DNA from: Psammoneis japonica
Lineage: Eukaryota
DNA length: 64,000 nucleotides
Direction of reading: 5' to 3'
Assembly (NCBI GenBank): GCA_008632985.1
Contig: QPGO01000161.1
Span: 1 to 64,000, forward strand
Position numbers and translations under genes: made by a program
Part shown: positions 1 through 64,000 of the stretch, piece by piece
Layout of the letters: every line of letters begins with the position of its first letter
Position numbering within the stretch: position 1 is the first letter of the stretch
The notes under the pieces: model-generated
The model's input: only the letters and a program-made list of their open reading frames with translations
Database searches by the model: none
Told to the model about the DNA's origin: nothing

Positions 1-990
1 CTGCATGCACACCACCACACATGTCATTTTCCAGCCTTGCACAAATCAAAGATGTTGAACCTTTGACACAAATGTTTGCATGCTGCATGACATTCAAGTG
101 TGGGTCACTTTCTTGGAAAGGAAGCAACTGTTTCGATGTTGCACAAGAGACTGAATGTCAGTGTTTTTGCCCCCGGGAGCTTTGCTCTTCCACCCATCCG
201 GACAGGTTTTGGCTTCAAAGACACCTGAGCGGGATGGTTCTTGCTCTCCGCAGCTTTTTTCTCCCACCAGTCTGGAGCGACAGCCTCTTTAGAACAAGCT
301 CAAGCAGAAACAGTCAATCATCGGCCCACACCAATCAGATGGGCTGTCAATGCTGTAGAACAAATGCTGCCACCTGTCTCTGGAATGTTGCCTTTAAACC
401 TGTTGTTGCCTCAGGATTCCACATTTTAGAAATGGCGCATGACGGTCAACTGGGAACTCCGATTGTTCTGCACATGCAGACTTGGCAAGCCACTCAAGGT
501 TCCTGGCACACGGGTTGCCCCAAAGGACCATGCAAGAGGATTGCAGGGAAAAGCCAAACGATGGTTGATCTGCGCAGCTGGAAATGATTCCCTGTAAATG
601 ACCCACAGAATGAAGCTGTCTGAATGAAATTCCGTTTTTGATTGCAGCAATTCACTCACGTCGGTTGGAAAATCGCCAATGAAAAACTTCAAGTGTTGGC
701 AAAAGTCATCGTTGGAGCTGCATCGATCATGCCACCAACAGCAACAAATGGGTTGCTCGATGCGGTCGAACTTTGTTTTCATCGTGGTCGTGTTGACTTG
801 TTACGGCATCGTATCCTGTTTGGGAAGTTCAACTTGAGGAGAAGATTCCAGCCGCGGCTGATGATCGCGAATCAGAACACTCATAAATAGGAAAGTCTGA
901 ATGTTTTGAAATGACACGTGTGACTGGCATCACGACCCAGTTCACACCCGCCACCGTCATCACGCACGACTGACCGAACCCCCGGAACTC
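1..990. mobile_element. Degenerate TpA-depleted repeat/TE fragment, unclassified, truncated by the window edge
   Basis: Very few TpA and excess TG/CA up to about 780. Overlapping ORFs are Cys/His-rich and almost Tyr-free, like the identifiable TE blocks elsewhere in the window. No diagnostic domain recognised. Confidence 0.45.
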
Positions 991-1341
991 TACTCTACCG
1001 GTAGAGAGTAGACTTCCAACGCATCATCACCACCTGTCCAAACACATGCTATAAGCCAGCCCATGCAGCAACACCAACACCTCCCCGTCTTGGCCTGTGT
1101 GTGACGTTGCTTATTTTTGTTTCGAGCGGCGCATGAGTGGATTGCCCCGGTTGCGTCTTTGAGGTCGACATGAATCATTTGTGGGAAAGAAATTCACGAC
1201 TCGCGATCGCGAATGAGTTCGCGGGAAGAACCCGAAGCCTCTGTTTAGTGTGCATGGGATTACAAAATATTGTTTCAGGATGCTCAGCAGCACTCGATGA
1301 AAGCTAGAGTAGTTCCATATTGAATTCATCAAAATTATATA

Positions 1342-3252
1342 ATGTTCAGAGTAAAGAAGAAAACAAACAAGCACAACGATGAGAAGAAGCATCCAGATCC
1401 AAAGTGCAATTTGGGGGAATACACGGTGTTTCCAATGTCCGTTCCGCATAGTATTCGCCCCGGCGAAGAATTTCCGTCTCTTTTGAATCGCCTTGTTCGA
1501 CGCAAGCCAAGGAATACCACCGCTCCCGTTCCCCAAATCAACAATCATGATATGAAGTCACGACTGTACCAAGTGAAGCTTCCATCAGGCAGCACTGAAC
1601 GTACAGTGTTGATGAACGAGGGCTTGAAAATACACATATCCTACCCCAGCAACAAAAAATGCGGTACGACTCATTCGCTTTCCAGTCCCACTGAGAATGC
1701 AATGTCAGACATGTGGTAGACTGTTGGAAGGGTCCTTTCGACTCGACTATCCGGGCGTTGATGATTGTGTACTATTTAGCATTGTTGCTCCTCCAACGGT
1801 ACTTACCTCACAGCTTCTGGACCCTCCGCGACCACCCATGAAGAATAATGATGGGCGACAATGCATGTATGAAGTGCAAATTCCTCCTGGTGTTCAACCG
1901 GGAAGTCCGTTTGCATGTGTAGTCAACGGGCAGCGTGTTTTGTTGACCAGCCCCCAAAATAGTCTTCCGGGTCAGAGGATGCGCTTCAAGCCTCCATTTA
2001 CAGGCGGCTATGGGACTCGTTCAAGGTCTTTTTCTGACTACTCTGTTCCACATTGGAAACGCACCTCGAGAGTTTTGGATATGAAACGTCATTGGGTGCG
2101 ATTGAATAGCTTTGGGGGTATTGATTATGACACCAACAAGAGCTTCAACATGGACAAGTCTGCTTTTGTATGTAGGCGTGAGTTGAGTGGCAACATAGAC
2201 GATGATTCTTTGACAAGATTGACGAGAGCCATTTGTCTTGTGCCTGCCGATCATGATGTAGCCGCGGTGGACTGGCACATTAGGGACGAGACCGGCAAGG
2301 ACGTGTTGACGAGCGACGAATATAGTGCAAAAGACTTCGCCGTGTCTTTTCAAGAAAAGACACAATGGCTCAAGTACACTTTGCGCAAAGCTACGTCGCG
2401 TCGAATTAAAAAATCTTTCGGAGAATGACTCGGTGCTGCATATTAAAGTTCGAAAAGAATCCTTGTTGGAAGATTCCGTCAAGGCCGTCATGAGTTTCAG
2501 TCGCACTGACTTGCTCAAGCTTTGGTGTGTTGAGATTATTGATGACCGACCGCCTTGTTGGGGAAACGAATGTTTGGCGAAGAATACACAACAGTGGTTC
2601 CGAGCCGTGGCCAAGGAAGTATTCAAACCTGATTTAGGTCTTTGGCAAGTCGACATGGCTGACCTTTCAATGGAAATCAACCGAGATTCCGGTGCGTATT
2701 AGCGTATAGTGAATGATTTCATAGCGATAGTTTTTCTTGTGTGTTATCTCATCCTTGCATCCATCTTGCACCCCTCAACAGAATGTTTTTGTAAGGATCA
2801 TCTGATGTATTACCGATTCTTGGGACGCGTCATAGGCAAATCTCTCTTAGACGGTCACGCGTTCCCTAATCTCATGAAGAAGTACTTGTACAAGCACATG
2901 TTTGGGCGGCCCGTTACCTTTCAGGATCTCGAAAGTGTGGATCCAGAGTGCTATAAAGACCTCAAGCATCTCGAATTCATACAGGAAACTGACGATGTGT
3001 ACATGATGTGTCTCACCTTTACTACAATGATTGGTAACAGGAAAGAAATTGAGTTGTTGCCCGGTGGTGCCGACATTGACGTAGACAATGACAACTTTCT
3101 TCAATACGCCGAAGCTATGCTCAATTACAAGTTGTTTGAAGTCGTTAAAGCCACAGCTCACGGAACTGGTGTTGGGGTTCTTCGACATCATTCCCGAACC
3201 TATCTTGTCCGACTTCAACTTTCAAGAACTGGAGTCGCTCATGTGCAGATAG
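1342..3252 (+). pseudogene. HECT-type E3 ubiquitin ligase-like gene, frameshifted and C-terminally truncated
   Basis: HECT N-lobe motifs: HIKVRKESLLEDS, QWFRAVAKEVFKPDLGLW, YYRFLGRVIGKSLLDG, DLESVDPECYKDL, ELLPGGADIDV, and after a shift KPQLTELVLGFFDIIPEPILSDFNFQELESLMC. Probable intron about 2692-2781. Frameshifts near 1690, 2381 and 3148. Stop at about 3250, before the C-lobe that carries the catalytic Cys. Confidence 0.75.
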
Positions 3253-4243
3253 CCTGCTGTCAGTGAAGATATCAGAAGATGATTAAAGGGGAGCAATATA
3301 AGTCATTGCGTTGCAATTGATGGATATACTGAAGACAATAATCACTATTTTGGCCACTCTAGCTCGGCTTTTCTCTTCTAGAAGTACACGAGTCCGGAAC
3401 AGTCTTCTGTTTGGGACACAGCTTCTGTAATGGCCTATATCTATCGAATAACCCCAGTTATACTTCTTAGTCCTGCCCTAACGCTTTAACGGCGAGTATT
3501 AAGCGATCAAACAGTTGCAAAGTCAACGTGGTCCGCGATCAAGTCGTTCAACCAGATCGAACGGAAGGATGTACGGACAGGGGATCGAGCTCAAACGCAA
3601 CGCGCGCACTTGGGCGGGGCGCGCGCGGTCCTCTCTAGAAAATTGAAAATTAAAAATCGTGCCCGTGCAGATGGGAGTAGGGGCCTAGAGAATGGTCATT
3701 AAACTCATTGACAACTTTCTAAACCCAATTAATGCTCATTCTGATTCCCACTTATGGCAGCTGACAACGTCGCGACATTTTTTAGCACCATTCCTGTTTC
3801 TCCAAGATACACATTCGCTTCTTCACGCGACCAAACTCTCGTGTCGAAGCGACAATGCCGCCCAGGAGGTTTTACAGATCATCACAAGTGCATCCCACTT
3901 TTTCCATACATTAAATAATGCTACATGTATCACTCAATCCCACTCGAGCAGTTTCTGCCATGTAACTCATTGACACCCTTTCTAACCACCGATTAAGGCG
4001 CCTTCCGAAACCCACGTGTACAACTCGTCCGCCAGAAAGACGCGACCTCGGCTCTAACTCCGTTTTGTGCTCAGGAAAGATTCATCTCTCTTTGAAATAA
4101 TAAATGTTTTAACAAACGAGAATCATCGCATCTCGACTATAAATGTTTCAAATCATGAAGCCCAAGAGGTTTTCTTGAAAACACATTCGCCATCTTCACC
4201 CGCCGCAATTTTCTCTCACAATTCTCAATCTCTTACTTCCAAC

Positions 4244-4915
4244 ATGATCAAGTACTTCCTTCTTCTCGCTCTTCTCCTTACCGCTGCCAAGGCTGACGAA
4301 GACTCGGTCCGTGGCCTCTCTGGTGCGGAAACCATGACCCTCAAGGTTACCAACCTCTCGTTCCAGCAGCCCTTTTCTCCCTTCTTCGTCATGGTCCATC
4401 GCAACCGTATCCCGCCTCTCTTTGTTCTGGGCAAAGCTGCCCGCCCTGAACTTGGAGACTTGGCCGAGAACGGCAGTCCTACAGGCCTGGTTGACTATTA
4501 CAAGAAGATTCGTGGTGTGGACTCTGCCCGCGTCCACAACACCGGCGCCCCTTATTTTGGAGGCAACACGACCGAGATTAAAGTCCGTGTTCCCCGCGGT
4601 CACTTTGTTACGATTGCCAGCATGGCCATCCATACCAACGACTGCTTTGTCGCCTTGAATGGTGTCCGGGTCCGCAAGGGTAAGGTGTTTTATGGTCCGG
4701 GGTATGATTCGGGCACGGAAGAGAATAACGAGCTGTGCAGGAGCATCCCGGGACCGGCTTGCTCCAGCACGCCAGGAAATACCGCCGACGCCAATGGTGA
4801 AGGATTTGTGCACGTGCACCGTGGATTCTTTGGTCTAAACCAAGGCGAAGTCGGAGAGTTGTCGCAAGCTGGTTATGACTGGCGCAACCCGATGATGCGT
4901 CTCGAAGTAGTGTAA
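4244..4915 (+). CDS. Secreted Spondin_N-domain protein
   Basis: Signal peptide MIKYFLLLALLLTAAKA. Spondin_N-type motifs VTNLSFQQPFSPFFVMVH, LAENG, ASMAIHTNDCFVALNG, YDSGTEENNE and GFVHVHRG. Confidence 0.85.
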   Translation: MIKYFLLLALLLTAAKADEDSVRGLSGAETMTLKVTNLSFQQPFSPFFVMVHRNRIPPLFVLGKAARPELGDLAENGSPTGLVDYYKKIRGVDSARVHNTGAPYFGGNTTEIKVRVPRGHFVTIASMAIHTNDCFVALNGVRVRKGKVFYGPGYDSGTEENNELCRSIPGPACSSTPGNTADANGEGFVHVHRGFFGLNQGEVGELSQAGYDWRNPMMRLEVV

Positions 4916-5209
4916 CTTTTAAAAACGTGTAATGGTGATGCATGTTCCAACACTTGTCCGTCTTGATTCAACAATAAGTTATGATGGCCCCTTGAGATCT
5001 TCTTGGAACAATTTTGATTTAGATGCTCACCGTAACAAAACGAATAATAAGACCAAAGGATCCATCCGTACACACGGTCGGATTACCCATCGTTGTTGCT
5101 TATCAAAAGAGCGGCACGTTTTGCCCTTGGTTTCATTGTCCCCTTGAATCTCACCTGCCGACTGTCGTTGTCATATACTTAAGAGTAATAATCTTACCGT
5201 AGTCTGGAT

Positions 5210-5605
5210 ATGTTGCCTTGAATGGCGTTAGGGTCCGCAAGGGTAAAGTGTTTTATGGTCCCGGTTATATGAGTCGGGCACGGAAGATAACAATGATAGT
5301 TGTGCAGGAGCATTCCGGGACCGGCTTGCTGGGAAATACCGCCGACACCAATGGTGAAGGGTTCGTGCTCGTGCACTGTGGATTCTTTGGTCTCAACCAA
5401 GGCCACAGATTATGGAGAGTTGTCGCAAGCTGGTTATGACTGGCGTACTCCGATGATGCATGTCGAAGTAGTGTAACTTTTAAACTTGTAATGGTGATGC
5501 ATGATCCACTTGTCCATCTTGATTCAAAAATAAGATACATGCGCCCTTGAGATCTTCTTGGACACAATTAGATGTTCCCGGCACAAAACAAACAAGACCA
5601 AAGAG
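5210..5605 (+). pseudogene. Degraded tandem partial duplicate of the spondin gene 3' end and 3' UTR
   Basis: Aligns to about 4648-5060 (gccttgaatgg..gtccgcaagggtaa, gtcgcaagctggttatgactggcg, cgaagtagtgtaactttt, gacccaaag-like end) with indels and frameshifts. Confidence 0.85.
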
Positions 5606-6084
5606 GTTCGATCGGCGTTCATTGTTTTTAGCCGAAAGCGGACAAGGTCATTGATTGCCAATAATGTCGTTGCTTTTATCGATAGACTGGACGATTCCAA
5701 CAAAAGACCTGTGATTCTTTGCCTTGAATCAAACCTGTCGACTTCCATTGTCATGATGTGCTATCGGAGCAATCTTTTTGTTGGTTTTATTAGATTTTGA
5801 CAGGCTTCAGTAGTAGAGAGCATCGACGGATTATGGAGGTTTCTTTCTTTTGTGAAAAAAATAATACATCACTCTGCAAGGATTCGGGTACGTATAGGGT
5901 CTCGTCCGAAAAATGTATTTGTATCGAGACGTGCGAGAGCCTTATATTTCTGTTGATTGATTGCGTACAAAAAAACCTGTCCAAGCACTTGGAATCTTAT
6001 AGGAACCACGGGGGTCGAGGACCATCCATTTTGAGCCTCAGTCCCTCTGCCAATAGTCTTGTTGTATTACGAGTAGTCTATGTA

Positions 6085-6290
6085 TCGATATATTGAAAGC
6101 AGCAGTCTAAAACAAAGGCGGTGCAACCATAGAAGCGCCCACGAAAGGCAGATGCGAATTAGCGAAATGACAGAAAAAAACACATTAAAGATTGCAGCAA
6201 CGCACCGTTTCTACTACATTGCAGTATGATGTAAGTGCTTGTTTGCGTGAATGAATCATCATAGTCGTCCAACACCAATAACATTGTGTC
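6085..6290 (+). repeat. Intergenic repeat X, copy 1 (unmutated)
   Basis: aaaggcggtgcaaccatagaagcgccc...cagcaacgcaccgtttctact; homologous to about 9820-9945 and 20570-20760. Confidence 0.8.
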
Positions 6291-6945
6291 TTTTTCGTTA
6301 TCATTATGGTGTTGTTGAGTGAGATACTCGTGTAGGACTGTTGTGTGTCACGACGCTGGTGCCTTATTGCTCATGGAATCATGCTTCAAGAGCTTATTGG
6401 ACGCTACTCTGGTGTGCATGTGCCAGCAACCACGTATTGATGCCACCATACTATCTCTCTTATTAGCACATGTCGTGGAGGTAGGTACAGGAAGAGAAGA
6501 GAACAGAGAACAACAGAGGCGAGGGGACGGCAAATTGTACCTCATGGACGGAAGTGGAAGTGGGACTGCGAACGTGCAATTATTACATATTTATGTTCGA
6601 GACAGTTTTTGTGACGCACCTAAATAGATGTTTTTTGTCCGCGACTTCCTTACTGTACAGATAGATAGTGTTTGTTGTAACTTCTTCTAATATTGTGTCC
6701 TAAATAATAATGTCAATCGTAATGTCACTATGACTATGTAATAGTTAAGTGCATCCAACAGTATGGAGGGCAATAAAACCAATAATGATTCTTCACTCTG
6801 TCATAATTGTTGGCATTTAGCCATAAGTGTTTTTCCCCCACGATTTGATCCTCCCCCTCCTTTCATCATTCATCTGTCGCGATACGTCTCATAAAATATT
6901 GCCAATCAAACTTTGAGTTTTAAACTAGACCTTTCATTCGCAACA

Positions 6946-9417
6946 ATGTTCGCCAGTAAAGCAGTTCTTCTCCTGCTAGCTGCAGCCTCTGGTTTGCAGA
7001 GGAGCGACGCCCAACCGGTACGAACGGATGAATCGCGTGTACTTTGTTGAAAGGAGTGTGTGTCCTTACTACTTCCTTTTTGATTACTCACCATATCTTT
7101 TTTGAAATAAACGCGTTGTACAAAGGGAGAGGAAGACTACATTCTAGAAGATCCTCTGTTTCTCGGCGATCTCCAGCGGGAACTTGGTACCGACATGGGC
7201 GTCCCCGGCATCCAGACAAATGCCATTTGCATGAATGACGCTGCTGGTGAACCCGGGCTTACATGTACCTCCAACGCTGTCGATCTAGCATCGGCTATCC
7301 CACCCGCAAATGTTACGGGCTGCAACGCTGAAGGTGATGATGTCAGTTTCACTTTGCAGTTCCAACTCGATATAAATGCAGGTCAACGCTTCGACGTTGG
7401 CATTTGGTTTTCAGAAACGGGTACGAGCGCCCAAACAGGAGTCTGCACTGTGGTGAATTTACCGTGGGGACAGTCACCGACTTATGTTGACTTGGATATG
7501 ACGAACAACCCTCTTCCAGGAGGCGGCGGAAGTGCCCCTCCATCCAACATACAAGATACGTGCGGAGATCTTGACAAAAGTTCTCAAACGTTCCCTGTCA
7601 TGCTGACCATCCCCTTGACGGTGAAATGCGTCGATCTAGTTGGCAATGATCGCATGTTAGACGTACCATACTGCACCAGCTGGAGGACGTCAGGAACGAC
7701 GAAGAACACCCTATGCACATCCCCTCTTGAAACCTTTCCTCTTGAAAAAAGCATGTGCAGATGCGAAATGCTATCGCTCCCCATTGTTGTACCAGGAACG
7801 CCGAGTCCCACGCCATCACCTACCCCGAGTCCAACACCTGCGCCAACTCCTTCCCCTACCCCGAGTCCGACGCCGTCTCCAACTCCAGGTCCTACCCCGA
7901 GTCCGACACCGTCACCTACACCTGCACCAACGCCTTCGCCCACTTTGAGAAAGGGCGCTTGTTGCCCACGAGCGGGATCCGGCAGGGTTTGCTTCAAGGG
8001 AACCGAAGAAGAATGTGTTTCAAATGACGGACTCTGGCAAGGAAATGGCGTAAGCTGTCGGGACGTAGATTGCCCGACCCTACATCCTACGAAGTCTCCT
8101 ATTGAGAGACCCACCAAGGCTCCAAAACCCCCGGCTCCAACCGCAGATCCAATGACCCCGGTTCCTACCCCGGCTCCTACCAAAGCTCCTACACCAGCAC
8201 CAACGCAGAGCCCTGGTGCATGCTGCACCTTGTTTAATGGTTGCAAGTCCCTTTCTGAGGAGACGTGTACTTTGGGCGGTGGTACATTTTCGAAACCAAA
8301 CCAAAAGTGCAAGGATACTAGTTGCCCCATCACGGGAGCTTGCTGCTTGGAGGATGGATGCGAGCGATCCTTCAAAAAGGAGTGTACCAACCAAGCAGGC
8401 GAGTTCAAGGGATTTGGTGTGTCATGTACAACCGGCTTGTGCCCGATTAAACCGCGACCCCCATCCACACCCCCACCCACCCCTACGAGTACCATGAAAC
8501 CCACCCTTCCTCCTCCCCCGACTGGAGCGTGCTGTGATGTCGACAACGATGAGTGCAAGCAAACCACGCAAATAGATTGCGACACGGGCGTATTCTTAGG
8601 ACTTGGAGTCAAGTGCAAGAAGGGCGTTTGCCCCACAAGGAATTCTCCTGGAGCATGTTGCCTCGAATCTGGAGACTGCCGTTACTTGTCTCAAAAGACA
8701 TGCGCCATCTACGGAAAGCTTTTCTTGGGTCCTGGTACTTCCTGTAAGTACGTGGTGTGCGCAGTCAAGACTTCAAGCCCAACCATGGCTCCAACCACGA
8801 CTCCAAGCCCGTCCATTACTCCAACCACGACTTCAAGCCCGACCACTACTCCAAGCCCAACTACGACTCCAAGCCCAACCATATACACGAAACCGCTCGG
8901 AGCCTGCTGCTTCAAGAACGGACTTTGCCGCAACCTCATTCCTGCCGTATGCAGGAAGAAGTACGGCAAGTTCATCGGTGTTGGTACAATGTGTAAGCCT
9001 GACAACACCTGTCCCGTTGGGGGCGGCAAGCCCGGTGCGTGTTGCTTGGTTGAAAAGAACCAATGCAGAACTCTCAAGGAGAAGCAGTGCATCAAGAAGA
9101 GTGGGCATTTTGCTGGAGAACGTGTCAAGTGCAGCAAAACTTCGTGTCCGGCTGCCTATGGTGCATGCTGCTTGCCCAAGGGATCGTGTGCCGTGTTGAA
9201 GAAGAATCTGTGCGTGAAGAAGAAGCACGGGAAGTTTGTCGGATTCGGTACCAAGTGCAAGAAGAAGACCTGTGCCTCTGAAGAAGGTGCCTGTTGCTTG
9301 AAGAATGACAAGTGCAAAATGTTGAAACAGTCCAAGTGCGACAGACGCGGAGGAAAATTCGTTGGAGCGGGTGTCAAGTGCCGCAAGAAGACCTGCCGCA
9401 AGAGCCCTGATTATTAG
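6946..9417 (+). CDS. Secreted Cys-rich protein with PT/PS mucin-like linkers, GACC repeats and a Lys-rich C-terminus (paralog A1); join(6946..7017,7126..9417)
   Basis: Signal peptide [26 protein letters not shown] intron 7018-7125 keeps the frame into the 740-aa ORF. About 9 repeats of GACC-x-C-x-C-x-G-x-F-x-G-x-G-x-x-C. (TPSP/TPAP)n linkers. Confidence 0.85.
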
Positions 9418-9649
9418 TAGTTCGCACCCCGATCTACCATGCGAAAAATATGAAATGAAAATTCTCAAATTGATTTTGTTGAGATTGTTTCTACATACAA
9501 CTTCTAGTTTGCCGAATCAGTTGACCGTATAGGGTTTGATTAAAAATAAAGTTGCTTGATTCGTCGTCGATTGAAACGCACTTTATTTTTCCTAGTTTGA
9601 ATGTTCAATGTGCTTTTATTTGTGATTTAGACCTTGTTAAAAAACCGTT

Positions 9650-9945
9650 ATTTGGATCTAAAGCGAAGAGTCAGATTTGGACTCTTGCGGAATGCGGTGC
9701 ATAAGACCTCATCAACTCATGACAGTTCAGACTGGCTCCAACAGAAGGCCACCACTTCTTGGCACATGCCACAAGAGGATGGTGAGATGTGAAGAGTTTG
9801 AATGAAATTTGATGTCTGAAAAAGGTGGTGCAACCACACAAGCACCCTCACAGTGGACCAACAGCAAAGCACATGAAAGACAGCAACACACTCCTGTTTT
9901 CACTGCAACAGAAGTGCTTTGAATGAGTGAGTCACTCATTCAAGA
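9650..9945 (+). repeat. Downstream flank and repeat X, copy 2 (hypermutated from about 9720)
   Basis: Homologous to 20325-20760 and 6085-6290, but with TA->CA/TG and CG->TG/CA changes. Confidence 0.8.
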
Positions 9946-9949
9946 CCAA

Positions 9950-12900
9950 TGCCCCACCCTGAGAGACCACAGTGTGTGGACATCTTGGAGAATCTTGAAG
10001 AGATGCTTGTCACACTGGGTTTGCTTGGTGATGCAGCGGATTGACAGATGGCATTGTGGGGGGAAACACCTGGGGCAATGCAGGCAAGGAATGGATGGGT
10101 TTTTGGCGATGAAACAGCAGGTTGAGAATGCAGTTTTGTGGAGTTGCACAAGAGTCGCTCAGCAAGTGACTTGATGGTGGTAAGACTGAGGCTTTGAAAC
10201 CCCCGCTGGCATGCATGGACAGACTGCTGCAGCAGTGGAGAAGAGGCTGGGCACGGGTGCATGCAGTGTGCACAGATGGGTGGTGAAAGAAGGGCTTGGA
10301 TGTCCAAGGCAGAGCTGGCTGGGCAGAGACAGGGTGTTCTTGGTTGGCTCCAAACAGGAAGCAGTGGGCAAAGTGTCTTGGAGTGCCAAGGTGGTCAACA
10401 GCACCAACGGGGGTCAGTTCCCAGGTGGATGCAAGCACCACCTGAGGAGGTGATCACAGCAGCACCATGCTGCATTTTTAGAGTGCCACAAACTTCTGCT
10501 TGGCACTTGCATGATGTGCTTCAGCCAAGGGATTTTGAGTGGGGGCAGGCCATCCACACTTGCAAGACAGCTGTTGCCCAGAGGAGGGGCAGTGAAGAAA
10601 GCAGGGGGGGGGGGCAGGACAGCTGCATTGACAGGGCATTTAAGAGGCAAGTGCAAGATGAGGTTTGCAGGTTCATGGTGGATGGCAGAGGAGCCAGTGC
10701 AGAGACTGGAGAGACACCAGTTTTATGGCAAGCTGCAAAGAAGCTGTTGCAAATGGCATTGGATGGCACAATCTTGTGTCCCAAGGAGCAGCGACAGAAG
10801 GCATGATTGCCACAGCAGCCAGCAGCACCACTTTTCAGCTGTGAGTGAACACAGTCAAGATGCAATTGTTTGTGCAATGAACAGAGACAATGCACTCAAT
10901 TGACTCTCAAGGGGTGTGACAACCATGAGAGTGTGAGCAACTGGTGCAAACAAAAATGGCACTGATGCTGTTGGCTCCAACATGTCCAGTCCACTGGTGC
11001 GCCTGTGGCTTGCTGTTGCAAATCCATCAAAATTGTCACTGGCGGCAGTTTTTCCTTGGGGTGTTGTCCATGTGCACAAAAAAGGAGTTGTGGTTGGTTT
11101 GAAGCAAACACATTGCTTGTCTTGAGCTGTTCAATGAGTGCATTGACAATGGAGAGAATCTCTTGCGGTGGGCAGCAAATGACACAAAATGAGAGAAAGT
11201 CACTCAAACATGAAAACTGCAACTCAAATGAAGCTGTGATTCAGCAACCTTCTTGTGGGCACAAGAAAGGCACTCATGCCTCAAGTCTGTGCCCCATGTC
11301 AAGATTGATGCCACCACAATCCATGGACTCCCATGGTGGGACAGAGTGTTTTGCCGTGCAAAAAGAAGCTCCACAGGAGCCTTGGAAGGGTGGACAAGCA
11401 AACACATCAAACACCTGTGTCTGATCTGTCCAACAAGATGCCAGGGGACAGTGGCAACAAGCATGGCACCAGTGATGAAGGAAAATGAGTGGAGGATCTA
11501 AGATGGATCCATGCTCTGTCTGCACATGCCAGCATCTGTCCCCCTGGGTGTGCACCCAACACACCTCACAATCAAATGGCCATCATCCTCTGCTGATGGG
11601 CAATCTAGAGTCTCACTCTGCCAGAGAGCTGGTCAAGAAAAGAGAAAGAAAATTCAAGAAAGAAAAGGGGAGACAGACAATTGCAAATGTCTGAAAGGGT
11701 TGCCAAACAGAAGCTGCAGAGTCAAAGCAGACATCAGTCAAATGCATCAGCCACGGGGTGCCCCATCAATCGTCAAGCATGGTGAGCATGAAGTGCCCAT
11801 CCAACCACCTTGGTGAGAACATCAACAGGGTTGATGACTCCAGGGATGTGTCCAGAGACAATTTTCCCAGCCCCACGCCAGTCTTGGGGACAACAAAATG
11901 GTGAGTGTCAATGTGACATCATTGCTCAGCAGGGACCTGAGATGGTTGGTCATTTCGACAGCCAAAGAGTTGTCAATGAAGTGAGGGGTGGGTTCCTGTT
12001 GAAAATTCTAAGTTCCTCCAAGATCAATCAAAGCACAAGACCTGTTCAGCTCCAGTGACACCAGGCAGCAAGAAATTCTGCCTCAGCAAAACTTGTTGCA
12101 GCGAGCAACCGAGCAGTGCATCTTCATGCAGTGGCAGTGCCCACAAGAGTGTGTGGGTGCACCCTGTCATGGAATGGTGGCACAGCAGAGTTCATTGGTG
12201 CAGGCAGCATGAACAAATCCAAGTGGCTGAAAAGGGTCCCACACAACAGGAAATTGGGGCAATGCAGGATCAGCAACCAACCATTCAAAAGAGCAAGGTG
12301 GAAGGTCTGGGTTGCGATGGGACTTCTTGCATGACAACCCCCAGTCCTTGGTGCATCAAAGACACTTGGCAACATGGCAAAGAGAGTTGCAATGGGGCCT
12401 TGGCAAACTTGGAAAGGGTGACAATGGGGTGTTCAATGTCAAGGCGGCAACACGTGCATGCAAAAATCGATCCGCCCAAGAGCAAGCATTCCGGGGACTT
12501 GTGGCAATCTTCCACAAAGTGGCCTGCACCATTGCACCTTCTTCAGGACCCACTGTGTCAAACAACTTGGCAATGCAGCCAACTGGAACAGGAGTGGCTT
12601 TGAAATCCATGGTGGATTTGACAGTTGATCATGATCAAGTCATCATTTTCTTGATGACACCAAGTCCATTGAATTCAGTGCAGAGGTCCAGGCACTTGAA
12701 GGGAGGGGTCTTTTTGGCAAGAAGCCACAGCTCTCTGCCAATGTGATCAAAAACAGCAGTGGCGACATCTTCACTTGGACATGCCAGGGAGAAATTGTCA
12801 ACCCATTGCAGCAGCAACACCTTGGTGCCACTGCAGGTGATGGAGTGGACACACTTGTCGTGGACAGTGTTGCAAAACAATGGCTCAGCATTGGACAATG

Positions 12901-15900
12901 CAGCAATGATTTGCTTTTCCCACAAAACACCTGCCTTGGGATGGCCTTGAAGAGCATGAAGGACTAGAAGTGCATGACCCAGGTTCACACCTTTGCCAAA
13001 ATGGCCTTTTGACACTCACAACAAGTGCCGTCAACCACCACATGTGAGCTGGAGCAGAAGGAAAGGGGAGGTGAGTGAGCACGCACATCACAAGCATCTC
13101 CAGAAAACACTCAACAAATTGAACCTGCACTCAAGGCAAAGAAGAGCCGCTGGATCAACACACAAAGAACAGGCAGCCAGAAGCAAGCTTGTGGAGTGTG
13201 GGAACTGCTTTCTTGCATCAATCTCCACATTGTCTAGAATGGCCTTCACCTGCAGGCTTGAGATGATGTGTTGCCAGTGCAGTTGCATGACAGTGGCACC
13301 AGGTGGTTGAGGTTGCGGAGGTCCATGAATGCCAAGAGGAGCACAGAATTGACCCAACTGTTTCCATTTGCCTGCCTGTCATTTGAGCCGAGCAGCCAGT
13401 TTGCGAATGCAAGAGTGAAAAGACAATCCAGAGCCGCTTCCTCCTCAGCAATTTCATAAAAAACATGGCATTGAGGTGGGCACAAAATGCATTGTCCAGA
13501 ATTGCATCCTCAGAAAAATCATCTTTTGGACAGACAATGGAGGCAATCTCCCAAACTTCCTCAAGAGCAATCTGAGGGATGCGGGCTTCATTGTCAATTG
13601 GGGAGTCTGTGTCACACTTCATGTGGTCTTCCACTGCATGATGAAGTTGACAAGAGTCCAGGCAGTGTTTGGGTGCAAAAACAATGTCAAAAAGGGGGGG
13701 AAATGGATTCATCAAATGCCTGGCAAGAGCAGACTCAGCATGGATGATTGGCATCAAAAGGTTGGTGTTGATGAAGCAAACTGAGTTGCCCAGTGCATGA
13801 CACCCACACACCAGCCAGTGTCAACCTGAGTTTGGCAGTGAGCACTGTCATGCAAGACATGATTGACAGGAGCCACTGGGGCATCAAGAGAGTGAAATGC
13901 AATGTCTGCATGATGGGGTGGGATGAGAGGTGAGATGTGGACAGCGCTGAGCAGAGAAAGGTGTGCTTCCTCTTCCAAATCAAGGCATTCAAAGCCCAAA
14001 CTGTGTCAACATTGGCAGCATGGGGAACAGGAGATCCTTGCACTTTCTCTGGGTGATGTTTCACTCTCCTCCCCTTGTCTGGAGTGGATGGGTCATCATC
14101 AGGAATGGCAGCAATGCAAGGGGTGCCAGCAGAGGCTTGAGAAATGTCATTGGCACCCCCAAAGAGGCACGGAAGCAAGTGGCAACAAGTTGGTTGGACC
14201 CTCTTTCACAGTTGCCTTGCACTCATTGGTGTGATCAGAGAAAGAGGCACAGGGCAGCATTGCACATCCAAAATTAAAAATGGTCCAGACAAAAATCCAA
14301 GCTGTTGTCTGTCTGCAACACAGCAGCTTCATCCTGGAGATGTCATTTGCATTGTGCAGATTGACAGAAGAAATGAATCACATGTGAATGAGGAACGCAG
14401 CATTGTGCTCAAGATGGGACACTGTGCAAACTTGTGTTTGCCATTGCATGGCAGTCACAGGTGGTGGCGGTCTGCAGCAGTGGGGTCCTGCTTGATCTGG
14501 CAAACACCAGCAGTGTGTGATCCATGTGGAGCATGAGCAGTGTCATCTTCTGGAATCTCCATGGCAGCCAGTTCATTGACCAGCACATTGACAGCATCAT
14601 CAACTGGCTCAACAGGAGGAAGTTTCTTGGTTTCCGGAGTCAATGGCTCTTTGGGTTCTGGCAAGCATGTGAGCTGATGAATGGGTTCTTCACATTCCAG
14701 CAAATGTGTGAGCTGGCAAACCGGTGCACCATTGTGGGGATTGCATGGTGGATGGTTGTTCTGGCTGGAGGTGCAATGAGCAGGACATGCAGGAGTGTCA
14801 GGGCATTGAGCAGGACTGTCAGGTTCATTGAGAATGAGAGTCAGCATCTCAACAATCTTCTGGGCCTTGAATTGATTGACCTTGTTGGAGTTGTTCTTGC
14901 AAGCATTGGCTGTTTTGCAATGAGTGCATTCTCCACACTTCATGCCACCAATGAAGATGTCAAGTCAACCAAGAATGTCCAAGGATGCATCCACATTGGC
15001 ATCAACAGTGTGCACTTGATGGAAGTCCTTGAACAGAGCACAACAGCTGAGGACGGTGTCTTCAGTTTTGTGGGGGCAGCCACAGATCAGGTCATGTGAA
15101 CGGTTGCATGCCAAATGGGTGGGCAATCAAATGGGGCAATCTTGAGGGTGGAGCATCTGTCTCCATGGCACCATCAAACAACATCAGGAAACTTGGAGTC
15201 AGCAGGGAACAAACCTGGCTTCTGGAGGCACAAAAATCATGAAAGTCATTTGTTTCAGAGGCAGAGCCAAGCATTGAGGGAGATCAGCAGTTTTGTCATT
15301 TTTTCAGATGCAAGCCCCCAATCACCACAATCTTTTGCAAAGCACCAAAGGAGCAAATGTGTGTGCCATGAGATGCAACCTGTTGAGTGAAGACATTGCG
15401 ACATGCACGCAGGCTTTGAGGTGAAGCATCATTGCAAAACAGGGCATCATGCAGAAAAGATCCATCACATGGAAAGAGGTGCTCAGTGCCATCCAAGGCT
15501 CCATTCTTGCAGGGAGTCAAAGAGTTGCCGAGCATGACTTTGCCATCCTCCTTCTTGCATTCACATCATGCCAACACATCAGGAGGCAGTGTCTTTGGAT
15601 TGAATGTGCAAGCTGGAGATGACAGTGTTGATGAGGCAGGTGGTTGTGGAACTTGTTGAGGGTGGGGGCACACAGTTCATTGCTCGTTTCATGGCCTGCT
15701 CATGCTGAGCAGAACCAGGCAGATGATTGGCCAAGGCTTTGGCAAACTTGTTGTGATCAAGGACTAGAGCAGGAACAGTCTTGGCAGGTGGTGCACCAGA
15801 CGGAGCTTTCGTGTCACAGGGCTTGGCAGAAATGTCTTCTGAGTTGGCATGTGAAGCAATGCCAGTGCAGAGGAAGAGAGGTGCAGTGCCAACATGGACA

Positions 15901-16900
15901 AGCTTGGTGTCTTCATCTTCCAAAATTGCTTGAGTCATTGCCTTCAGTGGCTACAACAGGTTGAGCCGTTTCTCAAGTTGTCCAAACACACTGACAAAGA
16001 AAGGAGGAACAACCTTGTCAAAGATGGACTTGATGACAGAGGTTTTTCACATGGATCATTTAAAGAGCAATCAGTTCATGGATGATCTTCTTGCAAAGGA
16101 TCTGTGCAGAATCAATGTGAAGTCCATGGGGAGTGAAATCATTCAGAAATGGTCAAAAAGCTCTCTTGCACCTTCTTTCAGGTCAAATTTGTGAAGCTGA
16201 CATTTGAAGACAGGTGGAACATTTTCTGCTGTGTTTTTTTTGTGTCTGCTGCTGGGTGTGGACTTTGCTTGTTCACTCTTTAGCCACAGCAAATTTGTTT
16301 GGCCCTGCACAACAAGCGCCCGGTTGTTTCCTGTCTGGACCCCCAAAGCATTCATGCAGCCATTGTCTCCCTGCCACATCTTCTTTGATGTGCTGGGGAG
16401 TGTGGGTCCACTGTGTGGTCAGTGTTGCTGGGCCAACAGTGAGGCAATGGTGCAGCCAACTTCCATTTCTTTGTCTGCAAGGTGCCAAGGATGAGGGCCT
16501 CTGCTTGTGCCCCAGCAACAAGAGCCAGCGAGTTGCTTGTTTCATGGACTCTCAAATTTTGCTGGACTCTGGCAACACAAAGGCTCCCAAGACCCTGCGA
16601 GCATCAAGTCTCCTCCAGGGTGCATCATTTTACATTGTGGTTGCCCCACTTTGTTGGTTTCCAAGCAGGGTGTGCCACAGTGCACTGGTGCTGGCCCCAG
16701 CTTTTTGGAGCGACCTTGGGGGATTTCCCAGTTTTTTGGCATTCTTGCACCCCCCCCCCCCCCCCCCCCCCCCCGAACTCTCAAGCGGTGTCCATGCAAA
16801 TGTGGCCCAAAAGCGTCATGCTGGAAGTCACGTGGCGGCAGGGGGGTTTGTGACAACAATTTGTTCGAGGCATTTTTGGTGACGCCCTAGCACCATGGCG
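9950..16900 (-). mobile_element. Degenerate Ty1/Copia LTR retrotransposon (CoDi-like), TpA- and CpG-depleted
   Basis: Minus-strand RT remnants PPGATVMQLHWQH, VLHALQGHPKAGVLWEK and LLLQWVDNFSLA (xVDD region). RNase H remnants ATSFAEAEF, CHIDT and PVDVLTKVVGWALHAHHA*RLMG (about 11755-12110). Gag-like region about 14500-16500. No LTR pair found. 9950-11700 is unidentified but has the same composition. Confidence 0.85.
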
Positions 16901-17308
16901 CATCCTCTCAATTTTTGGAATTGCGTTGTTCACCATGTAAATGTTGCTTTTGTCTTGGACTCTGCCTTACAGTAGAGTTGTACGTATTTCTTTATTTGTC
17001 ATCTTAAATGACATGGTCAGTGGTACAAATATACTTTTAAATGTATCAGCATTATCATGTAATAGTTAATTAAGTGTAAACTACTTATGCGCAGAAGGCA
17101 CAGATGTGTCATGGGCAATATGAAGGGCAGTATAATATTAATAATGATTTTTAACTATGGCATAATGTTGTTACATTTAGTCATAAGTGTTTTTCAACAC
17201 ACGATTTGATCCTCCCATCCTTTCATCTCGGAGACGATCTGATGTCGCGATACGTCTCACAAAATGGCAATCGAACATTGAGTTAAGCTAGGCAGTTCAT
17301 TCGCAACA

Positions 17309-19997
17309 ATGTTCACCAGTAGAGCAGTTCTTCTACTGTTAGCTGCAGCCTTTGGTTCGCAGAGGAGCGACGCCCAACCGGTACGGAAAGATGATTCGTG
17401 TGTACTTTGTTGAGGAGTGTGTGTTCTTACTACTTCCTTTTTGATTACTCACAAGATTTTTTCAAATAAATCCGTTTTACAAAGGGAGAAGAAGACTATG
17501 TTCTAGAAGACCCTCTGTTTCTCGGCGATCTCCAGAGGGAACTTGGTACCGACATGGGCGTCCCCGGCATCGAGACAAATGCCATTTGCATGAATGACGC
17601 TGCTGGTGAACCCGGGCTTACATGTACCTCCAACGCTGTCGATTTAGCATCGGCTATCCCACCCGCAAATGTTACGGGCTGCAACGCTGAAGGTGATGAT
17701 GTCAGTTTCACTTTGCAGTTCCAACTCGATATAAATGCAGGTCAACGCTTCGACGTTGGCATTTGGTTTTCAGAAACGGGTACGAGCGCCCAAACAGGAG
17801 TCTGCACTGTGGTGAATCTTCCGTGGGGACAGTCACCGACTTATGTTGACTTGGATATGGCGAACAACCCTTTTCCAGGAGGCGGCGGAAGTGCCCCTCC
17901 ATCTAACATACAAGATACGTGCGGAGACCTTGACAAAAGTTCTCAAACGTTCCCTGTCATGCTGACCATCCCCTTGACGGTGAAATGCGTCGATCTAGTT
18001 GGCAATGATCGAATGTTAGATGTACCGTACTGCACCAGCTGGAGGACATCAGGAACGACTAAGAACACTCTATGCACATCCCCTCTTGAAACCTTTCCTC
18101 TTGAAAAAAGCATGTGCAGATGCGAAATGCTATCGCTCCCCATTGTTGTACCAGGCACGCCGAGTCCCACGCCATCACCCACCCCGAGTCCAACACCTGC
18201 GCCAACTCCTTCCCCTACCCCGAGTCCGACGCCGTCTCCAACTCCAGGTCCTACCCCGAGTCCGACGCCGTCTCCAACTCCAGGTCCTACCCCGAGTCCG
18301 ACGCCGTCTCCAACTTCTGCTCCTACCCCGAGTCCGACGCCGTCACCAACTTCTGCTCCTACCCCAAGTCCGACGCCGTCCCCTACACCAGCGGAAACGC
18401 CGTCTCCAACCCCTGCTCCTACACCAGTGCCAACGCCGTCTCCAACTCCATCTCCTACACCAGCGACAACGCCGTCTCCAACTCCAGCTCCTACCCCGAG
18501 TCCGACAATGTCGCCCACACCCGCACCAACGCCGATTCCAACTCCCGCTCCTACCCCGAGTCCGACACCGTCACCTACACCTGCACCAACGCCGTCACCA
18601 ACTGTGCGGAAGGGAGCTTGCTGCCCACCAGCAGGATCCAACAGGGTTTGCTTCAAGGGAACTGAAGAAGAATGTCTTTTAAATTACGGACTTTGGCAAG
18701 GAAACGGCGTAACGTGCAAGGACGTAGATTGCCCTACCTTATCTCCTACGACTTCTCCTACCGACAGCTCTACCGTGGCACCAACTACCCCGACTCCGAC
18801 CGCAGCTCCAACGACCCCGGCTCCTACCAAAGCTCCTACACTGCCACCGACAAAAGTTGATCAAAGCCCTGGTGCATGCTGCACCTTGTTTTATGGTTGC
18901 AAGTTCCTTTCTCAGGAGACGTGCGCTTTGGGTGGTGGTACATTTACGAAACCAAACCAAAAGTGCAATGACACTGAATGCCCCACTAAAGGAGCTTGCT
19001 GCTTGGAAGATGGATGCAGGAAAACCTTCAAGAAGGAGTGTACCAACCAAGGTGGCGAGTTCAAGGGATTAGGTGTGCCATGTGAGCCCGGTTTGTGCCC
19101 GACTAAACCGCCAACCCCAGCTCCAACCACCGCTAAGCCTAGCATGAGACCCACCGTAACTCCTCCCCCGACTGGAGCGTGCTGTGATTTCAAGAAGGAT
19201 GAATGTGAGCAAACCACGGAAGAAGATTGCAACACGGGCGTATTCTTAGGACTTGGAGTCAAGTGCAAGCCGGGCATTTGTCCTACAAGGACTTCTCCTG
19301 GAGCGTGTTGCCTCAAATCTGGAAAGTGCCGTACTGGTCTCAAAAGACATGCACTACCAACGGAAACTTCTTCTTGGGTCCTGGTACTTCCTGTAGGAAC
19401 GTGGTGTGCGCAGTCAAGACTCCAAGCCCAACCCCTACTCCTGCCAAGAAACCGCTCGGAGCCTGCTGCTTTGACAGTGGACTTTGCCGCAACCTTATTC
19501 CTGCCGTGTGTAGGAGGAGGTACGGCAAGTTCATCGCTATTGGTACAATGTGTAAGCCTGACAATACCTGTCCCGTTGGGAGGCGCGGCGGCAAGCCTGG
19601 TGCGTGTTGTTTGGTTGAAAAGAAGCAATGCAGAACTCTCAAGGAGAAGCAGTGCATCAAGAGGGGTGGACATTTTGCTGGAAAAGGTGTCAAGTGCAGC
19701 AAGAGATCGTGCCCGGCCGCCTATGGTGCATGCTGCTTGCCCAATGGATCGTGCGTCGTGTTGAAGAAGAAGCAGTGCATCAAGAAGAAGCACGGAAAGT
19801 TTGTCGGATTAGATACCAAGTGTCGCAAAAAGACATGCGCCTCAGAAATAGGGGCCTGTTGCTTGAGTAGCGGCAAGTGCATAATGTTGAAACATTCCAA
19901 GTGCTACAGGCGCGGCGGGAAATTCGTTGGAGATGTCAAGTGCCGCAAGAAGTTATGCCGCAAGAGACCTGATTACTACGAGTACTTCGCAACCTGA
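17309..19997 (+). CDS. Paralog A2 of the GACC-repeat secreted protein; join(17309..17380,17485..19997) with a 1-nt deletion near 19332
   Basis: Same signal exon and intron as A1 and near-identical N-terminal domain, with a longer PT linker. tgccgtactggtct versus A1 tgccgttacttgtct shifts the frame; the 19227..19997 frame restores the GACC repeats. Confidence 0.8.
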
Positions 19998-20324
19998 TTT
20001 ACCATGCGAGAAACATGAAATGGAAATTCTCAGATTGATTTTGTTGAGATTGTTTGTGCATAGTTTGCCGAATCGGTTGACCGTAGTTTTTGATAAAAAA
20101 ATAAGTTGCTTGATTCGTCATCGATTGAAACGCACTGTTAAACTCGAATGAGTGAGCGTGTGTATTTTGCGCTTGTGGCAAATAAACGGAGTAATAGCGA
20201 ATTCGCTTTACAAGCGGGACATTGCCATCGCGACTGTACTCTGGCTCTTGCTTGTTTCCTCTATCTTTCTTTTCCTCATTGGCACCCCCCTCACAAAGAT
20301 CGCAGCTCCGTGTCAGCGTCATTT

Positions 20325-20760
20325 TGTATCTAAAGGGAAGAGTCAGATTTGGATTCTCGCAGAAGGTGGTGCAAAAGCTTGCGTCGACTCATGATGGCAG
20401 TCGATCAAGACTCTCAACTCTGGTCAGACTGGCTCTAATTAGAAGGCCGTTACTATTCTTGGCATGGGCCGCAAAAAAGGGTGATAAGATGCGAAAGTTT
20501 GAATGAGATTTGATGTGGGATGCGAAACTACACACCCAGATTTGAGACAGTCTTTTTGAGATTAGCCGATATATCGATATTGAAAGCATGTAGCAGTCGC
20601 AAAAGGCGGTGCAACCATAAAAGCGCCCATACGATAGAGCAGATGAATTAGACGAATGACACAAAAACACATGCTCCGTAAAAGACAGCAACGCACCGTT
20701 TCTACTGTAATGAAAGTGCTTTGCGTGAGTGAATCATCACACTCGTTCAACTCCAATAAC
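20325..20760 (+). repeat. Downstream flank and repeat X, copy 3 (unmutated)
   Basis: Matches 9650-9945 and 6085-6290 and retains its TA and CG dinucleotides. Confidence 0.8.
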
Positions 20761-21154
20761 GCCCCATGAGAGACCGTAGTATCTTTTTGGAGAGTCTCGA
20801 AAGGAACAGCACTTACCATGGGTTTGTAATTTACGAGATCAAGGTTCGTGATCTCATTCACAAAACATAATATCAGGCGGGAATTTGGGGTGTATCATAA
20901 AAAATGCGACACACATATATTAATATATATATACAAAGAGAAAGCAAGGGGGTTTATCTAAAGAAGTTAAATACAAATATGAAAATATTCAAATATATTG
21001 TATTCAGTGTTGTATTACCAGACGTACGGAAACTCCCGCTTGCTCCCGCTCACAAATTGGCGAGGGCGTCGAGAGAGCTTTTCACAGCGCAGCACAACAA
21101 TGTCATAAAAAATAAAGACGCATCATAAACTGACTGGCAGATACGAACATAACA

Positions 21155-21994
21155 ATGAAGGCTTCTGGTGACAGCACGCTGTCATTGCTCGAGCTTGGAG
21201 ACGACGTCGTTTCTCAAGTGTGTACGTTTCTCGACGTCAGGGCGCTTTGTCGTTTCGAGCAGTCTTGTCGACGTGGCGTTCGTTTCACCCCGACTGCGTG
21301 GCATCGATTGAGCCAAGACAAAAGTGTACATGATGAAGAAACCAGTAATGACGCTCCACGCATCATTGTGGAACGTCGACATCGGCTCATTTCGTTCGCA
21401 ATGAGAATGAAACAAGAGGCCGACCAACATTATGGCGGTTACAGTGATCATGAATTGATGGACGTTACTTGTCCTGGTAAATGCAGTCTTCCCATGTTTC
21501 TTGATGTTGCCATGCCCATAGCTTCCCCAGAAAGTTACCGTTTCTGTTGCCATTATGGCGGTTACAGTGATCATGAATTGATGGACGTTACTTGTCCTGG
21601 TAAATGCAGTCTTCCCATGTTTCTTGATGTTGCCATGCCCATAGCTTCCCCAGAAAGTTACCGTTTCTGTTGCCATCTGTCCTATTTGGACAATATTCAA
21701 GAGTTCTGTTTCCCAGCCTTTGATGTTCTTCCCGCTGCTGGATACTTGTCTCCCTCATTTTATGATTTGGATCTGCCAGAAGAAGAAGACCTATTAAAGC
21801 ATTTTGCAACGATTCGATCTCATAAACTTCCTATTCAGAGCGAATGGCTGAAGACTTTACTGTTTGAACACAGCGTTGGTTTGAGATCTGGAACACCAGA
21901 GGACGAGTATTTTTCAAACCTCCGTATCGTTGTAGCCGTTGCAAGAGGGGATGACGCTCGCAGTTTGTACCCCTCGCTACTGCACCCATTATAA
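21155..21994 (+). CDS. F-box-like protein with an internal exact 41-aa duplication
   Basis: N-terminal LLELGDDVVSQVCTFLDVRALCRFEQSCRR resembles the F-box consensus. The 3' end is uncertain. Confidence 0.55.
   Translation: MKASGDSTLSLLELGDDVVSQVCTFLDVRALCRFEQSCRRGVRFTPTAWHRLSQDKSVHDEETSNDAPRIIVERRHRLISFAMRMKQEADQHYGGYSDHELMDVTCPGKCSLPMFLDVAMPIASPESYRFCCHYGGYSDHELMDVTCPGKCSLPMFLDVAMPIASPESYRFCCHLSYLDNIQEFCFPAFDVLPAAGYLSPSFYDLDLPEEEDLLKHFATIRSHKLPIQSEWLKTLLFEHSVGLRSGTPEDEYFSNLRIVVAVARGDDARSLYPSLLHPL
21428..21673 (+). repeat. Exact 123-bp tandem duplication (in frame)
   Basis: 21428-21550 equals 21551-21673, with cat microhomology at the junction. Confidence 0.95.
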
Positions 21995-22624
21995 GACTCG
22001 AAGGTTGGGTGAAATGAGCGGAACCCTCGAGATCCACAGGGATGAGTTGTGGGTTAGGCTAATTCTTCATCACTCACCGCCTGAAGTGCTCAAGCCAGAG
22101 GGCGCGTGGTGATTCAGAACAATTTCAATTTGACAAGAATTGACCAACGCCGCGCACGTGTGCATCTAGAAAGAACGATTTCGATAACATACTGTAGTAA
22201 ATGAGCTCCTTGTTTTTTCCCCTGTCACTTGAGACGTTCCGCGCGAGGACAGGGTGTACCTCAAACTACGCAGTACTTTGTCGTTGCGCATTGTATGCTC
22301 TCGTTTTGATAAGTGACGAAAAGTAGACTTGCGATTTCGCCATGTTGACGAACCTCGTCTCCAAAACAAATTGCTTCTCTTGACGCCTTACTTCTTCCGC
22401 ATGGCCCTTAGACGATGCTTGCCATACCGGTACTACCGTAGTAGAGTACTTAATCAGTGCTTTCGTTCTATTCACGAACAAAAGTAAAAAGGAGGTGTGT
22501 ATAGACAGTCGAGTTTAGAATGAGTCGTAATTGTTAGTGTAATTAGCTAGTGTTGATATATGCTGAAGAAAGAGTCTTCATACGGTAGGCCAATGTTGCA
22601 TCAAACAGCAGTCGTTTGATCAAA

Positions 22625-23260
22625 TTAGTTCAAGTTTTCCAGGATTCCCTTTCCATTGACAAGCTCCTGGGCCATGAAACCAGCGGCGGCAATCATGGCG
22701 AGGCGTCCGTTCTGGAGCTCCTTGGTGGCCATAATGTCAAATTCTTCAGGGTCGGAAGGCTTGAGGTTCAAGGGATCAAAACCGATATCACCAGGGTAGT
22801 AGTCGGCCTTCAGAAGTCCGGGCTGATCAACAGGAACATCGGCAGGGTCGACCCATCCAATCTCGGCACGCTTTTGTTCAGCGGCACCAATTCCGGTAAT
22901 CAAAAGTGCCCAGAAAAGAGGAGGAACTTGGGAAAGATGGGAAATGGCAGGTCCAGTGATTTGGGCATCGAAAAGGAAGGAAGATCCCTCAACCTTTTCT
23001 CCAACCAAGAATCCGAGAACCGCAAGCATGGCAACACGTCCGTGCGTGACCTCGGCCTCACGGTAACGCTTGAGGGTGTTGGCGTCGGCCTTGGCGGCAA
23101 AATTGAGAGGATCGAAGATACCGGTAGGAGCAATGGCACCGGGGATAGTATCAACCGTGTAGGCAGGGGCCGAAGCAGCGGTCTGGGCCTTCTTGGCACC
23201 GAAAGGTCCAAAGGCAGAAGTGGTAGAGGCGAGAGCGAGGACGGAGAGAGCGAGCTTCAT
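22625..23260 (-). CDS. LHCX: Photoprotective fucoxanthin-chlorophyll a/c binding protein, LHCX/LI818 clade
   Basis: Bipartite plastid targeting (signal peptide plus SAF). Motifs FDPL, YREAEVTHGRVAMLA, GEKVEGSSFLFDAQITGPAISHL, RAEIGWV, YYPGDIGFDPL and KELQNGRLAM. Intronless. Confidence 0.95.
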   Translation of the reverse strand: MKLALSVLALASTTSAFGPFGAKKAQTAASAPAYTVDTIPGAIAPTGIFDPLNFAAKADANTLKRYREAEVTHGRVAMLAVLGFLVGEKVEGSSFLFDAQITGPAISHLSQVPPLFWALLITGIGAAEQKRAEIGWVDPADVPVDQPGLLKADYYPGDIGFDPLNLKPSDPEEFDIMATKELQNGRLAMIAAAGFMAQELVNGKGILENLN

Positions 23261-23399
23261 GATGAGTTGGGGTAAGTTTGCCGATTTGAAAAATTGTGAG
23301 ACGAGCTAGTGAAAAGTGTGTGAGAACGCTGAGTCCCAAACGCACTCGTCAGCGGGATCTATACGTCGTCCATGGTGACATCAGATCCTCACCAGCTCT

Positions 23400-26300
23400 T
23401 CATATTGTTGACGCAGAGTCCAGCTCATCAGGCACAATTGTGAGTTTTTTTGGGTTGGTGGCATTTTTCGTGCGTTGGGTCGTGCATGAAAGCCTACGTG
23501 GAAAAATGATCATTGCCCCGTCTATTGCCCTTGAGACTTTTTCTCGCCACTGACTGTTGAAATGCGCGACCAAACACTTGTTGCACTCACGCACTGGCGG
23601 TCGTGCGCATGGTCAGCACGGTTGCTTTGTGTGAAATGTTGATGCCGCACAACAACGCACAACACAGTGTGGCTGGGCATGTGCAATTCTGTGTTGGTGT
23701 GTGCAACTCCAGCTCCCAAAAGGGGTGACATCATGTGCCTTGCCCCCAGGTCAGATGTGCAAAGAACCGCTGTGGTCAGCTCAACAGCTTTTTGGCAGCG
23801 GGGTGTGTGCTTTGTTTCATTTTGCTCATGGCAGAGAGTGCAGTTTGCCCCCAGGTCAGATGTGCAAGAAACGGCGGTGGTCAGCTTGACACATTTTTGC
23901 AGCGGCGGCATGTGCTTTGTTTCATTCAGCGCACTGTGGTGCTCTGACACAGCAGGTGAAAAACACAGGGTTTTTGTCTCTTTCTCATGCAGGCAAGTGT
24001 GGCAGCAATGTGTCTTGGTTTTGTTTGTGTGCACAGCATCCTTGCCAAACCTGTTGTTTGTCCTGGCTGGTCATTGGCACAGCCCATTGTTGACAGATGC
24101 AAGCAGGGCATTGTCAGTGTGCTGCAGCACATCAGCACCCATTGTGCTGTGCACAGTGTCAGGGCCAGAGCTGTGCTGTTGCTCTCACTCAACAAAAAGA
24201 GCACTCAGCTCTCCAGCTTCTGGAGGGAGGCAGAAGTGCCATGCTGCCCATGTTGCTTTGGCCAACAAACAATGGCCATGGATGTAAAATTTGCAAACAT
24301 TGTGTGCTTTGCTCTCCCCTCAGCCACCACCACACATCATTTTTGGGGGGGGTTGCTTGCAAAAAAGGGGAGCACATGCTGAGGTGCTGTTGATTGTTGT
24401 GGTGCTCCTTGAAGGAAATGCTGTTGAGAAAATGGCAACAGCAGAGGTGCCATGTTGGGTGGTTTCCATGGTTTTTGGCTGCACTGCACCAATGGCGAAC
24501 TCATCTGAAACTGAGTCTCACACTTGTTGAGTTGGTGTGGCTGCCATTTTGCCCATCATGTGCCCACCATTCTCCTCAGTGGTGGGGCCAGCAGAAAAAA
24601 ATTGTGAGTCAGCAGAAAAAAAAAACAACTGCAGAGCTTGTGCACACAATTCCATGGGCCAATCTTTGCATGCTGGCCCACCCCAGGATGGGAGTGCATG
24701 CAAACAATGTCGCCAATCACACAAGGGGCAAGATCCTTTTGTGCCATCACTCTCATGAGGATGACAACAAAGTTTGGCCTCCTCCTTTCAGCAGGAACTT
24801 GAGCTGACAACAGGCCAAGGCACAAAGTGCTTCTTGTGAAGCTTGTCAATGGACCCAACTTTCCTTGGCCTCAGAAAAAAAGTTGCTCACCGCCATTGTC
24901 TTGTCAAAGTTGGCTTCATCAAAGGCAACATTTGAAAAATGCAAAGCAAGTGGCAACTCCCTGGAGTGTGCATGTTTTTGTTGTTTCTTCTGAGATTGCT
25001 CATGCTCTTGTTCCACGAATTGAAAAGAGCACATTGTGTGCTGGTGTTTTGATGGTGTCCATGGCGCACCAGTGGGCAAGTTGATGTTTGTGGTGCTCTT
25101 GTGATTTTCTTGGTGTGATGTGCGACACTGTGATTGACGCTCATCAGGCTGTCCATCTGAGCTCCTCGACATGACACCCTTGCTGCACATGCCACAGAAA
25201 CAACATCCAAATGAGTTGTGGTTGGCCAAGTCTCAACAGGGTGGCGCTGGGTGTGCATTCTTTTGGGGGTGCAGGTGCTTTGCAGCTCAAAAAGCTCGAT
25301 GAGCAAATGTGTGATCTTGGGGGGCTGTGCACTGCACCACTCTGGCATCACCAAGAAAACCACAATTTTTGATGACTTCAATGCAAAAGCTCACAAAAAA
25401 TCTTCTCATCTCTGCTCATCTTCATGTGGGTCACAAGCAACAACAAGCAGCACAACCATTTGCTCAAACATCAGCAAGAGACTTGACAAATCTAGCTTGG
25501 TGGACAAAAAAAGTGCAAGAAAGCCACTTGGAAAATTGCTGGCAAATCTCCTTCATCGCTGGCAGCGTGCAAAGCAAAAGATGCCATTTTGGGAGAAGCT
25601 CCAAGAGCAGTTCAACGAGGTGCATCAAAATGCAAATGTGAGCGATGCAGCATTGTTGACAGCATCTCCAGACAATGACAAGCAGAGAAGGCCACTGCAA
25701 ACAATGGTGCTGACACACAAGGATTGAAGCAAGTTGTGTGTGCTGACAAACAAAAAGGGACAGCTGGCCATGCAAAAGTGTCTCCAGCTGTGCTTCTCAG
25801 GGTGTTTGTCAGGAGTGAGAGAGAGAGACACAACATGCATGTCCTGCACAAAGCTGGTGAAAACAATTTTTTAGAACAAGCCAGTGCTCCAGCACAGGGT
25901 TGCAATGGAGCAGCCAGAGAAGCACACTGCACAGCGCGGCATCAACAATCTTTGCTGGCGTCAATCTGCATGTGAGCAAGAGTTGAAAGTGGGTGATCCT
26001 TGAAGGTTGCAGAGTGCAAAATTTGCATCAGCACATTGTGCCAAAATGGCGCCAATGGTGTGGTGTTGACAATTTCATTGATTGTTCATGGTGCACATTG
26101 GGGTTGTGTTCCTGTTGAAAAAAGAAAGTCTCCAGTTGAGCCCCACATTGGTGCAACCCAGAGTGGCAGCAAACTCTGACTTTCTGCCCATTTCTCATCA
26201 TCAACAAGAACATGGCTGGGAGTTTGAGGTCACCTCATCAGGCCCTTGCATGGCAGCTTCAATGCAGCTCAAGCTTGACAAAGAAAGAGAGCAGCAATGA

Positions 26301-29300
26301 CATCACTGGGTGAAATCATTTTGTGTGGCACAGACAAGAAGCTCAAGAAGTTTTCTCATTCTGTCCTTGTTGCTGCATGCCATCATCAGTTGGAAAGAGG
26401 GGAGAGGGGGGTGGATGAGCTCTTTTTGAACAAAGCATTGGTGACTCCCTGGAGTGTGCACAAAATTTGTTGTTTCTTTTCAGATTGCTCACACTCTTGT
26501 TCTGTGAATTAAAATGAAAAACATCTTGTGTGCTTTTTGATGTGGCATCCATGATGCTGGGCAAGTTGATGTTTGTGGTGCTCTTGTGATTTTCTTGGCA
26601 CAACACATGACATTGTGATCAAATGTTCAATGTTCACCAGGCTGTCTGTCTGAGCTTGACATCATGATGCTCAAACACTGCATTTTTTGTGCTTGCATCC
26701 ACGGTTGAAGATTGGCATTGAACTGACCCCTCCTTGCACACCGTGCCACACAAACAACATTCAAATGAATTGTGGCTCGCCAAGTCAACAGGGTGGTGGT
26801 GGATGTGCATTTTTTGGGGTGTGTGGGGGGAGACTTTGCTGTTCAACAAGCTCAATGTGCAAATGTGTGATCCTGGGTGTGGGGCCGCACTGCACCACTC
26901 TGGTGTAAAAATCACAGAGAAGACCTCATTTTTTTGTTGAGTCCACTGACCTCAATGCAAAAGCTCACAAAGAAACTTCTCATCTCTGCTCATCTTCATG
27001 TGGGTCACAACAAGTGACAAACTGCACAACCACTTGCTCAAACAGTGTCCTCCAGCACCCAGTTTTCTCATGCTGTCCTTGTTGACATGCTCCATTGTCA
27101 TGTCATGAGACAAATCAGAGGACCCATGAAGAAAGCAAAAACCAATGACAGACATGCTCTCCAGCTCCAGCTCCAGCTCCAGCTCCAGGTGGTGGTGGCA
27201 CCCAACATGGCTGCTGATCTTTCACGTGTGGATGTTTTTTTTTTGCACGCAGCACAACACCATCCACTCGACAACTTTTTCATGTTTGTTCACACACAAT
27301 GCCTCCTCACAGAGAACAAAAAGCTGCTGGTGGCAAAACTGTCGTGTGCACATTGATTGGCGCAAACTTTTTTTTTGTGAGAGATGGCTCACTTTTTCTT
27401 GGCCAATGATGTGCACATGTGTGTGTGTCTTTTGCAGTTGTCTGCGCCACTTCTTGTGCTCTCCTCAGGTCAGTGCTGCTGGTGGTGTGGCGCTGGCTCT
27501 TTGTGGCCCCAAAAATTCAAAAACACCCATCATTTTGTTTGTGTGTGTGTTTCAATGGTGTCCATGTGTGGTGATGGGGATGTTTTGAGGCGCTCTTTTT
27601 TTTTCTTGTTTGCGACATGGCTGGAACATGCAATTCAATGAGGCGTGTGTTGCACATGAACAGTTGCATTTTGGGCAAACAACTCCGAAATTCAGCTCCG
27701 ATCCCACAACATCACATCACAATGTTGAAACGGACAAAGGTTTGGCATGCTGACCATGTGCTTGTGATTTGAATGCTGGCGATTTAATCCATGGGATTTT
27801 GATTGTAACATGATGGAGTTGGGGTCTTTTTGCATTGTCCCCCACAATTTGTGCATTTGCAGTCTTCGACAGTGCTGCCATTGTGAAGAGCATGTTGCTG
27901 GAAGTTGTTCTTGATGGCTGAACGTGCCGATGGGTTGGAGTTCATCCCACACCTTGGGAATGGCGCCATGTCCTCTTGCAAATGCGTTTGTGGACAGGCA
28001 TCCTGCAAGAAAATCTCTGAAGCATTTGGGAGTCTCGGCAACATTCAAGGTTTGCATGCCCAGATGCCAGCGGTGAGGGAAGGTGCGAGAAAGCAGAGCT
28101 TTGGGAAGCTAAAGCAATCCAAGTTTGGCCGCTGCATGGATCACCTTGGTGGAAAAAATGCATTGGGTAATGTGAGCAATGAGACCTTTGACAAGTGCAG
28201 CCAAGGGTCAAAACCTGCTGCCAGCACCAGAAGCACTGTCAATGGCCCAAAGCACAAGGCCAAGAATGTGGCTTGGCATCATTTCCACCCGGTCATCATC
28301 AAGAAGGCATGCAACCCAGTGTCAAAGAGCTGCATGTGCATTGACATGATTCCATGTCAGTTTGTCCACGAGAGGATTGGCGCTGGCAATGGCCACACGA
28401 AAGAAGACTGACATGGTGATGAAAAGTGCACTGTGGTTCCAAGCTGTGTTCATGCTGCCGATGACTTGAAGATGCTGCAGTGCCGAAAGTCATTGGAGGA
28501 CAACACATTGGAGTAAAAACAGAGATGTCGACAGCAACCAGCAGGTCTGGACCATCCTGCGGGTGTCTCTTTCATGTGGAAGACAACTTGTCCATGTGCC
28601 CTTGGCTTGGTCGCAGCAGTGGTGCTCCATCTTTTGCTCCCATGCTCGCAGTCGCCTTCCTTTGGTCAGAACTCAATGCTGCCACCCTCACAACATGTGA
28701 GCAACTGGCGGAGGATTGTGGCACGCCGATTGATGAAAATGGACGCAACACATGATGCATTTCGACACATCAATCGCTCTTTGTCTTGATCCACCACCGG
28801 TGTTGATGTGTCCGCGAGCGAAATCTGACAGAAAACATCAGAGTGCAGCTGTTCACGCAAAACATGCGCCTTGTGTTCACTTGCACAAAAACGGTCCCTA
28901 ACTTGCGATCAAACTTTCACCACCAAAAGTGTGGATTTACACAATTGTGAATGTTTTGCAACACTGACAAGACTCGTGTGAGTGTTGCAATGTCATCGTC
29001 ATTGTGCCATCTGTGTTTTTCATTGCGTTAAAAGATTCGCAACACAGTGGATGATTTTCAGCGAAAACATTGCCATCATTTGGATGTTGCCCAAACGTGT
29101 CTTTCTGCCATGCTGCTTGGCAGGTTTTCTACCTGCAAAGAAATCTCAGTGCAAATCCACTGACTGACGTGCAATCAGCATTGAGTCTGCTGAGAGAAAG
29201 TTTGTGATGCATGTCCCATGAGGACTTGAATGCCCCACAAAAAACTGTTTGAATGTTCATGCTCTACAAGCCTGCAAAAGTCAATCCATCCAAGCATTTT

Positions 29301-29780
29301 ACATGAAAACAATGCATGCACTAAAAGATGCACAATTTACACTCAAAATCGATTGTCGTTTTGTGCGTCACCTGGGACTGGAACACGTCACAAAAGGCCT
29401 TGACAATGGTTCTTTGTCCTCTTCACAGAAGCACACACACTTTTTTTTTTGGAGAAAGATGGCTCACTTTTTTGGGGGGAGAGATGGCTCACTTTTTTTC
29501 TTGTTTTGGCGCCAGTGGTGCACACACGTGTGTCGTTTTTTGTTTTGTTGTCTGCTGGTGTGCTGCTTGTGCTCTTGTTGCGCACTCCTTTTTTGAGAGG
29601 TCAGCACACTCGTGTTTGTGCCCCAATTTAAAAAAAAAACGCAAAACAACACCCATCATTCTGTGTGATGGGGATGTTTGTGGCGCTCTTGTTGTAATTT
29701 CCTCTTGTCATTGACGTGTGACATGGCTGATGATTCAACGTTCGTCAGCTCGCTGTCCGATCGAGTCGGAGCTTCGACAA
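23400..29780. mobile_element. Large TpA-depleted degenerate repeat/TE block, unclassified, with internal duplications
   Basis: TpA nearly absent. Internal repeats 23741-23845/23846-23930, about 24950-25480/26435-27040 and about 27365-27625/29445-29730. No diagnostic transposase recognised. Confidence 0.6.
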
Positions 29781-30171
29781 CATGATGATGTGTTCGCAAA
29801 TAAATGTCGCATTTTATGTCTACCTACACCATTGTAGATTCGCATAAAACCAACCCCTCCCTGTACATTCTACACAAATTACACACCAAACACAGCATTT
29901 CCGCGCGTGCGTCGTATATAGAAATTTAGTCTAAAAAATGTTGGGCTAAACAAGAATCAAACATTTATTTATATTTGTAATTAGAGATTTGATATAAAAT
30001 CAAAATGACTATCGAAACTGCATCAGTCGTGTAGCTTTTGTACCACACGTTGTGTAGAATGCACTTGAGTATACTCTTATATATTCATTAACATTCATAT
30101 TCCACCGTTGCCAATCCCACGATGCGTGTCGCACGCTCCACATTCACAACAAACAAAAACAAAACAACACC

Positions 30172-33100
30172 ATGGGCAACACGCAAGCACTCGATAGCGT
30201 TTCGGCCACTATCCAAAAGTCGGCCAAAAGTTAGAACAATCCGATTTACTCGATAATCTATGTGGTATTGAACAAGAGCCACGACGACATCATAAAGAAC
30301 GACGTGGAAATAGCAACAGCTATGACGAAGATTATAGCGAAGAGGATGAAACTCTCTTTTCCGAAACAGACACGATGGATGATTCTTCCAAATATACCAA
30401 GGAATCATCGTATACCAAAGAATCGGCTTCGTATAGTAAAGACGATTCACATTATCATCATCAAATCATCCACCACCTCCCTCGCAACAACCCTTGGCGA
30501 GTTCGTTTGCCAAGCGTTGTTATTTTACCAAGGCGGGTATTGGCAAAACGACCTGTCATTATGAGGGATTGACCTTGACGGGCAATGTGGTTTTAATGTT
30601 GGCTCAAGCCATGAAATTAAAGGGATGTCCCACCATTTGTGATGAAGACTTGAGGAGAGTGGAACAAACCTATCCCAATCAATTTTCACGATTGCCCGAT
30701 GAATTGTTATTAAGCAGTGGATGGAGACGTATTTCGAAATATTGTCATTTTTCCAATAAACCCATACCGGATGGAATTCCGTTTTTTCGTGAGTCATGAG
30801 AGTTGTTGTTGTTGTGATATGGCTGTTGTTGTCATTGTTGCGTTTGCTCTGACGAACCTCTCTCTCTCCTCTCTCTTTTTTTTCAATACAGACTCCCGCG
30901 AACGCGTCCATCCGTCGGGCGGATATTATTTTTTATTGGCTGCCGCTGTGGGTATGATTCGTCCCATGGATGTGGAACCCCTCACTCGGGATACCTTGGT
31001 GTTGTTGGAAACGGATTATAGTGAAAAGTGTGATGCCCTACCTTCCCAGTTGATTCAAGATGCCTCCCAATGGATGTTGGTGGATAAATTCTGTTTCTTT
31101 TCCGGTGGTCCCATTAATGATCAAGAGGATGTGTATTATCAAGCCGTATTGGATGGGAATTGGATTTACATGTTGGCATTCTTGTCGCCCAGTTTGACAC
31201 CCCAAGAGCTGTACAAGTTGAACTCGCCAGAAGTGGAACTCAAAACCATTCAACAAGTTCAGGCGGTGGAACAAGTTTATGATTTACAAGAACGGGATTT
31301 TGATGATTTGAAACTCTATCATTTGGGACCCTGTCGTGCTCTGTGAGTCTATAACAAATGGGAGTTTTTGTGTGTTGAATTTGTAAATGTACTCACCCCA
31401 AACTATTCAATATCCTTAATTTGTTACTACAGTCCACCCTTTGTGTTGCAACCGAGTGCATGGACGAAAATTTTACCACGTTACTTTTTATGGGCCAAGG
31501 AGAAGCGATGCGACGAGCGTATGATTATCAAATGGAAACGTTTGGAAAAGTCGAAGAAGGATTTGGTATGATGAATGGTGGAAATAATGCTCAAGTGATG
31601 AATGGTGTTGGAATGCAACAAACAAATGATGAATGGTGGTTATGGTGCCGAGCCGCAGCAATATTATGGACAACAACAGCAACCATCACCCATGCAACAG
31701 CAACCGCATCCGTCACCCATGATGCAACAACAGCAACAGCATCCGTCGCCCAGCATGATGCAACAACAACACAACAGCCTCATTTGTACCCATCACCGCA
31801 GCAGCAACAGCAACCACCCATGCAACCCGTGTTGCAGCAACAGCATCAAGAATCACTGCAACCCAAGAATTTTGCACCCGTACAACAACACCCATCCAAT
31901 AATAGCTTTCAACGTGAAGTCGAAGAAGAGGGGCCTTTATTGCGGATGCACCGTGAGTTTGTTACTTGATTTTGAATTTGAATTTGTTGTATACAATGTG
32001 TATTCTTGCTCACACTCCATCTACTCTCTCTATATATTCATTATTACAGCCAAGACGAAGCAATTGCATCTCGTGGTGCTGCTGGAAAAGGACTCCAACA
32101 CCAGCAACAACAGCCTATTCTTACTACGTCTTCGTCTCGTGGCAAACCATTGGCACCTCGTCCACCACCAGCCAATTCGTCTGGATTGGATCCACCCGAG
32201 GATGAACAACAACCTCCGAGTCTTTCACCACGATCGACTAGTGTGTCTCGTAAATCCACAAGTGAATTTGATTCTCGTGCCAGTGAATTTGATTCGCGAG
32301 CCAGTGAATTTGATTCTCGTGCTGCGAGTGAATTTGCGGATTCCAGACAAGACGATGAGTTTGTTGTGCAAGAGCATCACTATAAAGAACCATCGCCGAG
32401 ACATTATTCCTCCAAGGAGCCGTCTCCAAGGCATCAGTACGAGTCGTCTCCGCATCATTACAAGGAGCCTTCGCCCCGACACGAGCCGTCGCCACATCAT
32501 TACAAGGAGCCGTCGCCACGACACGAGCCATCGCCTCATCATTACAAGGAGCCATCGCCACGACACGAGCCTTCGCCTCATCATTACAAGGAGCCGTCTC
32601 CAAGACACGAGCCATCGCCTCATCATTACAAGGAGCAGCCGTCTCCCCATTACAAGGAGCCGTCACCACGACACGAGCCGTCGCCGCATTACAAGGAGCC
32701 GTCTCCACATTATAAGGAGGAACCGTCACCGCATTACAAGGAGCCTTCGCCCCGACACGAGTACAACGAGCCGTCACCGCATTACAAGGAGGAGCCTTCG
32801 CCACGGCATTACGAGTCTCCTCATGATGATTTGAAGGAGGAGGATTCACCCAGTCATCATGACTACGAATCGCCTCATCATTTCAACAAGGAGGTGTCGC
32901 CAACTGAAGAGGAGAGTTTTTCACCCGAGGACGAGCCACAACACCCGATGGATGATGGGTATGCCTATCGTGATGCTGAATTTGTCCAAGAGGAGAATGA
33001 GTTTGGACAAGAAACATCGTGGGATAAAGAACAAAATGAATCATGGGCAAGGGCACAAGAGGAGGAAGATTCGTGGAATCAACCACAAGAGCCGTCGCAG

Positions 33101-33529
33101 CAGCCGCCAGAGGAGGAGGATTCGTGGGCGAACAAGGAGGATATGCAGCAGGAGGGTTCGTGGAATGCATCCTCACAACCAGAAGATTCGTGGGATGCAC
33201 AGCCGATTGCTTCTGCGAGTGATAGTTTTTCAGAGCTACCACCACATCCCAGCATTGATGAAGGCAATTCCAGTACGTTTTCACCCGGATCTACCCCACG
33301 ACATGAAGAGCCGTCCATTGTGTTGTCTCCGGCGGACGAATCGAGTGCGGGTGATAGTTTCTTGTCGGGATCCTCGGTATGGACCGACAATACAAACAAC
33401 AATCTCAATTCACGACGTGCACTTATTTTACAAATGGCCAAGGCTCGAATGAAATCACAACAATCGAAACAACAACGAAAGGCTGCTCGTGGCGAAGGAG
33501 TGGATGATTCGGTGGGTGAATTGGATTGA
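30172..33529 (+). CDS. Multi-exon protein of unknown function: globular middle domain, Gln-rich tract and HHYKEPSPRHEPSP repeats
   Basis: Start MGNTQA. GT-AG introns about 30789-30891, 31343-31431 and 31953-32049. Coherent domain (SSFAKRCYFTKAGIG...DLKLYHLGPCRALPPFVLQP). Several single-base frameshifts (about 30228, 30465, 31500, 31622, 31768). Confidence 0.65.
32380..32830 (+). repeat. Coding minisatellite, about 42-bp unit encoding HHYKEPSPRHEPSP
   Basis: Repeated cattacaaggagccgtcgccacgacacgagcc. A 21-bp ASEFDSR repeat lies just upstream (about 32261-32345). Confidence 0.9.
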
Positions 33530-33968
33530 TAACATGTATGTTTAAGAAAATGAGTTATATTGTTACAAGACTATCCACCCTACAGCAGCAGCTTTAGTGA
33601 CAATGGCATGCTCGCTCGTCGCTAATGTTTTTTGTGCTGTAGTTATGTTCTACGACTCTTCTGGAAGAGTCCCCGTCAAAGGCATCCAACTCTCATCAGA
33701 GCACATAGCCTGCAATCTGCATCAAACGAAAGCACTTATTATGATTTTCTTTATATTATTTGGGTCGTACATGGAACGTCACTGGAAACCGGCGGGTAGA
33801 CTATCACACCTTTGTTTCCCTAAAGTGAGAGCGAGTTGGTGCGCTCGGTTCCTTGACGAATCGAGCTACCACGCTACTAGCTCTAGAGCATTGCGTTTCC
33901 TCTAATAATGACAATTTAAAACAAGAACTCTCAATTTTACGGTTTTAGCTTCCAAATGCGTACGGTCG

Positions 33969-36900
33969 TCAGCGGTGGTTGTCAAGATTGTGATACTTGA
34001 TATCGAGGCGTTGTCCATCAAAGGGATAGCCATCTGTCCGAGTAATGTCGAATATATATCCAGGACCCTGAAACGAGACGTACATGTGACGACTATCCGG
34101 TGAGAAGGCCAATCCTGTAGACTCCCCGGTAAAGTTGAATCTAAAGAGCGAATCGAAAGCAATAAACAAAATATTAGCAAGAGGGGTGGCGTCGCGAACT
34201 GAGACAATTCTCTGTTTTTCTTCTTACCCCGTGTTCTCCAGAATGGTGTAGTAGTTTCCTGCGGCATCACGACCATGCACACCGTTTTCGTATTGACTAG
34301 AACCCGATTTGCCGTCCTCGCAAAAGTAAAGGATCGAGTCGTCGCCGTTGATTAGCCTGGCGACTTGGTCAGGCTTTCGATCAAAGGCTCCCGAGTCGGT
34401 GGAACTGCTCTCGTACGTACCCGAATCAAGATCCAGAATAAAGAGTTTGCTGTTTCCCTTGCAAGTGAAATAACAAATTCCATCACGGATGTCGATTCCT
34501 TCTGGTTTCTTGTAGTACGCGAGAGCACTTTCTTCTGCCAACGTTAGATTGTCTGTCCATGTAAACGTCCCGTCATCAGGGTTCAACGGGTCGTAAGGTT
34601 TAATGACCAGATACTCAACTTTTGCCGTTCCATTTTCGTTGGTGTGCAACAAGTTCGTATAATTGCCCGACGATATTGCGTCTGCAATTGCTTGCTCGTC
34701 CGGTGTAAACCTATGCACTGGTCCAGCTTCCCTATCTGCCGTGATGAAAAACTTGACATTGGCAGGATCACGGTTGTCGTATGCTGCGCTTTCAAATTCA
34801 TCGCCATTTTCTCCACCAATAATTGTCTTTCGTGGCGGAATGACACCATAAGGGTCAATTTCCCACACTTGGCCACCCTCTGTCTCCTCGCAGGTGAGCC
34901 AGGTGCCGTAGAAAGTCTTGCCTCCTCCGCAATTACGTTTCGTAGTGTTGGTCGGAACAAGTCGTTCATAACCGACAACCTCGGCATTGGAATTGAAAAT
35001 TAACGCTCCAACACCGCCTTGAGATTTACTCTCTGCATTCGACACGTATCGAAACCATCCGGTGTCAGGGTCGTGGAATATCGCGGCACCGTCTGGGTCG
35101 GCATGCATGTTTTCCGTACTTTGTGATCCAATGGGAAAATCAAAGGTGACCTTTTGATGTTCTTGTGCAATAATTCGTGAGGTCAATCCTGTAGATAGCA
35201 TTAATCCATTTTCAAATACTGTCAAATCTCCAGGAATGTAGGTTACGGAGCCATTTGCCGGAGGCTTATAGCAATAATCAACTCCTGGTTTGTCTTCAGA
35301 ACCACCTGAAACACATCCGACCACGGGTTGGCTTTCGTTGCGCGAGTAGCACACCAAGCCAAGGTCCGCTCTACACTTTGTGTCATCGCCGGCGCAATCT
35401 CCAACACACTTGTCGCAGGGATTTTCTGAGTACAACTGCCCATTTTGAGAAGCTTGGGAAAGCCCAAGGTCGGTTGTGTAGCACTAAGTGTAGGAGAAGG
35501 TGTTACTGGCGCCAAAGTGGGGCCCATTGGGATCAATAGAGCCTTCTTCTTGATCACAAAATTGTCAACCACAATATTCAAAGCGGAACTAAAATCTCGC
35601 ACGATTATTGCGGCCTTGACTGGTTCAACAACTTTGCTGGGCACTGTATAGGAAATAGATCAGTGGCGATGTGAGGTGCGTGGCTGACAAGACGTGGCGC
35701 AAATTGTAAGCTGTATCAAAACAATACAAACCTGTGAACGAATCCTTGAACTTATTAAAGCCCACTGGATTCCAAATAGATTCGTAAGCACCCTTGAAAA
35801 TTCTCTTCTTCCATATCGCTGTGGTGGGGTTCGACGCATCATAAATCCATATTTTTACAGATGGGCAGGCATCGCTGTGCGCGGATGCATACGAAGTGTT
35901 GCAGTTGGCGCCAATGTTCGTGGCACTTTCCAATAGCTTGAAATCAGCCTCAATCTCCCACTCACTGTCGGCCTCCAAACATCGAACGTCAAGCATATGG
36001 TGGGCAAACTGCGGTCCATGCTTGGTGCTGGTGCGCCCCGTGAATAAAAGTGCAAGTGACCCGGTACCACCGTAAGGCTCAAGCGACCCTTTGCCGTAGG
36101 TATCCCAATATCCCATGTGACCAAGTTCCATGTCAGAGTTAGCGGTGAGTTCGCCGTTGCATAGCTTTGGTTTCTCTGAAATCGACACGTCGTCGACAAT
36201 GATGCTACCGTCCACAGGTTGGTTAACGTTGATTCGCAATGTACTGCTTGGGTCTGCATCCATTGCGGTAGCTGTGAACATGCCAAACATCTTACTCCAA
36301 CCCTCGCCATAAGGTAAGCCCGCAACATGGGCAATAATCTTATCACCCGTGCTGTTGCTTAGCGTCGTTTCTAGAAGGACCGTTGGACTGTTGGACGAAT
36401 TGGGAGAACAAATTTCGACATATATTAGCGCCCTCTCGATGAATTCAACAAGCAAACCCAATTGCGTCTACGTACCATTCAGTGGAACACGCATAATCGT
36501 TGCCTGAGCTATCTTTCAACTTGTACTTCAAATGCACCTGAAAAGAAGAAGAAAAGCGCATGAGCCACTGACGATCAAGACACAGATTTTAAGATTGAGA
36601 CATTTCATTTTTTACCTCGTATACTTTGTCTTCTTTCAAGCACCCAATTTTGATGTACTGCGCAAGTCCCCCACCAGAGTCCTCAATGGCATAATCTTCA
36701 GCTCCATCAAACCCTTCCACCAGTGTGAGGTTCTCGCCAAACAAATCAGTCCACCTCATGGTCCCTGCGCCAAAGTCTCCATTGTAGATAAGATCGGTAC
36801 AGTCTGTTTCAGTTGGGACAGAACTGGGAACCTCTGACGGACGCTCACTTGGTAACGAACTTGGTCCCACAGTTGGTACAGAACTTGCTACCGAACTCGG

Positions 36901-37572
36901 TTCGTTACTTGGTGCGGATGACGGCTCTGGTGTTGGTGGTGGAGTGCGAAGAACAATGTCGTCAATCTCAATGTCAACGCCACTAACAGCTCCTTCAACC
37001 CTCAGGGCGTGATAAGCATTGCTACCAATCAATTCAGCGGCCTCAAACTCGATCTCCGTTGAAATGGTCCAAAACTCCCCGTAAGTGATCTGACGAGATT
37101 GCTCCTCGGCGTACTTTACATAATCGGTCACGCCTCCACTGGAGTTCATGAATTCAGATTTAATAGCCAAACAACCTTCGCCGCTGTTAGCACAAGTAGT
37201 AGGACTTCCGTCACTTGTGCTCTTGAGTCTCACTCGTGCCGTCAGAGTGTAGGCCGTTTGGGGGGCAAGGCATGACCGAAAGCTTGACAGATCAATTTCA
37301 ACTCCATGACGCTCGTTCGTACGCTGATTGACCACCAAAACGTCTGCTCCATCTGCAGAAATATACTCGATGCTGGATCCTAGTCTTGGAAACACAATGG
37401 CCGATTCAATGGACGGTGGAGTCGTAAACGTTTCGTTTACGAAAACACCGTCCAGCGGACACGCCGCAGATGATAGACTTCGGAAACTGTCGTAGTAGTC
37501 CTCTCCAGTCCACTCTGCTCTATCAGCAGCTAAAGCTGAACCGAGGATAAGAGAAAGTGGCAACAGCCTCAT
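33969..37572 (-). CDS. phoX: Secreted PhoX-type (DUF839) alkaline phosphatase with N-terminal carbohydrate-binding-like domains and a frustulin-like Cys module
   Basis: Signal peptide MRLLPLSLILGSALA. PhoX motifs PDGAAIF, YVSNAE, NCGGGKTFYGTWLTCEE, FESAAYD, EGID, PDQV, LYFCED and GESTGLAFSPD..MYVSFQ. Introns about 36615-36538, 36475-36388, 35731-35645 and 34227-34141. One frameshift near 35430. Confidence 0.85.
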
Positions 37573-38134
37573 GTTGGATAACTCTCTCTACTAGTCGTCG
37601 CGTTTTGGTTCTTGTGGGAGAAAAAGATTGTTGTTTGCTTTGGTGAGCCTGAGAGAGACCGGATGTATCTTGGGTCATAATGTCAGTCTTATGTAAGGTA
37701 TGTCGCACCAACGCTGGCTGTATACGTGGGAAACAAGAACATCAGAAAAGGTCATGGTCACAATGACTCTGATTAGAAAGGCATAAATCCTCGAAAATGT
37801 CATCTAACATTCCGTTTGTGGCCTCCTCACTTTTTCAATCCCGCATCCCTCTGTCTTACTTCGCATATATTGTGTAGTCGTAGCAGCAAAAGGGTAATCG
37901 TATCAAGTTGGTCATTCTGGACGTAAAAGTCGAGACAGCAGCAACCATTGTCCTCATCCAGAGAATGACCGCTCGCAACGGAGAAGACTGTAAGTTTCGG
38001 AATGACCATTTCCGGCCCCCCTCCGTTCAACCAACAAGGTCGTTCTTCACCAATCTCTCTCAACGTTTGGTTGTGAGGATCACAAAAAGTAGCACTCTAG
38101 GCGGTGATGCTCGGTATAGAGCGCTGTGCCATTG

Positions 38135-39361
38135 TTACGACTGACAGAAGGAATAATCCAACTTGGTCCACCGCATTTGGCTCAAACTGTTGGAAACACC
38201 ATTCAAATGCCCCAAACCCATGACGGCAACAATCGTGTCAAAGGGTAACGCATTCAATCCACGAGCCATGTAGACATCTCGTTCACCCACCATGGCCTGC
38301 CACACATGGGGTACCTCTTGTTGAAACACATTCATCATTTGTGTCGTGGTGTCCACCGTTTTGACCGGTTTCGACAAATTCCGTAATGGTCGGGTCGGAG
38401 ATTGTCACTTTGTTGCCATTCCGTTGGCATTTGTTCCTTGAGAATCTCGCTCAATTTGGCATCGAGTCCCTCGAGCTTTTTTGGATTGGTCGTTGCAATC
38501 GCTTGGGCGAGGCGTTGATAGGTGGTTTCGAGTTTTTGATCGCCCAAGACAATGAGTGCATTGCACTCCAAACCCGCCTTTACGGCATTTACAAACTAGA
38601 AAAACGAAATTTTGAAAGAATATATAGTGTTAGAGTGTTCTTTTGATTGTCAATGAATTCATAAAAAAGCAATACATACCTCCTCTCCAACCGGAATTCC
38701 CGCCATTTCCAGTTTTCGATACACGGACGGATTGCTCGCGGCATTCCTCCATTTCATAAACAATCGTTGGACAAGACCCGTCTTTTGTGTCACGCCCAAC
38801 TTGAGATTACCATATTCATCTTGGACGGCAATACGAATACCCGGTGGCGGAATACCGCCTGAAAAGGCTCGTGAGGTTCGACTCAAATCGAGTTCCACAA
38901 AGACAGCCTGTGGTTGTACCTGTCGAACCAAACGTCCGGCTAAATCGGCCGATTCGGAGAAATGTGAGCCGTGCCACAATGTGCAATACTTGAGTGCCCT
39001 TGGAAAAGGAAAGGACTGTGGGATCGCAAAGAGCCGAATAGACTTTGGATTTTGATGTTGCTGATGTTTTTATGGAAGGTTCTGAAACTGCCGTTGCCGC
39101 AATCGCATTTGGTTGCTGCAAGGTTGCAAGAGACGTGGCAACCGCAGCTATTTTTTGGATCAAGTCTCTTCGTGTTGAAGTACTAGTGTCAGCCGATGCT
39201 CTTTCAATTTCGTCCTTTGACGTTTCACGGATGCAGCAACGAGCTGATGCGACAAAACATCGTTTGGGGTTGAACGACGATGCAGTGATGAAACCAGCGG
39301 TCACATTATTCAGCTCAGCTCCAAAGACAATGAGGAACCCAACAAGACACAATGTTCGCAT
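38135..39361 (-). CDS. TraB/PrgY/GumN-family protein with probable bipartite targeting
   Basis: LHIV(G)TAH, VRQVQPQAVFVELD, GEE, IVLGDQ, LVGERD-like MVGERDVYMA and VAVMGLGHLNGV. Intron about 38678-38597. Frameshifts near 38972 and 38380. Confidence 0.75.
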
Positions 39362-39519
39362 GATAGCAAAGGGAGTGCTTTTCTTTTTTCTATTGACAAA
39401 TCGGTTGTGCTCATGGCGTTTGTTTGACTTTTGTTCTTGTGTTCTCATCGAACTGATGTCTCGAAGAAATGAAACATACAAACACGACGTAAATCATTGA
39501 AATTTTCCAAAAAAAACTC

Positions 39520-40861
39520 TCACGAGGGGGCACGGTCGGTCAGACCAGGGATTTTGTTCGAGCGCGCGCACCGCGCCGCAGAGCGATGCGCGTGTTGGTT
39601 CGCCTCTTGAGAACTGAGCATGCGACAGCTCTGTTCACAGCACAGAGCAATGGTTTCCTGAGCATGACACACACTTTCATCACCTCTGGAGATCAAGAAG
39701 AGCAACTTTGGCATTGTTGCTTGAAGAGATTTGACACAATGTGATGGTGTGGCTCGAGGGGGCACACTGCCAAGTGTGCTGCCATCCTGGGTTTGAGAAA
39801 CTTTTGAACACATCACGAGGTTTTCCACATGTTTCTAAGTGACACATGCACCCAGCACCAAATCCATGTAAAAAAATCAAGCTCCACAGCAAAGACACAT
39901 TTTTTCACATCTCGAGCCACACCAATCATGTGCACCAAAAATGTGGCACACACCCTGCTGCGGCCATGCACTCGCCCCAACGGCCATTGTGTCTGAGAAG
40001 GTGAGAATGCCAAGACAGGTCAACAAGACTGTGCTCAGTGCAATGATGTGGATGAAATTTTTATTTTTTCCATTTGTTGCACCTTGTGGATGGCCTTTTG
40101 ACTCCCCTTGATGTTTCAGACTTCTCTTTTTCTCTTCTCTTTCTCAGATTGCAGGAGCACAGGGAGCCTCCACAGCTCTGGACTCTGTTGACTTGGTGCT
40201 TGCCACAAACAACAATGTGCATCTTCACGGTGCATTGGTTTGTTTCTTGTGATGCATTGAGTGCTCTTCAAGTCATCGTGGATGATGCTTTTGGGTCAAG
40301 AAAAAACACCAAATTTTGGTGCTCACAAAAGAATGACCTGCACTCAGTTTTTTAGGGTTCGAGGCAGTTAAGAAGCCTTTGGACAAGTCTGATGGGTGCA
40401 ATGTTGCAAAGTGGAACAAAAAACATTGTTCAAGATAAAACTGGTTCTTTTGAGCATTGAAATGTTGTCAACATTTTGCTGTCTCATCTCTGCTTCTGTG
40501 TTTCAAATGACCAAATTGCCCCACATTCATCAAACATCGACTCTGCCAATTCAGTGCCAGCGTGCAACTGACTCAAGAGTCCCACAAAAGTCAACAAATC
40601 AATTGATCTTTGAAGCAGTTGATTGCACAAAAAATGCACGATGCATGTGCCAAGCCAGGTTCACCGATTTTTCTTGTAAAAAAAAAGGAGTTGGGGTGCC
40701 TTTTTTTTGGCACAAACTCTTTGCACAATGAAAAATGCACAATTCTTTCAAAATGGTCAGATGCAATGAAAAAAAAAACAGCAGAACAGTCTTTCAAATG
40801 TGCCTGAAAATGAAGAGGAAGAGAGCCATCTTGGTTCAAGTTGTGGTTGTTCAATGACAGT

Positions 40862-40896
<35 letters not shown>

Positions 40897-43800
40897 CATG
40901 GCTGGAGCACCAACAACAAGACATGCAGAAAGCTCATGCACTGGGGCTGAAAAAGTGATGGCAAGGAATGAAGATCATTGAAAGCCCATGCACTGGAGCT
41001 GAAAAAAGTGTCGGTGATGAGTGAAGATCATTGGTTGTTGGCATTGCATGCTTTGGCAATTTTCTTCACATGTGCCAAAGGTTGACAGTTTTCCAAGGCT
41101 CTGACCATTGATGATGCCAGCTTGGACATTCTCTGATTTTTTGCTGTGCTGCACAACATGTGCACAGTGCATGAGCCACCAAGAAAAGATGGCAAAAACT
41201 GTTGACTTTTGACAAGATGCTGATGAAAGCAGACAGCATTGCACCAAAGAACAGCAGTTGTTGTCACAAAACTCTCAATGTTTTGCAGCTCGACACCAAA
41301 TCTGCAGTGTCCAACCTCACTGACCTTTTTGCTCTCTGGAGCATGTGGGCCACATTTGGCAAAATGGGCCAAGAACATCTGATCTTGTGACAACCCACCT
41401 CTCTTTTCAAAGTTGGCAGATGCACCTGGATGTGCAAATCACAATCACAGCCTCACTTGGTCATCTTTCCTGTTGTCACAGGAGGTGTGGTTTCTGCGCT
41501 CACCCCAGCATGATTTTTTAAATGCACCTCAGCCTTGGAAATGACACAACAGCCAAAGCCATCAGCACCTGCCTCTGCAGGCATTGCTCTGGCAGCCCTG
41601 CAATTCTTGGTGGCATCTTTGACAATGCGTTTGTCATCCTCCTGTCTCTTCATCTCCCCAGGACACCAGCTGTGGGCAACTCAGCATTTGTTTGTTTTTG
41701 CCATGTGTGCTGATGAAGCCAACTGCATGTCCTTTTGCAGCAATGTGATGTTTTGTGAAGGCAGCAATCCAGGTGCACCAGCAGAAAATCTTGGGGCAAC
41801 TGCTTGACACTGCAGACAAAGTTGAGCAAAGCAGCTGATGGGTTTTCAGAGAATGACAGCCTCTCAGTTGCAGACGCAATGGCACTCTGCCACTTTTGCC
41901 ACACGCTCATCTGTTTTGCCAAGCTGCTGTTGACACCAACACATTTGAAAGCAACGCCACAGTCCATGCTGGTTGGCACCCTCACATTTCTTGTTGTCAG
42001 CCCCCCCTCCACAAACTCCTGGCAGGTGAGTTCTTCTGAAGTTGTGGCCAAACCCTTTGCTCCAAGTTGCGGCGCCATGTCTTGTTTCTCTGCTGTCAGG
42101 CAATGCCACAAATGTGAGCCTTTTTTTGGCCTTGTTTTTGTTCTGCTCTCCAGTCATTTTGCAATCAATTCAGGCCACAACACAACCTCCATCTGCAAAT
42201 CTCTCAAGAAATGAGTGCACACCGTGTCCTCTGACACACAAGAAAAAGGACAAAGCACAGTCTTGCAACCCCCCCCCCCCCTCCTCCCAATGACTGGGGA
42301 TGGGAGGGGGTTTGTTGGCCTAAAGAAAATGTTTGTGTTCAATCTCAGAGCAACAACAATGGCCTGTCATGACAACAGAAGATGGCATTGTGCAGCATCA
42401 TGGTGACACACTGACAGGGTGGTGACACAGGGGTGGGTGCCCCTTGCCCCCAAACATGTGTTGCCTCCTGCTTGGTGCACTCCAGAGTTGGGGATCAGAG
42501 CAAACAACCTGCTGTTTGAGTGACTTTGGCTGAAATTTGCAATGCATGATGTGCTCCTGACTCCATGCTGGTGCCTTCTGAGCTGAGTGCAGCATGACCA
42601 AGCTTGGTCATCAAGCCACTTGAGGCATGCCACATCCTCACCCACCCACCCAGCATTTGCTTGGAAGATGTGCTTCAATGCACTCTTCATCTGGCTCAAC
42701 ACGCAAACACAAAAAGTTCTTGTGATCTTGCAGATGACTTCACAGTGCATGTCAAGGCACAAAGTTGCCAACCTTGCCAAAATTTTCTTGACCTTGAGTC
42801 CAGTCAAAGCCCAGACAAGTGCTTGAAATTGCTCAATCCATCAGCAGCAAACATTGCCTGTGATTCTTCCTGTGCACATCAATGTGTTTTCTTTCCCCAA
42901 ACCTCACATGCGGGTGTCCAAATTTGTTCTTCTGCACAGTTCACACAGCACAAATCACACAGGTCCAGATGTGGGCACTTTTTGAACACTCCTGGATGCA
43001 AGGTTAAACTTCATCACCCTGCATTGTTCCACTGGGTTCCCCACCTGATGTTGGAGTGTTTGATGCTTCATTCCACAGAGGATGGGAGAGCAGTTGATCC
43101 ACTGCTTGAAATTTAGAGCCAGCACAGCCCACAGCACTGATGTTTTCTGAGCTTGGAAGGCTGCTTCCAGATCAGGTCAAATTGTGGCTTTTCACCTGAG
43201 AAACAAATGGGACAAAAAATTCATTGCAAAACAACTTGACATTGGAAGAATCTGGATGCACAGCAGGTGAATGCTGAAAGAGCTCAAATCTCGGTCACCA
43301 AATGATGCATTTGTTTGAATCTTGAGTGTTCAACATTTCTGCATGATTCCTTTTTGCTGTGTTGATCCCTCCCCTGATTGGCACCTGTTGGGTCTTCATC
43401 AGCAATCGTCAACAAGAATGGAGAGCATGCCATGAAAAGCAAAAAATGATGTGCCAACAGTTTGAACAGCAGAAGGAAAAAGAAGCTTCAGAGCAAAGGC
43501 AACAATGCCTGGAAGCCCTCCTCTTTTTCAGTTGCCCTGCTGCTTCCACTGGTCTTGTTCAGAGGAGAGAAGGAACGGCGGTGTTGTGCATCTAGCTAGA
43601 GCTGACAATGGCTGAGCCTAAAATCTGATTGCAAAGTGACTTGATGATCAACAGAGCAGCAGCTGCATCCATGAGCATTGTGCGATGGCACTGCAAAGGT
43701 GGCAAGCAGTTTAGATGCAACCTTGGCAGCAGAGTGCGGTCCATCCAATGGGCAAACATGACCATCATTGTGCAGAGCAACAGAGTTGCCAGAAACAAAA

Positions 43801-45265
43801 AACTTTGAGGTCTGGAGCATGCTGGCTTGAATGTTGGAAGGACATTCCACCAATGAGCAGACAGCACCGGGAAACTGGCACCAACCACTGTTGATGGCTT
43901 GCTCTTGGACACCATGGCAGACATGGCAGACTTGACATTTGGCGACACAGCACCAGCAGGATCCATCTGAGTGTTTGCAACAATTGCATTTTCAGCTTGA
44001 GGCATGTGTCAGCAACACTGGAGCTTCTAACAGCAGACGTGGGAGCTGGGTTGAACTTGCACTCTGCAAACCAACTGGAACTTAGAGAAGATGTCACAGG
44101 TGAGGTGAGAAGCAAAAGAGCTGCTGCGTGTCCACTGCAGCAACTAAAAGGTGACACACCATGATTGCTCCAGTCCTTCTGCTGTGAGAAAGGTTGTCTG
44201 TACCCTTTTCAAAGCACACATGTTTCTTGGCAATGTTGAACTGAGAGGTTTCAAGATCATGCCAAAAATGACATTCTTGGTGGCATCAGATGAACACCCT
44301 CCTTGCAGCAGTTAACTTGGCACAGCAGCAGCCGGGTTCTTGGACTCAAACATGACAACCAATTTCAACCTTCCCAGTGGCTTTAGCAATGTGAGCTGCA
44401 TCTTGATCATTGCATGCAACAGATGCAGTGGAAACACCAGAAGACATGATGACAGCCAGAGTGGACAATGTGTGGACCCAATGAGGAGCCACGCGCAATG
44501 CTGCAACAAGATGTCAATCAATGCACGTCAATGAGGGGTTTGCATTCTTTCCTGCGTTGGCTTTCTTTTTGTTTGCTCTGGCAGCTTTCATTGCTCTGTG
44601 ATTTTGTGATCAATTCTTGGTGGGCCTGGCATTTTGAGGTTTGCTGCATTTTTTCCTGCAGTCTCAGAATTGGGTCGATTGTCCTTCATTCCAGTGGCAA
44701 CAGGCTTCCTGGATTCTTTGGCAGATTTGGAGCTTTTTGCAACCACTGACATCAGCAATTTCCATGTCAGATGGCTCATCTTCCAAGAGGATTGACCTTG
44801 GAAAGATCTGTGTCAGATGGCTCATCTTCCACGAGGGCTGTGGCTGGGTTCTTTGTCTTTGCCAGGGCTGATCCAGTCATCTCGCACAGGTTGTTAGAGT
44901 CATCTTGTGACTCTTCATTGCCCACAAAGTGCTCAAATTTGCCATCTTTGGGGGCTGCTTGAGTGCCAGCTGAGTCCAATGCCTTGTTGTTGTTTCGAGT
45001 TGGATGTTTTTTGTTTGCGTTTTTGAGGGAATTTGATCTCGCCTTGGGCACCCGTCTCCTTGCGAGCGGGCGGTGCACCCTTGCGTTTGGTCTTCCTGTT
45101 TGCCTGAAGAGACCCTCTTTGCACCGCCTGCGGTGAAAGCTGTTCTGTCTGTGTCCCTCCAATCAGATGCTACACGCCGTGTGCAGAGCCTCTCTAGAGT
45201 AGAGGTGCAAAGCGGCCGAAGTTATTCTTGCGAAGAGGCCCGACCGCTGCTGTGCCACGTGTGAG
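39520..45265 (-). mobile_element. Degenerate Mutator/MULE-like DNA transposon, TpA-depleted
   Basis: Minus-strand remnants resembling a MULE transposase: CSPILCG, LKWLDDQAWS..RHQHGVRSTSCIA (compare YG..TSN.AES) and a SWIM-like LTCQEF region. RING-like THCPL near 44470. Only weak terminal similarity (tctcac..ggcac..cggtc). Confidence 0.55.
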
Positions 45266-45495
45266 AAGGAATGCCTTGTTGATTATAAAAAATAAATTTA
45301 AACACGACGTGTGTGTATCATGTAACACGGATTTGATTACAAAGCGGCTGATCTATGTCTTTCCCTTTGCGACATTTCTTTATAGCAAACTGGTCGTCGT
45401 TGTGGCGGACACATTGAAATCGTGAGTCCAGGGATAATTAAAGCTATCTCTTATGTGAAAGAATTCTGGGCTACTCCTGCTACTACCGGACCCAC

Positions 45496-46698
45496 TTAGT
45501 CATACCAAACAGTGACTTTCTCGTGGGGAACATCAAATAGTTCAATGCCGTTGAAGGTTTGATTCACGAGATGGTAGTGCCACGTGGGGACCTTCAACGT
45601 GACGGGTGGTGTCATCAGCCTGGTCAGTGGATAGTGCACCGTCGTTGCCTTTCCCACGAGCGCGGGAAACTGGGAATAGGTGCTGCTTGTCGTCAAGATG
45701 AGCGTTTGGGCATTCCTAAGGATGCACATGGCATCGATATCGTCCACTCCGGGCATGACCTTGGCTCCCGTCGCTTGTACGAGACTCTGCACGGTTTCTG
45801 TTTCAGCACTGTTTGGTTGACAAACAATCCAGATGGGCCGTCCAATGTAAGAATAATGACGGAGAATGTCAAGAAAGATTTGTACGTATGACGACACGTC
45901 CGCAATGCGATTGGTTTCGCTTTCGCGTTTGGAAAAGTCCCTCCAATGAATGACTACAGTTTCGGGAGTGGGAATGCTTTGGCAGCAGTCGTTGCGAATC
46001 TGTGACCATTCTTGAATTTGGGGCAACCAATCCTCCATCCAATCGTAGTGAATGAAAAAGGCTTTCAAATGCAAAATGCGAATCGTCGACTCGGGTGCGG
46101 TGAGAGTTTGTACGAGATTGCTCGTAAAGTCTTCTGAATGATTGAAATCAAACAGCCTGTGGTTGAGCGTCAGCGAGAGATCGGTTTTGTTTTCAAGCTC
46201 CTCTTTCCAAGCATCGTATTGCTCGTTTGTGCCGCGATTCATGAGGCTTTCCCAGAGGGACTTGGAGGTGAGATTTTGAAAAACTTCGTCGTCTCGTAAC
46301 GACGATGGCAGCGCGTTCCATGTTGTTGGGCTGTTGGGTAACATTGCCTTTGGAAAGCATCGAAGGACGGCTTCTTCATCAGGAAAGACTGCCGCCCAAC
46401 ACGGACGGTAGAGAACTGGCCAGCCAAGTTGTGTAGAAAGTCGATTGGCCATGCTAATCTCAAACAGATTGTTGGCCAAACGACCCAAAGTGTTCAGAAT
46501 GATAACCCCAGAGTGAGGATTCTTCTTCGTCAGACTAGACGAAGGAAGGTGCTTACTCTGACTTTTGGTAGTAGTTTCGTTATCCTGAATCGTCACCACA
46601 GGGGGGTGGCGCACGAAAACAACGGTCAAAAGGGCCGCATTGCAGACAAAGCGAAGCAGCAGCTGCCGTCTGCGTTTCGTACTGATCTTTCTCATCAT
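45496..46698 (-). CDS. Type II membrane glycosyltransferase, GT11 (alpha-1,2-fucosyltransferase)-like
   Basis: N-terminal basic stretch and TM helix. GRLANNLFE (compare GRLGNQMFQ), VVIHWRD (compare VHVRRGD) and DAMCIL..SSTYSQF (compare NSTFSWW). Confidence 0.65.
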   Translation of the reverse strand: MMRKISTKRRRQLLLRFVCNAALLTVVFVRHPPVVTIQDNETTTKSQSKHLPSSSLTKKNPHSGVIILNTLGRLANNLFEISMANRLSTQLGWPVLYRPCWAAVFPDEEAVLRCFPKAMLPNSPTTWNALPSSLRDDEVFQNLTSKSLWESLMNRGTNEQYDAWKEELENKTDLSLTLNHRLFDFNHSEDFTSNLVQTLTAPESTIRILHLKAFFIHYDWMEDWLPQIQEWSQIRNDCCQSIPTPETVVIHWRDFSKRESETNRIADVSSYVQIFLDILRHYSYIGRPIWIVCQPNSAETETVQSLVQATGAKVMPGVDDIDAMCILRNAQTLILTTSSTYSQFPALVGKATTVHYPLTRLMTPPVTLKVPTWHYHLVNQTFNGIELFDVPHEKVTVWYD

Positions 46699-47122
46699 TC
46701 GAATTCGAGGGAAGGACTCTCCTACCGAGAATTTTTCGGAATGACAGGTCAAGCAACTCAAAACTCTTTTTTCTTGGATGTGACAGACCCAGTTAGGTAG
46801 CCCCTCCACAACAATGAACCAATGGCAGCCAGTAATCAAAAAAGCAGCGGGCTAGCGGGCGGATTCTACTGCAGATGCCATCGAGTGAAGATGGACCTGA
46901 GGGTTATAAAATTGTGATGATTTTCGATTATGTGAACTATTCTTTTTCATTGCTGATTATAATTTTTGAAGCCTTTTGCTTGACTGGGACAAAAATTTAT
47001 TTAGCCACACTCCCCGCGCGACAAAACTTGTCCAAGACATTTCATTTCGAGAGACACATTGAATCTTGCAGTTTACTCGTCGGGTGCCGGAACACTCGAG
47101 CGACCTCCTCCTCGTCTCCTCG

Positions 47123-49614
47123 GTCCCACAACTAACCGCAAGCATGTCGCGGCTCCACATTGACAGGCAACTCATTTGGAATGCAATCAAAAGTCAATCA
47201 GCAGTCAAAAGTCAAGTCGGTGCAAGCGCTTCAACACATGGGCTAAAGTGGGTCAGGCCCGCAGCACGTCTTCGCCGCTGGAGCTGACACGTCAGAAACA
47301 GCAGAGCCAATCCCTCCCTGCCCTGGGAAGGCTCTGTGAGTAAAAAGGTGCCACCACAACAAGGGAGGGTGGGCAGGTGAAAAACAAAACAACAAGGGGC
47401 CCACCCACATTGTGGGCGATTCTCCAAAAGAGCGACAGCTCCCGGTGTGATTGGCGCAGTCTTTGTGCTCTCATTCTTCCTGCATTTTTTGGTGAGGTGA
47501 ACAATGGACCATTGGACCATTCAATGCAATGCCTCTGCCCCTGTTGACATCATTGGAGTGTTTCTGATGTCACTCTTTCTGAGCCCTTGCTCGCTCATCT
47601 CCACCTCAATCGGGGACAGAGCACACACATGACCAGACAGGGTGGGGAATGGGGCTGCTGGGTCTCATGGCAGGCCAAGTTAAAGACCATGGAAGTTGGT
47701 TGATTTCCTTGCCAAAACTTTGTGTGATGGTTGAATTTTGCACTTGTGAAAGGTGCAAGGTGCAAGGTGCACAAGGCAAAGCTCTTGCTCAACTGACAAC
47801 CCACCTTGCAAACTCCAATTGTGGAATTCCCAACAGCTTTTGTTGCTGAAAAATGCCATTGCTTTCCAACCCATGACCCTTTGTGCACCCCAGCCCAGGT
47901 GGTTCCACACCCCCAAATTGCCTTGAAAGGTCTTCTTGTGGCTGTTTGCCTTTGACAAAATGACTTTTGCACAGCGCAAAATGGTGTGTTCATCAACCCA
48001 TTCTCTCCAATCTCATTTCACTTGCAACTGGGCAATGGTCTGTTTTGGGCCTTGCACTCTTTTTTTGTTTTGTGTTTGACTCAGCTGTTCTTGTGATGGA
48101 CAAAGTGCCCTCTGTCCACTGTGGCAACCTGAGACACTCAGCAAGAATTTCACAATTGCAGGCTGGCAGAAAAAGAGTGCAAAAAAATCCATCAGCACCA
48201 ACAACTGAGCCTCAGCTCACTCACAATTTGCCACCAAGGACCGTTTCTTTTCTGTTGCCATGTGCATTTCCTCTGTTGTGTCGAGCGATGCAAGTGTGTC
48301 AGTTGATTGTGCCAACAAATGGTGAAAAAGGGTCCAAAGTTAATGCCATTGCTTGGGCTGCACTTCACTTCTGCTCACATCTTCTGAAACTTGTCAATCA
48401 ATGAATGTTTCATCAAGTCTGTGAGAGCAACTTGGCGACACGTGCTGCCAAGAGGGGCAATGGTCAAGTCTGTGAGAGCAACTTGCACTCATGCACATTG
48501 ACAAAAGATCATTTGTGTTGCACTCAAGAACAAATTTATGTACAAGAACATTGGTTTAATGGTTTCTTTGCACATGAGTGCATTTGTGAACAATCGCTCA
48601 TTGGAAAACAGAGGTTTCATCTTGTGGCACAATTTGGTGGTCAACAACTTGGTCCATCCTCAGATTTGGATGCATGGGCACATGCACAAGACCTTTCTGC
48701 ATGTGCCCATGACAACACATTTGAAAGTCATTGTGTTTCAATTGTTCCAGAAGTTTGGACTGTGCTTTTCATGCAAAAGGGGGCATTTTTTAGTGTGCGC
48801 ACACATCTGAGTCTGGAGCAAATCCTCATTTGTCTGTTTGTGCCCATCAATTTGTGTGGTGTGTGGTGTGTGGTGTGCACAATCTGCACAAAACCACCAG
48901 CACCAAACAGCTCACATGCACTTCCTCACAAAGATGTTTCTTCCACACAGAAAAGTGCCAGGCTTTTTGCCCACCATCACATGTGGAGTTCCAAGTCACA
49001 AACAGCAATCTGTGGGTAAAACCTGGTCTACAATCTCTGTCCTTTTGACAATGGAGTGCAACACAGTGAAGTGCAAAGGGCACCATGGCAGTCTTTGGGT
49101 GCCATCATCTCAAAATCCGGTGGGGGGGGGGGGGGGGGAGGGCACGACATTTTTGATGCATTCCAGCCCCAGGTGGGAGCTCAAAGTGCTGGAGTGTGAC
49201 ACAATCATTTTCATTGTGCACTGCTCTTTCACAGAATTGCCCCACCACACTCCCTGTTTTGTGAAGCCCAAGACTTTTCACTCAGCACACTGCACACTTG
49301 CGGGGGCAACAGCACACATGGGCATGCACTTTTCACCAATGTCTGAAGAGTGTGCTGGGGCAAACAAAAAACAGTGCACTTTAATCATGGATGAGTTTGT
49401 GTGGCAAAATTGCCTCTTTTCTGTTGGCGATCATTGGCACATTCTCATCAACTGGTGACTTTGCTGTGGAGCTTGCACAAAGAATTCTGTGGGCCCAGCA
49501 GCATCACATGAGGAATCCCCACCTGCATCTGGAGCATGTGTTTGACTTGTCAGCCACCCTCTGTTGGATTTTGCGACAACAGCGCCCGAGACGCGTTCCA
49601 GGTCTAGGTGGGAC
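47123..49614. mobile_element. Degenerate TIR DNA transposon with GTCCCAC...GTGGGAC termini and a 4-bp TSD (CTCG)
   Basis: ctcg|gtcccac at 47119-47129 and gtgggac|ctcg at 49608-49618. Interior TpA-depleted. Superfamily not determined. Confidence 0.65.
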
Positions 49615-49954
49615 CTCGCACTGCTGAACTGTGACATCGACAGTTTTTTGAATCACGTCGTATGTCGCGCACGTAGATTTCTACGTGATTTTTTTGATAT
49701 TTTGTGTCATTTTAAGGTACACTTATTGAGCGATCCGTCCAACAACTTTTGACATTTTTTGTTACAGCGCGATTCTATAATGTCTTAAGAATCGCGTAGG
49801 GCAGGTGCATTTGCAAAAACGTCGAGTGGTAAGAGGCATAATTGTACCACAAACTTGGCCGTTTATTTGATGTTGAAGATAAATATATCCATTAATTAAA
49901 TTCTCGTACTACGGAGCTCGCACGTAGAATTCTACGGGCCCAATGTCACACGGA

Positions 49955-49992
49955 GTCCCACCTAGGGCTGGAACGCGTCNTTCTCATGTGGG
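49955..49992. mobile_element. Ends of a second, inverted copy of the same TIR family collapsed around an N
   Basis: gtcccacctagggctggaacgcgtc is the reverse complement (2 mismatches) of 49590-49614. It is followed by N at 49980 and then atgtggg. cgga/cggag occurs on both flanks. Confidence 0.5.
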
Positions 49993-50406
49993 CGGAGATG
50001 ACATGACCACACGATGTGCACAGAGCATCTCAAAAATCTCTGGGATGCTCACATTGTCGCATTGTTTCTCTCAACAAAACATTGCTCTTCATCAGCATTT
50101 CTCAGCAACCTTGCTCTTGGTCAGTCGACACCACGTTGATTAAAAAAATTCAATGCAAATCAACAAAAAATTGGAAATGAAGAATGAACACATGAGATTG
50201 CGACATCGAGAAGCACAGACATCTAAAAATGACAGACTTGTTTTGACCGTGCCCGAACATTCAGAGATGCTTTTTCCATTCTTGCAAGCAACATGCGATC
50301 CGCGACTTGCGACTTCTTGTTGACCAAGCAGCAAAACGCGTCTCCTGTGATTCTGGATTCTTCCTTCAGTTTCCTTGAACAAACATTGCAGCTTGCACAT
50401 TCAACG

Positions 50407-53400
50407 ATGAAGAAGCCTGCCATTTCCTTGGCGACACTGTTGCTGTCTCTCTTCGTTGACCAGTGTGTGGGTCAAGCAGGGTCTGCTTGTGATCCTGCAG
50501 TGGGGTGCAACAACGGTCTTCAGTTTTGCGGAACAGACCCATCTTGTCGTTGGTTCTCATGCACCAACTGCTGCGAGTGCGGCCCAACCGATTTCACTGG
50601 TGATGACAGCTCAGCCCAGCTCACCTGCGCGCCTTGTGCTGGACCTGACACCTCGACTTTGGAACCGAGTTTAGGTGTGGTCAAGACGTTGGCGATGCTC
50701 CACTGACGAGGGTGGACTTCAATGAGATTTGTGCCGCCTTGACCCAATTGTTGTCTGGAATCCAAGTTTTCCAGTGCCTCGCACGCGCCAGTGGCACAGA
50801 CTTTTTGGCATTTGTGGCTGAAACACTGGCATTGAACCAAAGCAATCCTTGTGATGAGGGCATTAACTTCTGCTCATGCAGGACCCGTGCCGCTGCCCCT
50901 GGCACTGGGCATCTCACAACCGGAAATCAGCACTTCAACTTCGATGAAACCTTTCCTCCACACTGCATTGACGCAACGCTCTCTGCACAGGCTCCTCGCA
51001 TCACCTCTCCCGCTCCCGGTGACTGTGCCAGCGACAACGACTGTGCCGGTGGATTTGAGTTTTGCGGTGCAGACAAGGCTTGCCATGCTCACTTGTGCAC
51101 CAAGTGGCATGAGCATGGCCACACTGACTTTGCGAGCAACGATGGTGCCGCCAAGCTTTCTTGCACAGAGCTTGCCAGAACAGCACAGAACATTGCTGGT
51201 GTTTCATTCAGGTGCGACAACCCAACATCCACCGATGCAGTTCGTGCGGCCTTTGATCACAACTGCACTGCCACGATGTTGATTTCATCCTTTGAGTGCT
51301 GGGACTGCTTCGAGGGCTGTGACTTTGCCAATTTTGTCAATGAAGCTGGGTTGTCCAGTGTCCAGTGCCAAAATGCTTCTGACACTCCAAGGTGCTGCCA
51401 TGACCTTGTCGCCCAGCAAGGTGCAGCAGGTGCTGTCATTGGGGCGTTTGGTGCTTCAATCGCGTTTAACCAAGAGTTCACCAAGAGGACACTGTCGTCA
51501 ATTGTCGCCGTAAATGGGAGACCTGCTGGGTCTCCCACCCCTGTGGCAACACCTCCTCCGACACCGCTGACAGCCAAGCCATCCACCGGCAGTCCTTCAC
51601 TCACTGCTTCACCCATTTCTTCACCCGCTCCACTTCCCACCCCTGTGGCAACACCTCCTCCGACACTGCTGACAGCCAAGCCATCCACACTGCTGCTGAC
51701 TCCTGAGACCCGCCCCCAAAACGATGACTGCGAAACTGCGACAGTTGTTGAGGAGGAGTTTCTGTTGCTGTTTGAGATAAAAATGTCACAGGGTTTGAGA
51801 GAGAGAGGTGTCCCTCTTTTTTTTTTTCTTCGACAACAACCATCCGGGTTCCTCTCAGTGGTCACGTAGAATCGCACACAAAATGAGCACTAGAATTTGA
51901 GGTGCAGCCACCACAAGATCAAAAACAATGGCAATGAAGCCGGTCCGTTTGTTTGCATTTTCATCACATTGCTCTCTCCAGCGGGGCTTGCTTTTGGAAA
52001 GGCATCCCGAACGACTCAAAGTGATGCTGCAGTGCATTGTTGATCACGTTCAACTGGTGGCAGGCACGGCAAGCCTTGCCGCCGCCGTGCTGAGACTGCT
52101 GAGACAGGGGGTGCAAGGACATTTCGCACTGGCAGTGAACGTCAACTCCAATGTTGGCACAAGCACCATCTCTTTTATGGAGAACTGCCATTCGACACCA
52201 GTCAAAAAAATGCTTTTTGTGCGTGAAGCACACCTTCGTCGCCATGGAGAACTTGAGGGCAGTCAGGCGGATTGGCAAGACTTGCATTGTGGGGAGTTGG
52301 CCTGCCGGCATGCCCACTGCAGCAGCGAAGCGGTGTCGAGAAGGTGGGGTGCCGGGGATGAAGAATTAGAGTGTTCAAGGTTGGTGGTTGGGGTGTCATC
52401 TGAGTGGCACTGTGTTGTCTCGAGTCAATGTCCAATCTCGAGTGGTGTCTTCTCGAGCAGTGAACATCGCATCTCGAGTGGTGTCGTCTCGAGCAACAAA
52501 TGTTGTCTCGAGTGCCATCATCTCAAGCATCATACGGCAGTAAATGCTGCACAACACAGTCTCAAGTGGCATCATCTAGCTGCTGCAGGGCCCCAGTCTC
52601 GAGTGGCATCATCTCGAGCCAGCAAATGTTTGGTCTCGAGCAGCATCTAGCGTGCCCAGCAATGCAACAGTTGCCCTAAAGCATGTCTTCTTGTCCTGCA
52701 CATGGTGCTTCTTCAGTTTAGCATGTGTTGCAGCATGTTTGATTGTGTCATGAAAAAACCTTGTCAACGTGAAAATCTCCGTTTTCCTCGTCGTTGTCAC
52801 CTCATCGCGATCCGAGTGCGAGAGTTGCGACACATCCTCCTCCCTGCTCTGCATTGCAAAATGAACAGGTCGAAGGCAAGTGCAAGCAATTGGTGTAGAA
52901 CAAATGGAGAGAATTTTGGTTCGCACTCACCAATCCGTTTGACATGGAATGGGAGAGATCACACTCTACTTCGCAAATTGGAGTTGTCTTTGAGGTGACA
53001 CGAACAGAGCAGTTTGGGTCCTTCTGAGCTGGCTCCAAGAAAGATGTCAAAAGCTCCTGTGGCATTTCTGGTGCAACTGAAGCTTTCAGTAGATTAGAGT
53101 GGGCTTTGGTTTGTTCTATGATCCCTTTTTGCTTCAGAACAAACACGGTTTTGTCGAAGTGAATGAGAAGTTTCGCAGGTTGCGACCCCTCGGTTTCTCG
53201 CGGGTTTCTGAGCCCTCTTCAGAATCACACGAGCCCAGATTGATGGCAGAACACTTCATACTTCGACTAGATGTACGATCATTGTGTTCGGGTTGGTTAG
53301 TTGCGTGCCGCTTGGCGGCGGAGCAGCGGCGGTCCTCATGGTTGACATCGGTGTGTTTTGATGGTTGCATCAATTCTACTAGCACTTATTTTGTGTACGA

Positions 53401-54680
53401 TTCTACGTGACTACTGAGAGGAACCCGGAAGGTTGTTGTCGAAGGCAAAAAAAAAAAAAGGACACCTCTCTCTCTCGAACCCTTTGACATTTTTACCTCA
53501 AACAGCAATAAATGAAAGTACGGAGGGCGCGTCCGACGAAATTGACGCCACTTCCCTACAATGTATCGGCGTGAGTGTAACGGCACCTGGCGTGTGGTAC
53601 ACAGTGACGGGATCAGGAACGATGATGGAAGCAGATACTTGCACCAGCCAAACGGCACTTGATACAAAGATTGCAGTGTTTGAGTCATCTTGTTCAAGTT
53701 TGAAATGTGTTATTGCTAATGACGATGAGTGTGGAAAAGGGAGCTCGGTATCATGGATTTCTAAGCTTGGCGTTGAATACAAAATTCTTGTTTCAGGATC
53801 TCAAGGAACAGGTGATTTTTCGTTGCGGGTGGCAGAAGCAACATCCGTACGCACAGGATCCTGTCAAGATATACACAAGTCTAAAGCTCTGATTGATCAT
53901 CGGTGTTGCGAAGGCAGCAACTGCAGAAACGTCACGTTTTGCTTTGGCATGATGCTGGCTCACCCAAAAGCTGTCCTATCGGGGTGCTGCGAGTCCTATG
54001 ACGGATGTCGTCAGACGAAACACTTTCTTCGCACACTTGATCAGCTACGAAAGCTTTCAACGGCCACCTTCGTAATTTCTTGTGTCGTCATTTTCTTTGT
54101 TCTAGCCAAGGTGATTATTGTCCTGATGAGCATTAAGAAGTGGATGTGTTCTTGTCGGCAATTGCGCATGCCGTGTAACATATCGACGGCAACATACTAC
54201 CTGACTACGAACAGTCTCATTGTTTTTTTTGAAATTGCCGATCTTTGTCTCAATGCTTCAATCATTGCCATCATGAGTAACCGCAGCCCACAAGACAAAG
54301 CTCAAGCAATCATAGACAACGAGTGCTTTGTACTGCAAAGAAATGCCCAAACAATCGCGGATCTAATCAATGCGTTAGAACCCTTTGAAAGGATTGCAAT
54401 CGCAGAGTTAGTTCTGGACATTTTGGTTATCATACTTCATGCGGTTGAACTTTGGAAAGGGATCCCTGCTGGTGTCAGCGATAGATTCGTTATGGCAGCT
54501 GCATCCATTCTTGATGCTGCCGAGCTTGTACTGGCTGCAGTCAACCTTTACGTGGTTTTGATTCCTGCAATAGAGGGTTTTGAAGAGCTTTTCGACAGCC
54601 TGGGCATTGATCCCATCACTCAAAGCCTATCAGTCCTTGTACCCTGTGTGTTTGCGTGTTGCGGCATCACTTTGCTATAA
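50407..54680 (+). pseudogene. Secreted/membrane protein gene (two Cys-rich repeats, PT linker, PPC-like beta-sandwich, C-terminal TM helices) split by a transposon; 5' half hypermutated
   Basis: Signal peptide MKKPAISLATLLLSLFVDQCVG. Removing 51765-53510 restores the frame: NDDCETATVVEEEFL|NESTEGASDEIDATSLQCIGVSVTAPGVWYTVTG...DTKIAVF..CVIANDDECG..SSVSW. Frameshift near 50670. Confidence 0.85.
51765..53508. mobile_element. Non-autonomous TIR DNA transposon, TA target site (Tc1/mariner-like), about 130-bp TIRs
   Basis: 51765-51895 is the inverted copy of about 53375-53508. Right TSD is TA (53509-53510) and left TSD reads TG (51763-51764). Excision restores the host ORF. Confidence 0.85.
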
Positions 54681-55380
54681 AGCAGAGCAAGAGTTTGGAG
54701 CAAGTAAATCGAACGCCGGGCGTAAGAATTGGTTGGTGCAGTAGAAGGTATGCCGGCAAATCGAAATCAAAAATCAATGCTGTGGCGAGTTCCACATGGC
54801 CCAAATGCCAGCTTGTGATGGCGCGTACACCTCTATTTGGCTTTGTTTTCATGGAGTGTAGTCTCGATTTCTACCAGTCAATGGTAAGCTGTATTACTAT
54901 CAATCAATGTTGAACCAATGCCTGGTGGGAACCACTGTAAGACCGCCCAACCATTTGGTTTTAGCCAAGATACTTGCAAGAGATAGAATCATGGGTCCAC
55001 GGAACTAGTTGCAGTCGGGGCAACACGAGTCTGACAGAATCAATTGGGAAATCCATATCAAAGCAAACGACGAGAGCATGATCTCGATTGCAACGGGATG
55101 CATTTGCGGCAGGAGTTGGGAAAGTAAACATCGAGGGACCGCATGGGGAATCAATTCGGGGAAGCAATGCCTGCTCAACAAGAAAAAGATGAAAGCATCA
55201 TGTCGTTTGGGATGGGCTTTCAAACAAGTCTTTTCTATTAGAATTATATTGCGGCGGAAGTCGGGGATAAAAAGCGATTTTCGGGGTACAGCAGTTAAAA
55301 TTCCAATTTGTAGATTTAAAATTCAAGTTGGAATTGCTTCCGCTGGGTAAACCACGAAACACGTCTTCTGAATGCGTTTG

Positions 55381-56535
55381 CTACATTGCGTCACGAATCG
55401 AATAAAGACGTGACGCATTCCACCCGTAACCGTCTTTTCGAGCATTCATCAATTTTACGATCTTTTCCCCTTTACCGACAGCATAATTTGCATGGTAGGT
55501 AATTGGGTTATCGTTTTCCGGGTAATCATCCCGACCTATCGGATAATCGTAGCCATCCAAGCAGCAGAGGCGGGCTGTCGAATTTTTCATTTCGCCAGAG
55601 ACAGGTGAGGATTCACCAACAATACCATCAACTTCCTGTCCAGTGCAATGCGCAAAATGTTCATGCGCATTATTGTAACTCGAATGAAATGCGTTCCAAA
55701 ACAAGGCCTGATCGTCTAGTCTGTTTTTGGGTTCCTCACACCTCGCGAGCGTTTCTTCAATTACTTTTTGGAAAAAGACATTCGTATGAGACATGAAATA
55801 AAAACCTGTATTGCCTTCTCGTGGCACTCTGCCTTGTGTTAAACACGAGTGCGATCGGGGTATTTCAATGCGGTCGTTGACTTGATAAATGTAGTCATAT
55901 CGCCGTGACTGAATCAGTTTTCCAAAGTCGTGTATAAGAGGATTCTGTAGAAAGACGTTGTCACAATCAGAGAATATCACGTCGACCTTGCATTCCCGAA
56001 GTATGTGCAAGACTTGCCTCAATTTGTTACATGAGAGAGTATTGAAACCTTTCTGCCGAAAGAGTTGCTGGCCCTGTACCGCGTACCCCGGGTCTGTTGG
56101 GACGACTCTGGATTTAGTTTTGTTCTTGCTCAAGGCTCGATCAATTTCTTCGTCTAAAGCTAGAACAGCCCATTTTAGGTTGTGATTATGAGCCAAGTAC
56201 TCCCAGTTCTGTAATATATCGAGATAGTCATAGTTGGCCGCAGTCACAAGAACCGTTCTTTCCCACCCTTGTTGATGGTCGTCGTTGCGAAATACTCCTG
56301 TCGCGTCACGTATTGCCAAGGGACAATGATCATTGTTGGGGCTTACTGTCTCTTCATTTGGTTGAATGTTATTCTCGATGGATAAAGTGTCCTCCTTAAT
56401 TGGCAGTATTGACAAGTGAGTAATTTCCTTTGGCAGTGTGGACCTGAAGTATTCAAGAAGAATTGCAGCATTGTAAGCTGACAGAATAAGCGGAACCGAA
56501 AGGGATATGGTTAAACCTCGGGCAATAGTCTTCAT
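55381..56535 (-). CDS. Nucleotide-diphospho-sugar transferase (GT77-like)
   Basis: N-terminal TM helix. Motifs TAANYDYLDILQNW, DVIFSDCDNVFLQNP (DxD), NTGFYFM, DDQALF and HANYAVGKGEK. Confidence 0.85.
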   Translation of the reverse strand: MKTIARGLTISLSVPLILSAYNAAILLEYFRSTLPKEITHLSILPIKEDTLSIENNIQPNEETVSPNNDHCPLAIRDATGVFRNDDHQQGWERTVLVTAANYDYLDILQNWEYLAHNHNLKWAVLALDEEIDRALSKNKTKSRVVPTDPGYAVQGQQLFRQKGFNTLSCNKLRQVLHILRECKVDVIFSDCDNVFLQNPLIHDFGKLIQSRRYDYIYQVNDRIEIPRSHSCLTQGRVPREGNTGFYFMSHTNVFFQKVIEETLARCEEPKNRLDDQALFWNAFHSSYNNAHEHFAHCTGQEVDGIVGESSPVSGEMKNSTARLCCLDGYDYPIGRDDYPENDNPITYHANYAVGKGEKIVKLMNARKDGYGWNASRLYSIRDAM

Positions 56536-57332
56536 GGTGCTTCTGTATTACTTTTGCAGCTTGCTCTCCATTATTCATTTGTGAACTTGGCTTGTTGCCA
56601 TTCCCACTTTGCAGGTTGGACGTCTTTTTTGTGTTCTTGACGATCACCCGATTGCGTACTGTAGTTCGTTTCATTTTCAACGTTACATGACCCTTTCTTC
56701 AAGTTATAACTGCCCCGGACAACGAGAGGTCATTCTTGACATCCTTTTTAAAAATGACATTTTCTAGTAAAAAATAACAATGACTCCGCAATGGCGTCTG
56801 GGGCCGCCGCTTGTCACTTGCCAGTTGCGGCGTGCTGAAACGCGCTGCCCGTTCATTCTCAAGTGCATGAGTCGTCGAGTCGATGAAAAGAAACACACAT
56901 CACGGCAGCAACATTGTATCACACAATGGTAACCTATCCTGTGACCGGCTTCAAATTTCTGCGGCTGCACACTCGGCTGTGAAATTGAATATCCAGGTGA
57001 TCGGATAGATGGGTCTCAGCACGGTATGGTTACGAGTATCTCCCGGTCAAGTCCATTCATTTTACGGAAGTTCAAGTCAGGAACTATTGTTCAGCTCTGC
57101 AGCGTTGAGATGCCTGCTCGTTACAGAAGATGTGGCCCGCTTGCGTCGAAGCAGTACGAGGACACGACGTACGATGGGACACGACGAATGATCGATTGTT
57201 TGGTGCGTACAGTAAAAAATCTCGAAAACGCACAACAAACAGGACAACCGGCTTTCGATAAAGATTCATCTAATGATTCATGTTCAGATTCAGAAGTGTC
57301 CATTCAGTACGGACATGTCGGACTATCTCATC

Positions 57333-60300
57333 TTACGGCGTCCACCGGGGGGTTGTCTGCAGTCTCGCCCACACGAGTGGTGCTCGAAAGACGATGACAG
57401 CAACCGTGCGGTAACCGCACCTCTTCTGTCCACAGGAAGACAAGGAGACGTACACCAGCTTTGCATCATCCTTGAGCATAGCGAGTTCTTTCTTTACGGG
57501 CTTGGTCACAAGCAAGCTGTGCAATCCTGGCGTCCGGCATATTTCTTCAACTGTCTTAGTCAATGACTTCAGTGATTTTAGAAATAAAGCCCTGAGATCC
57601 CTCTGCCTTGTAGGCAAATCTAATATCATGTCTAACTGTGCGCGAACGCAGGCTCTCAACTTGATGGCAGCTTCATTCCGATCACACCATGCCTCGATCT
57701 TCATGTCGTTTGTTGGAAGAGCGGCATTCAAAAGTCTGCATGCTCCCGTGGCGAACAGAGCTGAGACAACCTTCATTCCGAGCTGTCTTTTGTGGTCAAC
57801 GTCCACTACCGTGAAGGTCAAGTACCGCAGCATGTCGTCCAGTGCACCCTGGTCGTCAACCGGTCGCTGTGCAAACAAGTTGGACAACGACAGCTTTTTG
57901 AGCCTGGCAAGAAACTGTAACGACCCATCAGACGAATTCTCCAGCTCTTTAAGGATCGAACGGAATTTCTCAGCCACAACCGTCGATACTACAGAAACAG
58001 GTTGAGGGCATTTTTGCCGAAACTGATCAAGCATTTCATCCGTGCTGACCCCGTCCGCTTTTGGAATAACAAAGTCGACCCCAGTGCTTTTCCACTCGGG
58101 TGCGAACAGGGAGAATTTCAGTTCGGGATCGAAAGACCTGTCCGTCGCAACCTGAGACAAAACTCTGGCTTCCCAGTCTTCCGTCTCACCACTCGCAACA
58201 GACTGAATGCACTTTTCGACAATCAGACTGCGGACGCCAGCAGGAATGTCTTTCTCCCATTCGGTGAGAATCAGACTAGTGGCCTCGGGGGTTTTTGCAT
58301 CAAACAACATGCGAATCACTCCCTTGTGGAGTTGAAAACCCAACCTCCTCCTTCGTGGATTTTTGAGCAAAAGCCTAACAACCGAAACCACCTTGTCCAC
58401 GTGGACGTGCTGAGCGACATAGCCCAGCAAAGCAGCCGTAATTCGCTGGTCGTTCTTTTCAATTGCCTTTTGGCTTAGAAGAAAGCCCAAGATATACCAC
58501 GGCGAGTCTAGGCTGAAGACTCGATTGATAAGAGCTTCCCGGACTGCGTTCTCGAGGCCGCTCTGCAATGCAGCCAAAACGTCGACATGCTGTGTAGAGG
58601 GCGCATCCATAAATTTACTGATGGCTTCCACCTTGGAACTGAGATCTCTTTGGCTATTCGAGGCCTCGATTCGAGCGAAATCAGCATACCTCCGACTGAC
58701 GTCAGAATGGCAACTCAATAGCGCTTCCTCGTCGATTGTGTGGTAGAGCAACTCTTCGACAGTTTTTGAATGGCAACTCGATAGCGCTTCCTCGTCGATT
58801 GTGTGGTAGAGTAACTCTTCGACAGTTTCATAGTCTTCATCGGACGTCGAGTACGAAGTTATGTGATCCTGCTGATCGGACTCCCAAAACGCGCCTTGCA
58901 AGTCATCGAAATCATGGATGCATCGAAGCAGAATATCCTGCCGCCTCGTAAAAAGAACACCACGCACGTCAGGAAGCAGCAAGGCACTTTGTGACATGTT
59001 GAGCAATTCGCGAACCATGCTGCATTTTCTCTGTATGCGATCGCTCTTCGACATTGTTAGACGCCATGTTACGGGCTCGCATCCTCCAGCATGTTGCTGG
59101 ATGAAGGCCTGAACGCGATCGTCAATCACAACATCCCAAACGCGTCGCCCACGTTCCAGATAGACTTTCCGCCAGTGTGGGAGCCACAGAAGGACTTCGC
59201 GATTCTTCTTCTTGACCACGGCGCACCTGAAAAGCTTGTCGCATGCGTCAACCAAAGAAGGAACATCAGAGGCTCCACGTCCATGAATCTTAAAGAGTAC
59301 CTGCAGAAGAAGACTCGCTTGTTCGAAATGCACGTCTGAAGCTGTGTGAATGTCGGCAAAAATGTGATCGAAACAAGTGGTCAGTAGCTCAACCTCTAGC
59401 CAGGCAGTGCCGCTGAGACGAAACAAAACCTCCAGTCGCCGGCGCAATGCAGCCGAGACATCAAGTTCCTCGGGGAAGCAACTGTCTTCCAATCGCAAAG
59501 GGGAAGACGGCATGTGATCAGTCCAGACATTATCGACTGCCTTCTCAAGTAATGCGACACACTGCATCGGACCGAACACATCATCTCGGGCAAATCCTAT
59601 TCGCAAATGATTGGAGAGATCGACTTGGCCGTCCAACTGGGAAAGCTTCTGTGCACTGGTCGGTTCGGAAGAGGGATAAGCTTTATCGAGAGCTTCCAGT
59701 GAAAACCATGATGCACTTTCCAGTTCTTTCTGTCCACCTACAAGTAGAGGCCAGGAGTAGCATCGGAGACTTTCGTCTCCACCAGATGCTGCCTTCAAAT
59801 CCCAATCTAGACGAATGGCGCAATCAATCCATTTTTGTCGGCGCTCCAAACACGGTCGGCTAGGGTCAAATCTCAGCACGAAATCAATAATACACTGAGG
59901 CAGCGTGGTACGTCTGTTTACGCAGTCGAGGCGACTCAGATCGTTCTTTTGCATGACAAGTATTGAAGAACATAGTGCCTCGTGGACACTGGCATCAGCA
60001 GAATCATCTTTGAGAGACAAAAGGACCACGTCGTATCCAAAATGGGCGTCTAGCCAAGCAAAGACAGTCCGCCGATGAATTCCGGATTCGTTCTTGAGAC
60101 GGGTTGCTGCAAACGACATGGCTTCGGCAACAAGAGAAGTACTGCCAGTCTTGCAAGCTTCTTCCAACCAGATAGTTAGAGCTTCCGCTCTTGATTCTCC
60201 ATCCGCTGCGAACGTCGCATCCTTCAACGATTGCCGGGCCTTTTCGTTAGCAAACCCGCCATGATCAATCAAAAGCGAATTTCGGACTTTCGACGGAATG

Positions 60301-62917
60301 CCTTCATTATCGAGCACCGTCTCTAATAAACCGAGACTCACAAGCTCCTTGGCGATGTAAGCGAGCTCAGACTTCCACTTATCCGGGGATTTCTCGTAAG
60401 TTGTAATGATGGTTTTCACCGAGCGTTTAATCATTGATGGCTTCTCTTCATCACGCAACCTGCTAGGAAGGTATGACGAGCACGCAGAGAGATATGATCC
60501 CACACTCGAAAGCTTCTTTTGAATGTCCCAGAGTTGTTTGGCAAGGTTCAAATCAAAATCTGGAATCTTCTTTATTTCAAACAGCAGCTTCTTCGCGAGC
60601 TCACGGCATGTTCCTACCGTGTCTTCGTGGAGGCTGAAATTAAAGTAAGCAAAATTGTGGTTGTTTGGCTGAGCTCGGTGATTCGCAATGACGAATGATT
60701 GAGAACCTTTTTGGTTCTGTGAAGCACGGCTATAGACGTCAAGCACCACCAATGCAAGAGATCTTGTAACCTCTTTGGAAAGCGTCCACTGGCCAATAAT
60801 CTGTTCCATGCTTGACTGGAAGAACGACAAAGTGCATCGGCTGATGTACGTTTCTTCAACTGGATCGAACTGCATCACTGCTCCTAGACGAGGCGATATG
60901 ATATCAGAAACGATCTGTATTGAAAGAAAATATTGCGTTAGCTAACCCATGATAATCCCGCTATGGATTCATCACCAACTTCACGAGCCTTTCTCACCTG
61001 AACTCCTTTCTGACAGAGACCCTGAACGGTCTCCAATTCTGACTTGGAGAGCTGGACATAGTCGATATTATCTTTTAGTATTTGAAGGATTGGCTGGAGA
61101 ACAGTGTCGGCTTTCAAGTGGGTTGCGACTGCTTCTACCGGTCCAACAGCAATTTTGAGTACCTCCCTAAAAAACTCGGCGTATACCTTCAACCGCGAGC
61201 TGTGAATTATCAAGGCACTGTTGACATTCTCGGTAATGCCAGAACTCACACAAGTCAAACGAGCAAAGCAATGTCGCGCAGAGTACAAGTTCGCGTAGCT
61301 CCTGTACCACATGCTCCAAACTTCACTCTTCGGTTTGCCTAGGCAGAATCGGGATAATTGCGCATCGCTCAAGTCACTTGGTTTGCACCGAAGGTGTAGA
61401 TCAGTCCACGACTTGAGGACTTGCAATATTTCAGAGCCGATTATTGCTTCATTATGAAACGAAGGATTGTCATAGAAAAAGCGAAAGAAAGGATCAACCT
61501 GGTCTCTCCTCGAGATCAGCGACCACAATTCGTCCGAGCTAGCCTTCGAAAAGACCGCTTTGTACGGGAGCTTGTAGGTGGGAAAATAGTCTTTCACAAC
61601 TCTGAACCTAGCCCAGTCACGAGCTTCAACATACTGGATCGCAAGCTGTAGTCGCTCCTTCTTTGTGAGCTTCCAAAGGAGTGCAACGTCCACCTGGTAT
61701 CGAATAACGACGTCGAAACCAGATACATCGTTACCCTTTGCCGACATGCCTTCAAGATACGCTCGAACCTCTTTGCTCGTCGAAGTAGATTCACATGCCG
61801 TGAAGTCTTCCAGAATCTTTAAAAGAGCAAAAACGTGCCTCGATTTGATGCTGTTTAACTCCATCCGCCGACGAAGGTCGTTCCACGTGGACCCAAGCTT
61901 AAGCTGGTCCTGCCCGCACTCTTCCATTCTGCGGCGAATGTAAGATATATACACATCACCATGTGATCCCCACTGTCGCAGTTTGAAGGTCTTGTCTTGG
62001 ATCAAATCATCCAATTTAGTAGCCACATAGTCGCTTGTTAGCCAGTAAATAACATGGCTTGCTGGAGATTCGGATGCTTCATAGATGCGACGAAGAAAGT
62101 CCTTGCGACGGCCACTGCGTTTGCTGGCATCAATAATCTTGCTTTGAACCGAACTTGGAGAAAGGCAGTAGTGCTCGTAAAGTTCATCGTCTGTGAATTC
62201 CGCACCGGAGAAGCAATTCACACACTGGATTATAACCTTGGCTCGGTACTTGGTGCTCCCCGTACGGAGGTAGCAGCGACTGATTTCGGCTCCTTTAGCC
62301 CCCGAGAGCGGGATAAGGACCAACACGACCTGAAAAATGTGAAATTTATTCAAGTTGAGAGGTTTGTTATTAGAAACACTTTGCTGATCGCCGCTTACGG
62401 ATGGGTTGGCAATCAAGACAAACTCGGTGTCCTCCTCCTCTTCCATAGAAGAGTCGGTATCTAAGTCATCCGGCTGAAAGCAGTATTCAAACAGGTCTTG
62501 CAAAATTACATCACGATGAGGACTCGAAGCAAGGCACTTCCGCACAACAGCATGGCGGCCCTTGAGGGGAAGTGATCCCAAAAGATCAACCAGACGTGCA
62601 AGGGGAGGCTTGGTGGAGGGCGACTGAAAGGCTTCGCAGCACCAATTCACTTCTTGCAAAAGATCTTTGTCACCGGGAAAGTCTCCAAGGATCCCGAAAG
62701 CGTTTTGGAGGCTGAAGCCTCCATAGCAACCTTGTTCTGCGAGCTCATGAGATGGCTTGCGAATGAAACAGATGTTTTTGCAACAACACTTTTTGTTGAT
62801 GTCGATGAAAGTGATGACAAGGCACAACGATGCGAACGCGTATCCAACGTGATGATTCGTGCATTCCAAAGCTTTCGATCCGCGACTTCGGAGTTGAGTG
62901 AGTCGTGCACCTTGCAC
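57333..62917 (-). CDS. Large (about 1800 aa) predicted alpha-helical protein of unknown function, two long exons
   Basis: 659-aa and 1181-aa ORFs on the same strand separated by about 60 bp (likely an intron near 60945-60918). Normal TA/CG content. Start and C-terminus uncertain. Confidence 0.65.
58705..58827 (-). repeat. 63-bp in-frame tandem duplication (TVEELLYHTIDEEAL(S/L)SCHS x2)
   Basis: gaatggcaactc..cttcgacagttt starts at 58705 and again at 58768. Confidence 0.9.
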
Positions 62918-62971
62918 GACACAGCTAAAAGTTTATGGTCATATATGCAAAAGACTGCATTCCGGCTACTC

Positions 62972-63089
62972 GGTTGTGTAGCTCAGATGGAAAGAGCGCC
63001 GTTTCTACTCAGATGATTGCTCGGACGTAGATTCCGAGTCTTGATTCTCATTTCCACGGAGGGCGCTGGTTCAAGTCCAGCCACAACTT
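62972..63089 (+). tRNA. tRNA-like Pol III locus with an intron or expanded anticodon arm; identity unresolved
   Basis: Acceptor GGTTGTG/CACAACT, D arm TAGCTCAGATGGAAAGAGC (A box), T arm GCTGG-TTCAAGT-CCAGC (B box), followed by a T run. About 45 extra nt lie within the CCGT/ACGG stem. Confidence 0.6.
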
Positions 63090-64000
63090 TTTTGCTCCCA
63101 CAGCAATGTTTGCAACGCCAAAACCTCTTTGCTCAAGAGGCCACCCCCATTTCTTTTGCAAACAAAAAAGTCTTGCGCTTTTGTGTGCGACCCCCAAAAA
63201 GAGGAAACTTGGCGGATGGGAGCAGGCTGCTTTTGCACACATCATGTGTGCCAACCCAGTTTTTGCTGAGCCAGTTCAGCGACTGGATTTTTGCATCATC
63301 TGTCTGTCACAAAGAGTCCCACAGTGTGCCAGAGCATGTGTCATGCTCATTTTCATTTCCTGGGTGTGGTTTTTCAGAGTCTTGCGTGCGGCTCCTGATT
63401 GGTGCAAAATGCTCGAGCGATGACGCCCCCCTCTGTTGCGCCCAATTTTCCACACAAGCCAGCAGCCACTGAGCACTGTGGCCATGCTCTTCAATGGTCA
63501 AAATGTTGGGTTGGAGGGTTTTCATGCCTTTGAAGTTGTTTTGCACACAAAGAATGGCGCCCAACAAAGCTTTGCCAAACAAACCCAAAACGCAATGAAG
63601 CGAGCCACCAAACACAGCCATGAAAACAACAGCTCACACACAAAAGTCACTCACAAGCATTTTTTTGCTGAGAGCTCTGACTCAAGCCACGCGTGGTTGA
63701 CACAAGGCCTTCTGTGCACCCTCCCTCAGCTGTGGGAACAAGACCCAAGACTGGTCATGCTCAGCTGGGAGGGCAACTCAAAAAACAAACAAAGCACACA
63801 ACAGCTTGCAGCTTTCACACATGATGAGCAGTTGTGTGCAAAACAAATGCAAGCCAACCTTGGCCTCACTTGGAGGAGACACCAAGCTCCAACCCTGGCA
63901 GCCATCAATGGCATGTGACGCACATGTGCAGTGCACAAATGCAGTCCACAGGAGCTGCACTGTTGATTTTCAAATTTGGAGGCAGCCTCTCCAATCACCA
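63090..64000. mobile_element. TpA-depleted degenerate repeat block, truncated by the window edge
   Basis: Essentially no TpA from 63090 to the end, with TG/CA excess. No domain recognised. Confidence 0.55.

Follow-up and report, generated by a model that had tools for sequence, protein, structure and literature searches.

Introduction

The closest described system is that of the rhizarian alga Bigelowiella natans, a chlorarachniophyte, for which a preprint reports that integrated viral DNA is hypermutated specifically at TpA (Mettrop et al., bioRxiv 10.64898/2026.01.13.699255). According to this preprint, de novo A>G/T>C changes were measured in mutation-accumulation lines at TpA only, and clusters of TpA-poor, CpA+TpG-rich windows occur genome-wide, with an enrichment of coding sequences for reverse transcriptase and DDE domains. 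As the agent, the authors proposed a DNA adenine deaminase resembling ADAT2, and they cited BjADAT2 and TbADAT2 as DNA-editing relatives of tRNA deaminases (bioRxiv 10.64898/2026.01.13.699255). TpA-directed A:T to G:C hypermutation has so far been described in this one preprint and this one rhizarian alga.

Here we analyze a 64-kb stretch of DNA from the diatom Psammoneis japonica, referred to below as the window. An earlier note on this DNA, made from the sequence alone, proposed that transposon-derived blocks in it had been hypermutated from TpA to TpG or CpA, and knew of no description of such a system in diatoms. The claim of novelty must be lowered, as the same signature was reported in 2026 in a chlorarachniophyte, although our literature searches found no report of TpA hypermutation in diatoms.

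Results

The window contains discrete blocks that are nearly free of TpA

Seven blocks, together 26,416 nt or 41% of the window, are nearly devoid of TpA (Table 1), which agrees with the share of about 40% given in the earlier note. Dinucleotide counts over the 64 kb gave an observed/expected ratio (o/e) for TpA of 0.00-0.10 inside the blocks versus 0.3-0.8 outside them and 0.4-0.8 in the flanks. Counted in 1-kb windows, there are 1-5 TA per kb in the blocks versus 22-68 elsewhere, and the o/e of TG+CA is 1.6-2.0 versus 1.0-1.3. The CpG o/e ranges from 0.14 to 0.62 across the seven blocks. The combined loss of TA and CG (160 per kb) is about equal to the combined gain of TG and CA (162 per kb). 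A manual count in the earlier note, of 4 TpA and about 7 CpG in positions 9961-10980, proved exact on recount.

Block 1 (9723-16950) contains 18 TA, whereas 453 would be expected from base composition and 281 at the o/e of 0.62 found in its flanks; 62 CG were seen versus 443 expected. Its longest stretch without TA measures 1,490 nt. The gain of TG (o/e 1.72) is similar to that of CA (o/e 1.95), and the effect is therefore strand-symmetric. The edges are abrupt: the final TA on the left side lies at 9702, and TA is dense again from 16968. The domains are discrete, with an edge sharpness of about 30 bp. The depletion of CpG in block 1 spans 9696 to about 16710, and more generally the loss of TpA reaches 150-290 bp past the CpG-poor core. 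In the pooled block margins, 12 TA were present versus 59.5 expected, and 90 CG versus 77.7 expected.

Table 1. Features of the window. TA and CG were counted over the intervals delimited in the earlier note, which are given with the counts; o/e in brackets.
Feature	Position	Strand	Observations
Block 0	1..880		cut by window start; TA 5 (0.09), CG 22 (0.49) in 1-780; ranges: TpA o/e 0.09-0.12, CpG o/e 0.5-0.6
Gene copy A of tandem duplication	6759..9722	+	not hypermutated
Block 1, TpA-free domain	9723..16967		TA 18 (0.04), CG 62 (0.14) in 9720-16950
Hypermutated host spacer, left edge of block 1	9723..10010	+	homologous to unmutated 20395-20830 and 6000-6330
Degenerate Ty1/Copia pol remnant (reverse transcriptase to RNase H region), predicted	11758..13691	-	phmmer, tblastn
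Block 1 right margin	16711..16967		TpA-depleted, CpG normal: TA 2 versus 10.6 expected, CG 10 versus 13.9 expected
Gene copy B of tandem duplication	17116-20394		81-92% identical to copy A; not hypermutated
Unmutated paralogous spacer	20395..20830	+	reference for pre-mutation state
Block 2, TpA-free	23363..29800		TA 22 (0.05), CG 113 (0.32) in 23450-29750
Block 2 margins	23363-23650 and 29580-29800		normal CpG
Internal repeat pair of block 2	24942-25470 and 26431-27044	+	copies differ by TG/CA swaps
Block 3, TpA-free	39392..45170		TA 23 (0.06), CG 57 (0.18) in 39600-45180
Block 4, TpA-free	47003..49670		TA 12 (0.07), CG 34 (0.23) in 47140-49650
Block 5	49941..53090		TA 19 (0.10), CG 126 (0.62) in 49990-53090
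Open frame in block 5	50649-51869		406 aa
Block 6	63030..64000		cut by window end; TA 0, CG 17 (0.31) in 63090-64000

The blocks derive from ordinary sequence by changes in place

Block 1 begins on its left with host spacer, which has an unmutated paralogue elsewhere in the window. This comparison covers a small number of sites, 13 TA and 14 CG. None of the TA was kept (8 read CA, 4 TG and 1 TT in the block), nor was any CG (7 CA, 5 TG and 2 other), while TG was kept at 17 of 21 sites and CA at 14 of 18. In the gene duplication outside the block, TA was kept at 42/50 and 12/26 sites and CG at 58/64 and 27/38, and the 1.2-kb stretch over which the two genes are 92% identical is untouched. The mutated domain also takes in 100-290 bp of adjoining host spacer, whereas the earlier note had described adjacent spacers as normal.

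Swaps between TG and CA make up 13 of the 22 adjacent double transitions that separate the internal repeats of block 2, which argues for mutation in place, after the duplication. The paralogous spacers and the repeat pair support the view that the blocks derive from ordinary sequence through transitions of TA and of CG to TG/CA, which occurred in place and hit both strands; for TpA, this is what the earlier note had proposed.

The change prefers T-A-Y

Relative to normal sequence, ATA/TAT remains in the blocks at 0.01, GTA/TAC at 0.05, CTA/TAG at 0.12 and TAA/TTA at 0.17. AAA/TTT stands at 1.26, and AA/TT is not depleted. In the metagenome copies described below, the per-strand chance of A>G depends on the following base: 0.40 for C, 0.33 for T, 0.22 for A and 0.20 for G. 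Thus, the TpA change is strongest at T-A-Y, weakest at Y-T-A-R, and near saturation. TadA/ADAT2 enzymes likewise target an A after U or T: U33-A34 is the tRNA target of TadA/ADAT, and early TadA-derived editors had a 'YAC' preference. The preference for T-A-C and T-A-T resembles that context and is consistent with the TadA/ADAT-type deaminase named as a candidate in the earlier note, although we infer the enzyme from its footprint.

Because TpA is palindromic, a change of A>G on one strand and a change of T>C on the other look alike. Of the A>G mutator at TpA that the earlier note had envisaged, the specificity for TpA and the action on both strands stand, and the assignment to adenine is probable. 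A processive single-strand deaminase might leave coordinated runs of TG or of CA; no such strand-coordinated runs were found (z -1.9 to 0.7) in a test that is weak at saturation.

Related Copia copies lose TpA independently of CpG

Copia loci related to the element in block 1 were found in metagenome contigs; their protein is only 32-51% identical to that of the window's element. In low-TpA copies, 14-19% of the TA sites of a normal relative were intact, and 71-79% had changed to TG or CA; in one example, 18 of 108 TA were kept, 40 read TG and 38 CA. The outcomes were balanced between TG (238) and CA (245). CpG retention in the low-TpA pairs (52-58%) was no lower than in control pairs (45-55%), and AA retention was 73-82% versus 73-75%; the substitution spectra thus contain a TpA-specific excess, as the earlier note had predicted. 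At 144 ancestral TA sites, pairs of low-TpA copies were discordant between TG and CA at 22-47% of the sites mutated in both, and therefore the hits were independent. By this comparison, the related copies have lost TA to TG/CA partially, independently in each copy, and without extra CpG loss. Together with the CpG-normal margins, this supports a TpA process that is separable from CpG decay, and the view of the earlier note that deamination of 5mC does not suffice is borne out.

Intact copies as TpA-free as the blocks would have spoken against hypermutation, but the 10 relatives with an open reading frame of at least 700 aa have a TpA o/e of 0.36-0.72. In several metagenome copies with open frames of 526-605 aa, the TpA o/e is moderately low, at 0.21-0.29.

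Block 1 contains a Ty1/Copia remnant

Searches with phmmer gave 278 matches to block 1 at E<=1e-3. The best (3.2e-30) is to a 1,280-aa protein that carries RVT_2, SH3_retrovirus and gag_pre-integrs domains. RVT_2 is present in all seven matches of at least 505 aa and in one of 416 aa, SH3_retrovirus in six and gag_pre-integrs in four. In tblastn, residues 612-1277 of this 1,280-aa protein (P0061) align to the pol remnant listed in Table 1. Judged by this similarity, block 1 is a Ty1/Copia remnant, recognizable as such in its reverse transcriptase and RNase H. No gag or integrase match was found in the element by tblastn, and block 1 yielded no LTR pair, even with a transition-blind purine/pyrimidine alphabet. 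The element is rich in stops; it is a dead, fragmentary remnant. None of the three consensus Tyr columns is kept (they read F, H and C), and 7 of 11 consensus Arg columns have changed, among them two to TGA, two to His and one to Gln. The change of HWQY to HWQH pointed out in the earlier note is real: the window has MQLHWQH, versus LRPHWQY, LRQHWQY or LHPHWQY in four normal relatives.

A Pfam search of all frames of blocks 1-5 gave no credible family, the Copia remnant included. The description of the blocks as transposon-derived thus holds for block 1 but could not be extended to the other six, which had no transposon match and no identifiable origin in the searches run. The open frame of block 5 has Pro/Thr-rich repeats like those of genes A and B, and gave no family match and no homologue.

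Contigs of a public run reproduce block 1

The earlier note had raised the possibility of a base-calling artefact. Contigs of a public run, X1, cover 9068-16739 save a 60-nt gap (11190-11249) and carry the letters of block 1; over about 7.6 kb, 9 letters differ. One of the 8 listed differences gives rise to a TA, but none brings the TA pattern back. Word depth is 56-60 over block 1, a single-copy depth, and about 47 in the flank contigs. X1 is the sole run containing the region, its record lacks the platform, and it is probably from the same sample as the assembly. Its 31-mer depth of about 56 suggests that the reads are accurate, and, given accurate reads, an artefact is unlikely.

Discussion

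Comparison with described systems

As in B. natans, the change met here is A:T to G:C at TpA, yielding TpG or CpA by strand, and it is confined to discrete regions, which in the preprint are foreign or mobile DNA and here are discrete domains, one of them a Copia element. The host is a rhizarian chlorarachniophyte there and a stramenopile diatom here, and the identified target is an LTR retrotransposon with its host flanks rather than a giant-virus/virophage insert. The TpA o/e reported for the NCLDV region is 0.45, whereas our blocks are near saturation. CpG is co-depleted in the block cores, a feature that the main text of the preprint does not mention, and the T-A-Y preference and the CpG-normal margins are absent from its Results and Discussion. 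On the other hand, the mutation rate was measured in B. natans, whereas the diatom locus offers a footprint.

Fungal RIP shares with the blocks a defence-like, regional and saturating pattern of transitions that ruin mobile DNA, leak into flanks and are visible in dinucleotide indices. However, RIP changes C to T mainly at CpA and thereby creates TpA, whereas here TpA is destroyed and TpG/CpA created. Moreover, duplication alone is no trigger here, as the tandem gene pair is unaffected. Decay of methylated CpG matches the CpG part of the pattern, both in the block cores (o/e 0.14-0.32) and in the edge spacer, where 12 of the 14 lost CG read TG or CA, and the diatom P. tricornutum is documented to methylate cytosine (PMC6604790). 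Yet such decay alone is unable to remove TpA, which was lost in margins where CpG is normal, and without CpG loss in block 5 and the metagenome copies.

Proposed mechanism

We propose that a locally confined hypermutation, acting at the DNA level, rewrote these chromosomal domains in place. A:T to G:C transitions at TpA on either strand, preferentially at T-A-Y, would have produced TpG or CpA. Since adenine deamination leaves the loss of CpG unexplained, a second process is needed; in the block cores this would be a slower, ordinary decay of CpG to TpG/CpA, as from deamination of methylated cytosine. The targets would be the dead Ty1/Copia element together with the adjoining host spacer, 100-290 bp to its left and right, and the six further blocks. 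The escape of the adjacent genes, including the 92%-identical tandem pair, indicates that the process is not set off by repetition alone or by an RNA/cDNA intermediate; the trigger would be a property of the chromosomal domain. As for the chemistry, a TadA/ADAT2-like enzyme recruited to silent or foreign chromatin may deaminate adenine to inosine in DNA; to our knowledge, natural chromatin-targeted, double-strand-wide DNA editing by such enzymes has not been demonstrated. We consider it very probable that an in-situ TpA to TpG/CpA process is real, and give adenine deamination an even chance of being its chemistry. Regional in-place hypermutation at TpA, probably by adenine deamination and overlaid on ordinary CpG decay, is the explanation that we prefer, with confidence and doubt evenly balanced.

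The palindromic target makes T>C equal to A>G in every test, and the damaged base might instead be thymine. A TET/JBP-type dioxygenase could oxidize the T of TpA, and perhaps also the 5mC of CpG, yielding 5-hydroxymethyl- or 5-formyl-pyrimidines. As these mispair with G or A, TpA would undergo T>C and CpG would undergo C>T. 5-Formyluracil mispairs with G, dinoflagellate 5hmU is enriched at TpA, and T and 5mC are both 5-methylpyrimidines before a purine, so that one enzyme could explain both depletions in the cores. However, the margins and the metagenome copies lose TpA without losing CpG, and hence the two depletions need not share an enzyme. The preference for T-A-Y is in line with TadA/ADAT substrates, where the context is U-A-N, and such modification of thymine is not known to us from diatoms. 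We therefore regard thymine oxidation as rather unlikely. Error-prone repair synthesis recruited to methylated or heterochromatic DNA, another candidate of the earlier note, is disfavoured further, to the point of seeming very unlikely. Pol eta makes A>G errors opposite T, prefers WA motifs and would affect both strands, as seen, but the effect is specific to TA: AA/TT is enriched in the blocks and AA is kept in low-TpA copies as in controls, and occasional patches of repair would hardly convert 99% of ATA/TAT.

A long-read caller that misreads modified bases, namely 5mC in CpG and an altered A or T in TpA, would copy this exact pattern if 5mC were read as T and 6mA as G, and the provenance of run X1 leaves room for this. 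Nevertheless, the agreement of the X1 contigs with block 1 needs accurate reads, and TA to TG/CA changes also occur in metagenome contigs, which come from several assemblies and in part bear SPAdes-style names. ENA assemblies contain Tyr-free Copia fragments, the B. natans mutations were, according to the preprint, called from Illumina reads, and miscalling alone would not cause the many stops and the missing gag and integrase matches. An artefact is thus extremely improbable. We give equally little credence to an inherited composition, in which the inserts arrived poor in TpA and CpG through horizontal transfer or selection, or were edited as RNA or cDNA before integration. Deaminase-driven hypermutation of retroelements is known, including hyperediting of animal retroelement RNA with a 5' U preference; ADAR, a metazoan family, favours U before the edited A, and the longer low-TpA metagenome frames would also suit this idea. 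But editing by ADAR or APOBEC3 acts on RNA or single-stranded cDNA and is strand-specific within the element, whereas here TG and CA are about equal and the adjoining host spacer is mutated too, with unmutated paralogues present in the window. Repeat copies in one block resolved the same sites differently, and the relatives with the longest frames are far from the TpA o/e of 0.03 that inheritance would call for.

Implications

If the chemistry is adenine deamination, a natural A-to-G editor of double-stranded chromatin would be of interest to base-editing research. A saturated footprint in a diatom, together with partial footprints in metagenomes, would mark the process as both ancient and widespread. 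To the mechanism, the window adds the T-A-Y preference, the independence from CpG decay, the sharp edges that include host flanks, and the sparing of duplicates. More speculatively, and rather less likely than not, diatoms, and in view of B. natans perhaps much of SAR, may possess a chromatin-guided DNA adenine-deaminase defence. Through it, whole silent domains would lose TpA, beginning with T-A-Y, whether or not cytosines are methylated or sequences repeated, and mobile elements would respond by shedding TpA. Such a defence would be a second counterpart to fungal RIP, with a mechanism of its own, and a natural double-strand-wide A-to-G DNA editor. As model diatoms are transformable and gene-editable, the question of the enzyme would be testable if the signature is found in them too. 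Finally, blocks without TAA and TAG stops contain long spurious open frames, which, together with the escape of such blocks from Pfam-based transposon annotation, inflate gene counts and hide repeats.

Composition and margins of the TpA-poor blocks

In 1-kb windows, the seven blocks contain 1-5 TpA per kb (observed/expected ratio, o/e, 0.01-0.10) and 3-45 CpG per kb, and their TG+CA o/e rises to 1.6-2.0, whereas in the non-block DNA of the window TpA numbers 22-68 per kb (o/e 0.3-0.8), with a CpG o/e of mostly 0.6-1.2. Taken with the boundaries proposed in the earlier note (see the table), the blocks sum to 26,416 nt, or 41% of the window, and show a TpA o/e of 0.00-0.10 and a CpG o/e of 0.14-0.62. 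That note's description of nearly TpA-free blocks in normal surroundings therefore holds, and its count of 4 TpA and 7 CpG in 9961-10980 was exact on recount. From base composition, 453 TA and 443 CG would be expected in block 1 (9723-16950), but only 18 and 62, respectively, are present, and TA is missing altogether from one 1,490-nt stretch. TG and CA increase about equally, and, when the non-block DNA of the window is taken as the starting composition, the loss of TA plus CG (160 per kb) equals the gain of TG plus CA (162 per kb).

The edges of block 1 are abrupt: the final TA on the left lies at 9702, and TA is dense again from 16968. Six block margins of 153-288 nt each (1,441 nt pooled) contain 12 TA against 59.5 expected and 90 CG against 77.7 expected, meaning that the TpA-free domain extends past the CpG-poor core. 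Furthermore, blocks 0, 5 and 6 still have a CpG o/e of 0.31-0.62 while their TpA o/e is 0.00-0.10. Thus, the two depletions are separable, and the loss of TpA is the faster or wider of the two. The loss of CpG would be best ascribed to deamination of methyl-cytosine in a putatively methylated core; methylation of cytosine is on record for P. tricornutum (PMC6604790).

Features of the window referred to in the text
Feature	Position	Strand	Remarks
Block 0	1-780		
Block 1	9720-16950		spacer between gene copies A and B
Block 2	23450-29750		
Block 3	39600-45180		
Block 4	47140-49650		
Block 5	49990-53090		
Block 6	63090-64000		
Copia pol remnant	13691->11758	minus	tblastn; residues 612-1277 of the best hit
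Block 5 open frame	50649-51869		406 aa; Pro/Thr-rich repeats resembling those of genes A and B
Gene copy A	6759-9722		81-92% identical to copy B; ORF 7111-9417; array 7726-8001
Gene copy B	17116-20394		ORF 17470-19764; array 18085-18636

Direction of change within the window

The location of block 1 between tandem gene copies A and B allows its edge to be compared with ordinary versions of the same spacer, found after copy B (20395-20830) and as a third copy (6000-6330), both sharing homology with the block's first 290 nt. The normal spacer has 13 TA, none of which is kept at the block edge (CA at 8, TG at 4, TT at 1), and neither is any of its 14 CG (CA at 7, TG at 5, other at 2), as against 17/21 TG and 14/18 CA that are kept. 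Beyond the block, the same duplication keeps 42/50 and 12/26 of its TA and 58/64 and 27/38 of its CG. These comparisons show that the edge of block 1 is host DNA converted through TA->TG/CA and CG->TG/CA changes. Within block 2, a repeat pair (24942-25470 and 26431-27044) differs by 22 adjacent double transitions, 13 of which are TG/CA swaps, the remainder being AC/GT (5), AG/GA (2) and AT/GC (2); independent resolution of ancestral TA or CG after duplication would give such a pattern. An inverted repeat has one arm within block 5 (51765-51916) and the other in normal DNA (53356-53508, where ORF 53418-54680 starts). The arm in block 5 carries several TA->TG/CA changes, yet some TA and CG remain, indicating that conversion is partial there.

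Identity of the blocks

The minus strand of 12635-13378, translated straight through its stop codons (written as X), matched 278 proteins at E<=1e-3 (best 3.2e-30). The eight of these that were scanned for domains contained RVT_2 (8/8), SH3_retrovirus (6/8) and gag_pre-integrs (4/8), which identifies the matched proteins as Ty1/Copia polyproteins. No gag or integrase part was matched in block 1 by tblastn of Copia proteins, and ungapped scans in a purine/pyrimidine alphabet, which transitions leave undisturbed, revealed neither an LTR pair nor similarity among the blocks. With a pol match but no gag, integrase or LTRs, block 1 is a decayed Copia remnant. At the place where relatives have HWQY the window has HWQH, as the earlier note had pointed out; none of the three consensus Tyr columns is kept (F, H and C instead), and of 11 consensus Arg columns four are kept, five of the seven changes being to His, Gln or TGA. 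Two long homopolymers also lie in block 1, one of about 26 C close to the right edge (16750-16775) and one of about 11 G deeper inside (10596-10606).

When 15 Copia proteins were compared with the window by tblastn, block 1 gave the sole match. Pfam searches of six frames of blocks 1-5 (stops as X) returned no credible family, the sole row being a zinc-finger at 23.7 bits, below the cutoff of 27.4, and single ORFs searched with E values of up to 10 yielded nothing but noise. Gapped BLAST of purine/pyrimidine-coded sequence was uninformative, as a shuffled control reached equal scores. Transposon derivation, proposed for all blocks, is shown for block 1 only. A search found no homologue of the block 5 open frame. 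Pfam families were matched by just two of 18 long ORFs (Nucleotid_trans and, weakly, PhoX). A glycosyltransferase gene in the window places the host among the diatoms, its best named relatives, at 39-43% identity, being those of Nitzschia, Pseudo-nitzschia, a Bacillariaceae MAG and Thalassiosira.

Reproducibility of the sequence

A base-calling artefact could in principle mimic the loss of TpA. The public sequencing run X1 contains 93% of sampled words from 8600-18000, and its 31-mers yielded contigs at 9068-11189, 11250-14210 and 14187-16739 that differ from the window in only 5, 1 and 3 letters; their word depth is 56-60 (about 47 for the flank contigs), and such depth on contigs of 2-3 kb requires accurate reads. 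Of eight differences listed, one (15300) creates a TA and none restores the TA pattern. This match argues against an artefact and shows that the letters are reproducible, in a run whose platform is not on record and which probably derives from the assembly's own sample rather than from an independent individual. No RNA run is listed as containing this DNA. Run X2, from the same sample, covers neighbouring genes and has zero cover within blocks 1 and 2, which we do not take as evidence on expression. A single N at 49980, adjoining the 270 nt of ordinary TpA density (49670-49940) that part blocks 4 and 5, may be a scaffold join.

Copia relatives in other data

Scanning metagenome contigs turned up 234 relatives; 80 loci were retained (TpA o/e 0.23-0.81; seven loci at or below 0.34). 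Their Copia lineage is only 32-51% protein-identical to the element in the window. The ten loci with ORFs of at least 700 aa have a TpA o/e of 0.36-0.72 and 1.9-3.8% Tyr, and the better-preserved relatives are therefore not TpA-free. Set against normal copies with which they share 80-85% nucleotide identity, low-TpA copies keep only 14-19% of TA and have 71-79% changed to TG/CA, while 52-56% are kept in control pairs of normal copies; CpG is kept at 52-58% and 45-55%, respectively. Most normal copies have TA at 144 sites; of those mutated in both members of a pair of low copies, 22-47% read TG in one member and CA in the other, and many sites are mutated in one low copy only, indicating that TA loss was repeated and copy-specific. 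Loci L061, L012/L016 and L034/L040 have open frames of 526-605 aa, a TpA o/e of 0.21-0.29, a normal CpG ratio (0.70-0.74) and 0.5-0.9% Tyr; they may be at an early stage of hypermutation, or may be elements that are evolving to avoid TpA.

Ten of the 150 best protein matches (median Tyr 3.2% overall) are Tyr-free, four of these being at least 150 aa long, and the His+Cys content of the ten is mostly elevated. The six of them that were looked up all come from ENA assemblies and, where Tyr is conserved, carry H or C. Since TAA and TAG are nearly absent from the blocks, TGA is the sole frame end, and long spurious ORFs arise (e.g., 50649-51869 and 16208-16882). The Tyr-free "proteins" of public collections (P0147, P0120, P0159, P0130 and others) resemble what such DNA would encode.

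Sequence context and possible mechanisms

Relative to normal DNA, ATA/TAT falls to 0.01 in the blocks, GTA/TAC to 0.05, CTA/TAG to 0.12 and TAA/TTA to 0.17. Surviving TA are mostly Y-TA-R, with a 5' A at 4/101 (416/1,495 in normal DNA) and a 3' T at 6/101 (402/1,495). In the metagenome copies, the chance of A>G per strand varies with the base that follows (C 0.40, T 0.33, A 0.22, G 0.20), and less so with the base 5' of the T. The preferred site is thus T-A-Y, in agreement with the survivors in the window. By a runs test, TG and CA form no strand-coordinated tracts (z from -1.9 to 0.7); trinucleotide gains in saturated blocks (TGY 53.6, CAY 41.1, TGR 27.4 and CAR 39.9 per kb) are too confounded to serve as a measure of strand preference.

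Taken together, our analyses show a DNA-level, in-place and domain-limited conversion of TpA to TpG/CpA on both strands, separable from CpG decay and not induced by repeats. The earlier note postulated a mutator that causes A>G/T>C changes at TpA on either strand, and as a process this is supported; its enzyme and targeting rule are what we infer. The most likely route would be deamination of adenine to inosine in DNA by a TadA/ADAT2-like enzyme; the tRNA target of TadA/ADAT2 is U33-A34. Editing of RNA or cDNA is excluded because the host flanks are mutated and the strands are symmetric. Pol eta, another candidate of the earlier note, would be expected to affect AA as well, and it is disfavored because AA is untouched: the blocks show no depletion of AA/TT. 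Oxidation of thymine to 5hmU/5fU, which mispair with G, is formally indistinguishable from adenine deamination because TpA is a palindrome.

Comparison with B. natans

In our literature search for such TpA hypermutation, the only report found was a 2026 preprint on Bigelowiella natans (Mettrop et al., bioRxiv 10.64898/2026.01.13.699255). In that preprint, Illumina sequencing of mutation-accumulation lines revealed 302 nuclear single-nucleotide mutations, 231 of them within two integrated viral regions; 230 of these 231 were A>G or T>C, every one at TpA. It also describes 124 clusters of TpA-poor, CpA+TpG-rich windows and proposes an ADAT2 candidate as the agent, and neither CpG nor diatoms appear in its main text. 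The signature is the same in P. japonica, which belongs to a different supergroup lineage; however, the identified target in the window is a retrotransposon with its flanks, and the footprint is near saturation and accompanied by CpG decay. Passages of the mutation-accumulation paper on P. tricornutum describe no hotspot of this kind. The diatom case is an addition to a signature previously known from a single preprint, and it broadens the B. natans finding to diatoms with testable mechanistic detail.

Repeats that escape

The 92%-identical tandem genes A and B show no hypermutation, and repetition alone is thus not the trigger. Their arrays, with 12/36-nt periodicity, code for Pro/Thr/Ser-rich repeats that match no Pfam family, and the array of copy B is far longer. 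A second repeat escaping hypermutation is a local tandem duplication in normal DNA (4648-5058 versus 5211-5603), which is 82% identical over 420 nt and has ordinary TpA. Nine copies of a 42-nt tandem repeat, 61-100% identical, lie at 32439-32849 within ORFs 31602-32834 and 31982-33529. Finally, a 123-nt tandem duplication at 21428-21673, within ORF 21134-21994, is 100% identical and may be either very recent or an assembly duplication.

What the first reader, a model, noticed from the sequence alone, without database searches (positions are those of the whole stretch)
9720..9945. Three-copy repeat shows leakage of the mutator about 230 bp into host flank
Seen: copies at 6114 (aaaggCGgtgcaaccaTAgaagCGccc) and 20602 (aaaggCGgtgcaaccaTAaaagCGccc) agree. 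The copy beside the Copia at 9821 reads aaaggTGgtgcaaccaCAcaagCAccc. Likewise cagcaaCGcacCGtttcTActgTAa (20686) becomes cagcaaCAcactccTGttttCActgCAa (9881), and gaTAagatgCGa becomes ggTGagatgTGa. Two unmutated copies fix the ancestral state. The effect fades by about 9715 and spares the A1 3' UTR.
Basis: seen in the sequence. Interest (0 to 1): 0.8.

Follow-up and report, generated by a model that had tools for sequence, protein, structure and literature searches.

The report
TA/CG-erasing mutation overruns host DNA
In this alga-like genome a mutation process that rewrites every TA and CG step to TG or CA in transposon-bearing DNA has also rewritten about 320 bases of ordinary neighbouring DNA and then stops abruptly, which suggests it is aimed at a chromosomal domain and not at the transposon sequence itself.

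Summary
Gene unit 6759-10027 is a diverged duplicate of 17116-20826, and part of its tail has a third copy at 6071-6282. In the last 309 aligned columns of unit 1 (9703-10023), all 13 TA and 13 of 15 CG of the paralog read CA or TG. Unit 1 keeps none and there is no reverse case. All other sites diverge exactly as in the untouched 285 bp next door.

Three corrections. The homology runs to about 10023-10027, not 9945, so the affected host piece is about 320 bp. The edge is a step between 9702 and 9711, not a fade. The only recognisable Copia remnant (RT/RNase H, minus strand, 11758-13691) lies 1.7 kb away inside a 7.2-kb depleted tract, and no LTRs were found.

The 3-kb gene duplicate (81-92% identical) and the other two tail copies are unmutated. 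Targeting is therefore by position, not by repetition, unlike fungal RIP.

The TA signature matches one 2026 preprint on Bigelowiella natans, whose main text does not mention flanks or CpG.

This scan has already reported the same process on other pieces of this genome, including spread into a host gene. What is new here is a clean paralog control and a sharp boundary.

The parts
9703..10027 (.). Tail of duplicated host unit 1 with every TA and CG erased. This is the finding, extended.
   Evidence: Over the conservatively aligned 9703-10023, 13 of 13 TA and 13 of 15 CG of the paralog read CA/TG. There are 0 TA and 0 CG in the raw sequence. Homology is significant to 10023-10027.
9418..9702 (.). 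Unmutated stretch between the A1 stop codon and the step edge. It serves as the internal control.
   Evidence: It holds 20 TA and 11 CG. TA/CG to CA/TG differences against unit 2 are balanced, 5 forward and 10 reverse. Non-target divergence is the same as in the tract.
7195..9417 (+). ORF 'A1' (740 aa). It is repeat-rich, has no Pfam family, and is a paralog of 17554-19764.
   Evidence: Homology search hits are low-complexity matches only. There is no directional TA/CG loss in it.
10028..16887 (.). Rest of the 7185-bp TA/CG-depleted tract (9703-16887). It has no homology to unit 2 or copy 0.
   Evidence: HMM segmentation gives TA o/e 0.04 and CG o/e 0.14. No homology to the DNA downstream of unit 2 or of copy 0. 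No Pfam hit in any of six read-through frames.
11758..13691 (-). Degenerate Ty1/copia-type pol remnant (RT to the C-terminus).
   Evidence: phmmer of 12359-13015(-) gives 276 hits at E<=1e-3, best 7e-26. Six of 7 homologs checked carry RVT_2, one of them below Pfam's cut-off, and 5 of these also carry integrase SH3 and gag_pre-integrs. tblastn maps residues 612-1277 of a 1280-aa polyprotein to 13691-11758.
20375..20826 (.). Unmutated paralogous tail of unit 2. It is the 'before' state.
   Evidence: It aligns to 9703-10023 and keeps 13 TA and 15 CG. It lies in a normal tract with TA o/e 0.64 and CG o/e 0.91.
6071..6282 (.). Third, partial copy of the tail (copy 0), unmutated.
   Evidence: 75% identical to 20560-20760. 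It shares 7 CG and 3 TA with unit 2 that unit 1 has lost.
17116..20374 (+). Duplicated unit 2 up to the point that matches the step edge. It includes ORF A2 at 17554-19764.
   Evidence: Self-BLAST gives 92%, 81% and 84% identity blocks to 6759-9582. Differences from unit 1 are symmetric.

Best explanation
A DNA-level process that acts on both strands turns TpA into TpG/CpA and CpG into TpG/CpA. It has run to saturation over one continuous 7.2-kb domain (9703-16887). That domain holds a dead Copia-type retroelement remnant. Its left-most 321-325 bp are ordinary host DNA, the tail of a duplicated gene unit.

The host piece was mutated in place after the duplication. The process is aimed at a position, most likely a silent-chromatin domain nucleated by the element, and not at transposon sequence or at repeated sequence. 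The domain ends at a fixed boundary about 286 bp past the stop codon of the convergently oriented gene A1.

Inferred, not shown:
- The CpG part is deamination of 5-methylcytosine in methylated transposon chromatin.
- The TpA part is the same A:T to G:C chemistry that was measured in Bigelowiella natans.
- The boundary is the 3' end of the A1 transcription unit.
For: Shown:
1. Dinucleotide specificity and completeness. 13 of 13 TA and 13 of 15 CG are converted, 0 are kept and there are 0 reverse cases. Transitions hit 28 of 58 target sites against 25 of 255 non-target sites, p=2e-10 (over 9703-10027).
2. Non-target divergence is equal on both sides of the edge: 24 transitions and 14 transversions in 253 sites, against 22 and 15 in 227. 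The two sides therefore share one history, and only TA/CG changes were added.
3. Polarity comes from two unmutated copies and from composition (0 TA and 0 CG against 14 and 18 expected).
4. Both strands are hit: T>C 8 against A>G 6, and C>T 4 against G>A 10. CA:TG is 855:783 over the tract.
5. The edge is a step: last TA at 9702, first converted site at 9711.
6. It is not triggered by repetition. About 3 kb of duplicate at 81-92% identity, and the two other tail copies, are untouched.
7. The same tail sequence, in the same position relative to its gene but without a depleted tract beside it (unit 2), is untouched.
8. A Copia pol remnant lies inside the tract.

From the literature:
- TpA-only T/A to C/G hypermutation of integrated viral DNA, measured in mutation-accumulation lines of B. 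natans (preprint 10.64898/2026.01.13.699255; abstract and part 2 of the Results read).
- Transposons are the main targets of CG methylation in diatoms (PMC9998398, passages).
Against: - The true ends of the element are unknown. No LTR pair was found. The pol remnant is 1.7 kb from the host piece, and 10028-11757 is unidentified. 'Spread from the TE' is therefore an inference from co-extension.
- No chromatin, methylation or transcript data exist for this locus. No RNA holder was listed and no genome is held.
- On the right side of the tract the CG and TA edges do not coincide. CG returns from about 16529-16711, but TA only from 16888. Another tract (49964-52532) has lost TA but keeps CG at o/e 0.63. 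The two losses may therefore be separate processes with different reach.
- In the three-way stretch the unit-1 branch is longer at non-target sites as well (roughly 13 private changes against 2 in unit 2). The model does not explain this.
- That the organism is a diatom rests on earlier notes and on weak hints from named relatives.
Confidence: 0.7

Rival explanations
1. The tail is itself a repeated or mobile element (three copies in the window). It was targeted as a repeat in its own right, so no spreading from the neighbouring block is needed.
For: A third copy at 6071-6282 lies apart from the gene duplicates. Unit 1 and unit 2 tails differ by several large indels.
Against: The other two copies of the same sequence are unmutated. 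So is the 3-kb duplicated gene at 81-92% identity. The mutated part starts in the middle of the colinear unit, not at a repeat boundary. No further copies were found in the window.
Confidence: 0.1
2. The mutated tail was not mutated in place. It was brought in together with the block by recombination or gene conversion from another copy that was already mutated elsewhere in the genome.
For: No genome is held, so other copies cannot be excluded. The mutated state begins at a sharp point, as a conversion tract would.
Against: Non-target divergence from unit 2 is the same on both sides of the edge: transitions 9.5% against 9.7%, transversions 5.5% against 6.6%. This is expected for one continuous history and unlikely for a segment from a different copy.
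Confidence: 0.1
3. RNA-level editing of read-through transcripts of the element, followed by reverse transcription, produced the pattern.
For: The Copia remnant is on the minus strand with its 3' side towards the flank. Read-through RNA would therefore cover 10027-9703.
Against: The flank is colinear with the host paralog, not a retro-copy. Both strands are hit about equally: T>C 8 against A>G 6, and CA:TG 42:35 in the flank. CpG loss is not an RNA-editing signature.
Confidence: 0.03
4. The pattern is chance, an alignment artefact, or selection on composition.
For: The noncoding alignment has many indels. MAFFT and the pairwise alignments differ in detail.
Against: 27:0 against 5:10 in the adjacent control, p=2e-6. 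Zero TA and zero CG in 334 bp of raw sequence needs no alignment (Poisson 7e-7 and 2e-8). Homology z is 9.5.
Confidence: 0.02

Closest known systems
TpA-restricted hypermutation of integrated giant-virus and virophage DNA in Bigelowiella natans (Mettrop et al., bioRxiv 10.64898/2026.01.13.699255; abstract and part 2 of the Results read, word search of the main text)
   Same: Changes are almost only T/A to C/G at TpA. TpA falls as CpA+TpG rises. The effect is confined to clustered regions of foreign-type DNA.
   Different: That work is on a chlorarachniophyte, not this stramenopile-like genome. There the regions are far from saturated (Rho TpA 0.45 for the NCLDV region), whereas here o/e is 0.04. 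The words flank, boundar, spread, CpG and diatom each occur 0 times in its main text. Here CpG is lost as well, host DNA is included, and the edge is a step. Its supplements were not seen.
Repeat-induced point mutation (RIP) of ascomycetes and 'RIP leakage' into single-copy DNA (PMC9453070, passages read; the details of RIP chemistry are recalled)
   Same: A transition-only, dinucleotide-biased mutation of transposon-rich DNA that also affects adjacent non-repetitive DNA.
   Different: The chemistry runs the other way: RIP makes TpA from CpA/TpG, while here TpA is destroyed. RIP is triggered by duplication. Here a 3-kb duplicate at 81-92% identity is untouched. Here there is a saturated plateau with a step edge. 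That RIP leakage declines with distance is recalled, not checked.
CpG decay by deamination of 5-methylcytosine in methylated diatom transposons (PMC9998398, passages read)
   Same: CG to TG/CA on both strands in DNA that holds a transposon remnant. Reach of methylation beyond the element is a plausible cause of the CG half of the signal (inference).
   Different: It explains nothing about TpA loss. Methylation at this locus was not measured.
5-hydroxymethyluracil made by a TET/JBP enzyme and silencing transposons in dinoflagellates (PMC11572971; only the search listing and the start of the abstract were seen)
   Same: A thymine-directed DNA modification aimed at transposons in another SAR lineage. 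It would offer a T-side route to T to C at TpA (my inference).
   Different: No mutation signature is claimed in what I saw. No such enzyme or base was tested here.

Membership tests
TpA-restricted hypermutation (B. natans type) | Substitutions are T/A to C/G transitions confined to TpA | tested here: met
   13 of 13 paralog TA read CA/TG. Non-TA/CG transitions are no more frequent than in the adjacent control, 24 of 253 against 22 of 227.
TpA-restricted hypermutation (B. natans type) | Restricted to foreign (viral or transposon) DNA | tested here: not met
   321-325 bp of host-paralogous DNA is included. The tract does contain a Copia remnant.
TpA-restricted hypermutation (B. natans type) | Locally raised mutation rate measured in real time (mutation-accumulation lines) | not testable with these tools
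   No resequencing data. No genome or runs are available.
TpA-restricted hypermutation (B. natans type) | Only TpA is affected; CpG is not part of the signature | tested here: not met
   13 of 15 CG are also converted. The preprint's main text never mentions CpG. CG loss may be a separate, superimposed process (tract 49964-52532 keeps CG).
Fungal RIP | C to T / G to A transitions that create TpA (CpA to TpA) | tested here: not met
   The direction is opposite: TA is destroyed, 0 TA in the tract. The RIP definition is recalled and taken from the abstracts.
Fungal RIP | Triggered by sequence duplication; all copies are hit | tested here: not met
   The duplicate 6759-9702 / 17116-20374 (81-92% identity) and two of three tail copies are unmutated.
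Fungal RIP | Leakage into adjacent single-copy DNA | tested here: met
   Host flank 9703-10027 is mutated. This is an analogy of behaviour only.
Fungal RIP | RID / DIM-2 type cytosine methyltransferase machinery | not testable with these tools
   No genome is held.
5mC-deamination CpG decay with methylation beyond the element | CG to TG/CA on both strands | tested here: met
   C>T 4 and G>A 10 at CG sites. 13 of 15 CG converted.
5mC-deamination CpG decay with methylation beyond the element | Cytosine methylation present over the tract | not testable with these tools
   No methylome data.
Ty1/copia LTR retrotransposon (the neighbouring element) | RVT_2-type reverse transcriptase | tested here: met
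   phmmer best E 7e-26. Six of 7 homologs checked carry RVT_2. The window ORFs themselves give no direct Pfam hit.
Ty1/copia LTR retrotransposon (the neighbouring element) | Two LTRs, gag and integrase present (a complete element) | tested here: not met
   No LTR pair rises above shuffles. No significant gag or integrase match.

The most novel reading that the evidence does not exclude
This diatom-like genome has a silent-chromatin-directed mutator that erases both self-complementary pyrimidine-purine steps (TpA and CpG) to TpG/CpA. Its target is defined epigenetically, by domain, and not by homology. It therefore overruns unique host DNA up to a sharp boundary set by the neighbouring gene's transcription unit, and rewrites gene flanks wherever a transposon lands. 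A bolder sub-reading is that one chemistry acts on the 5-methylpyrimidine of each step (T in TpA, 5mC in CpG). I give that sub-reading about 0.1.
Probability: 0.45. Interest if true: 0.8.

Novelty: new variant of a known kind. Interest (0 to 1): 0.6.

Why it matters
TpA-specific A:T to G:C hypermutation is so far documented only in one 2026 preprint, on viral inserts in an unrelated alga, and how it finds its target is unknown.

This locus is a natural experiment. The same sequence sits in three places. Only the copy that abuts the transposon-bearing tract is rewritten, completely and up to a step edge. A 3-kb duplicate next to it is spared.

This argues that targeting is positional, by domain, and not by homology or foreignness. 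It sets the process apart from RIP. It also predicts that the edges of epigenetic marks should coincide with the edges of the mutation tracts, which can be tested directly.

It also means that transposon insertions can irreversibly recode neighbouring regulatory DNA in these algae.

Tried and rejected
- Whole genome: none is held, so no genome-wide measure of decay from TE edges was possible.
- RNA evidence for the A1 3' end: no RNA holder was listed.
- Direct Pfam scans of 14 and then 9 ORFs, and of six read-through frames of 10030-16900, gave no TE family. The only matches were weak sub-threshold ones such as a zinc knuckle at E 0.002. The Copia identity came only through phmmer against the large library.
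- LTR search with transition-tolerant and purine/pyrimidine-only scoring gave nothing above shuffles.
- Search for homology after the block, as an empty-site test: 10030-17115 against 20830-23400 and against 6283-6758 gave nothing above shuffles. Beyond 10028 there was also nothing.
- tblastx of the block against the rest of the window gave no hits.
- tblastn for gag or integrase gave nothing convincing.
- Rfam on 5900-21200 gave 0 matches at E<=1, so the tail is not a known RNA gene.
- Metagenome scan with the 18-mer gave 94 loci, all sharing only 23-32 nt with the window. These are chance matches.
- Look-up of the tail in earlier scan notes by sequence and by place (near) gave nothing.
- ESM Atlas for A1 gave a best score of 0.79, which is uninformative. 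The homolog search for A1 gave only low-complexity repeat matches.
- Taxon check with the glycosyltransferase-like ORF at 55381-56535: eukaryotic. The only named close relative begins 'Thalass...' (MMETSP). A diatom is therefore plausible but not shown.
- Weak spread into the A1 coding end (8600-9417): 6 forward against 2 reverse TA events. This is not significant, and CG was balanced at 5 against 6. Rejected.
- The MAFFT three-way alignment and my first projection misaligned the start of unit 1. One search replaced them.

Full report
**What is in the window**

Dinucleotide profiling shows blocks in which TA and CG have almost vanished while CA and TG are nearly doubled. TA o/e is about 0.02-0.05, CG about 0.1 and CA/TG about 1.9. 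A two-state segmentation on TA positions gives seven depleted tracts that total 25,955 of 64,000 bp. One of them is 9703-16887 (7185 bp, 16 TA, 60 CG).

Self-BLAST shows that the finding lies at the end of a diverged duplication:
- 6759-9999 matches 17116-20801, in blocks of 92%, 81%, 84% and about 69% identity.
- Each unit carries a long ORF, A1 at 7195-9417 and A2 at 17554-19764.
- Part of the tail has a third copy, 6071-6282 against 20560-20760, at 75% identity.

**Checking the observation**

The quoted strings are present at the stated places. The conserved 18-mer occurs three times against 0.04 expected.

I aligned the two units with a transition-tolerant score. I then counted, for every TA or CG of one copy, what the other copy holds.

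| Region | Aligned columns | Unit 2 TA/CG that read CA/TG in unit 1 (forward) | Unit 1 TA/CG that read CA/TG in unit 2 (reverse) | Non-target transitions | Non-target transversions |
|---|---|---|---|---|---|
| Tract 9703-10023 | 309 | 26 (13 of 13 TA, 13 of 15 CG) | 0 | 24 of 253 | 14 of 253 |
| Adjacent control 9417-9702 | 275 | 5 | 10 | 22 of 227 | 15 of 227 |
| Whole control 6759-9702 | 2808 | 30 | 36 | 139 of 2318 | 99 of 2318 |

In the tract the 13 TA became CA (8) or TG (5), and the 13 CG became CA (9) or TG (4). The two remaining CG are lost by other changes. None is kept, and unit 1 has no TA or CG of its own.

With the 9703-10027 counts (27:0), Fisher's test gives p=2e-6 against the adjacent control and p=8e-8 against the whole control.

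Sites outside TA and CG diverge equally on the two sides of the edge. The tract therefore differs from its neighbour only by the added TA/CG changes.

The raw sequence needs no alignment. The 334 bp from 9703 to 10036 hold 0 TA and 0 CG, where 14 and 18 are expected from base composition and the local o/e.

For polarity I used the three-way comparison. Ten dinucleotides are TA or CG in both copy 0 and unit 2. In unit 1, nine of them are CA/TG and one is AA.

- Homology to unit 2 does not stop at 9945. The stretch 9946-10027 aligns with z=9.5 (0 of 300 shuffles), while nothing beyond 10028 exceeds shuffles. The affected host piece is therefore 321-325 bp.
- The effect does not fade. The last TA is at 9702, the last CG at 9695 and the first converted site at 9711. 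The 285 bp before the edge show no forward excess.
- A slight forward excess of TA events in the A1 coding end (6 against 2) is not significant, and CG is balanced there.

**The neighbouring element**

The window ORFs and six read-through frames gave no Pfam family.

The ORF at 12359-13015 on the minus strand finds 276 proteins at E<=1e-3 in the 1.8-billion-protein library, best 7e-26. I scanned 7 of these:
- Six carry RVT_2, one of them below Pfam's cut-off.
- Five of those six also carry the integrase SH3 and gag_pre-integrs domains.

tblastn places residues 612-1277 of a 1280-residue polyprotein on 13691-11758, minus strand. No gag or integrase part and no LTR pair can be found.

'Copia' is therefore right for a pol remnant. 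That remnant lies 1.7 kb from the host piece, and the true ends of the element are unknown. The intervening 10028-11757 is depleted DNA of unknown origin.

**How it most likely works**

Changes fall on both strands: T>C 8 against A>G 6, and C>T 4 against G>A 10. CA:TG is 42:35 in the flank and 855:783 over the tract. This, together with the colinearity of the flank with its paralog, rules out editing of a retro-copied RNA.

The trigger is not repetition. About 3 kb of duplicate at 81-92% identity, and two of the three tail copies, are untouched.

Being intergenic is not enough either. Unit 2's tail occupies the same position behind its gene and is untouched. What distinguishes unit 1's tail is that it is contiguous with the tract that carries the element.

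I therefore read the tract as a domain, probably silent chromatin nucleated by the element, within which TA and CG are driven to CA/TG. The domain ends at a fixed boundary 286 bp past the A1 stop codon. A1 and the pol remnant are convergent, so the boundary may be the 3' end of the A1 transcription unit. I could not test this, because no RNA holder was listed.

The CG half is most simply 5mC deamination. Transposons are the main CG-methylation targets in diatoms (PMC9998398, passages).

The TA half matches the TpA-only T/A to C/G hypermutation measured in B. natans (preprint; abstract and part 2 of the Results read). Those authors propose an adenine deaminase.

TpA is self-complementary, so a thymine-side chemistry cannot be excluded from sequence alone. 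One example would be oxidised thymine mispairing with G. This is my inference. The only related paper I saw, in listing only, is PMC11572971.

**Points against or unexplained**

- On the right side of the tract CG returns from about 16529-16711, but TA only from 16888.
- Tract 49964-52532 has lost TA but keeps CG at o/e 0.63. The two losses can therefore be uncoupled.
- In the three-way stretch, unit 1 has 19 transitions and 5 transversions private to it, against 0 and 2 for unit 2 (137 sites). About ten of unit 1's changes are the TA/CG events. The rest are an unexplained excess, which may reflect where the root lies.
- Import of a tail that was already mutated elsewhere cannot be excluded without the genome. 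The equal non-target divergence across the edge argues against it.

**Comparison with what is known, and novelty**

I ran five literature searches that bear on the TA/CG signature and its closest analogues. They turned up only the B. natans preprint for this signature. In its main text the words flank, boundar, spread, CpG and diatom each occur 0 times.

RIP leakage (PMC9453070) is the nearest behavioural analogue, but RIP's chemistry and its trigger both fail the tests made here.

Earlier notes of this scan already describe the same process on other pieces of this genome. They include sharp-edged tracts and spread into a host gene, so the phenomenon is not new to the scan. This locus adds a three-copy paralog control, equal background divergence across a step edge, and an untouched 3-kb duplicate. 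Together these point to positional rather than homology-based targeting.

That the organism is a diatom rests on those notes and on weak hints. I did not establish it.

Noticed in passing
window 49964-52532: A tract that has lost TA (o/e 0.07) but keeps CG at o/e 0.63. The other tracts have CG o/e of 0.14-0.34 (the partial tract at the left end, 1-801, has 0.52). TA loss and CG loss can therefore be uncoupled.
   Followed up: partly
window 16529-16887: On the right side of the 9703-16887 tract CG reappears (16529, 16598, 16711 and onward) some 180-350 bp before TA does (16888 and onward). On the left side both edges coincide within 16 bp. The stretch includes a proline-codon run.
   Followed up: no
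window 51765-51893 and 53379-53508: An inverted repeat pair at 90% identity, with one arm in a depleted tract and one in normal DNA. The arm in the tract shows a few TA to TG/CA differences but keeps other TAs, so it looks only partly mutated.
   Followed up: partly
window 20560-20765 against 9816-9955 and 6071-6290: In the three-way stretch, unit 1 has about 13 private changes outside TA/CG, against 2 in unit 2. No explanation tested here accounts for this.
   Followed up: no
window 21428-21673: A perfect 123-bp tandem duplication (100% identity) inside ORF 21155-21994. It lies in normal, unmutated DNA.
   Followed up: no
window 4648-5058 and 5211-5603: Another local direct duplication (82% identity, about 400 bp) in normal DNA, with no TA/CG depletion. 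This is a further case of a duplicate that is not targeted.
   Followed up: no
window 7726-8001 and 18085-18636: A1 and A2 hold arrays of 12/36-bp periodic repeats of different length. Protein searches hit only low-complexity PT-repeat-type proteins, some of them from raphid diatoms.
   Followed up: partly
window 12285-12542 (-): A weak CCHC zinc-knuckle match (E 0.002, below Pfam's cut-off) lies downstream of the RT in the minus-strand order. That is not the Copia gene order, so the block may hold more than one element fragment.
   Followed up: no

Follow-up and report, generated by a model that had tools for sequence, protein, structure and literature searches.

Near-complete TpA depletion that appears to run ahead of CpG loss in kilobase domains of a 64-kb window, one of them holding a tandem pair of secreted Cys-rich protein genes

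The window analyzed here is a single stretch of 64,000 nucleotides (nt). Within it, the segment singled out by the initial annotation (50401 to 51760, unstranded) encodes two tandem copies of an uncharacterized family of secreted Cys-rich proteins, cellular-looking and with no recognizable transposon. The first copy (50407 to 50831, plus strand) is matched by tblastn in two frames, 50407 to 50682 and 50670 to 50831; it has a signal-peptide-like ATG start (ORF 50293 to 50706), and its frame is broken at ~50630 to 50670, where inspection by eye finds no convincing GT..AG intron of frame-shifting length. The second copy (50949 to 51869, plus strand) has a Pro/Thr-rich tail and is part of a 406-amino-acid ORF spanning 50649 to 51869. 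An exhaustive representative search recovers 40 homologues of the segment protein at an E value of ≤1e-3 (best, 4.4e-12), and a word-index search of similar-length proteins, with the segment ORF as query, gives no match at that threshold. None of the 10 homologue clusters checked carries an informative name, and Pfam annotates 12 homologues with a PT repeat in two cases, DUF11 in one, and otherwise nothing. Sequencing run X2 is judged to be cDNA-like, a GT..AG intron being skipped in one of its contigs; positions 49981 to 52788 and 63085 to 64000 have no X2 contig, a gap that says nothing on expression.

The window protein has no Tyr among its 406 residues, versus 4.4% in its homologues. At eight Tyr-rich columns it shows His three times and Cys, Trp, Phe, Ser, and a gap once each, and at a column with Tyr in 19 of 19 homologues it shows His. 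Conversion of TpA would turn Tyr codons (TAY) into codons for His (CAY) or Cys (TGY), and the reading frame would stay open despite so heavily altered a protein because such conversion cannot make a stop from a sense codon.

A recount of the segment (1,360 nt; GC, 0.55) agrees with the 4 TpA and ~55 to 60 CpG originally given, returning 4 TpA (observed/expected ratio [o/e], 0.06) and 58 CpG (o/e, 0.57), together with 133 CpA (o/e, 1.58) and 146 TpG (o/e, 1.77). Our null distribution comprises 1,419 windows of 1,360 nt taken from normal DNA within the same 64 kb, in which the TpA count ranges from 31 to 94 (median, 56) and is never below 31. At the normal o/e of 0.58, 39.6 TpA are expected in the segment (Poisson P[≤4] = 7e-13). 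CpG had been described as kept here, a statement that does not hold: the o/e of 0.57 lies below those of all 1,419 normal windows (minimum, 0.67; median, 0.98). About 40% of the segment’s CpG has already been lost, with 58 present versus 97.8 expected (P = 9e-6). Coding constraint or codon usage does not explain the TpA deficit, because 14 long ORFs of normal DNA hold a TpA o/e of 0.38 to 0.69; noncoding blocks are depleted too.

The segment lies in one of six TpA-poor domains (all unstranded) of 1 to 7 kb, which have sharp edges and together occupy ~25 kb of the 64-kb window. TpA and CpG are nearly absent from D1 (9702 to 16888, with a TpA-free run of 1,490 nt at 14275 to 15765) and from D3 (39490 to 45171) and D4 (47341 to 49605). 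D2 (23523 to 29629) has a core, 23850 to 27350, that has lost both dinucleotides, followed by a TpA-poor, CpG-intermediate stretch at 27350 to 29629. D5 (50224 to 53050; 2.8 kb), of which the segment forms the coding portion, is TpA exhausted and CpG intermediate, with TpA-free runs at 50224 to 50672, 50864 to 51467, 51511 to 51778, and 51891 to 52176, and D6 (63028 to 64000) is TpA free up to the window end, with a CpG o/e of 0.34. Between D4 and D5 lie ~620 nt in which TpA is present and one N, an assembly join, at 49980. D5 has another mutated block ~0.6 kb off, and it adjoins a multicopy repeat flanked by inverted repeats; one domain target is this multicopy element, and another is the secreted Cys-rich family gene.

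Pooled, the doubly depleted blocks (17.3 kb) have a TpA o/e of 0.04 and a CpG o/e of 0.14. A “Copia block” that had lost both dinucleotides was reported initially; blocks with both losses do exist, at these values, and their Copia identity is unconfirmed, with no Pfam domains and no LTRs. Pfam searches return no family for 120 window ORFs of ≥85 amino acids at an E value of ≤1e-3 and no match for 20 long frames of D1 to D4, with TGA read as X, at ≤0.01. Copia reverse transcriptase, integrase, and protease are absent from both sets by this method, and heavy mutation could erase their signal. Self-blastn of the window finds no LTRs at block ends and one internal direct repeat, in D2 (24942 to 25470 and 26431 to 27044; 78 to 79%). 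We treat D1 to D4 as foreign DNA or transposons by assumption.

From normal DNA through the TpA-low, CpG-intermediate class to the doubly depleted class, the TpA o/e changes from 0.58 to 0.06 to 0.04 and the CpG o/e from 0.96 to 0.52 to 0.14, while CpA rises from 1.16 to 1.72 to 1.92 and TpG from 1.20 to 1.69 to 1.78. Added together, the o/e values of the four YpR steps stay constant (3.90, 3.99, and 3.88, respectively). GC is likewise stable (0.475, 0.502, and 0.480), because the TpA and CpG processes would offset each other.

The polarity of these changes can be read from repeat pairs with one copy inside a domain and one outside, in which TpA and CpG of the outside copy read TpG/CpA inside. 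The left arm of an inverted repeat (51765 to 51905, plus strand), at the 3' end of the segment, lies inside the TpA-poor domain and is ~88 to 90% identical to the reverse complement of the right arm (53379 to 53520, minus strand), which lies outside. Four of eight TpA and one of five CpG in the outside arm correspond to TpG/CpA in the inside arm, with none of three and none of four, respectively, in the reverse direction. At the left edge of D1, a duplicate of host sequence differs from the normal copy by conversion of 4 of 6 TpA and 6 of 6 CpG. As a control, the tandem duplicate of 17116 to 20136 at 6759 to 9582 (unstranded; 89% identical, both copies of normal composition) shows symmetric TpA-to-TpG/CpA differences (11 of 103 one way, 8 of 87 the other). 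The two copies of the D2 internal repeat differ by 13 TG/CA double differences in 521 aligned positions, versus 4 in 2,692 positions of the control duplicate, a pattern that points to conversion of each copy independently after duplication. Polarized in this way by paralogue pairs, both losses are best read as in-place changes, of TpA to TpG/CpA and of CpG to TpG/CpA.

These pairs also bear on whether the composition was imported, from a donor or virus natively without TpA and CpG, or selected, for mRNA stability or avoidance of restriction-like sites. Low TpA is frequent in many genomes and viruses, and normal DNA here already has a TpA o/e of only 0.58. However, the polarized in-place conversions, the loss of an invariant Tyr in a family with 4.4% Tyr, the extension of the depletion over noncoding DNA and all six frames, and the TpA range of the 14 normal ORFs make such an origin very improbable.

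The distribution of the two depletions is strictly nested. Among 128 bins of 500 nt, 37 are CpG low, and all 37 are TpA low; 12 more are TpA low with intermediate CpG, and none is CpG low with normal or intermediate TpA. The TpA-poor boundary lies at or outside the CpG-poor one, by 0 to ~2,250 nt, at 8 of 8 edges of D1 to D4. A second organism provides a further comparison in two metagenome versions of one locus, L012 and L015, whose differences lie beside a depleted block of the same kind. All nine directional TpA changes between them are TpA to TpG/CpA; seven of the nine fall in CpG-normal DNA, where CpG changes number 1 versus 2, and in L015 the conversion extends into a CpG-normal neighboring gene. 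Within the scope of a single 64-kb window and a single pair of metagenome loci, the sequences thus support the view that TpA and CpG depletion are separable and that TpA loss runs ahead of CpG loss. The initial proposal that TpA loss is decoupled from and apparently precedes CpG loss is supported by the nested bins, the eight edges, the inverted-repeat pair, and the L012/L015 changes. The accompanying expectation of a TpA-low, CpG-normal class fails in the window, where 0 of 128 bins are of this kind and every TpA-low bin is CpG reduced (37 low and 12 intermediate). Nor does the TpA:CpG ratio serve as the clock that had been suggested, since TpA saturates too fast (0.06 in the segment versus 0.04 in the oldest-looking blocks); for dating a TpA-exhausted region, solely the remaining CpG could be usable.

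Variation in sequencing run X1 is relevant to this order. The stretch from 51853 to 53724 is multicopy in X1, with a summed contig depth of 160 to 300 versus 57 to 61 in single-copy flanks. Of the 101 places that differ between X1 contigs and the window, 40 were listed. Differences are dense in the domain: among the 35 listed within 50055 to 53379, 13 are sites with CpG in one sequence and TpG/CpA in the other, and 3 are TG/CA double sites; the flanks show 12 differences in 5,371 nt and 6 in 5,222 nt. Among the listed differences, what still varies in D5 is mainly CpG. The CpG is in X1 at 11 of these listed sites and in the window at 2, an asymmetry that could be allelic, strain level, or due to assembly base-calling errors at modified CpG rather than to recent mutation.

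The decoupling could also be spatial rather than temporal, with a TpA footprint that covers the repeat, its flanks, and genes, methylation restricted to the repeat core, and a segment whose CpG content is uninformative on age. The boundary order at all eight edges is compatible with this arrangement, 7 of the 12 TpA-low, CpG-intermediate bins lie at block edges, and repeats adjoin the segment, itself a gene of a host family. We nevertheless regard it as rather unlikely, given that the segment’s CpG o/e falls below every normal window and CpG has thus been lost there too, that TpA-low bins with normal CpG do not occur, and that 13 of the listed X1 differences in the domain are of the CpG type (142 window CpG) versus at most 13 of 18 in the flanks (559 CpG).

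The best precedent comes from Bigelowiella natans, in which Mettrop et al. (bioRxiv 10.64898/2026.01.13.699255) describe hypermutation, directed at TpA, of viral DNA integrated in the genome. In the mutation-accumulation study presented there, 231 of 302 new mutations fell in two viral insertions, and 230 of these 231 were A/T to G/C, all at TpA (10.64898/2026.01.13.699255). This 2026 preprint (10.64898/2026.01.13.699255) appears to be the one report so far of TpA-specific hypermutation of resident DNA. Our full-text literature search found neither TpA-specific hypermutation in diatoms nor its link to CpG loss, and since no C-to-T component was seen in B. natans, experiments offer no precedent for TpA conversion linked to CpG loss. 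The initial claim that the process is distinct from 5-methylcytosine deamination gains support, the chemistry being A:T to G:C as opposed to C:G to T:A and the TpA process having been seen alone in B. natans.

A single enzyme for both losses is an alternative that we hold to be improbable. It would be either a deaminase acting on A at TpA and more weakly on C at CpG, or a 5-methylpyrimidine dioxygenase acting on T at TpA and on 5-methylcytosine at CpG, with T-to-C changes arising via mispairing of 5-hydroxymethyluracil; both targets are palindromic YpR steps. In dinoflagellates, 5-hydroxymethyluracil replaces T preferentially at TpA. The perfect nesting of the depletions and the conserved total YpR would suit one enzyme, TpA is self-complementary, so that A-to-G and T-to-C changes are indistinguishable from sequence, and amphioxus and Trypanosoma ADAT2 homologues are described as deaminating both A and C in DNA (cited in 10.64898/2026.01.13.699255). 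Yet the B. natans hypermutations, as far as the preprint’s text reports them, include essentially no C to T (230 of 231 being A/T to G/C), TpA and CpG rates differ at least ~4-fold within one domain, the L012/L015 changes run 9 versus 0 for TpA and 1 versus 2 for CpG, and strict confinement to CpG is what methylcytosine decay ordinarily leaves.

Another alternative, in our judgment highly unlikely, would be ADAR-like A-to-I editing of double-stranded RNA that becomes fixed through reverse transcription of retroelements. ADARs are, to our knowledge, restricted to animals. Conversion here crosses element borders into duplicated host sequence and into a host-family gene with its upstream region, in L015 it enters the CpG-normal neighboring gene, and the blocks yielded neither a reverse transcriptase nor an LTR; these observations speak against an RNA route, even though the need for a 5' T and the changes on both strands resemble ADAR editing (10.64898/2026.01.13.699255, Discussion).

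The explanation that best accommodates the data, and that we consider probable, is a fast in-place conversion of TpA to TpG/CpA over kilobase domains with a slower CpG decay behind it, the segment having been caught midway. Nearly every 5'-TpA-3' in 50224 to 53050 would have been turned into TpG/CpA, equivalent to A to G on either strand. A second, slower process would convert CpG to TpG/CpA, the signature of methylated-cytosine deamination, and would be near complete in the four largest domains and ~40% advanced in the segment. Diatom transposons are methylated. We infer a regulated, DNA-level deamination of adenine at TpA that would mark silenced or repeat-associated chromatin, acting fast and reaching somewhat past the methylated core, after which CpG methylation in the same chromatin would erode CpG more slowly. 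A candidate enzyme is an ADAT2/TadA-like deaminase, as proposed for B. natans.

The likeness to B. natans, insofar as the preprint’s text describes it, extends to exclusively TpA-to-TpG/CpA change on both strands, kilobase-scale domains, TpA-poor clusters rich in CpA and TpG, and low-TpA, unannotated predicted genes. When the cutoffs used there are applied (rho TpA, ≤0.43; rho CpA+TpG, ≥1.52; 10.64898/2026.01.13.699255), 27 of 64 one-kb bins qualify here. The host differs, B. natans being a chlorarachniophyte, whereas two window proteins find their best named relatives among diatoms. Depletion is deeper here, with a TpA o/e of 0.04 to 0.06 versus 0.45 reported for the B. natans giant-virus insertion, and the target includes a host-type gene. 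CpG loss always runs alongside in our window, whereas the text of the preprint mentions neither CpG nor a 3' context; it describes no C-to-T component, and the reduction of CpG in every TpA-low bin here may be a separate, superimposed process.

Other known systems match in part. As in the methylcytosine decay of vertebrates and plants, the CpG deficit is matched by a TpG/CpA surplus in repeat-like blocks, but here it comes in every case with, and follows, complete TpA loss, which methylcytosine decay cannot yield. Fungal RIP shares the regional transitions in a dinucleotide context and the association with repeats, and it can leak into neighboring genes. However, RIP turns CpA into TpA, raising TpA (PMC2621366), whereas here TpA is destroyed (0.04 to 0.06) and CpA is raised (1.7 to 1.9). 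A RIP-like trigger by duplication was considered and rejected, the 2.8-kb tandem duplicate (6759 to 9582 and 17116 to 20136; 89% identical) being unaffected. The ADAR and APOBEC systems of animals are likewise enzyme-driven deamination against selfish nucleic acids, and ADAR prefers a 5' U (10.64898/2026.01.13.699255, Discussion); they act on RNA or reverse-transcription intermediates, in contrast to the resident chromosomal DNA, flanks, and host gene affected here, where no retroelement features were found.

A wider reading, which we offer tentatively as a possibility with the odds against it, is that in diatom-lineage algae a chromatin-directed editing of TpA to TpG/CpA is the fast opening step of a silencing-linked genome defense that spills into neighboring host genes in advance of CpG decay and diversifies secreted Cys-rich proteins. 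Heavily recoded yet open frames, in which His or Cys stands in for Tyr and from which TAA and TAG are gone, could then supply secreted Cys-rich proteins that diverge fast, in the way that fungal effectors are diversified by leaky RIP. Should the process also operate in a diatom-like genome, saturating much of 64 kb ahead of CpG decay, it would be phylogenetically broad, and the defense, if shared by Rhizaria and stramenopiles, would be ancient and widespread among eukaryotes. It would also offer a sequence-only readout of silenced DNA, in which the TpA state tells whether a region was silenced and the remaining CpG roughly for how long. Genome annotation would be affected as well: TpA-free DNA has TGA stops only and would give long spurious ORFs, transposon protein domains would be undetectable, and genes caught in such domains would resemble orphan Cys/His-rich proteins.

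Residual TpA at domain edges would be expected to form mutation hot spots. Runs tests for strand-coordinated clustering of TG versus CA in the six domains give no signal (z, −1.65 to +0.57). The 88 TpA that survive in the domains are mostly YTAR, with TTAA at 4.3 times, CTAA at 3.5 times, and CTAG at 3.5 times their share in normal DNA, and RTAY accounts for 4 of the 88 versus 559 of 1,406 in normal DNA (Fisher P = 1e-13). This context may reflect a 5'-TAY-3' preference, or some of the survivors may be TpA that arose anew. Such a preference would be a mere tendency, because TAA or TAG was converted in 2 of 4 cases in the inverted-repeat pair and 4 of 9 in L012/L015, both small polarized samples. 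Surviving CpG, in turn, is enriched in G/C-flanked contexts, with GCGC at 2.7 times.

The segment at 50401-51760 (1360 nt; GC, 0.55) contains 4 TpA (observed/expected ratio [o/e], 0.06) and 58 CpG (o/e, 0.57), matching the counts of the initial annotation (4 TpA and about 55-60 CpG), with CpA and TpG at o/e 1.58 and 1.77. Among 1419 windows of 1360 nt taken from compositionally normal parts of the window, TpA counts have a minimum of 31 and a median of 56, and CpG o/e a minimum of 0.67 and a median of 0.98. Since these windows never approach the TpA count of the segment, and since 14 long ORFs in normal DNA show TpA o/e of 0.38 to 0.69 (CpG o/e, 0.80 to 1.07), the TpA deficit (Poisson P = 7e-13 versus normal DNA) is real, far outside what chance allows, and not an effect of codon usage. 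The accompanying statement that the segment keeps its CpG was, however, too strong: 58 are present versus 97.8 expected (P = 9e-6), so that ~40% are already gone.

Using a 1-kb profile, a list of TpA-free runs, and a 400-nt sliding scan, we mapped six TpA-poor domains, D1 (9702-16888), D2 (23523-29629), D3 (39490-45171), D4 (47341-49605), D5 (50224-53050, containing the segment), and D6 (63028-64000), which combined span ~25 kb of the 64-kb window, with 1490 nt as the longest run free of TpA. Pooled o/e values in the normal DNA between domains are 0.58 for TpA, 0.96 for CpG, 1.16 for CpA, and 1.20 for TpG (GC, 0.475). The corresponding values are 0.06, 0.52, 1.72, and 1.69 (GC, 0.502) in a TpA-low, CpG-intermediate class of 6.0 kb that includes D5, and 0.04, 0.14, 1.92, and 1.78 (GC, 0.480) in 17.3 kb of doubly depleted cores. 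The four YpR ratios sum to 3.90, 3.99, and 3.88 in normal DNA, the intermediate class, and the cores, respectively, and this constant sum, together with the steady GC, is what transitions within YpR steps predict. In addition, GpC is raised and ApT lowered in the depleted classes, as expected under TAC>TGC and TAT>TGT. The Copia label originally given to the doubly depleted block was not confirmed. A single N at 49980, between D4 and D5, is probably an assembly join, which makes the true D4-D5 distance uncertain. Clustered repeat units with CTCGAG at 52400-52650, inside the TpA-poor domain, are the source of many surviving CpG there.

Across 128 bins of 500 nt, low CpG (o/e < 0.35) occurs in 37, every one of which also has low TpA (o/e < 0.2), and no bin combines low CpG with normal or intermediate TpA. 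Likewise, 0 of the 128 bins pair low TpA with normal CpG, and low TpA is accompanied by intermediate CpG in 12, of which five make up D5 and the others sit at edges of blocks or in the right part of D2. At comparable thresholds (~35% of normal for each dinucleotide), the TpA-poor boundary lies at or beyond the CpG-poor one at the eight edges of D1 to D4, by 0, 100, 250, at least 1200, 400, 150, 200, and 50 nt. With normal DNA taken as the start state, log decay in the segment is 4.4 times as large for TpA as for CpG, a lower bound because TpA is already at its floor. The TpA:CpG ratio had also been proposed as a clock for silencing, a use that fails in that its TpA side saturates.

Two window proteins have diatoms as their best named relatives, with 39 to 43% identity to the window protein in Nitzschia, Pseudo-nitzschia, a Bacillariaceae MAG, and Thalassiosira, and 38% in Seminavis; the closest relative is 59% identical. 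The window thus belongs to a diatom-like stramenopile rather than to Bigelowiella natans. Metagenome contigs scanned for relatives of the ORF at 55381-56547 yielded 67 loci (305,550 nt in total), two of which, L012 and L015, carry TpA-poor, CA+TG-rich blocks. These are one locus of a second organism in two assemblies (97.4% identical), with TpA o/e of 0.05 to 0.16 and CpG o/e of 0.29 to 0.54 at L015 7501-9000, and 0.11 to 0.15 and 0.16 to 0.20 at 12001-13165. Nine of the 39 mismatches between them pair TpA in L012 with TpG/CpA in L015, and none the reverse (binomial P = 0.004). Seven of these nine fall in CpG-normal DNA adjoining the block (7/102 TpA versus 0/94 the opposite way), where CpG changes number 1/78 versus 2/79. 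This independent comparison shows TpA conversion advancing into DNA in which CpG is still intact and, with the nested bins and the domain edges, largely bears out the core of the initial annotation, namely two separable processes with TpA ahead. One 500-nt bin of L015 (1501-2000; TpA o/e, 1.15; CpG, 0.32; CA+TG only 1.30) is the sole CpG-low, TpA-normal example met, in this second organism, and may be a compositional oddity.

The direction of change can be read from repeat pairs. As a control we used a gene duplicated in tandem, each copy of which lies in normal DNA (6759-9582 versus 17116-20136, 89% identical); its changes are symmetric, both for TpA>TpG/CpA (11/103 one way, 8/87 the other) and for CpG>TpG/CpA (16/134 versus 21/145). 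Where this duplication runs on into the left edge of D1, 4/6 TpA of the normal copy are TpG/CpA in the D1 copy, and 6/6 CpG are converted. Similarly, in an inverted repeat of ~140 nt whose arms lie inside (51765-51905) and outside (53379-53520) D5, 4/8 TpA of the outer arm appear as TpG/CpA in the inner one and 1/5 CpG are converted, compared with 0/3 TpA and 0/4 CpG in the reverse direction. Finally, the copies of an internal repeat of D2 differ by 13 TG<->CA doubles over 521 aligned positions (control, 4/2692), the signature of a shared ancestral site converted separately in the two copies, on one strand or the other. The polarized pairs and the D2 doubles show that both depletions arose as in-place mutations rather than as imported composition. 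The duplicated gene itself, of ~770 codons (6071-9815 and 17116-20760, 89% identical), flanks D1 on both sides, and both ORFs carry extended arrays of 12/36-nt periodicity (7726-8001 and 18085-18636).

The sequence signature, together with one preprint, points to deamination of adenine at TpA within silenced chromatin as the putative source of TpA loss, beside which methylcytosine decay would account for that of CpG. Fungal RIP runs the other way (CpA>TpA) and requires duplication, and a RIP-like duplication trigger is argued against by the untouched 89%-identical duplicate. Editing of retro-copies by ADAR or APOBEC does not fit with the converted resident flanks and host gene. In a full-text literature search, TpA>TpG/CpA hypermutation was reported only in the preprint on Bigelowiella natans, the accessible part of which describes 231 of 302 new mutations in two viral insertions, 230 of them A/T>G/C and all on TpA, as well as 324 predicted genes low in TpA, 124 clusters of TpA-poor, CpA+TpG-rich windows, and an ADAT2-like candidate deaminase (10.64898/2026.01.13.699255). 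By the cut-offs of that study, 27 of the 64 one-kb bins of the window pass. The present case differs from B. natans in its eukaryotic supergroup, in being close to saturation, and in an ordered coupling of TpA conversion to CpG decay; this coupling was not found in the searchable literature, and the accessible preprint text does not contain the terms "CpG," "5mC," "diatom," or "trinucleotide" (10.64898/2026.01.13.699255).

The TpA surviving inside the domains (n = 88) are enriched in YTAR contexts, namely TTAA (4.3x their share in normal DNA), CTAA/TTAG (3.5x), and CTAG (3.5x), and depleted in ATAT (0), ATAC (0.09x), ATAG (0.10x), and GTAC (0.26x), with RTAY accounting for 4/88 versus 559/1406 in normal DNA (Fisher P = 1e-13). 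These contexts fit a per-strand model with additive effects, ranked TAT > TAC > TAG ~ TAA, which suggests that TpA conversion prefers a 3' pyrimidine. Among polarized events the context is mixed, with 2/4 and 4/9 at TAA or TAG, and some surviving TpA may be newly created. Strand-coordinated runs of TG or CA were not detected (z from -1.65 to +0.57), and GCGC is overrepresented (2.7x) among the CpG that survive. TadA/ADAT tRNA adenosine deaminases act on A34, which, as far as is known, always comes after U33, and early TadA-derived base editors favored a YAC context.

Contigs of a single-sample sequencing run (X1, about 57-61x deep) were compared over 49981-64000. Two long contigs cover the normal flank and differ from the window at 12 places over 5371 nt and at 6 over 5222 nt, and D5 is fragmented into contigs of 200 to 780 nt with many differences. 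There are 100 differing places in total, 80 of them transitions, and the listing covers 40 of 101, with 35 in 50055-53379 and 5 in the flank. Among those listed for the domain, X1 has CpG where the window has TpG/CpA at 11 sites, with the opposite arrangement at 2; TG<->CA doubles account for 3 sites and CG<->TA for 1, and present TpA are involved in only 2, each at the domain's right edge. X1 shows the other letter alone at these sites, at single-copy depth, and therefore either it derives from a different lineage or allele, or modified CpG are miscalled in the window assembly. Whichever applies, D5 CpG behave unlike flank CpG, with 13 CpG-type differences among those listed in 142 window CpG, versus at most 13 of the 18 flank differences in 559 CpG. 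This is a hint, not proof, that CpG loss is the process that still runs in D5. Two of the five listed flank differences (53883 and 56029) have TpA in the window and TpG in X1, and may hint at low-level TpA conversion outside domains. The ~1.75-kb stretch bounded by the inverted repeats (51765-53520) is multi-copy in X1, as judged from a summed contig depth of 160-300 over 51853-53724 versus 57-61 in the flanks, and one contig links 51901 with 53369 on opposite strands, which may reflect an inversion or only assembly-graph ambiguity. This stretch may be a non-autonomous transposon whose silencing pulled in the adjoining gene.

A word-index protein search with the segment ORF found no relatives at E <= 1e-3 among proteins of similar length, and HMMER run exhaustively against 1.84 billion representatives recovered 40 at E <= 1e-3 (best, 4.4e-12), of 158 to 338 aa plus one of 883 aa, at ~30% identity. 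Their alignment displays a signal peptide, a Cys-rich domain of ~200 residues (consensus EFCGxDGxCHxYSCxNWY ... FxCY ... PxYxY), a Pro/Thr-rich stretch, and a hydrophobic C terminus. Pfam returned only the PT repeat for this family, which is unnamed, the 10 clusters looked up bearing no informative name. By tblastn, two tandem copies lie in the segment, at 50407-50831 (where the frame breaks near 50630-50670) and 50949-51626, and none elsewhere in the window. The window protein contains 0 Tyr in 406 residues, compared with 4.4% Tyr in homologues, and at eight Tyr-rich columns has His (three), Cys, Trp, Phe, Ser, and a gap (one each); a column with Tyr in 19/19 homologues having a residue there is His. 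The Tyr-to-His/Cys pattern is what TAY>CAY/TGY would predict. All 11 invariant columns (Cys, Phe, Gly, and Leu) are kept, which says little about selection because their codons need neither TpA nor CpG. Under the genetic code, no sense codon becomes a stop by TpA>TpG/CpA, and only CGA>TGA, through CpG decay, has this effect; hence the 406-codon frame persists in the segment. No stop-to-stop frame of at least 250 codons occurs in the doubly depleted blocks, whose frames, read through TGA, hold about 1.7 to 3.2 TGA per 100 codons.

Several further features were observed in the window. A contig of a second run, X2, skips 83 nt at 60915-60997 on the minus strand, starting with GTGAGA and ending with ACAG as in a GT..AG intron, which makes the ORFs at 57333-60941 and 60938-62932 exons of one large gene; this run is labelled "DNA?" yet behaves like cDNA. 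At 32439-32849, an array of about nine 42-nt repeats within an ORF, normal in composition, encodes a Pro/Ser/His-rich repeated peptide. A perfect 123-nt tandem duplication (21428-21673, 100% identical) lies within the ORF at 21134-21994, which gives a weak F-box-like match.

Follow-up and report, generated by a model that had tools for sequence, protein, structure and literature searches.

How did a single gene come to have one half almost devoid of TpA and another half of normal composition? The gene lies in the 64-kb stretch of diatom DNA that was analysed here as a whole (the window) and is interrupted by an inserted element. The sequence-only reading had proposed that a mutator spread over host coding DNA between two transposon insertions. 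The parts of the locus are the following.

49981..50406, plus strand: upstream region of the gene, 2 TpA in 426 bp, both YTAR
50407..50658, plus strand: 5′ half, first frame, with start codon, signal-peptide-like start and first Cys-rich domain (CTNCCEC)
50658..50659, plus strand: frameshift, with 1 bp of the paralog deleted
50659..51764, plus strand: 5′ half, second frame, with the rest of domain 1, domain 2, a linker and the first part of the NDDC domain
51763..51764, no strand: left copy of the target-site duplication, now reading TG, beside the left inverted end
51765..53508, no strand: putatively non-autonomous TIR element, 1744 bp, multi-copy, recognised by its inverted ends and contig depth
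51765..51905, plus strand: left inverted end, mutated, with TG/CA at TpA sites of the right end
53370..53508, minus strand: right inverted end, TpA normal, from the inverted-end comparison and TpA classes
53509..53510, no strand: right copy of the target-site duplication, reading TA, beside the right inverted end
53511..54680, plus strand: 3′ half, with the rest of the NDDC/APGVWY domain and a hydrophobic C-terminal part, normal in composition

Our recount of the two halves agreed exactly with the earlier figures. There are 4 TpA in the 1360 bp of 50401-51760 (o/e 0.06) and 45 in the 1170 bp of 53511-54680 (o/e 0.53), a difference with p=1.3e-11 in the Fisher test. TG and CA are enriched in the 5′ half (146, o/e 1.77, and 133, o/e 1.58), and CpG has an o/e of 0.90 in the 3′ half. 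Compared with the normal TpA rate of the window (1537 in 39,815 bp), the 5′ half deviates with p=4e-18 (binomial test). The absence of Tyr from the 5′ half also stood up, with 0 of 453 codons (counted over two frames) vs 6 of 389 in the 3′ half. When TpA was divided by codon phase (TAN, NTA and codon boundary), the 5′ half had 0, 1 and 3 and the 3′ half 6, 21 and 17. As TpA is missing in all codon phases, the loss is independent of the reading frame.

The two halves belong to one gene, as had been claimed. The frame is indeed restored across the transposon, with codon boundaries at 51764|53511, and the element plus one copy of the 2-bp target duplication measures 1746 bp, or 3 x 582. Divisibility by three would by itself occur by chance in one case out of three. 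The continuity of the protein domain is the stronger argument for one gene. The ′NDDC...C...APGVWY′ domain begins left of the element and resumes right of it, and its Cys-to-Cys spacing across the element is 28 residues vs 27 in homolog P0001, to which the 3′ half is 47% identical over the NDDC/APGVWY domain.

The first frame of the 5′ half has 84 codons with 11 Cys, no Tyr and no TpA. Past 50658 the domain motif (..EFRC..) carries on in another frame and a +1 shift is needed to follow it. Contigs of the paralog have an extra G behind 50658, which is absent from the contig of the window′s own locus. The second frame (369 codons, 22 Cys, 10 His, no Tyr, 4 TpA) includes domain 2, with CHAHLC, WHEH and PRCCHD, and then a Pro/Thr-rich linker. 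Because it carries the frameshift, this gene copy is, judged from its sequence, a pseudogene: a frameshifted, transposon-broken paralog and no working host gene.

The direction of the change could be read from a paralog known from read contigs, about 87% identical (about 13% diverged) to the 5′ half of the window. The comparison covers a fraction of the 5′ half, a 164-bp stretch at 50437-50600, and all counts from it are among the differences listed (40 of 302). In this stretch the paralog has 7 TpA and the window none; at these seven sites the window reads TG four times, CA twice and TT once, among the differences listed. The sequence-only reading had guessed that CTNCCEC derives from a Tyr-rich motif, and the window codons TGC at 50569, 50572 and 50578 are TAT, TAC and TAT in the paralog, so that Tyr stands at all three Cys codons. 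The 33 paralog differences listed comprise 6 of the TA type, 10 of the CpG type, 2 that form one CA/TG double and 15 others. Among the differences listed the polarity between window and paralog is 6:0 for the TA type and 10:1 for the CpG type, so CpG decay is also present in the 5′ half. The prediction that nearly all differences of the 5′ half would be TA to TG/CA failed, with only 6 of 33 listed against the only relative available, but the predicted direction is borne out by the one-sided polarity and by the Tyr residues of paralog and homologs. Contigs of paralogs with at least 85% identity cover 50437-51562 and none was found for the 3′ half. In another sequencing run, X2, the paralog has a depth of 447 and pieces of the 3′ half have a depth of 3-5.

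A protein search by word index with the 5′ half as query gave no match. An exhaustive search gave 31 matches, all distant relatives (22-36% identical), and hence the close paralog is missing from the protein collections. Twenty-three of the 31 homologs were aligned, and Tyr was present in at least 60% of them at five columns (16/23, 18/23, 19/23, 13/21 and 20/20). The window has H, H, W, C and H at these columns. The Trp (TGG) lies beyond a single TA-to-TG/CA step, and His occupies a ′Tyr′ column in one of the 23 homologs as well. The earlier exclusion of codon bias and foreign origin holds, and the difference between the halves is mutational, with TA changed to TG or CA.

The inserted element shows the same change in place. 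Its inverted ends, of about 130-140 bp, are 90% identical. The left end has TG/CA at three sites that are TA in the right end, and TG at one site where the right end has CG, with no reverse case of either kind. The two copies of the target duplication differ by the mutator′s own type of change (TG left, TA right). In the two listed differences from other genomic copies of the element, the window has CA for TA at 51979 and TG for CG at 51954. Read-contig depth is 169-567 over the element and about 55 over its flanks. The four ORFs of the element matched no Pfam family and no DDE/D transposase, so the element seems to be non-autonomous at best. A metagenome scan with a pattern built from its inverted ends found no locus. 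With its terminal inverted repeats, 2-bp TA target duplication and multiple copies, it resembles non-autonomous TIR elements of the Tc1/mariner type, but no transposase ORF was found in it and the superfamily assignment has the target duplication as its sole basis.

The two transposon insertions do not bound the depleted domain, contrary to what had been supposed. The domain starts from a block at 47.5 kb, extends continuously into the element, where it ends at about 53.2 kb, and includes the following features.

47500..49560, no strand: older block, nearly without TpA and CpG, left part of the same TpA-free domain
49585..49979, no strand: small TIR element, MITE-like, of normal composition, inside the depleted domain
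53120..53259, no strand: right edge of the depleted domain, where RTAY sites return

On the left, the presumed boundary element at 49585..49979 is itself unmutated and the depletion extends beyond it. In the older block each 500 bp holds 1-4 TpA (o/e 0.03-0.10) and 2-5 CpG (o/e 0.09-0.19), with an o/e of 1.6-2.3 for TG/CA; its 2061 bp have 9 TpA in total, 5 of them YTAR. The small element has an inverted repeat with 25-nt arms at 49590-49614 and 49955-49979 (92% complementary), dense CpG and 27 TpA in 395 bp, 7 of them RTAY. Since it is unmutated, the mutation had probably taken place before it inserted. At 49980 there is one N. On the right, the depletion passes the supposed limit at 51765 and reaches about 1.4 kb into the inserted element, whose left inverted end it includes. 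The left ~1.36 kb of this element (to about 53.12 kb) are TpA-poor and the right ~260 bp are normal. RTAY occurs once in 51765-53120 and returns from 53259, with 3 sites in 53250-53508 and 16 in 53509-54680.

TpA sites preceded by a purine, followed by a pyrimidine, or both, are the preferred targets of the process. Survival of TpA relative to normal DNA is 0.25-0.37 for YTAR, which is largely spared, 0.01-0.10 for mixed contexts and 0-0.03 for RTAY. The trinucleotides gained most are GCA/TGC, CAG/CTG and CAC/GTG. We also considered a strict strand-specific motif, TAY to TGY, but 2 of the 6 paralog sites and about 2 of the 7 Tyr codons inferred do not conform to it. We likewise rejected GC-biased gene conversion: CpG decay runs in the opposite way and the GC content of the blocks is not raised. 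CpG is mostly kept in the 5′ half (58 in 1360 bp), and the paralog segment has 7 CpG in the window vs 11 in the paralog, among the differences listed. As TpA is gone while most CpG is kept, the base counts indicate that the TpA process is separable from CpG decay and more complete in the same DNA.

The same pattern recurs elsewhere in the window. At most block edges TpA-free margins exceed the CpG-free cores by 200-1000 bp. The duplicated flank at 9740-9840 differs from its twin at ~20.4 kb by 6 TA to CA/TG changes vs 0 in reverse (one bin), and a repeat pair of block 2 has 14 adjacent CA/TG double differences, with at most 4 for each of 36 other types. Pfam recognised no family in 86 ORFs of at least 90 aa from the older blocks, nor in read-through frames (stops as X) on the plus strand of block 1 and the minus strand of block 3. 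The older blocks are without transposon classification because Pfam matched nothing in these ORFs and frames.

We consider it probable that this is a dead paralog which received a TIR insertion and was then mutated from TA to TG/CA, at the DNA level and depending on position, as part of silenced DNA. The locus would be a dead paralog of a diatom gene for a secreted Cys-rich protein, with a TA site at which a non-autonomous TIR element inserted. Nearly all TpA would later have been turned into TpG or CpA by a process at the DNA level, whichever the strand or codon phase. Its reach is one continuous domain: most of the element and the left target duplication are affected, as are the 5′ half of the gene and the DNA upstream of it, and the depletion stops at a sharp edge before the 3′ half. 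The process would follow a silent or heterochromatic domain and not sequence repetition. The data show which way the change went, that it took place in situ, how far it reaches and which contexts it favours. That this domain is silenced chromatin is inferred, as is an enzymatic A:T-to-G:C chemistry; candidates are a deamination of adenine to hypoxanthine and a mispairing of modified thymine at TpA. Because TA to TG/CA makes no stop codons, the frame would stay open while the protein is ruined (Tyr to Cys/His). A stable deoxyinosine read as G was discarded, as the expected half-depth TG and CA contigs were not seen.

An alternative that we regard as unlikely is a RIP-like burst triggered by repetition, in which the 5′ half (through its paralog) and the element were recognised as repeats and position was irrelevant. 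The element is multi-copy, and the part of the gene matched by paralog contigs, which leaves out the 3′ half, overlaps the depleted part, so repetition may have some role. However, position fits better than repetition at two places: the upstream stretch 49990-50384 looks single-copy (one near-identical read contig of depth 53, with 6 other letters in 395) yet is fully TpA-free, and the right end of the element, where repetition is highest (depth 440-570), is undepleted. Moreover, the paralog keeps its 7 TpA in 164 bp (among the differences listed), and the domain, which adjoins an older depleted block without a break, has a single sharp edge.

We give very little credence to a technical artefact, in which modified bases of silent DNA were misread or polishing errors introduced TA to TG/CA in the assembly only. 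Read contigs are short (255-779 bp) in the depleted stretches, with the normal 3′ half on one 5.4-kb contig, and at 50055-56 a contig has CA for the TG of the window; paralogs and repeats, however, also account for short contigs. Contigs from a public run, which may be the same data from which the window was assembled, reproduce the TpA-free sequence at a depth of 44-53 vs 57 in the flank, with 0-6 differences each. Further, the changes cohere with the protein-level substitutions, the graded element and the unmutated later insertion.

It is hardly credible that the composition reflects origin or selection, the 5′ part being another gene, a captured fragment or DNA avoiding UpA and CpG as many RNA viruses do. 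TpA-free DNA elsewhere in the window does form discrete blocks, some with very sharp edges beside TA-rich spacers. Nevertheless, the protein domain spans the junction with the right spacing, target duplication and inverted ends differ in the mutator′s direction, Tyr is kept in paralog and distant homologs, and TpA is lost in every codon phase and upstream of the gene. A-to-I editing of RNA (ADAR- or ADAT-like), followed by reverse transcription and gene conversion into the locus, is very improbable: a change of A to G that occurs on either strand and has T as the 5′ neighbour is reminiscent of the 5′ U preferred by RNA adenosine deaminases, but upstream DNA that does not look transcribed, a DNA transposon and a target duplication were all changed in place, the locus has no retrocopy features and a retrocopy would leave no graded edge inside the element.

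Position-dependent mutation of silenced DNA can be compared with several known systems. Fungal RIP changes C:G to T:A, chiefly by turning CpA into TpA, which raises TpA and lowers CpA/TpG; it is triggered by duplication, mutates both copies and involves a homolog of the RID-type DNA methyltransferase in the premeiotic dikaryon. RIP of ascomycetes is reported to leak into adjacent single-copy genes, e.g. in effector compartments of Leptosphaeria maculans (PMC3105345). Alike are the dense, one-directional, dinucleotide-specific transitions on both strands of silent or repeated DNA, the compositional scar and, in behaviour only, the spill-over into neighbouring unique DNA and genes, which is seen here as well. 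RIP makes TpA by C to T, whereas here TpA is destroyed by A:T to G:C; RIP creates stop codons, which a TA to TG/CA process cannot do, and the organism here is, by its homologs, a diatom. Mutation of both copies under a repetition trigger is not what we find at this one locus with partial contig data.

In animals, plants and diatoms, silenced transposons undergo decay of methylated CpG to TpG/CpA. This decay shares the TG/CA products, the blocks of the window and the silent DNA, but it cannot remove TpA, and the main signal here is loss of TpA with CpG mostly kept. APOBEC3 acts on retroelement cDNA and ADAR hyper-edits double-stranded RNA from A to G with a 5′ U preference. As in the present case, mobile elements are crippled by transitions that cluster and depend on the neighbouring base, but both enzymes act on cDNA or RNA before integration, whereas here resident DNA, a gene and a cut-and-paste DNA transposon, was hit. 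Bhagwat and McClelland in 1992 reportedly attributed the loss of CTAG in E. coli to very-short-patch repair, which likewise erases a TA-containing word and enriches words with CA/TG. That repair is bacterial, genome-wide and specific to CTAG, whereas here CTAG belongs to the spared contexts and the effect is confined to domains.

At the level of abstracts, our literature search retrieved no account of TpA-directed mutation of diatom repeats, and a local TA to TG/CA mutation process is apparently undescribed so far. We propose, tentatively and with more doubt than conviction, that diatoms, or at least this one, have a pathway, linked to genome defence or heterochromatin, whose chemistry converts A:T into G:C at the TpA sites of resident double-stranded DNA. 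It might work through a natural DNA adenine deaminase or a mutagenic thymine modification aimed at silent domains. Such a pathway would be faster than methyl-CpG decay, spare YTAR, leave sharp edges and scramble proteins without stop codons.

To our knowledge, A:T-to-G:C chemistry at TpA is unreported for any eukaryotic genome defence. The locus provides a natural control: a gene, a transposon whose two ends were originally identical and a target duplication each lie half within the mutated domain and half beyond it, so that no outgroup genome is needed to read direction and timing. For annotation it matters that Tyr codons and, by CpG decay, Arg codons disappear from mutated transposons, which domain searches then miss (they recognised none here), while TpA-free DNA without TAA/TAG gives long false ORFs. 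The enzyme, once found, could yield a natural A-to-G DNA editor. If real, the process would amount to regional hypermutation from A:T to G:C at TpA sites, in a group of algae that is ecologically dominant, and the pathway, if true, would be the mirror image of fungal RIP.

The sequence-only reading had counted 4 TpA dinucleotides in the front part of the gene (50401-51760, the 5′ half) and 45 in the part beyond the transposon (53511-54680, the 3′ half), and our recount matched both numbers exactly. The o/e of TpA is 0.06 in the 5′ half, where TG and CA reach 1.77 and 1.58, and 0.53 in the 3′ half. The halves differ at p=1.3e-11 in a Fisher test, and the binomial p for the 5′ half vs the normal DNA of the window (1537 TpA in 39,815 bp) is 4e-18. 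Tyrosine codons number 0/453 in the 5′ half vs 6/389 in the 3′ half. Codon choice can be excluded as the cause, as that reading had argued, because TpA is gone from all three codon phases (TAN/NTA/boundary: 0/1/3 in the 5′ half vs 6/21/17 in the 3′ half). Despite its ruined state the 5′ half is still open, with no stop in 453 codons, since no stop in frame can arise when TA changes to TG/CA: TAA turns into TGA or CAA, TAG into TGG or CAG, and NTA or boundary TA yields sense codons.

The halves are separated by a transposon, hereafter the element:

51765-53508: insert of 1744 bp with inverted ends of ~130-140 bp, 90 % identical

The Pfam search of its ORFs matched no family. Read-contig depth is 169-567 in the element vs ~55 in the flanks. 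The dinucleotide next to its left end is TG and that next to its right end is TA, which fits a putative TA target duplication with a mutated left copy. As the element and one duplication copy make 1746 bp (3 x 582), the reading frame is continuous (...EEFL/NESTEG...). The multiple-of-three length alone is a one-in-three chance event, and the split domain is the stronger argument for one gene across the transposon, a claim which therefore stands: a known repeated diatom domain is interrupted, with 'NDDC' on the left and '...C...APGVWY...' on the right, and joining the halves gives a Cys-to-Cys spacing of 28 residues vs 27 in P0001, a homolog with the same domain. The locus is a pseudogene, as this gene copy is frameshifted at 50658; contigs of the paralog have an extra G behind that position, and the domain motif resumes in another frame of the window copy. 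The Pro/Thr-rich linker is encoded by two 54-nt copies (51533-51688, 98 % identical, 102 bp apart). The host is, judging from homologs of a neighbouring glycosyltransferase gene, a diatom (top homolog overall 59 % identical; named best homologs Nitzschia inconspicua, 42 %, and Pseudo-nitzschia multistriata, 41 %).

An error of the assembly only was ruled out, as contigs from a public run reproduce the TpA-free stretches 49990-50384, 50486-50776, 51239-51562 and 51638-51894 at a depth of 44-53 and differ from the window 6, 3, 2 and 0 times, respectively; this check is not fully independent because the assembly may have been built from that run. Over the 3′ half the contig depth is 57, with a single difference.

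Four independent comparisons concur that the direction of change was TA to TG/CA. The first is with the paralog, a second gene copy known from read contigs and ~87 % identical over 50437-51536 (145 differences in ~1100 bp). Bases were compared for 40 of the 302 read-contig difference rows, apparently complete for 50437-50600, where the paralog has 7 TpA vs none in the window; at these sites the window reads TG four times, CA twice and TT once. The three Cys codons of 'CTNCCEC' read TAT, TAC and TAT in the paralog. Among the 33 listed differences, paralog TA corresponds to window TG or CA in 6 cases and never the reverse, and paralog CG to window TG or CA in 10, with 1 reverse; 2 make up a CA/TG double, and the remaining 15 are of other kinds. 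Run X2, a second one from the same sample, shows the paralog contig at depth 447 over 50437-51536 and pieces from the 3′ half of the window copy at depth 3-5.

For the second comparison, an exhaustive protein search gave 31 homologs at E <= 0.001 (22-36 % identical), and the best 23 were aligned, leaving out the 8 weakest. At the five columns where 60 % or more of the homologs carry Tyr (16/23, 18/23, 19/23, 13/21 and 20/20), the second domain of the window has H, H, W, C and H, and it has no Tyr at any of the ten columns that reach 30 % Tyr. Against this reading, the Trp requires more than one mutational step and His occurs also in 1/23 homologs at one high-Tyr column.

The third comparison is within the element, as the inverted ends of one transposon start out identical when it inserts. 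At 3 sites with TA in the right end, the left end reads TG/CA, and at a further site it reads TG vs CG in the right end, with 0 reverse cases; 3 TpA common to both ends are kept in the left. Finally, other genomic copies of the element have TA at 51979 and CG at 51954, vs CA and TG in the window.

Methyl-CpG decay is present alongside the loss of TpA, yet does not explain it. Raw CpG counts are similar in the two halves (58/1360 vs 55/1170, p=0.63). In the 164-bp paralog stretch the window has 7 CpG vs 11, which shows that some CpG decay did occur in the 5′ half; TpA loss is therefore nearly total where CpG loss is only about a third.

The depleted region, which the sequence-only reading had placed between two insertions, in fact runs left into 47500-49560, where TpA and CpG are both near zero, and right through most of the element. 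TpA sites were classed by flanking bases as YTAR, RTAY or mixed (Y, pyrimidine; R, purine). Depletion is fullest at 49981-51764 (6 TpA, 5 of them YTAR); 51765-53120 has 16 (7 YTAR, 8 mixed, 1 RTAY), and from 53259 rightward TpA density is normal again, RTAY sites included. One insert inside the domain has normal composition:

49585-49979: small TIR element, 25-nt ends, 27 TpA (7 RTAY) in 395 bp

It therefore probably arrived after the mutation; its target duplication is unreadable because a single N lies right at its end (49980). At 50055-50056 the window has TG and a near-identical read contig CA, a single case in which two haplotypes could have derived independently from one TA.

The process is seen elsewhere in the window too, where depleted blocks share TpA o/e ~0.03 and CpG o/e ~0.1:

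1-500: depleted block
10000-16500: depleted block 1
23500-29400: depleted block 2
39500-45000: depleted block 3
47500-49560: depleted block, left continuation of the domain
63000-64000: depleted block

In 1-500, 10000-16500, 23500-29400, 39500-45000 and 63000-64000, TG/CA o/e is ~1.9 and no ORF reaches 250 aa. A Pfam search of the block ORFs, and of read-through frames on a single strand of block 1 and of block 3, found no domain; the large blocks are presumably old, mutated repeats, which this search did not show to be transposons. At most edges the TpA-free state outreaches the CpG-free state by 200-1000 bp. Some edges are abrupt, within ~100-200 bp, as very TA-rich spacers (17000-17200 and 29800-30000, 26 and 22 TpA per 200 bp) directly adjoin block 1 and block 2 on their right side. 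Around block 1 lies a tandem duplicated gene pair, 6759-9815 vs 17116-20516, 81-92 % identical in the main aligned pieces and down to 69 % at the block edge. Compared with its twin, only the block-touching left copy shows TA to CA/TG (6 vs 0 in the last aligned bin), and CG to TG/CA as well, in its last ~100-150 bp (9740-9840). An internal repeat of block 2 (24900-25500 vs 26390-27080, 588 aligned bases, 74 % identity) has 14 adjacent CA/TG doubles vs at most 4 for each of 36 other double types, the pattern expected when ancestral TA or CG is resolved in one copy independently of the other. At 21428-21676 there is a perfect direct repeat of 126 bp (100 % identity), with a 3-bp overlap between its copies.

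Relative to normal DNA, TpA survival is 0.25-0.37 for YTAR, 0.01-0.10 for mixed and 0-0.03 for RTAY sites. Survivors in depleted DNA of the whole window are mostly YTAR (CTAA/TTAG, CTAG, TTAA), and RTAY (ATAT, GTAC, ATAC/GTAT) is nearly extinct. GCGC is the best-surviving CpG context (0.73), and the trinucleotides with the largest gain are GCA/TGC, CAG/CTG and CAC/GTG.

At this one locus of one window, and with the listed part of the paralog differences, the change of TA to TG/CA is thus an in-place, DNA-level process acting on both strands, context-dependent and confined to one sharp-edged domain. APOBEC and ADAR editing act prior to integration, not on resident DNA. Fungal RIP, including its leakage into neighbouring genes, is similar in behaviour; however, its mutations go the other way, and the data here do not support a dependence on repeats. 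A search of the openly accessible literature gave no account of TpA-directed mutation in repeats of diatoms or other eukaryotes. Position rather than repetition fits best as the determinant, because seemingly single-copy DNA was mutated, the most repeated stretch was spared and the paralog is untouched. As candidate chemistries, an enzyme may deaminate adenine, or a mutagenic modification of thymine may occur at TpA; the depleted domain would represent silenced chromatin that spread from the older block at 47500-49560.

Follow-up and report, generated by a model that had tools for sequence, protein, structure and literature searches.

A DNA transposon that splits a Psammoneis japonica gene lies across the edge of a domain in which nearly every TpA reads TpG or CpA

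The window analysed here (64,000 nucleotides of Psammoneis japonica, assembly GCA_008632985.1, contig QPGO01000161.1, positions 1 to 64,000 of the forward strand) carries a gene divided into two halves by an element with terminal inverted repeats (TIRs). The features of the locus are collected in Table 1. A domain of the NDxC...APGVWY type is split by the insertion, so that the 3' half starts partway through it. The removal of 1,746 bp restored one frame of 761 codons, and a stop appeared at the junction when 1,744 or 1,748 bp were removed. The spacing from NDxC to APGVWY is 30-34 residues in relatives and 35 across the restored junction. The right half of the gene retains a recognisable domain with 47% identity to a relative. 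The frame of the 5' half is shifted by a 1-bp deficit near 50658 with respect to a related copy, and its main frame (50649-51764) comprises 372 codons. The element probably landed in a coding exon of a gene for a secreted protein.

Table 1. Coordinates of the features at the disrupted locus and of the neighbouring small elements
Feature	Position	Strand	Remarks
Host gene, 5' half	50407..51764	+	signal-peptide-like start at 50407, cysteine-rich domains, Pro/Thr-rich linker
Host gene, 3' half	53511..54680	+	unmutated: 6 Tyr, 45 TA
Younger TA-depleted domain	50000..53090	.	3,090 bp; from dinucleotide counts and change point
TIR element	51765..53508	.	1,744 bp, without recognisable transposase; from arm alignment, Pfam and contig depth
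Left inverted-repeat arm	51765..51893	+	within the TA-depleted domain; TG 51859-60, CA 51875-76, TG 51884-85, TTG 51795-97
Right inverted-repeat arm	53379..53508	-	beyond the depleted domain; TA kept at 53412, 53396, 53387; CG kept at 53476
Left copy of 2-bp target-site duplication	51763..51764	.	now TG
Right copy of target-site duplication	53509..53510	.	TA
Internal short repeats	52400..52650	.	mid-element, units with TCTCGAG; internal blastn matches 52432-52640
Small TIR element, fresh copy	49590-49979		about 390 bp; 27 TA, 27 CG
Small TIR element, neighbouring mutated copy	49155-49543		1 TA, 2 CG

A first-pass annotation, made from the letters alone, had read the flanks of the element as a 2-bp target-site duplication, TG at 51763-51764 and TA at 53509-53510, and both letters and length were borne out. 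Two base pairs gave the sole flank match when duplication lengths of 2-10 bp and boundaries shifted by a few bases were compared, and the excision of 1,744 + 2 bp is what restores the 761-codon frame. Duplications of 3-10 bp and shifted boundaries gave no match; flanks of the PIF/Harbinger, hAT and piggyBac types were dropped on the basis of the flank lengths of these families. The two copies of a target-site duplication are identical at birth by mechanism, and here they now read TG and TA.

A single copy of the 1,744-bp element is present within the window. Public reads with the locus came from a single sample, with no RNA data set listed; in the genome of that sample the element has multiple copies, the summed contig depth being 211-725 over the element versus 56.6 on its right flank. 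The Pfam search of its six internal reading frames revealed no DDE/D transposase and nothing beyond one sub-threshold DUF match. Protein searches with two internal frames, 53093-53407 (+) and 52805-53218 (-), gave no match among proteins near the query length, and no autonomous relative was found by them. In the former frame, two disputed TA sites would have appeared as codons for Tyr. The arm sequence gave 0 matches in metagenome collections and a viral collection.

Tc1/mariner and Stowaway-type TIR elements are flanked by a TA target-site duplication. The present element resembles them in its inverted repeats (about 130 nt, 90% alike) and its 2-bp TA flank, one copy of which is now TG, and differs from them in the unusual length of the arms and in the lack of a transposase. 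Neither a DDE/D transposase nor derivation from an autonomous member was found. The right flank reads TA, and TA also borders the ends of three other copies; the left flank would originally have been TA as well. Because no transposase was detectable, Tc1/mariner membership is unproven, the TA flank being the one feature that suggests it. Mutated TIRs and TA flanks might prevent remobilisation, as had been proposed; the outer 12 nt of the arms are identical and intact on both sides.

The arms (51765-51893 and 53379-53508) aligned with 90% identity over 130 nt, and the four pairs of differences quoted in the first-pass annotation were all present. TG on the left faces TA on the right at 51860 (G, versus A at 53412), CA faces TA at 51875 (C, versus T at 53397) and, in an ungapped reading, TG faces TA at 51885 (G, versus A). 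The fourth pair, TTG on the left and TCG on the right (51796 T, 53477 C), exists but is a CpG change and not a TA change; it may belong to a second, slower process, since CpG is only partly depleted in the domain (o/e 0.62). Further substitutions (left/right), which the first-pass annotation had passed over along with the indels, were 51777 A/G, 51789 C/A, 51816 C/T and 51842 A/T, together with CA versus TG at 51888-51889, and three indels (one C, GC and TAG) separate the arms. The A/G change at 51777 runs in the opposite sense and lies outside any TA.

Arms and flanks together contain 11 substitutions in 130 aligned positions: four with TG/CA on the left and TA on the right, one CG/TG, four other transitions and two transversions. 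None shows TA on the left and TG/CA on the right. By strand, three of the four events lead to TG and one to CA. As a control, four unmutated duplicate pairs of the window were used, in which 22 of 331 differences (6.6%) were of the TA<->TG/CA type, split 12:10. At this baseline about 0.7 of 11 differences would be of the TA type by chance; the observed 4/11 (36%) corresponds to P = 0.004, or 0.0003 for one direction, and a bare sign test of 4:0 to P = 0.06. Since three shared TAs (51778, 51867 and 51891) survive, conversion in the left arm is only about half complete, versus about 90% in the flank.

The premise that the TIRs were near-identical at insertion did not stand. Six non-TA substitutions and three indels separate the arms, while the flanking frame of 2.3 kb is free of any frameshift at the junction, which indicates that part of the asymmetry predates the insertion. 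The arms were unequal already on arrival; their asymmetry is probably in large part ancestral, and any single TA/TG site could be so too. It could therefore be argued that the left arm of the family carried TG/CA from the start and that the TG flank is an unrelated point mutation, the more so as the divergence between this copy and others is about 8-13% (31/232 and 30/382 letters). This is quite unlikely, given that the 4:0 direction matches the side lying in the depleted domain, that the share of TA-type differences far exceeds that of the control duplicates, that duplication copies cannot be ancestrally unequal, and that the adjoining host DNA shows the same change, independently polarised. 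None of the arm sites is polarised on its own. The claim that change followed insertion on the left side held; its strict form, only on the left, may fail at 51887-51890, where GCAC on the left and GTGC on the right may go back to a single TA that was changed in both arms, on one strand in the left and on the other in the right.

The domain to which the left arm belongs was characterised by dinucleotide counts. The interval 50000..53090 contains 19 TA, 308 TG, 308 CA and 125 CG, compared with 127 TA, 245 TG, 220 CA and 157 CG in the next 3,090 bp to the right of 53090. The TG+CA excess of 151 approximates what is missing of TA (108) and CG (32) together, and the equal numbers of TG and CA reveal no strand bias. 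Over 50000-53089 the o/e values are 0.10 for TA, 1.59 for TG and 1.61 for CA. Only TA and CG are depleted (CG o/e is 0.23 over all depleted blocks); AA, AT and TT are unchanged. Transcription-coupled editing of one strand was dropped on account of the TG/CA equality. About three quarters of the element lie inside this domain, in which nearly every TA reads TG or CA. The domain covers half of the host gene and leaves out the right end of the element, and its edges are sharp. Pfam detected no domain in 58 frames taken from the depleted blocks.

The edge had been placed near 53090 by eye, and the maximum-likelihood change point, computed on TA/(TA+TG+CA) over 50000-56000, fell at 53090 (2-logL support interval 53048-53259), with a TA share that rose from 0.030 on its left side to 0.212 on its right. 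When an intermediate zone (52533-53257) was allowed in a two-step model, the fit improved only marginally. From right to left the share steps across the element from 0.17 through 0.07-0.085 to 0.02-0.05, and it is 0.016 in the flank.

The direction of the change was read from the host gene. No Tyr occurs in the 372 codons of the main left frame, while 28 relatives contain 2.4-6.6% Tyr; at the lowest of these rates the probability of such a stretch is 1e-4. At five Tyr-majority alignment columns the window reads H, H, W, C and H. His or Cys at four of the five columns are the expected products of TA->CA and TA->TG, and in the residue counts listed there, H or C appears in just two cells of relatives. 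The three codon positions hold 0, 1 and 3 TA in the mutated half versus 7, 21 and 17 in the unmutated one.

Contigs assembled from public reads, which come from one sample of one study and may be the data behind the assembly, gave the same direction. Among the best-supported 40 of 393 differing letters, all located in the host gene, a related gene copy has TA where the window has TG/CA in eight cases and the reverse in one; for CG the figures are nine versus one. Over all places of run X1, there are 188 at which the window has G/C and the other letter is A/T, against 118 of the opposite kind. In three contigs that stem from other copies of the element, the match runs through TA to 53510 and the sequence then diverges. 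The direction proposed in the first-pass annotation, TA to TG/CA, thus agrees with the loss of Tyr in the host, the related gene copy, three element ends flush with TA, and the second pair of small elements described below.

An opposite course, in which a RIP-like process turned CpA into TpA on the right end and its flank and the left side is original, has a precedent in RIP, a known repeat-directed mutator making TA from CA/TG. Against it, the TA share on the right (0.19-0.23) equals that of all gene-bearing parts of the window, while the left side shows 0.016-0.05. The relatives have Tyr where the left side has His or Cys, TA stands in the related gene copy and at three other element ends, and the right host half retains its domain. 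This course is extremely improbable. In-place change of TA to TG/CA after the insertion is, in our judgement, very probable.

The same polarity was found in the small TIR elements. Between the mutated copy and its fresh neighbour, 21 sites went from TA to TG/CA versus one in reverse, and CG sites were 23 versus one, in an alignment made with a transition-tolerant score that is poor inside (104 other differences in 362 positions). The multi-copy 1,744-bp element is untouched over its right 419 bp (14 TA, depth 418-587). Likewise, a duplicated 2.9-kb gene segment (6759-9582 / 17116-20136, 81-92% identity) has normal TA (o/e 0.56-0.81). An edge inside a multi-copy element and untouched duplicated genes nearby favour guidance by position, which we regard as somewhat more likely than not, rather than by homology.

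Alternatively, position 53090 could be a recombination or gene-conversion breakpoint between mutated and unmutated copies. Contigs of other copies stop matching at 53003, 53055, 53105 and 53137, there are structural differences near the edge, and several family copies could act as donors. Yet the stepwise fall of TA across the element is more gradient-like than a single junction, and, whatever happened in the element interior, mutation is absent from the unique right flank and present in the left one. Such a breakpoint is unlikely; it would alter the origin of the edge only and not the direction of mutation.

It is also conceivable that an untargeted pressure from TA to TG/CA acts genome-wide, that selection keeps TA and that the "domains" are unselected DNA. 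The mutated host half, dead through the frameshift near 50658 and the insertion, has indeed lost TA at all three codon positions. Against this, normal TA is kept in the 3' gene half, in the right 419 bp of the element and in the fresh element at 49590-49979, three stretches for which dinucleotide-level selection is unlikely, and the edges are sharp. Untargeted pressure is accordingly very unlikely.

A sequencing or assembly artefact, such as miscalls at modified bases, would find its best case at 51094-51200, where all contigs differ from the window at eight listed places, six of them window TG/CA versus CG, and the window letters were not seen. One contig over this stretch has 26 other letters in 239; both contigs there may belong to related gene copies, and at least one does. 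At single-copy depth, a contig across the left junction and arm (51638-51894) showed 0 other letters and one across the right arm and flank (53384-54700) showed one, and since these cover both junctions an assembly error is ruled against; we give an artefact hardly any credence. None of the seven listed contig joints skips from 51764 to 53509, as an empty site would.

A literature search for TpA-erasing mutation in diatoms and other stramenopiles returned no description, and its sole match was a 2026 preprint on Bigelowiella natans. In this chlorarachniophyte, TpA->TpG/CpA hypermutation was measured in mutation-accumulation lines, its targets being integrated giant-virus and virophage insertions (Mettrop et al., bioRxiv 10.64898/2026.01.13.699255). 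[quoted passage not shown] Going by the text of the preprint, the two cases agree in that changes fall almost only on TpA, with a strand-dependent product, and are confined to regions; here too both strands were hit, and the TpA-restricted change is accompanied by loss of CpG, a term absent from that text. They differ in that the process was measured directly in B. natans whereas here the footprint alone is seen, in another eukaryote. By the same text, depletion is far more complete here (TA o/e 0.02-0.1 versus Rho 0.45), and only here does it cover half of a host gene and end inside a transposon. A TpA-aimed DNA mutator has been reported only once, in one alga in 2026.

RIP changes C to T, mainly CpA to TpA, and is guided by sequence duplication. 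The present process resembles it in being dense, local and transition-only, and RIP, too, inactivates transposons and may extend into adjoining sequence. The two run in opposite directions, as RIP creates TA; nor is duplicated sequence the target here, the 2.9-kb duplicate and the right end of the element being unmutated. RIP is the repeat-directed mutator of Neurospora and other fungi (PMC7296669). In diatoms, transposons undergo DNMT5a-dependent methylation (PMC9998398). By analogy, decay of methylated CpG may explain the CpG->TpG/CpA part (1/11 arm differences and the partial CG depletion); it leaves unexplained the TpA loss, which is faster and more complete. Polymerase eta introduces WA-motif mutations in antibody hypermutation, and ADAR/APOBEC enzymes edit retroelements. 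The likeness lies in A-to-G change after T and in deaminase defence against mobile DNA. Polymerase-eta-type WA targeting was dropped, for it would deplete AA too and AA shows no depletion (o/e 1.22 versus 1.15). Editing of RNA with subsequent reverse transcription would be unable to leave marks in place on a DNA transposon and its host flank.

The mechanism that we infer would be the following. A TIR DNA transposon with a TA target-site duplication would have entered the coding exon of the secreted-protein gene. Later, a local process would have turned TpA into TpG or CpA on either strand and, more slowly, CpG into TpG/CpA, over about 3.1 kb (50.0-53.09 kb), halting within the element; the affected span comprises the 5' half of the inactivated gene with the adjoining duplication copy, followed by the left arm and roughly three quarters of the element as a whole. 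The four sites at which the left end has TG/CA and the right end TA would be footprints of this process. A silent-chromatin domain may have spread rightward from an older, fully depleted block at 47.2-49.5 kb. At TpA, adenine in the DNA could be deaminated to inosine, which is read as G, a chemistry that has been proposed for B. natans; the CpG loss could come from the usual decay of methylated cytosine within that silent domain. The change ran from TA to TG/CA, fell on TA and partly CG, hit both strands alike and stopped at the mapped edge; this core, with guidance by position taken loosely, is likely to be correct, a judgement that leaves the enzyme aside. An adenine deaminase is a tentative candidate for that enzyme. 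Equally speculative is the wider picture of a DNA editor, guided by chromatin domains, which would deaminate the adenine of TpA on either strand, need no homology trigger and move as a front out of old silent DNA into neighbours that have only recently been silenced.

If such a front exists, it was caught part-way through a gene-killing transposon, so that one element holds "before" and "after". The locus carries its own internal control: two element ends and two duplication copies, 1.7 kb apart, astride the domain edge. Position over copy number distinguishes the process from RIP in fungi and suggests that chromatin guides it, and the model predicts that methylation, histone marks, small RNAs or DNA inosine change at 53.0-53.3 kb. 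TA->TG/CA changes never make in-frame stops and remove TAA/TAG stops. An editor of this kind would scramble proteins, every Tyr becoming His or Cys, and leave long open frames; gene prediction would be misled by these, and now and then they could provide new coding material. Tyrosine-free long reading frames in mutated DNA can pass for genes, and transposon ages calculated from end divergence will err in such genomes.

The context of surviving sites was also compared across the window. YTAR is the context in which TA is kept (45 of 69 versus 216 of 1,353). This survivor context predicts TAY as the target, which fits only two of the four arm and flank events.

The first-pass annotation had placed the boundary of the mutated DNA near 53090, inside the 1,744-bp terminal inverted repeat (TIR) element that splits the host gene. 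A change point in TA/(TA+TG+CA) was found at exactly that position (support 53048-53259), the share being 0.030 to its left and 0.212 to its right. Inside the element TA climbed stepwise from left to right (5 in 735 bp, 8 in 590 bp and 14 in 419 bp), and the share went from 0.02-0.05 through 0.07-0.085 to 0.17. The gradient extends further left: the stretch at 47.5-49.5 kb was stripped of TA as well as CG, while 50.0-51.76 kb had a TA share of 0.016 and retained part of its CG.

When the window was divided into 64 one-kb bins, 25 had TA below 0.2 of expectation, with TG and CA nearly doubled, and in the oldest-looking depleted blocks CG was at about 0.1 too. When the depleted blocks were pooled, only TA (observed/expected 0.05) and CG (0.23) were low; AA, AT and TT were unchanged. 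The WA preference of a polymerase-eta-like activity is an unlikely source, since AA is not depleted. The block 50000-53089, which adjoins and overlaps the element, gave 0.10 for TA and 0.62 for CG and is younger-looking. It contained 19 TA, 616 TG+CA (TG and CA being equal, at 308) and 125 CG, against 127, 465 and 157, respectively, in the next 3,090 bp to its right, so that the gain of 151 in TG+CA comes near the summed losses of TA (108) and CG (32). The number of CG per 250 bp was 1-4 in the older-looking block 47500-49500 and 6-14 in the younger one; because both have lost TA, the loss of TA appears to run ahead of that of CpG. The contexts of surviving TAs were surveyed in the depleted blocks 10001-16000, 24001-28500, 40001-44800, 47500-49400 and 50000-53089. 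A YTAR context was present in 45 of 69 survivors, compared with 216 of 1,353 TAs in normal DNA, and none survived in ATAT, GTAT, CTAT, ATAG or TTAC. This suggests that the mutation prefers TAY, on each strand, a preference that fits only two of the four TA-type events at the element (contexts read by eye).

Features of the window referred to in the text
Feature	Coordinates	Characteristics
TIR element, 1,744 bp	51765-53508	inverted-repeat ends of ~130 nt, 90% alike
Host gene split by the element	50407-51764 and 53511-54680	left and right halves
Small ~390-bp TIR element, nearly stripped copy	49155-49543	1 TA, 2 CG, 45 TG, 51 CA
Small ~390-bp TIR element, fresh copy	49590-49979	27 TA, 27 CG; arms 92% complementary
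Duplicated segment, 2.9 kb	6759-9582 and 17116-20136	long open frames, 81-92% alike, normal TA and CG

The proposal that the changes followed the insertion and ran from TA to TG/CA was upheld by the target-site duplication, the loss of tyrosine, a related gene copy, other element ends and the pair of small elements. The flanks read as claimed, with TG at 51763-4 on the left and TA at 53509-10 on the right. As the copies of a duplication are identical at birth, this difference is a true post-insertion change. Three contigs derived from other copies of the element matched through the TA to 53510 and then diverged, which indicates that a TA adjoining the terminus is a feature of the family; given TA at these three other ends, the change in the left duplication copy is read as TA to TG. 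An assembly error at the junctions was rejected, as contigs of single-copy depth reproduced both with 0 and 1 other letters, in a run that may be the assembly's own data.

The element is situated within an exon. When duplication lengths of 2-10 and shifted boundaries were compared, 2 bp was the sole fit. Removal of the element plus one duplication copy (1,746 bp) restored a single open frame of 761 codons, while removal of 1,744 or 1,748 bp left a stop at the junction. In relatives of the right half, whose product is 47% identical to them over the matched domain, an NDxC motif lies 30-34 residues before APGVWY; the spacing across the restored junction was 35, and on this ground the element is judged to split a domain of the host protein. 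Among the joints listed for one sample's contigs, no contig linked 51764 to 53509 without the element. The host copy is dead for a second reason too, a frameshift near 50658: related gene copies in the reads carry one additional base after that position, and a signal-peptide-like frame of 99 codons beginning with ATG (50407-50706) does not share the phase of the main host frame. In run X2 (30 million letters), a contig of 1,873 nt from a related gene copy covered 50611-51536 at a depth of 447 and the window locus's own letters were absent there; this run may be an RNA or enriched library.

The left host frame (50649-51764) had 40 protein matches at E <= 0.001. No tyrosine was found among its 372 residues, against 2.4-6.6% in 28 aligned relatives, and in the five alignment columns with a tyrosine majority it carries His, His, Trp, Cys and His. 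Read through the genetic code, replacement of Tyr by His or by Cys corresponds exactly to TA to CA and TA to TG, respectively. The right host frame contained six tyrosines and 45 TA, the left one four TA. A copy related to the left gene half, and about 88% like it, was present in public contigs. Among 40 listed of the 393 letter differences, the window had TG/CA opposite TA in 8 and the reverse in 1; for CG, 9 ran in the same sense and 1 in reverse. Counted across every place in run X1, G/C in the window faced A/T in 188 cases, and the opposite held in 118.

The two copies of the small element lie 46 bp apart, the stripped one to the left. Between them TA to TG/CA changes numbered 21 against 1 reverse, and those of CG 23 against 1, in an alignment whose interior is poor (104 other differences in 362 positions) and whose scoring tolerated transitions. 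The ends, the more trusted part, gave 5 TA-type and 11 CG-type changes and none in reverse over 129 positions. The fresh copy, flanked by depleted blocks on both sides, is either a recent insertion or was spared. The sole N of the window, at 49980, directly adjoins its right terminus.

The four pairs of arm differences quoted earlier for the 1,744-bp element are all present, from a selective list: the full comparison gave 11 substitutions over 130 positions plus 3 indels. TG/CA on the left faced TA on the right in 4 of the 11, with no case in reverse; one showed left TG against right CG, and the remainder were four other transitions and two transversions. This TCG/TTG difference is ascribed to the CpG component, whose effect in this domain is partial. 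Three TAs were retained in both arms. Alignment of four duplicate pairs taken from normal DNA of the window served as the control: differences between TA and TG/CA made up 22 of 331, split 12:10 by direction. Against this baseline the 4 of 11 gave P = 0.004, while the 4:0 direction taken alone gave P = 0.06. The premise that the arms were near-identical at insertion is not supported. They are 90% alike, but 3 indels and 6 substitutions unrelated to TA in 130 nt lie beside a 2.3 kb frame that runs through the junction without a break. For this reason a large part of the asymmetry must be older than the insertion, and the arms are a weaker recorder of mutation than assumed. The same may be true of any single arm site among the three, which could also predate the insertion. 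Taken with the domain evidence, most of the TA-type arm sites are nevertheless very probably in-place changes from TA to TG/CA. The further claim that only the left side changed may not hold strictly, as GCAC (left) facing GTGC (right) at 51887-90 is the outcome expected of one TA mutated on opposite strands in the two arms.

The target is TpA, with CpG affected more slowly; the changes are transitions, symmetric between strands and confined to the domain, whose edge lies inside a multi-copy element. Two observations speak against guidance by homology: the element's right 419 bp are unmutated despite being repeated elsewhere in the genome, and the duplicated gene segment keeps normal TA. Mutation is not attracted by duplication alone. 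Relaxed selection alone is unlikely: TA is retained both in the 3' part of the dead host gene and in the fresh small element. The left-right gradient is best read as a silent domain that would have spread rightward after the insertion killed the host gene. The element would have inserted before the front arrived, which fits the need for TA at 51763 at landing. The TpA part could reflect deamination of adenine in DNA, the chemistry put forward for the alga Bigelowiella natans, and the CpG part deamination of methylated cytosine. Diatom transposons are methylated (PMC9998398), which is relevant here if the organism is a diatom.

In B. natans, TpA hypermutation was measured in mutation-accumulation lines (bioRxiv 10.64898/2026.01.13.699255). 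Its signature matches the TpA footprint of the window, whereas here TpA is depleted far more deeply, the loss extends to CpG, the depleted stretch includes host-gene DNA and the edge falls inside a transposon. Unlike repeat-induced point mutation of fungi, the change runs in the opposite direction and is independent of duplication. A literature search for TpA-erasing mutation returned no description other than this preprint. Judged from the code, TA to TG/CA is unable to create an in-frame stop and removes TAA and TAG stops, so mutated DNA would retain long, tyrosine-free open frames such as the 372 codons of the left host half. The particular value of the locus is that the before and after states and the domain edge occur inside one element.

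The window is eukaryotic DNA, and the atlas clusters nearest to one of its genes all come from eukaryotes. The element was present once in the window. No usable Pfam family matched its six internal reading frames, and protein searches among sequences of lengths near that of the query found no relatives; because of this it is treated as a non-autonomous or unclassified TIR element. Only one public sample contains the locus; there, summed contig depth was 211-725 over the element and 56.6 on the unique right flank, and 176 contigs in run X1 matched the examined stretch at no less than 80%. It follows that several diverged copies of the family exist, and the depth suggests about 4-12 of them. Short repeats with TCTCGAG occupy the middle (52400-52650), where 102 and 175 bp are missing from other copies in the reads (joints 52493 to 52596 and 52529 to 52705). 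The motif CACGTAGAAT occurred three times against 0.06 expected: a subterminal palindrome of the ~390-bp element holds one copy (49921-49930) and the two arms of the 1.7-kb element one each (51863-51872, 53400-53409). It may be a transposase-binding site common to both families. Elsewhere, in normal DNA, a perfect tandem duplication of 126 bp (100% identity) was located at 21428-21676.
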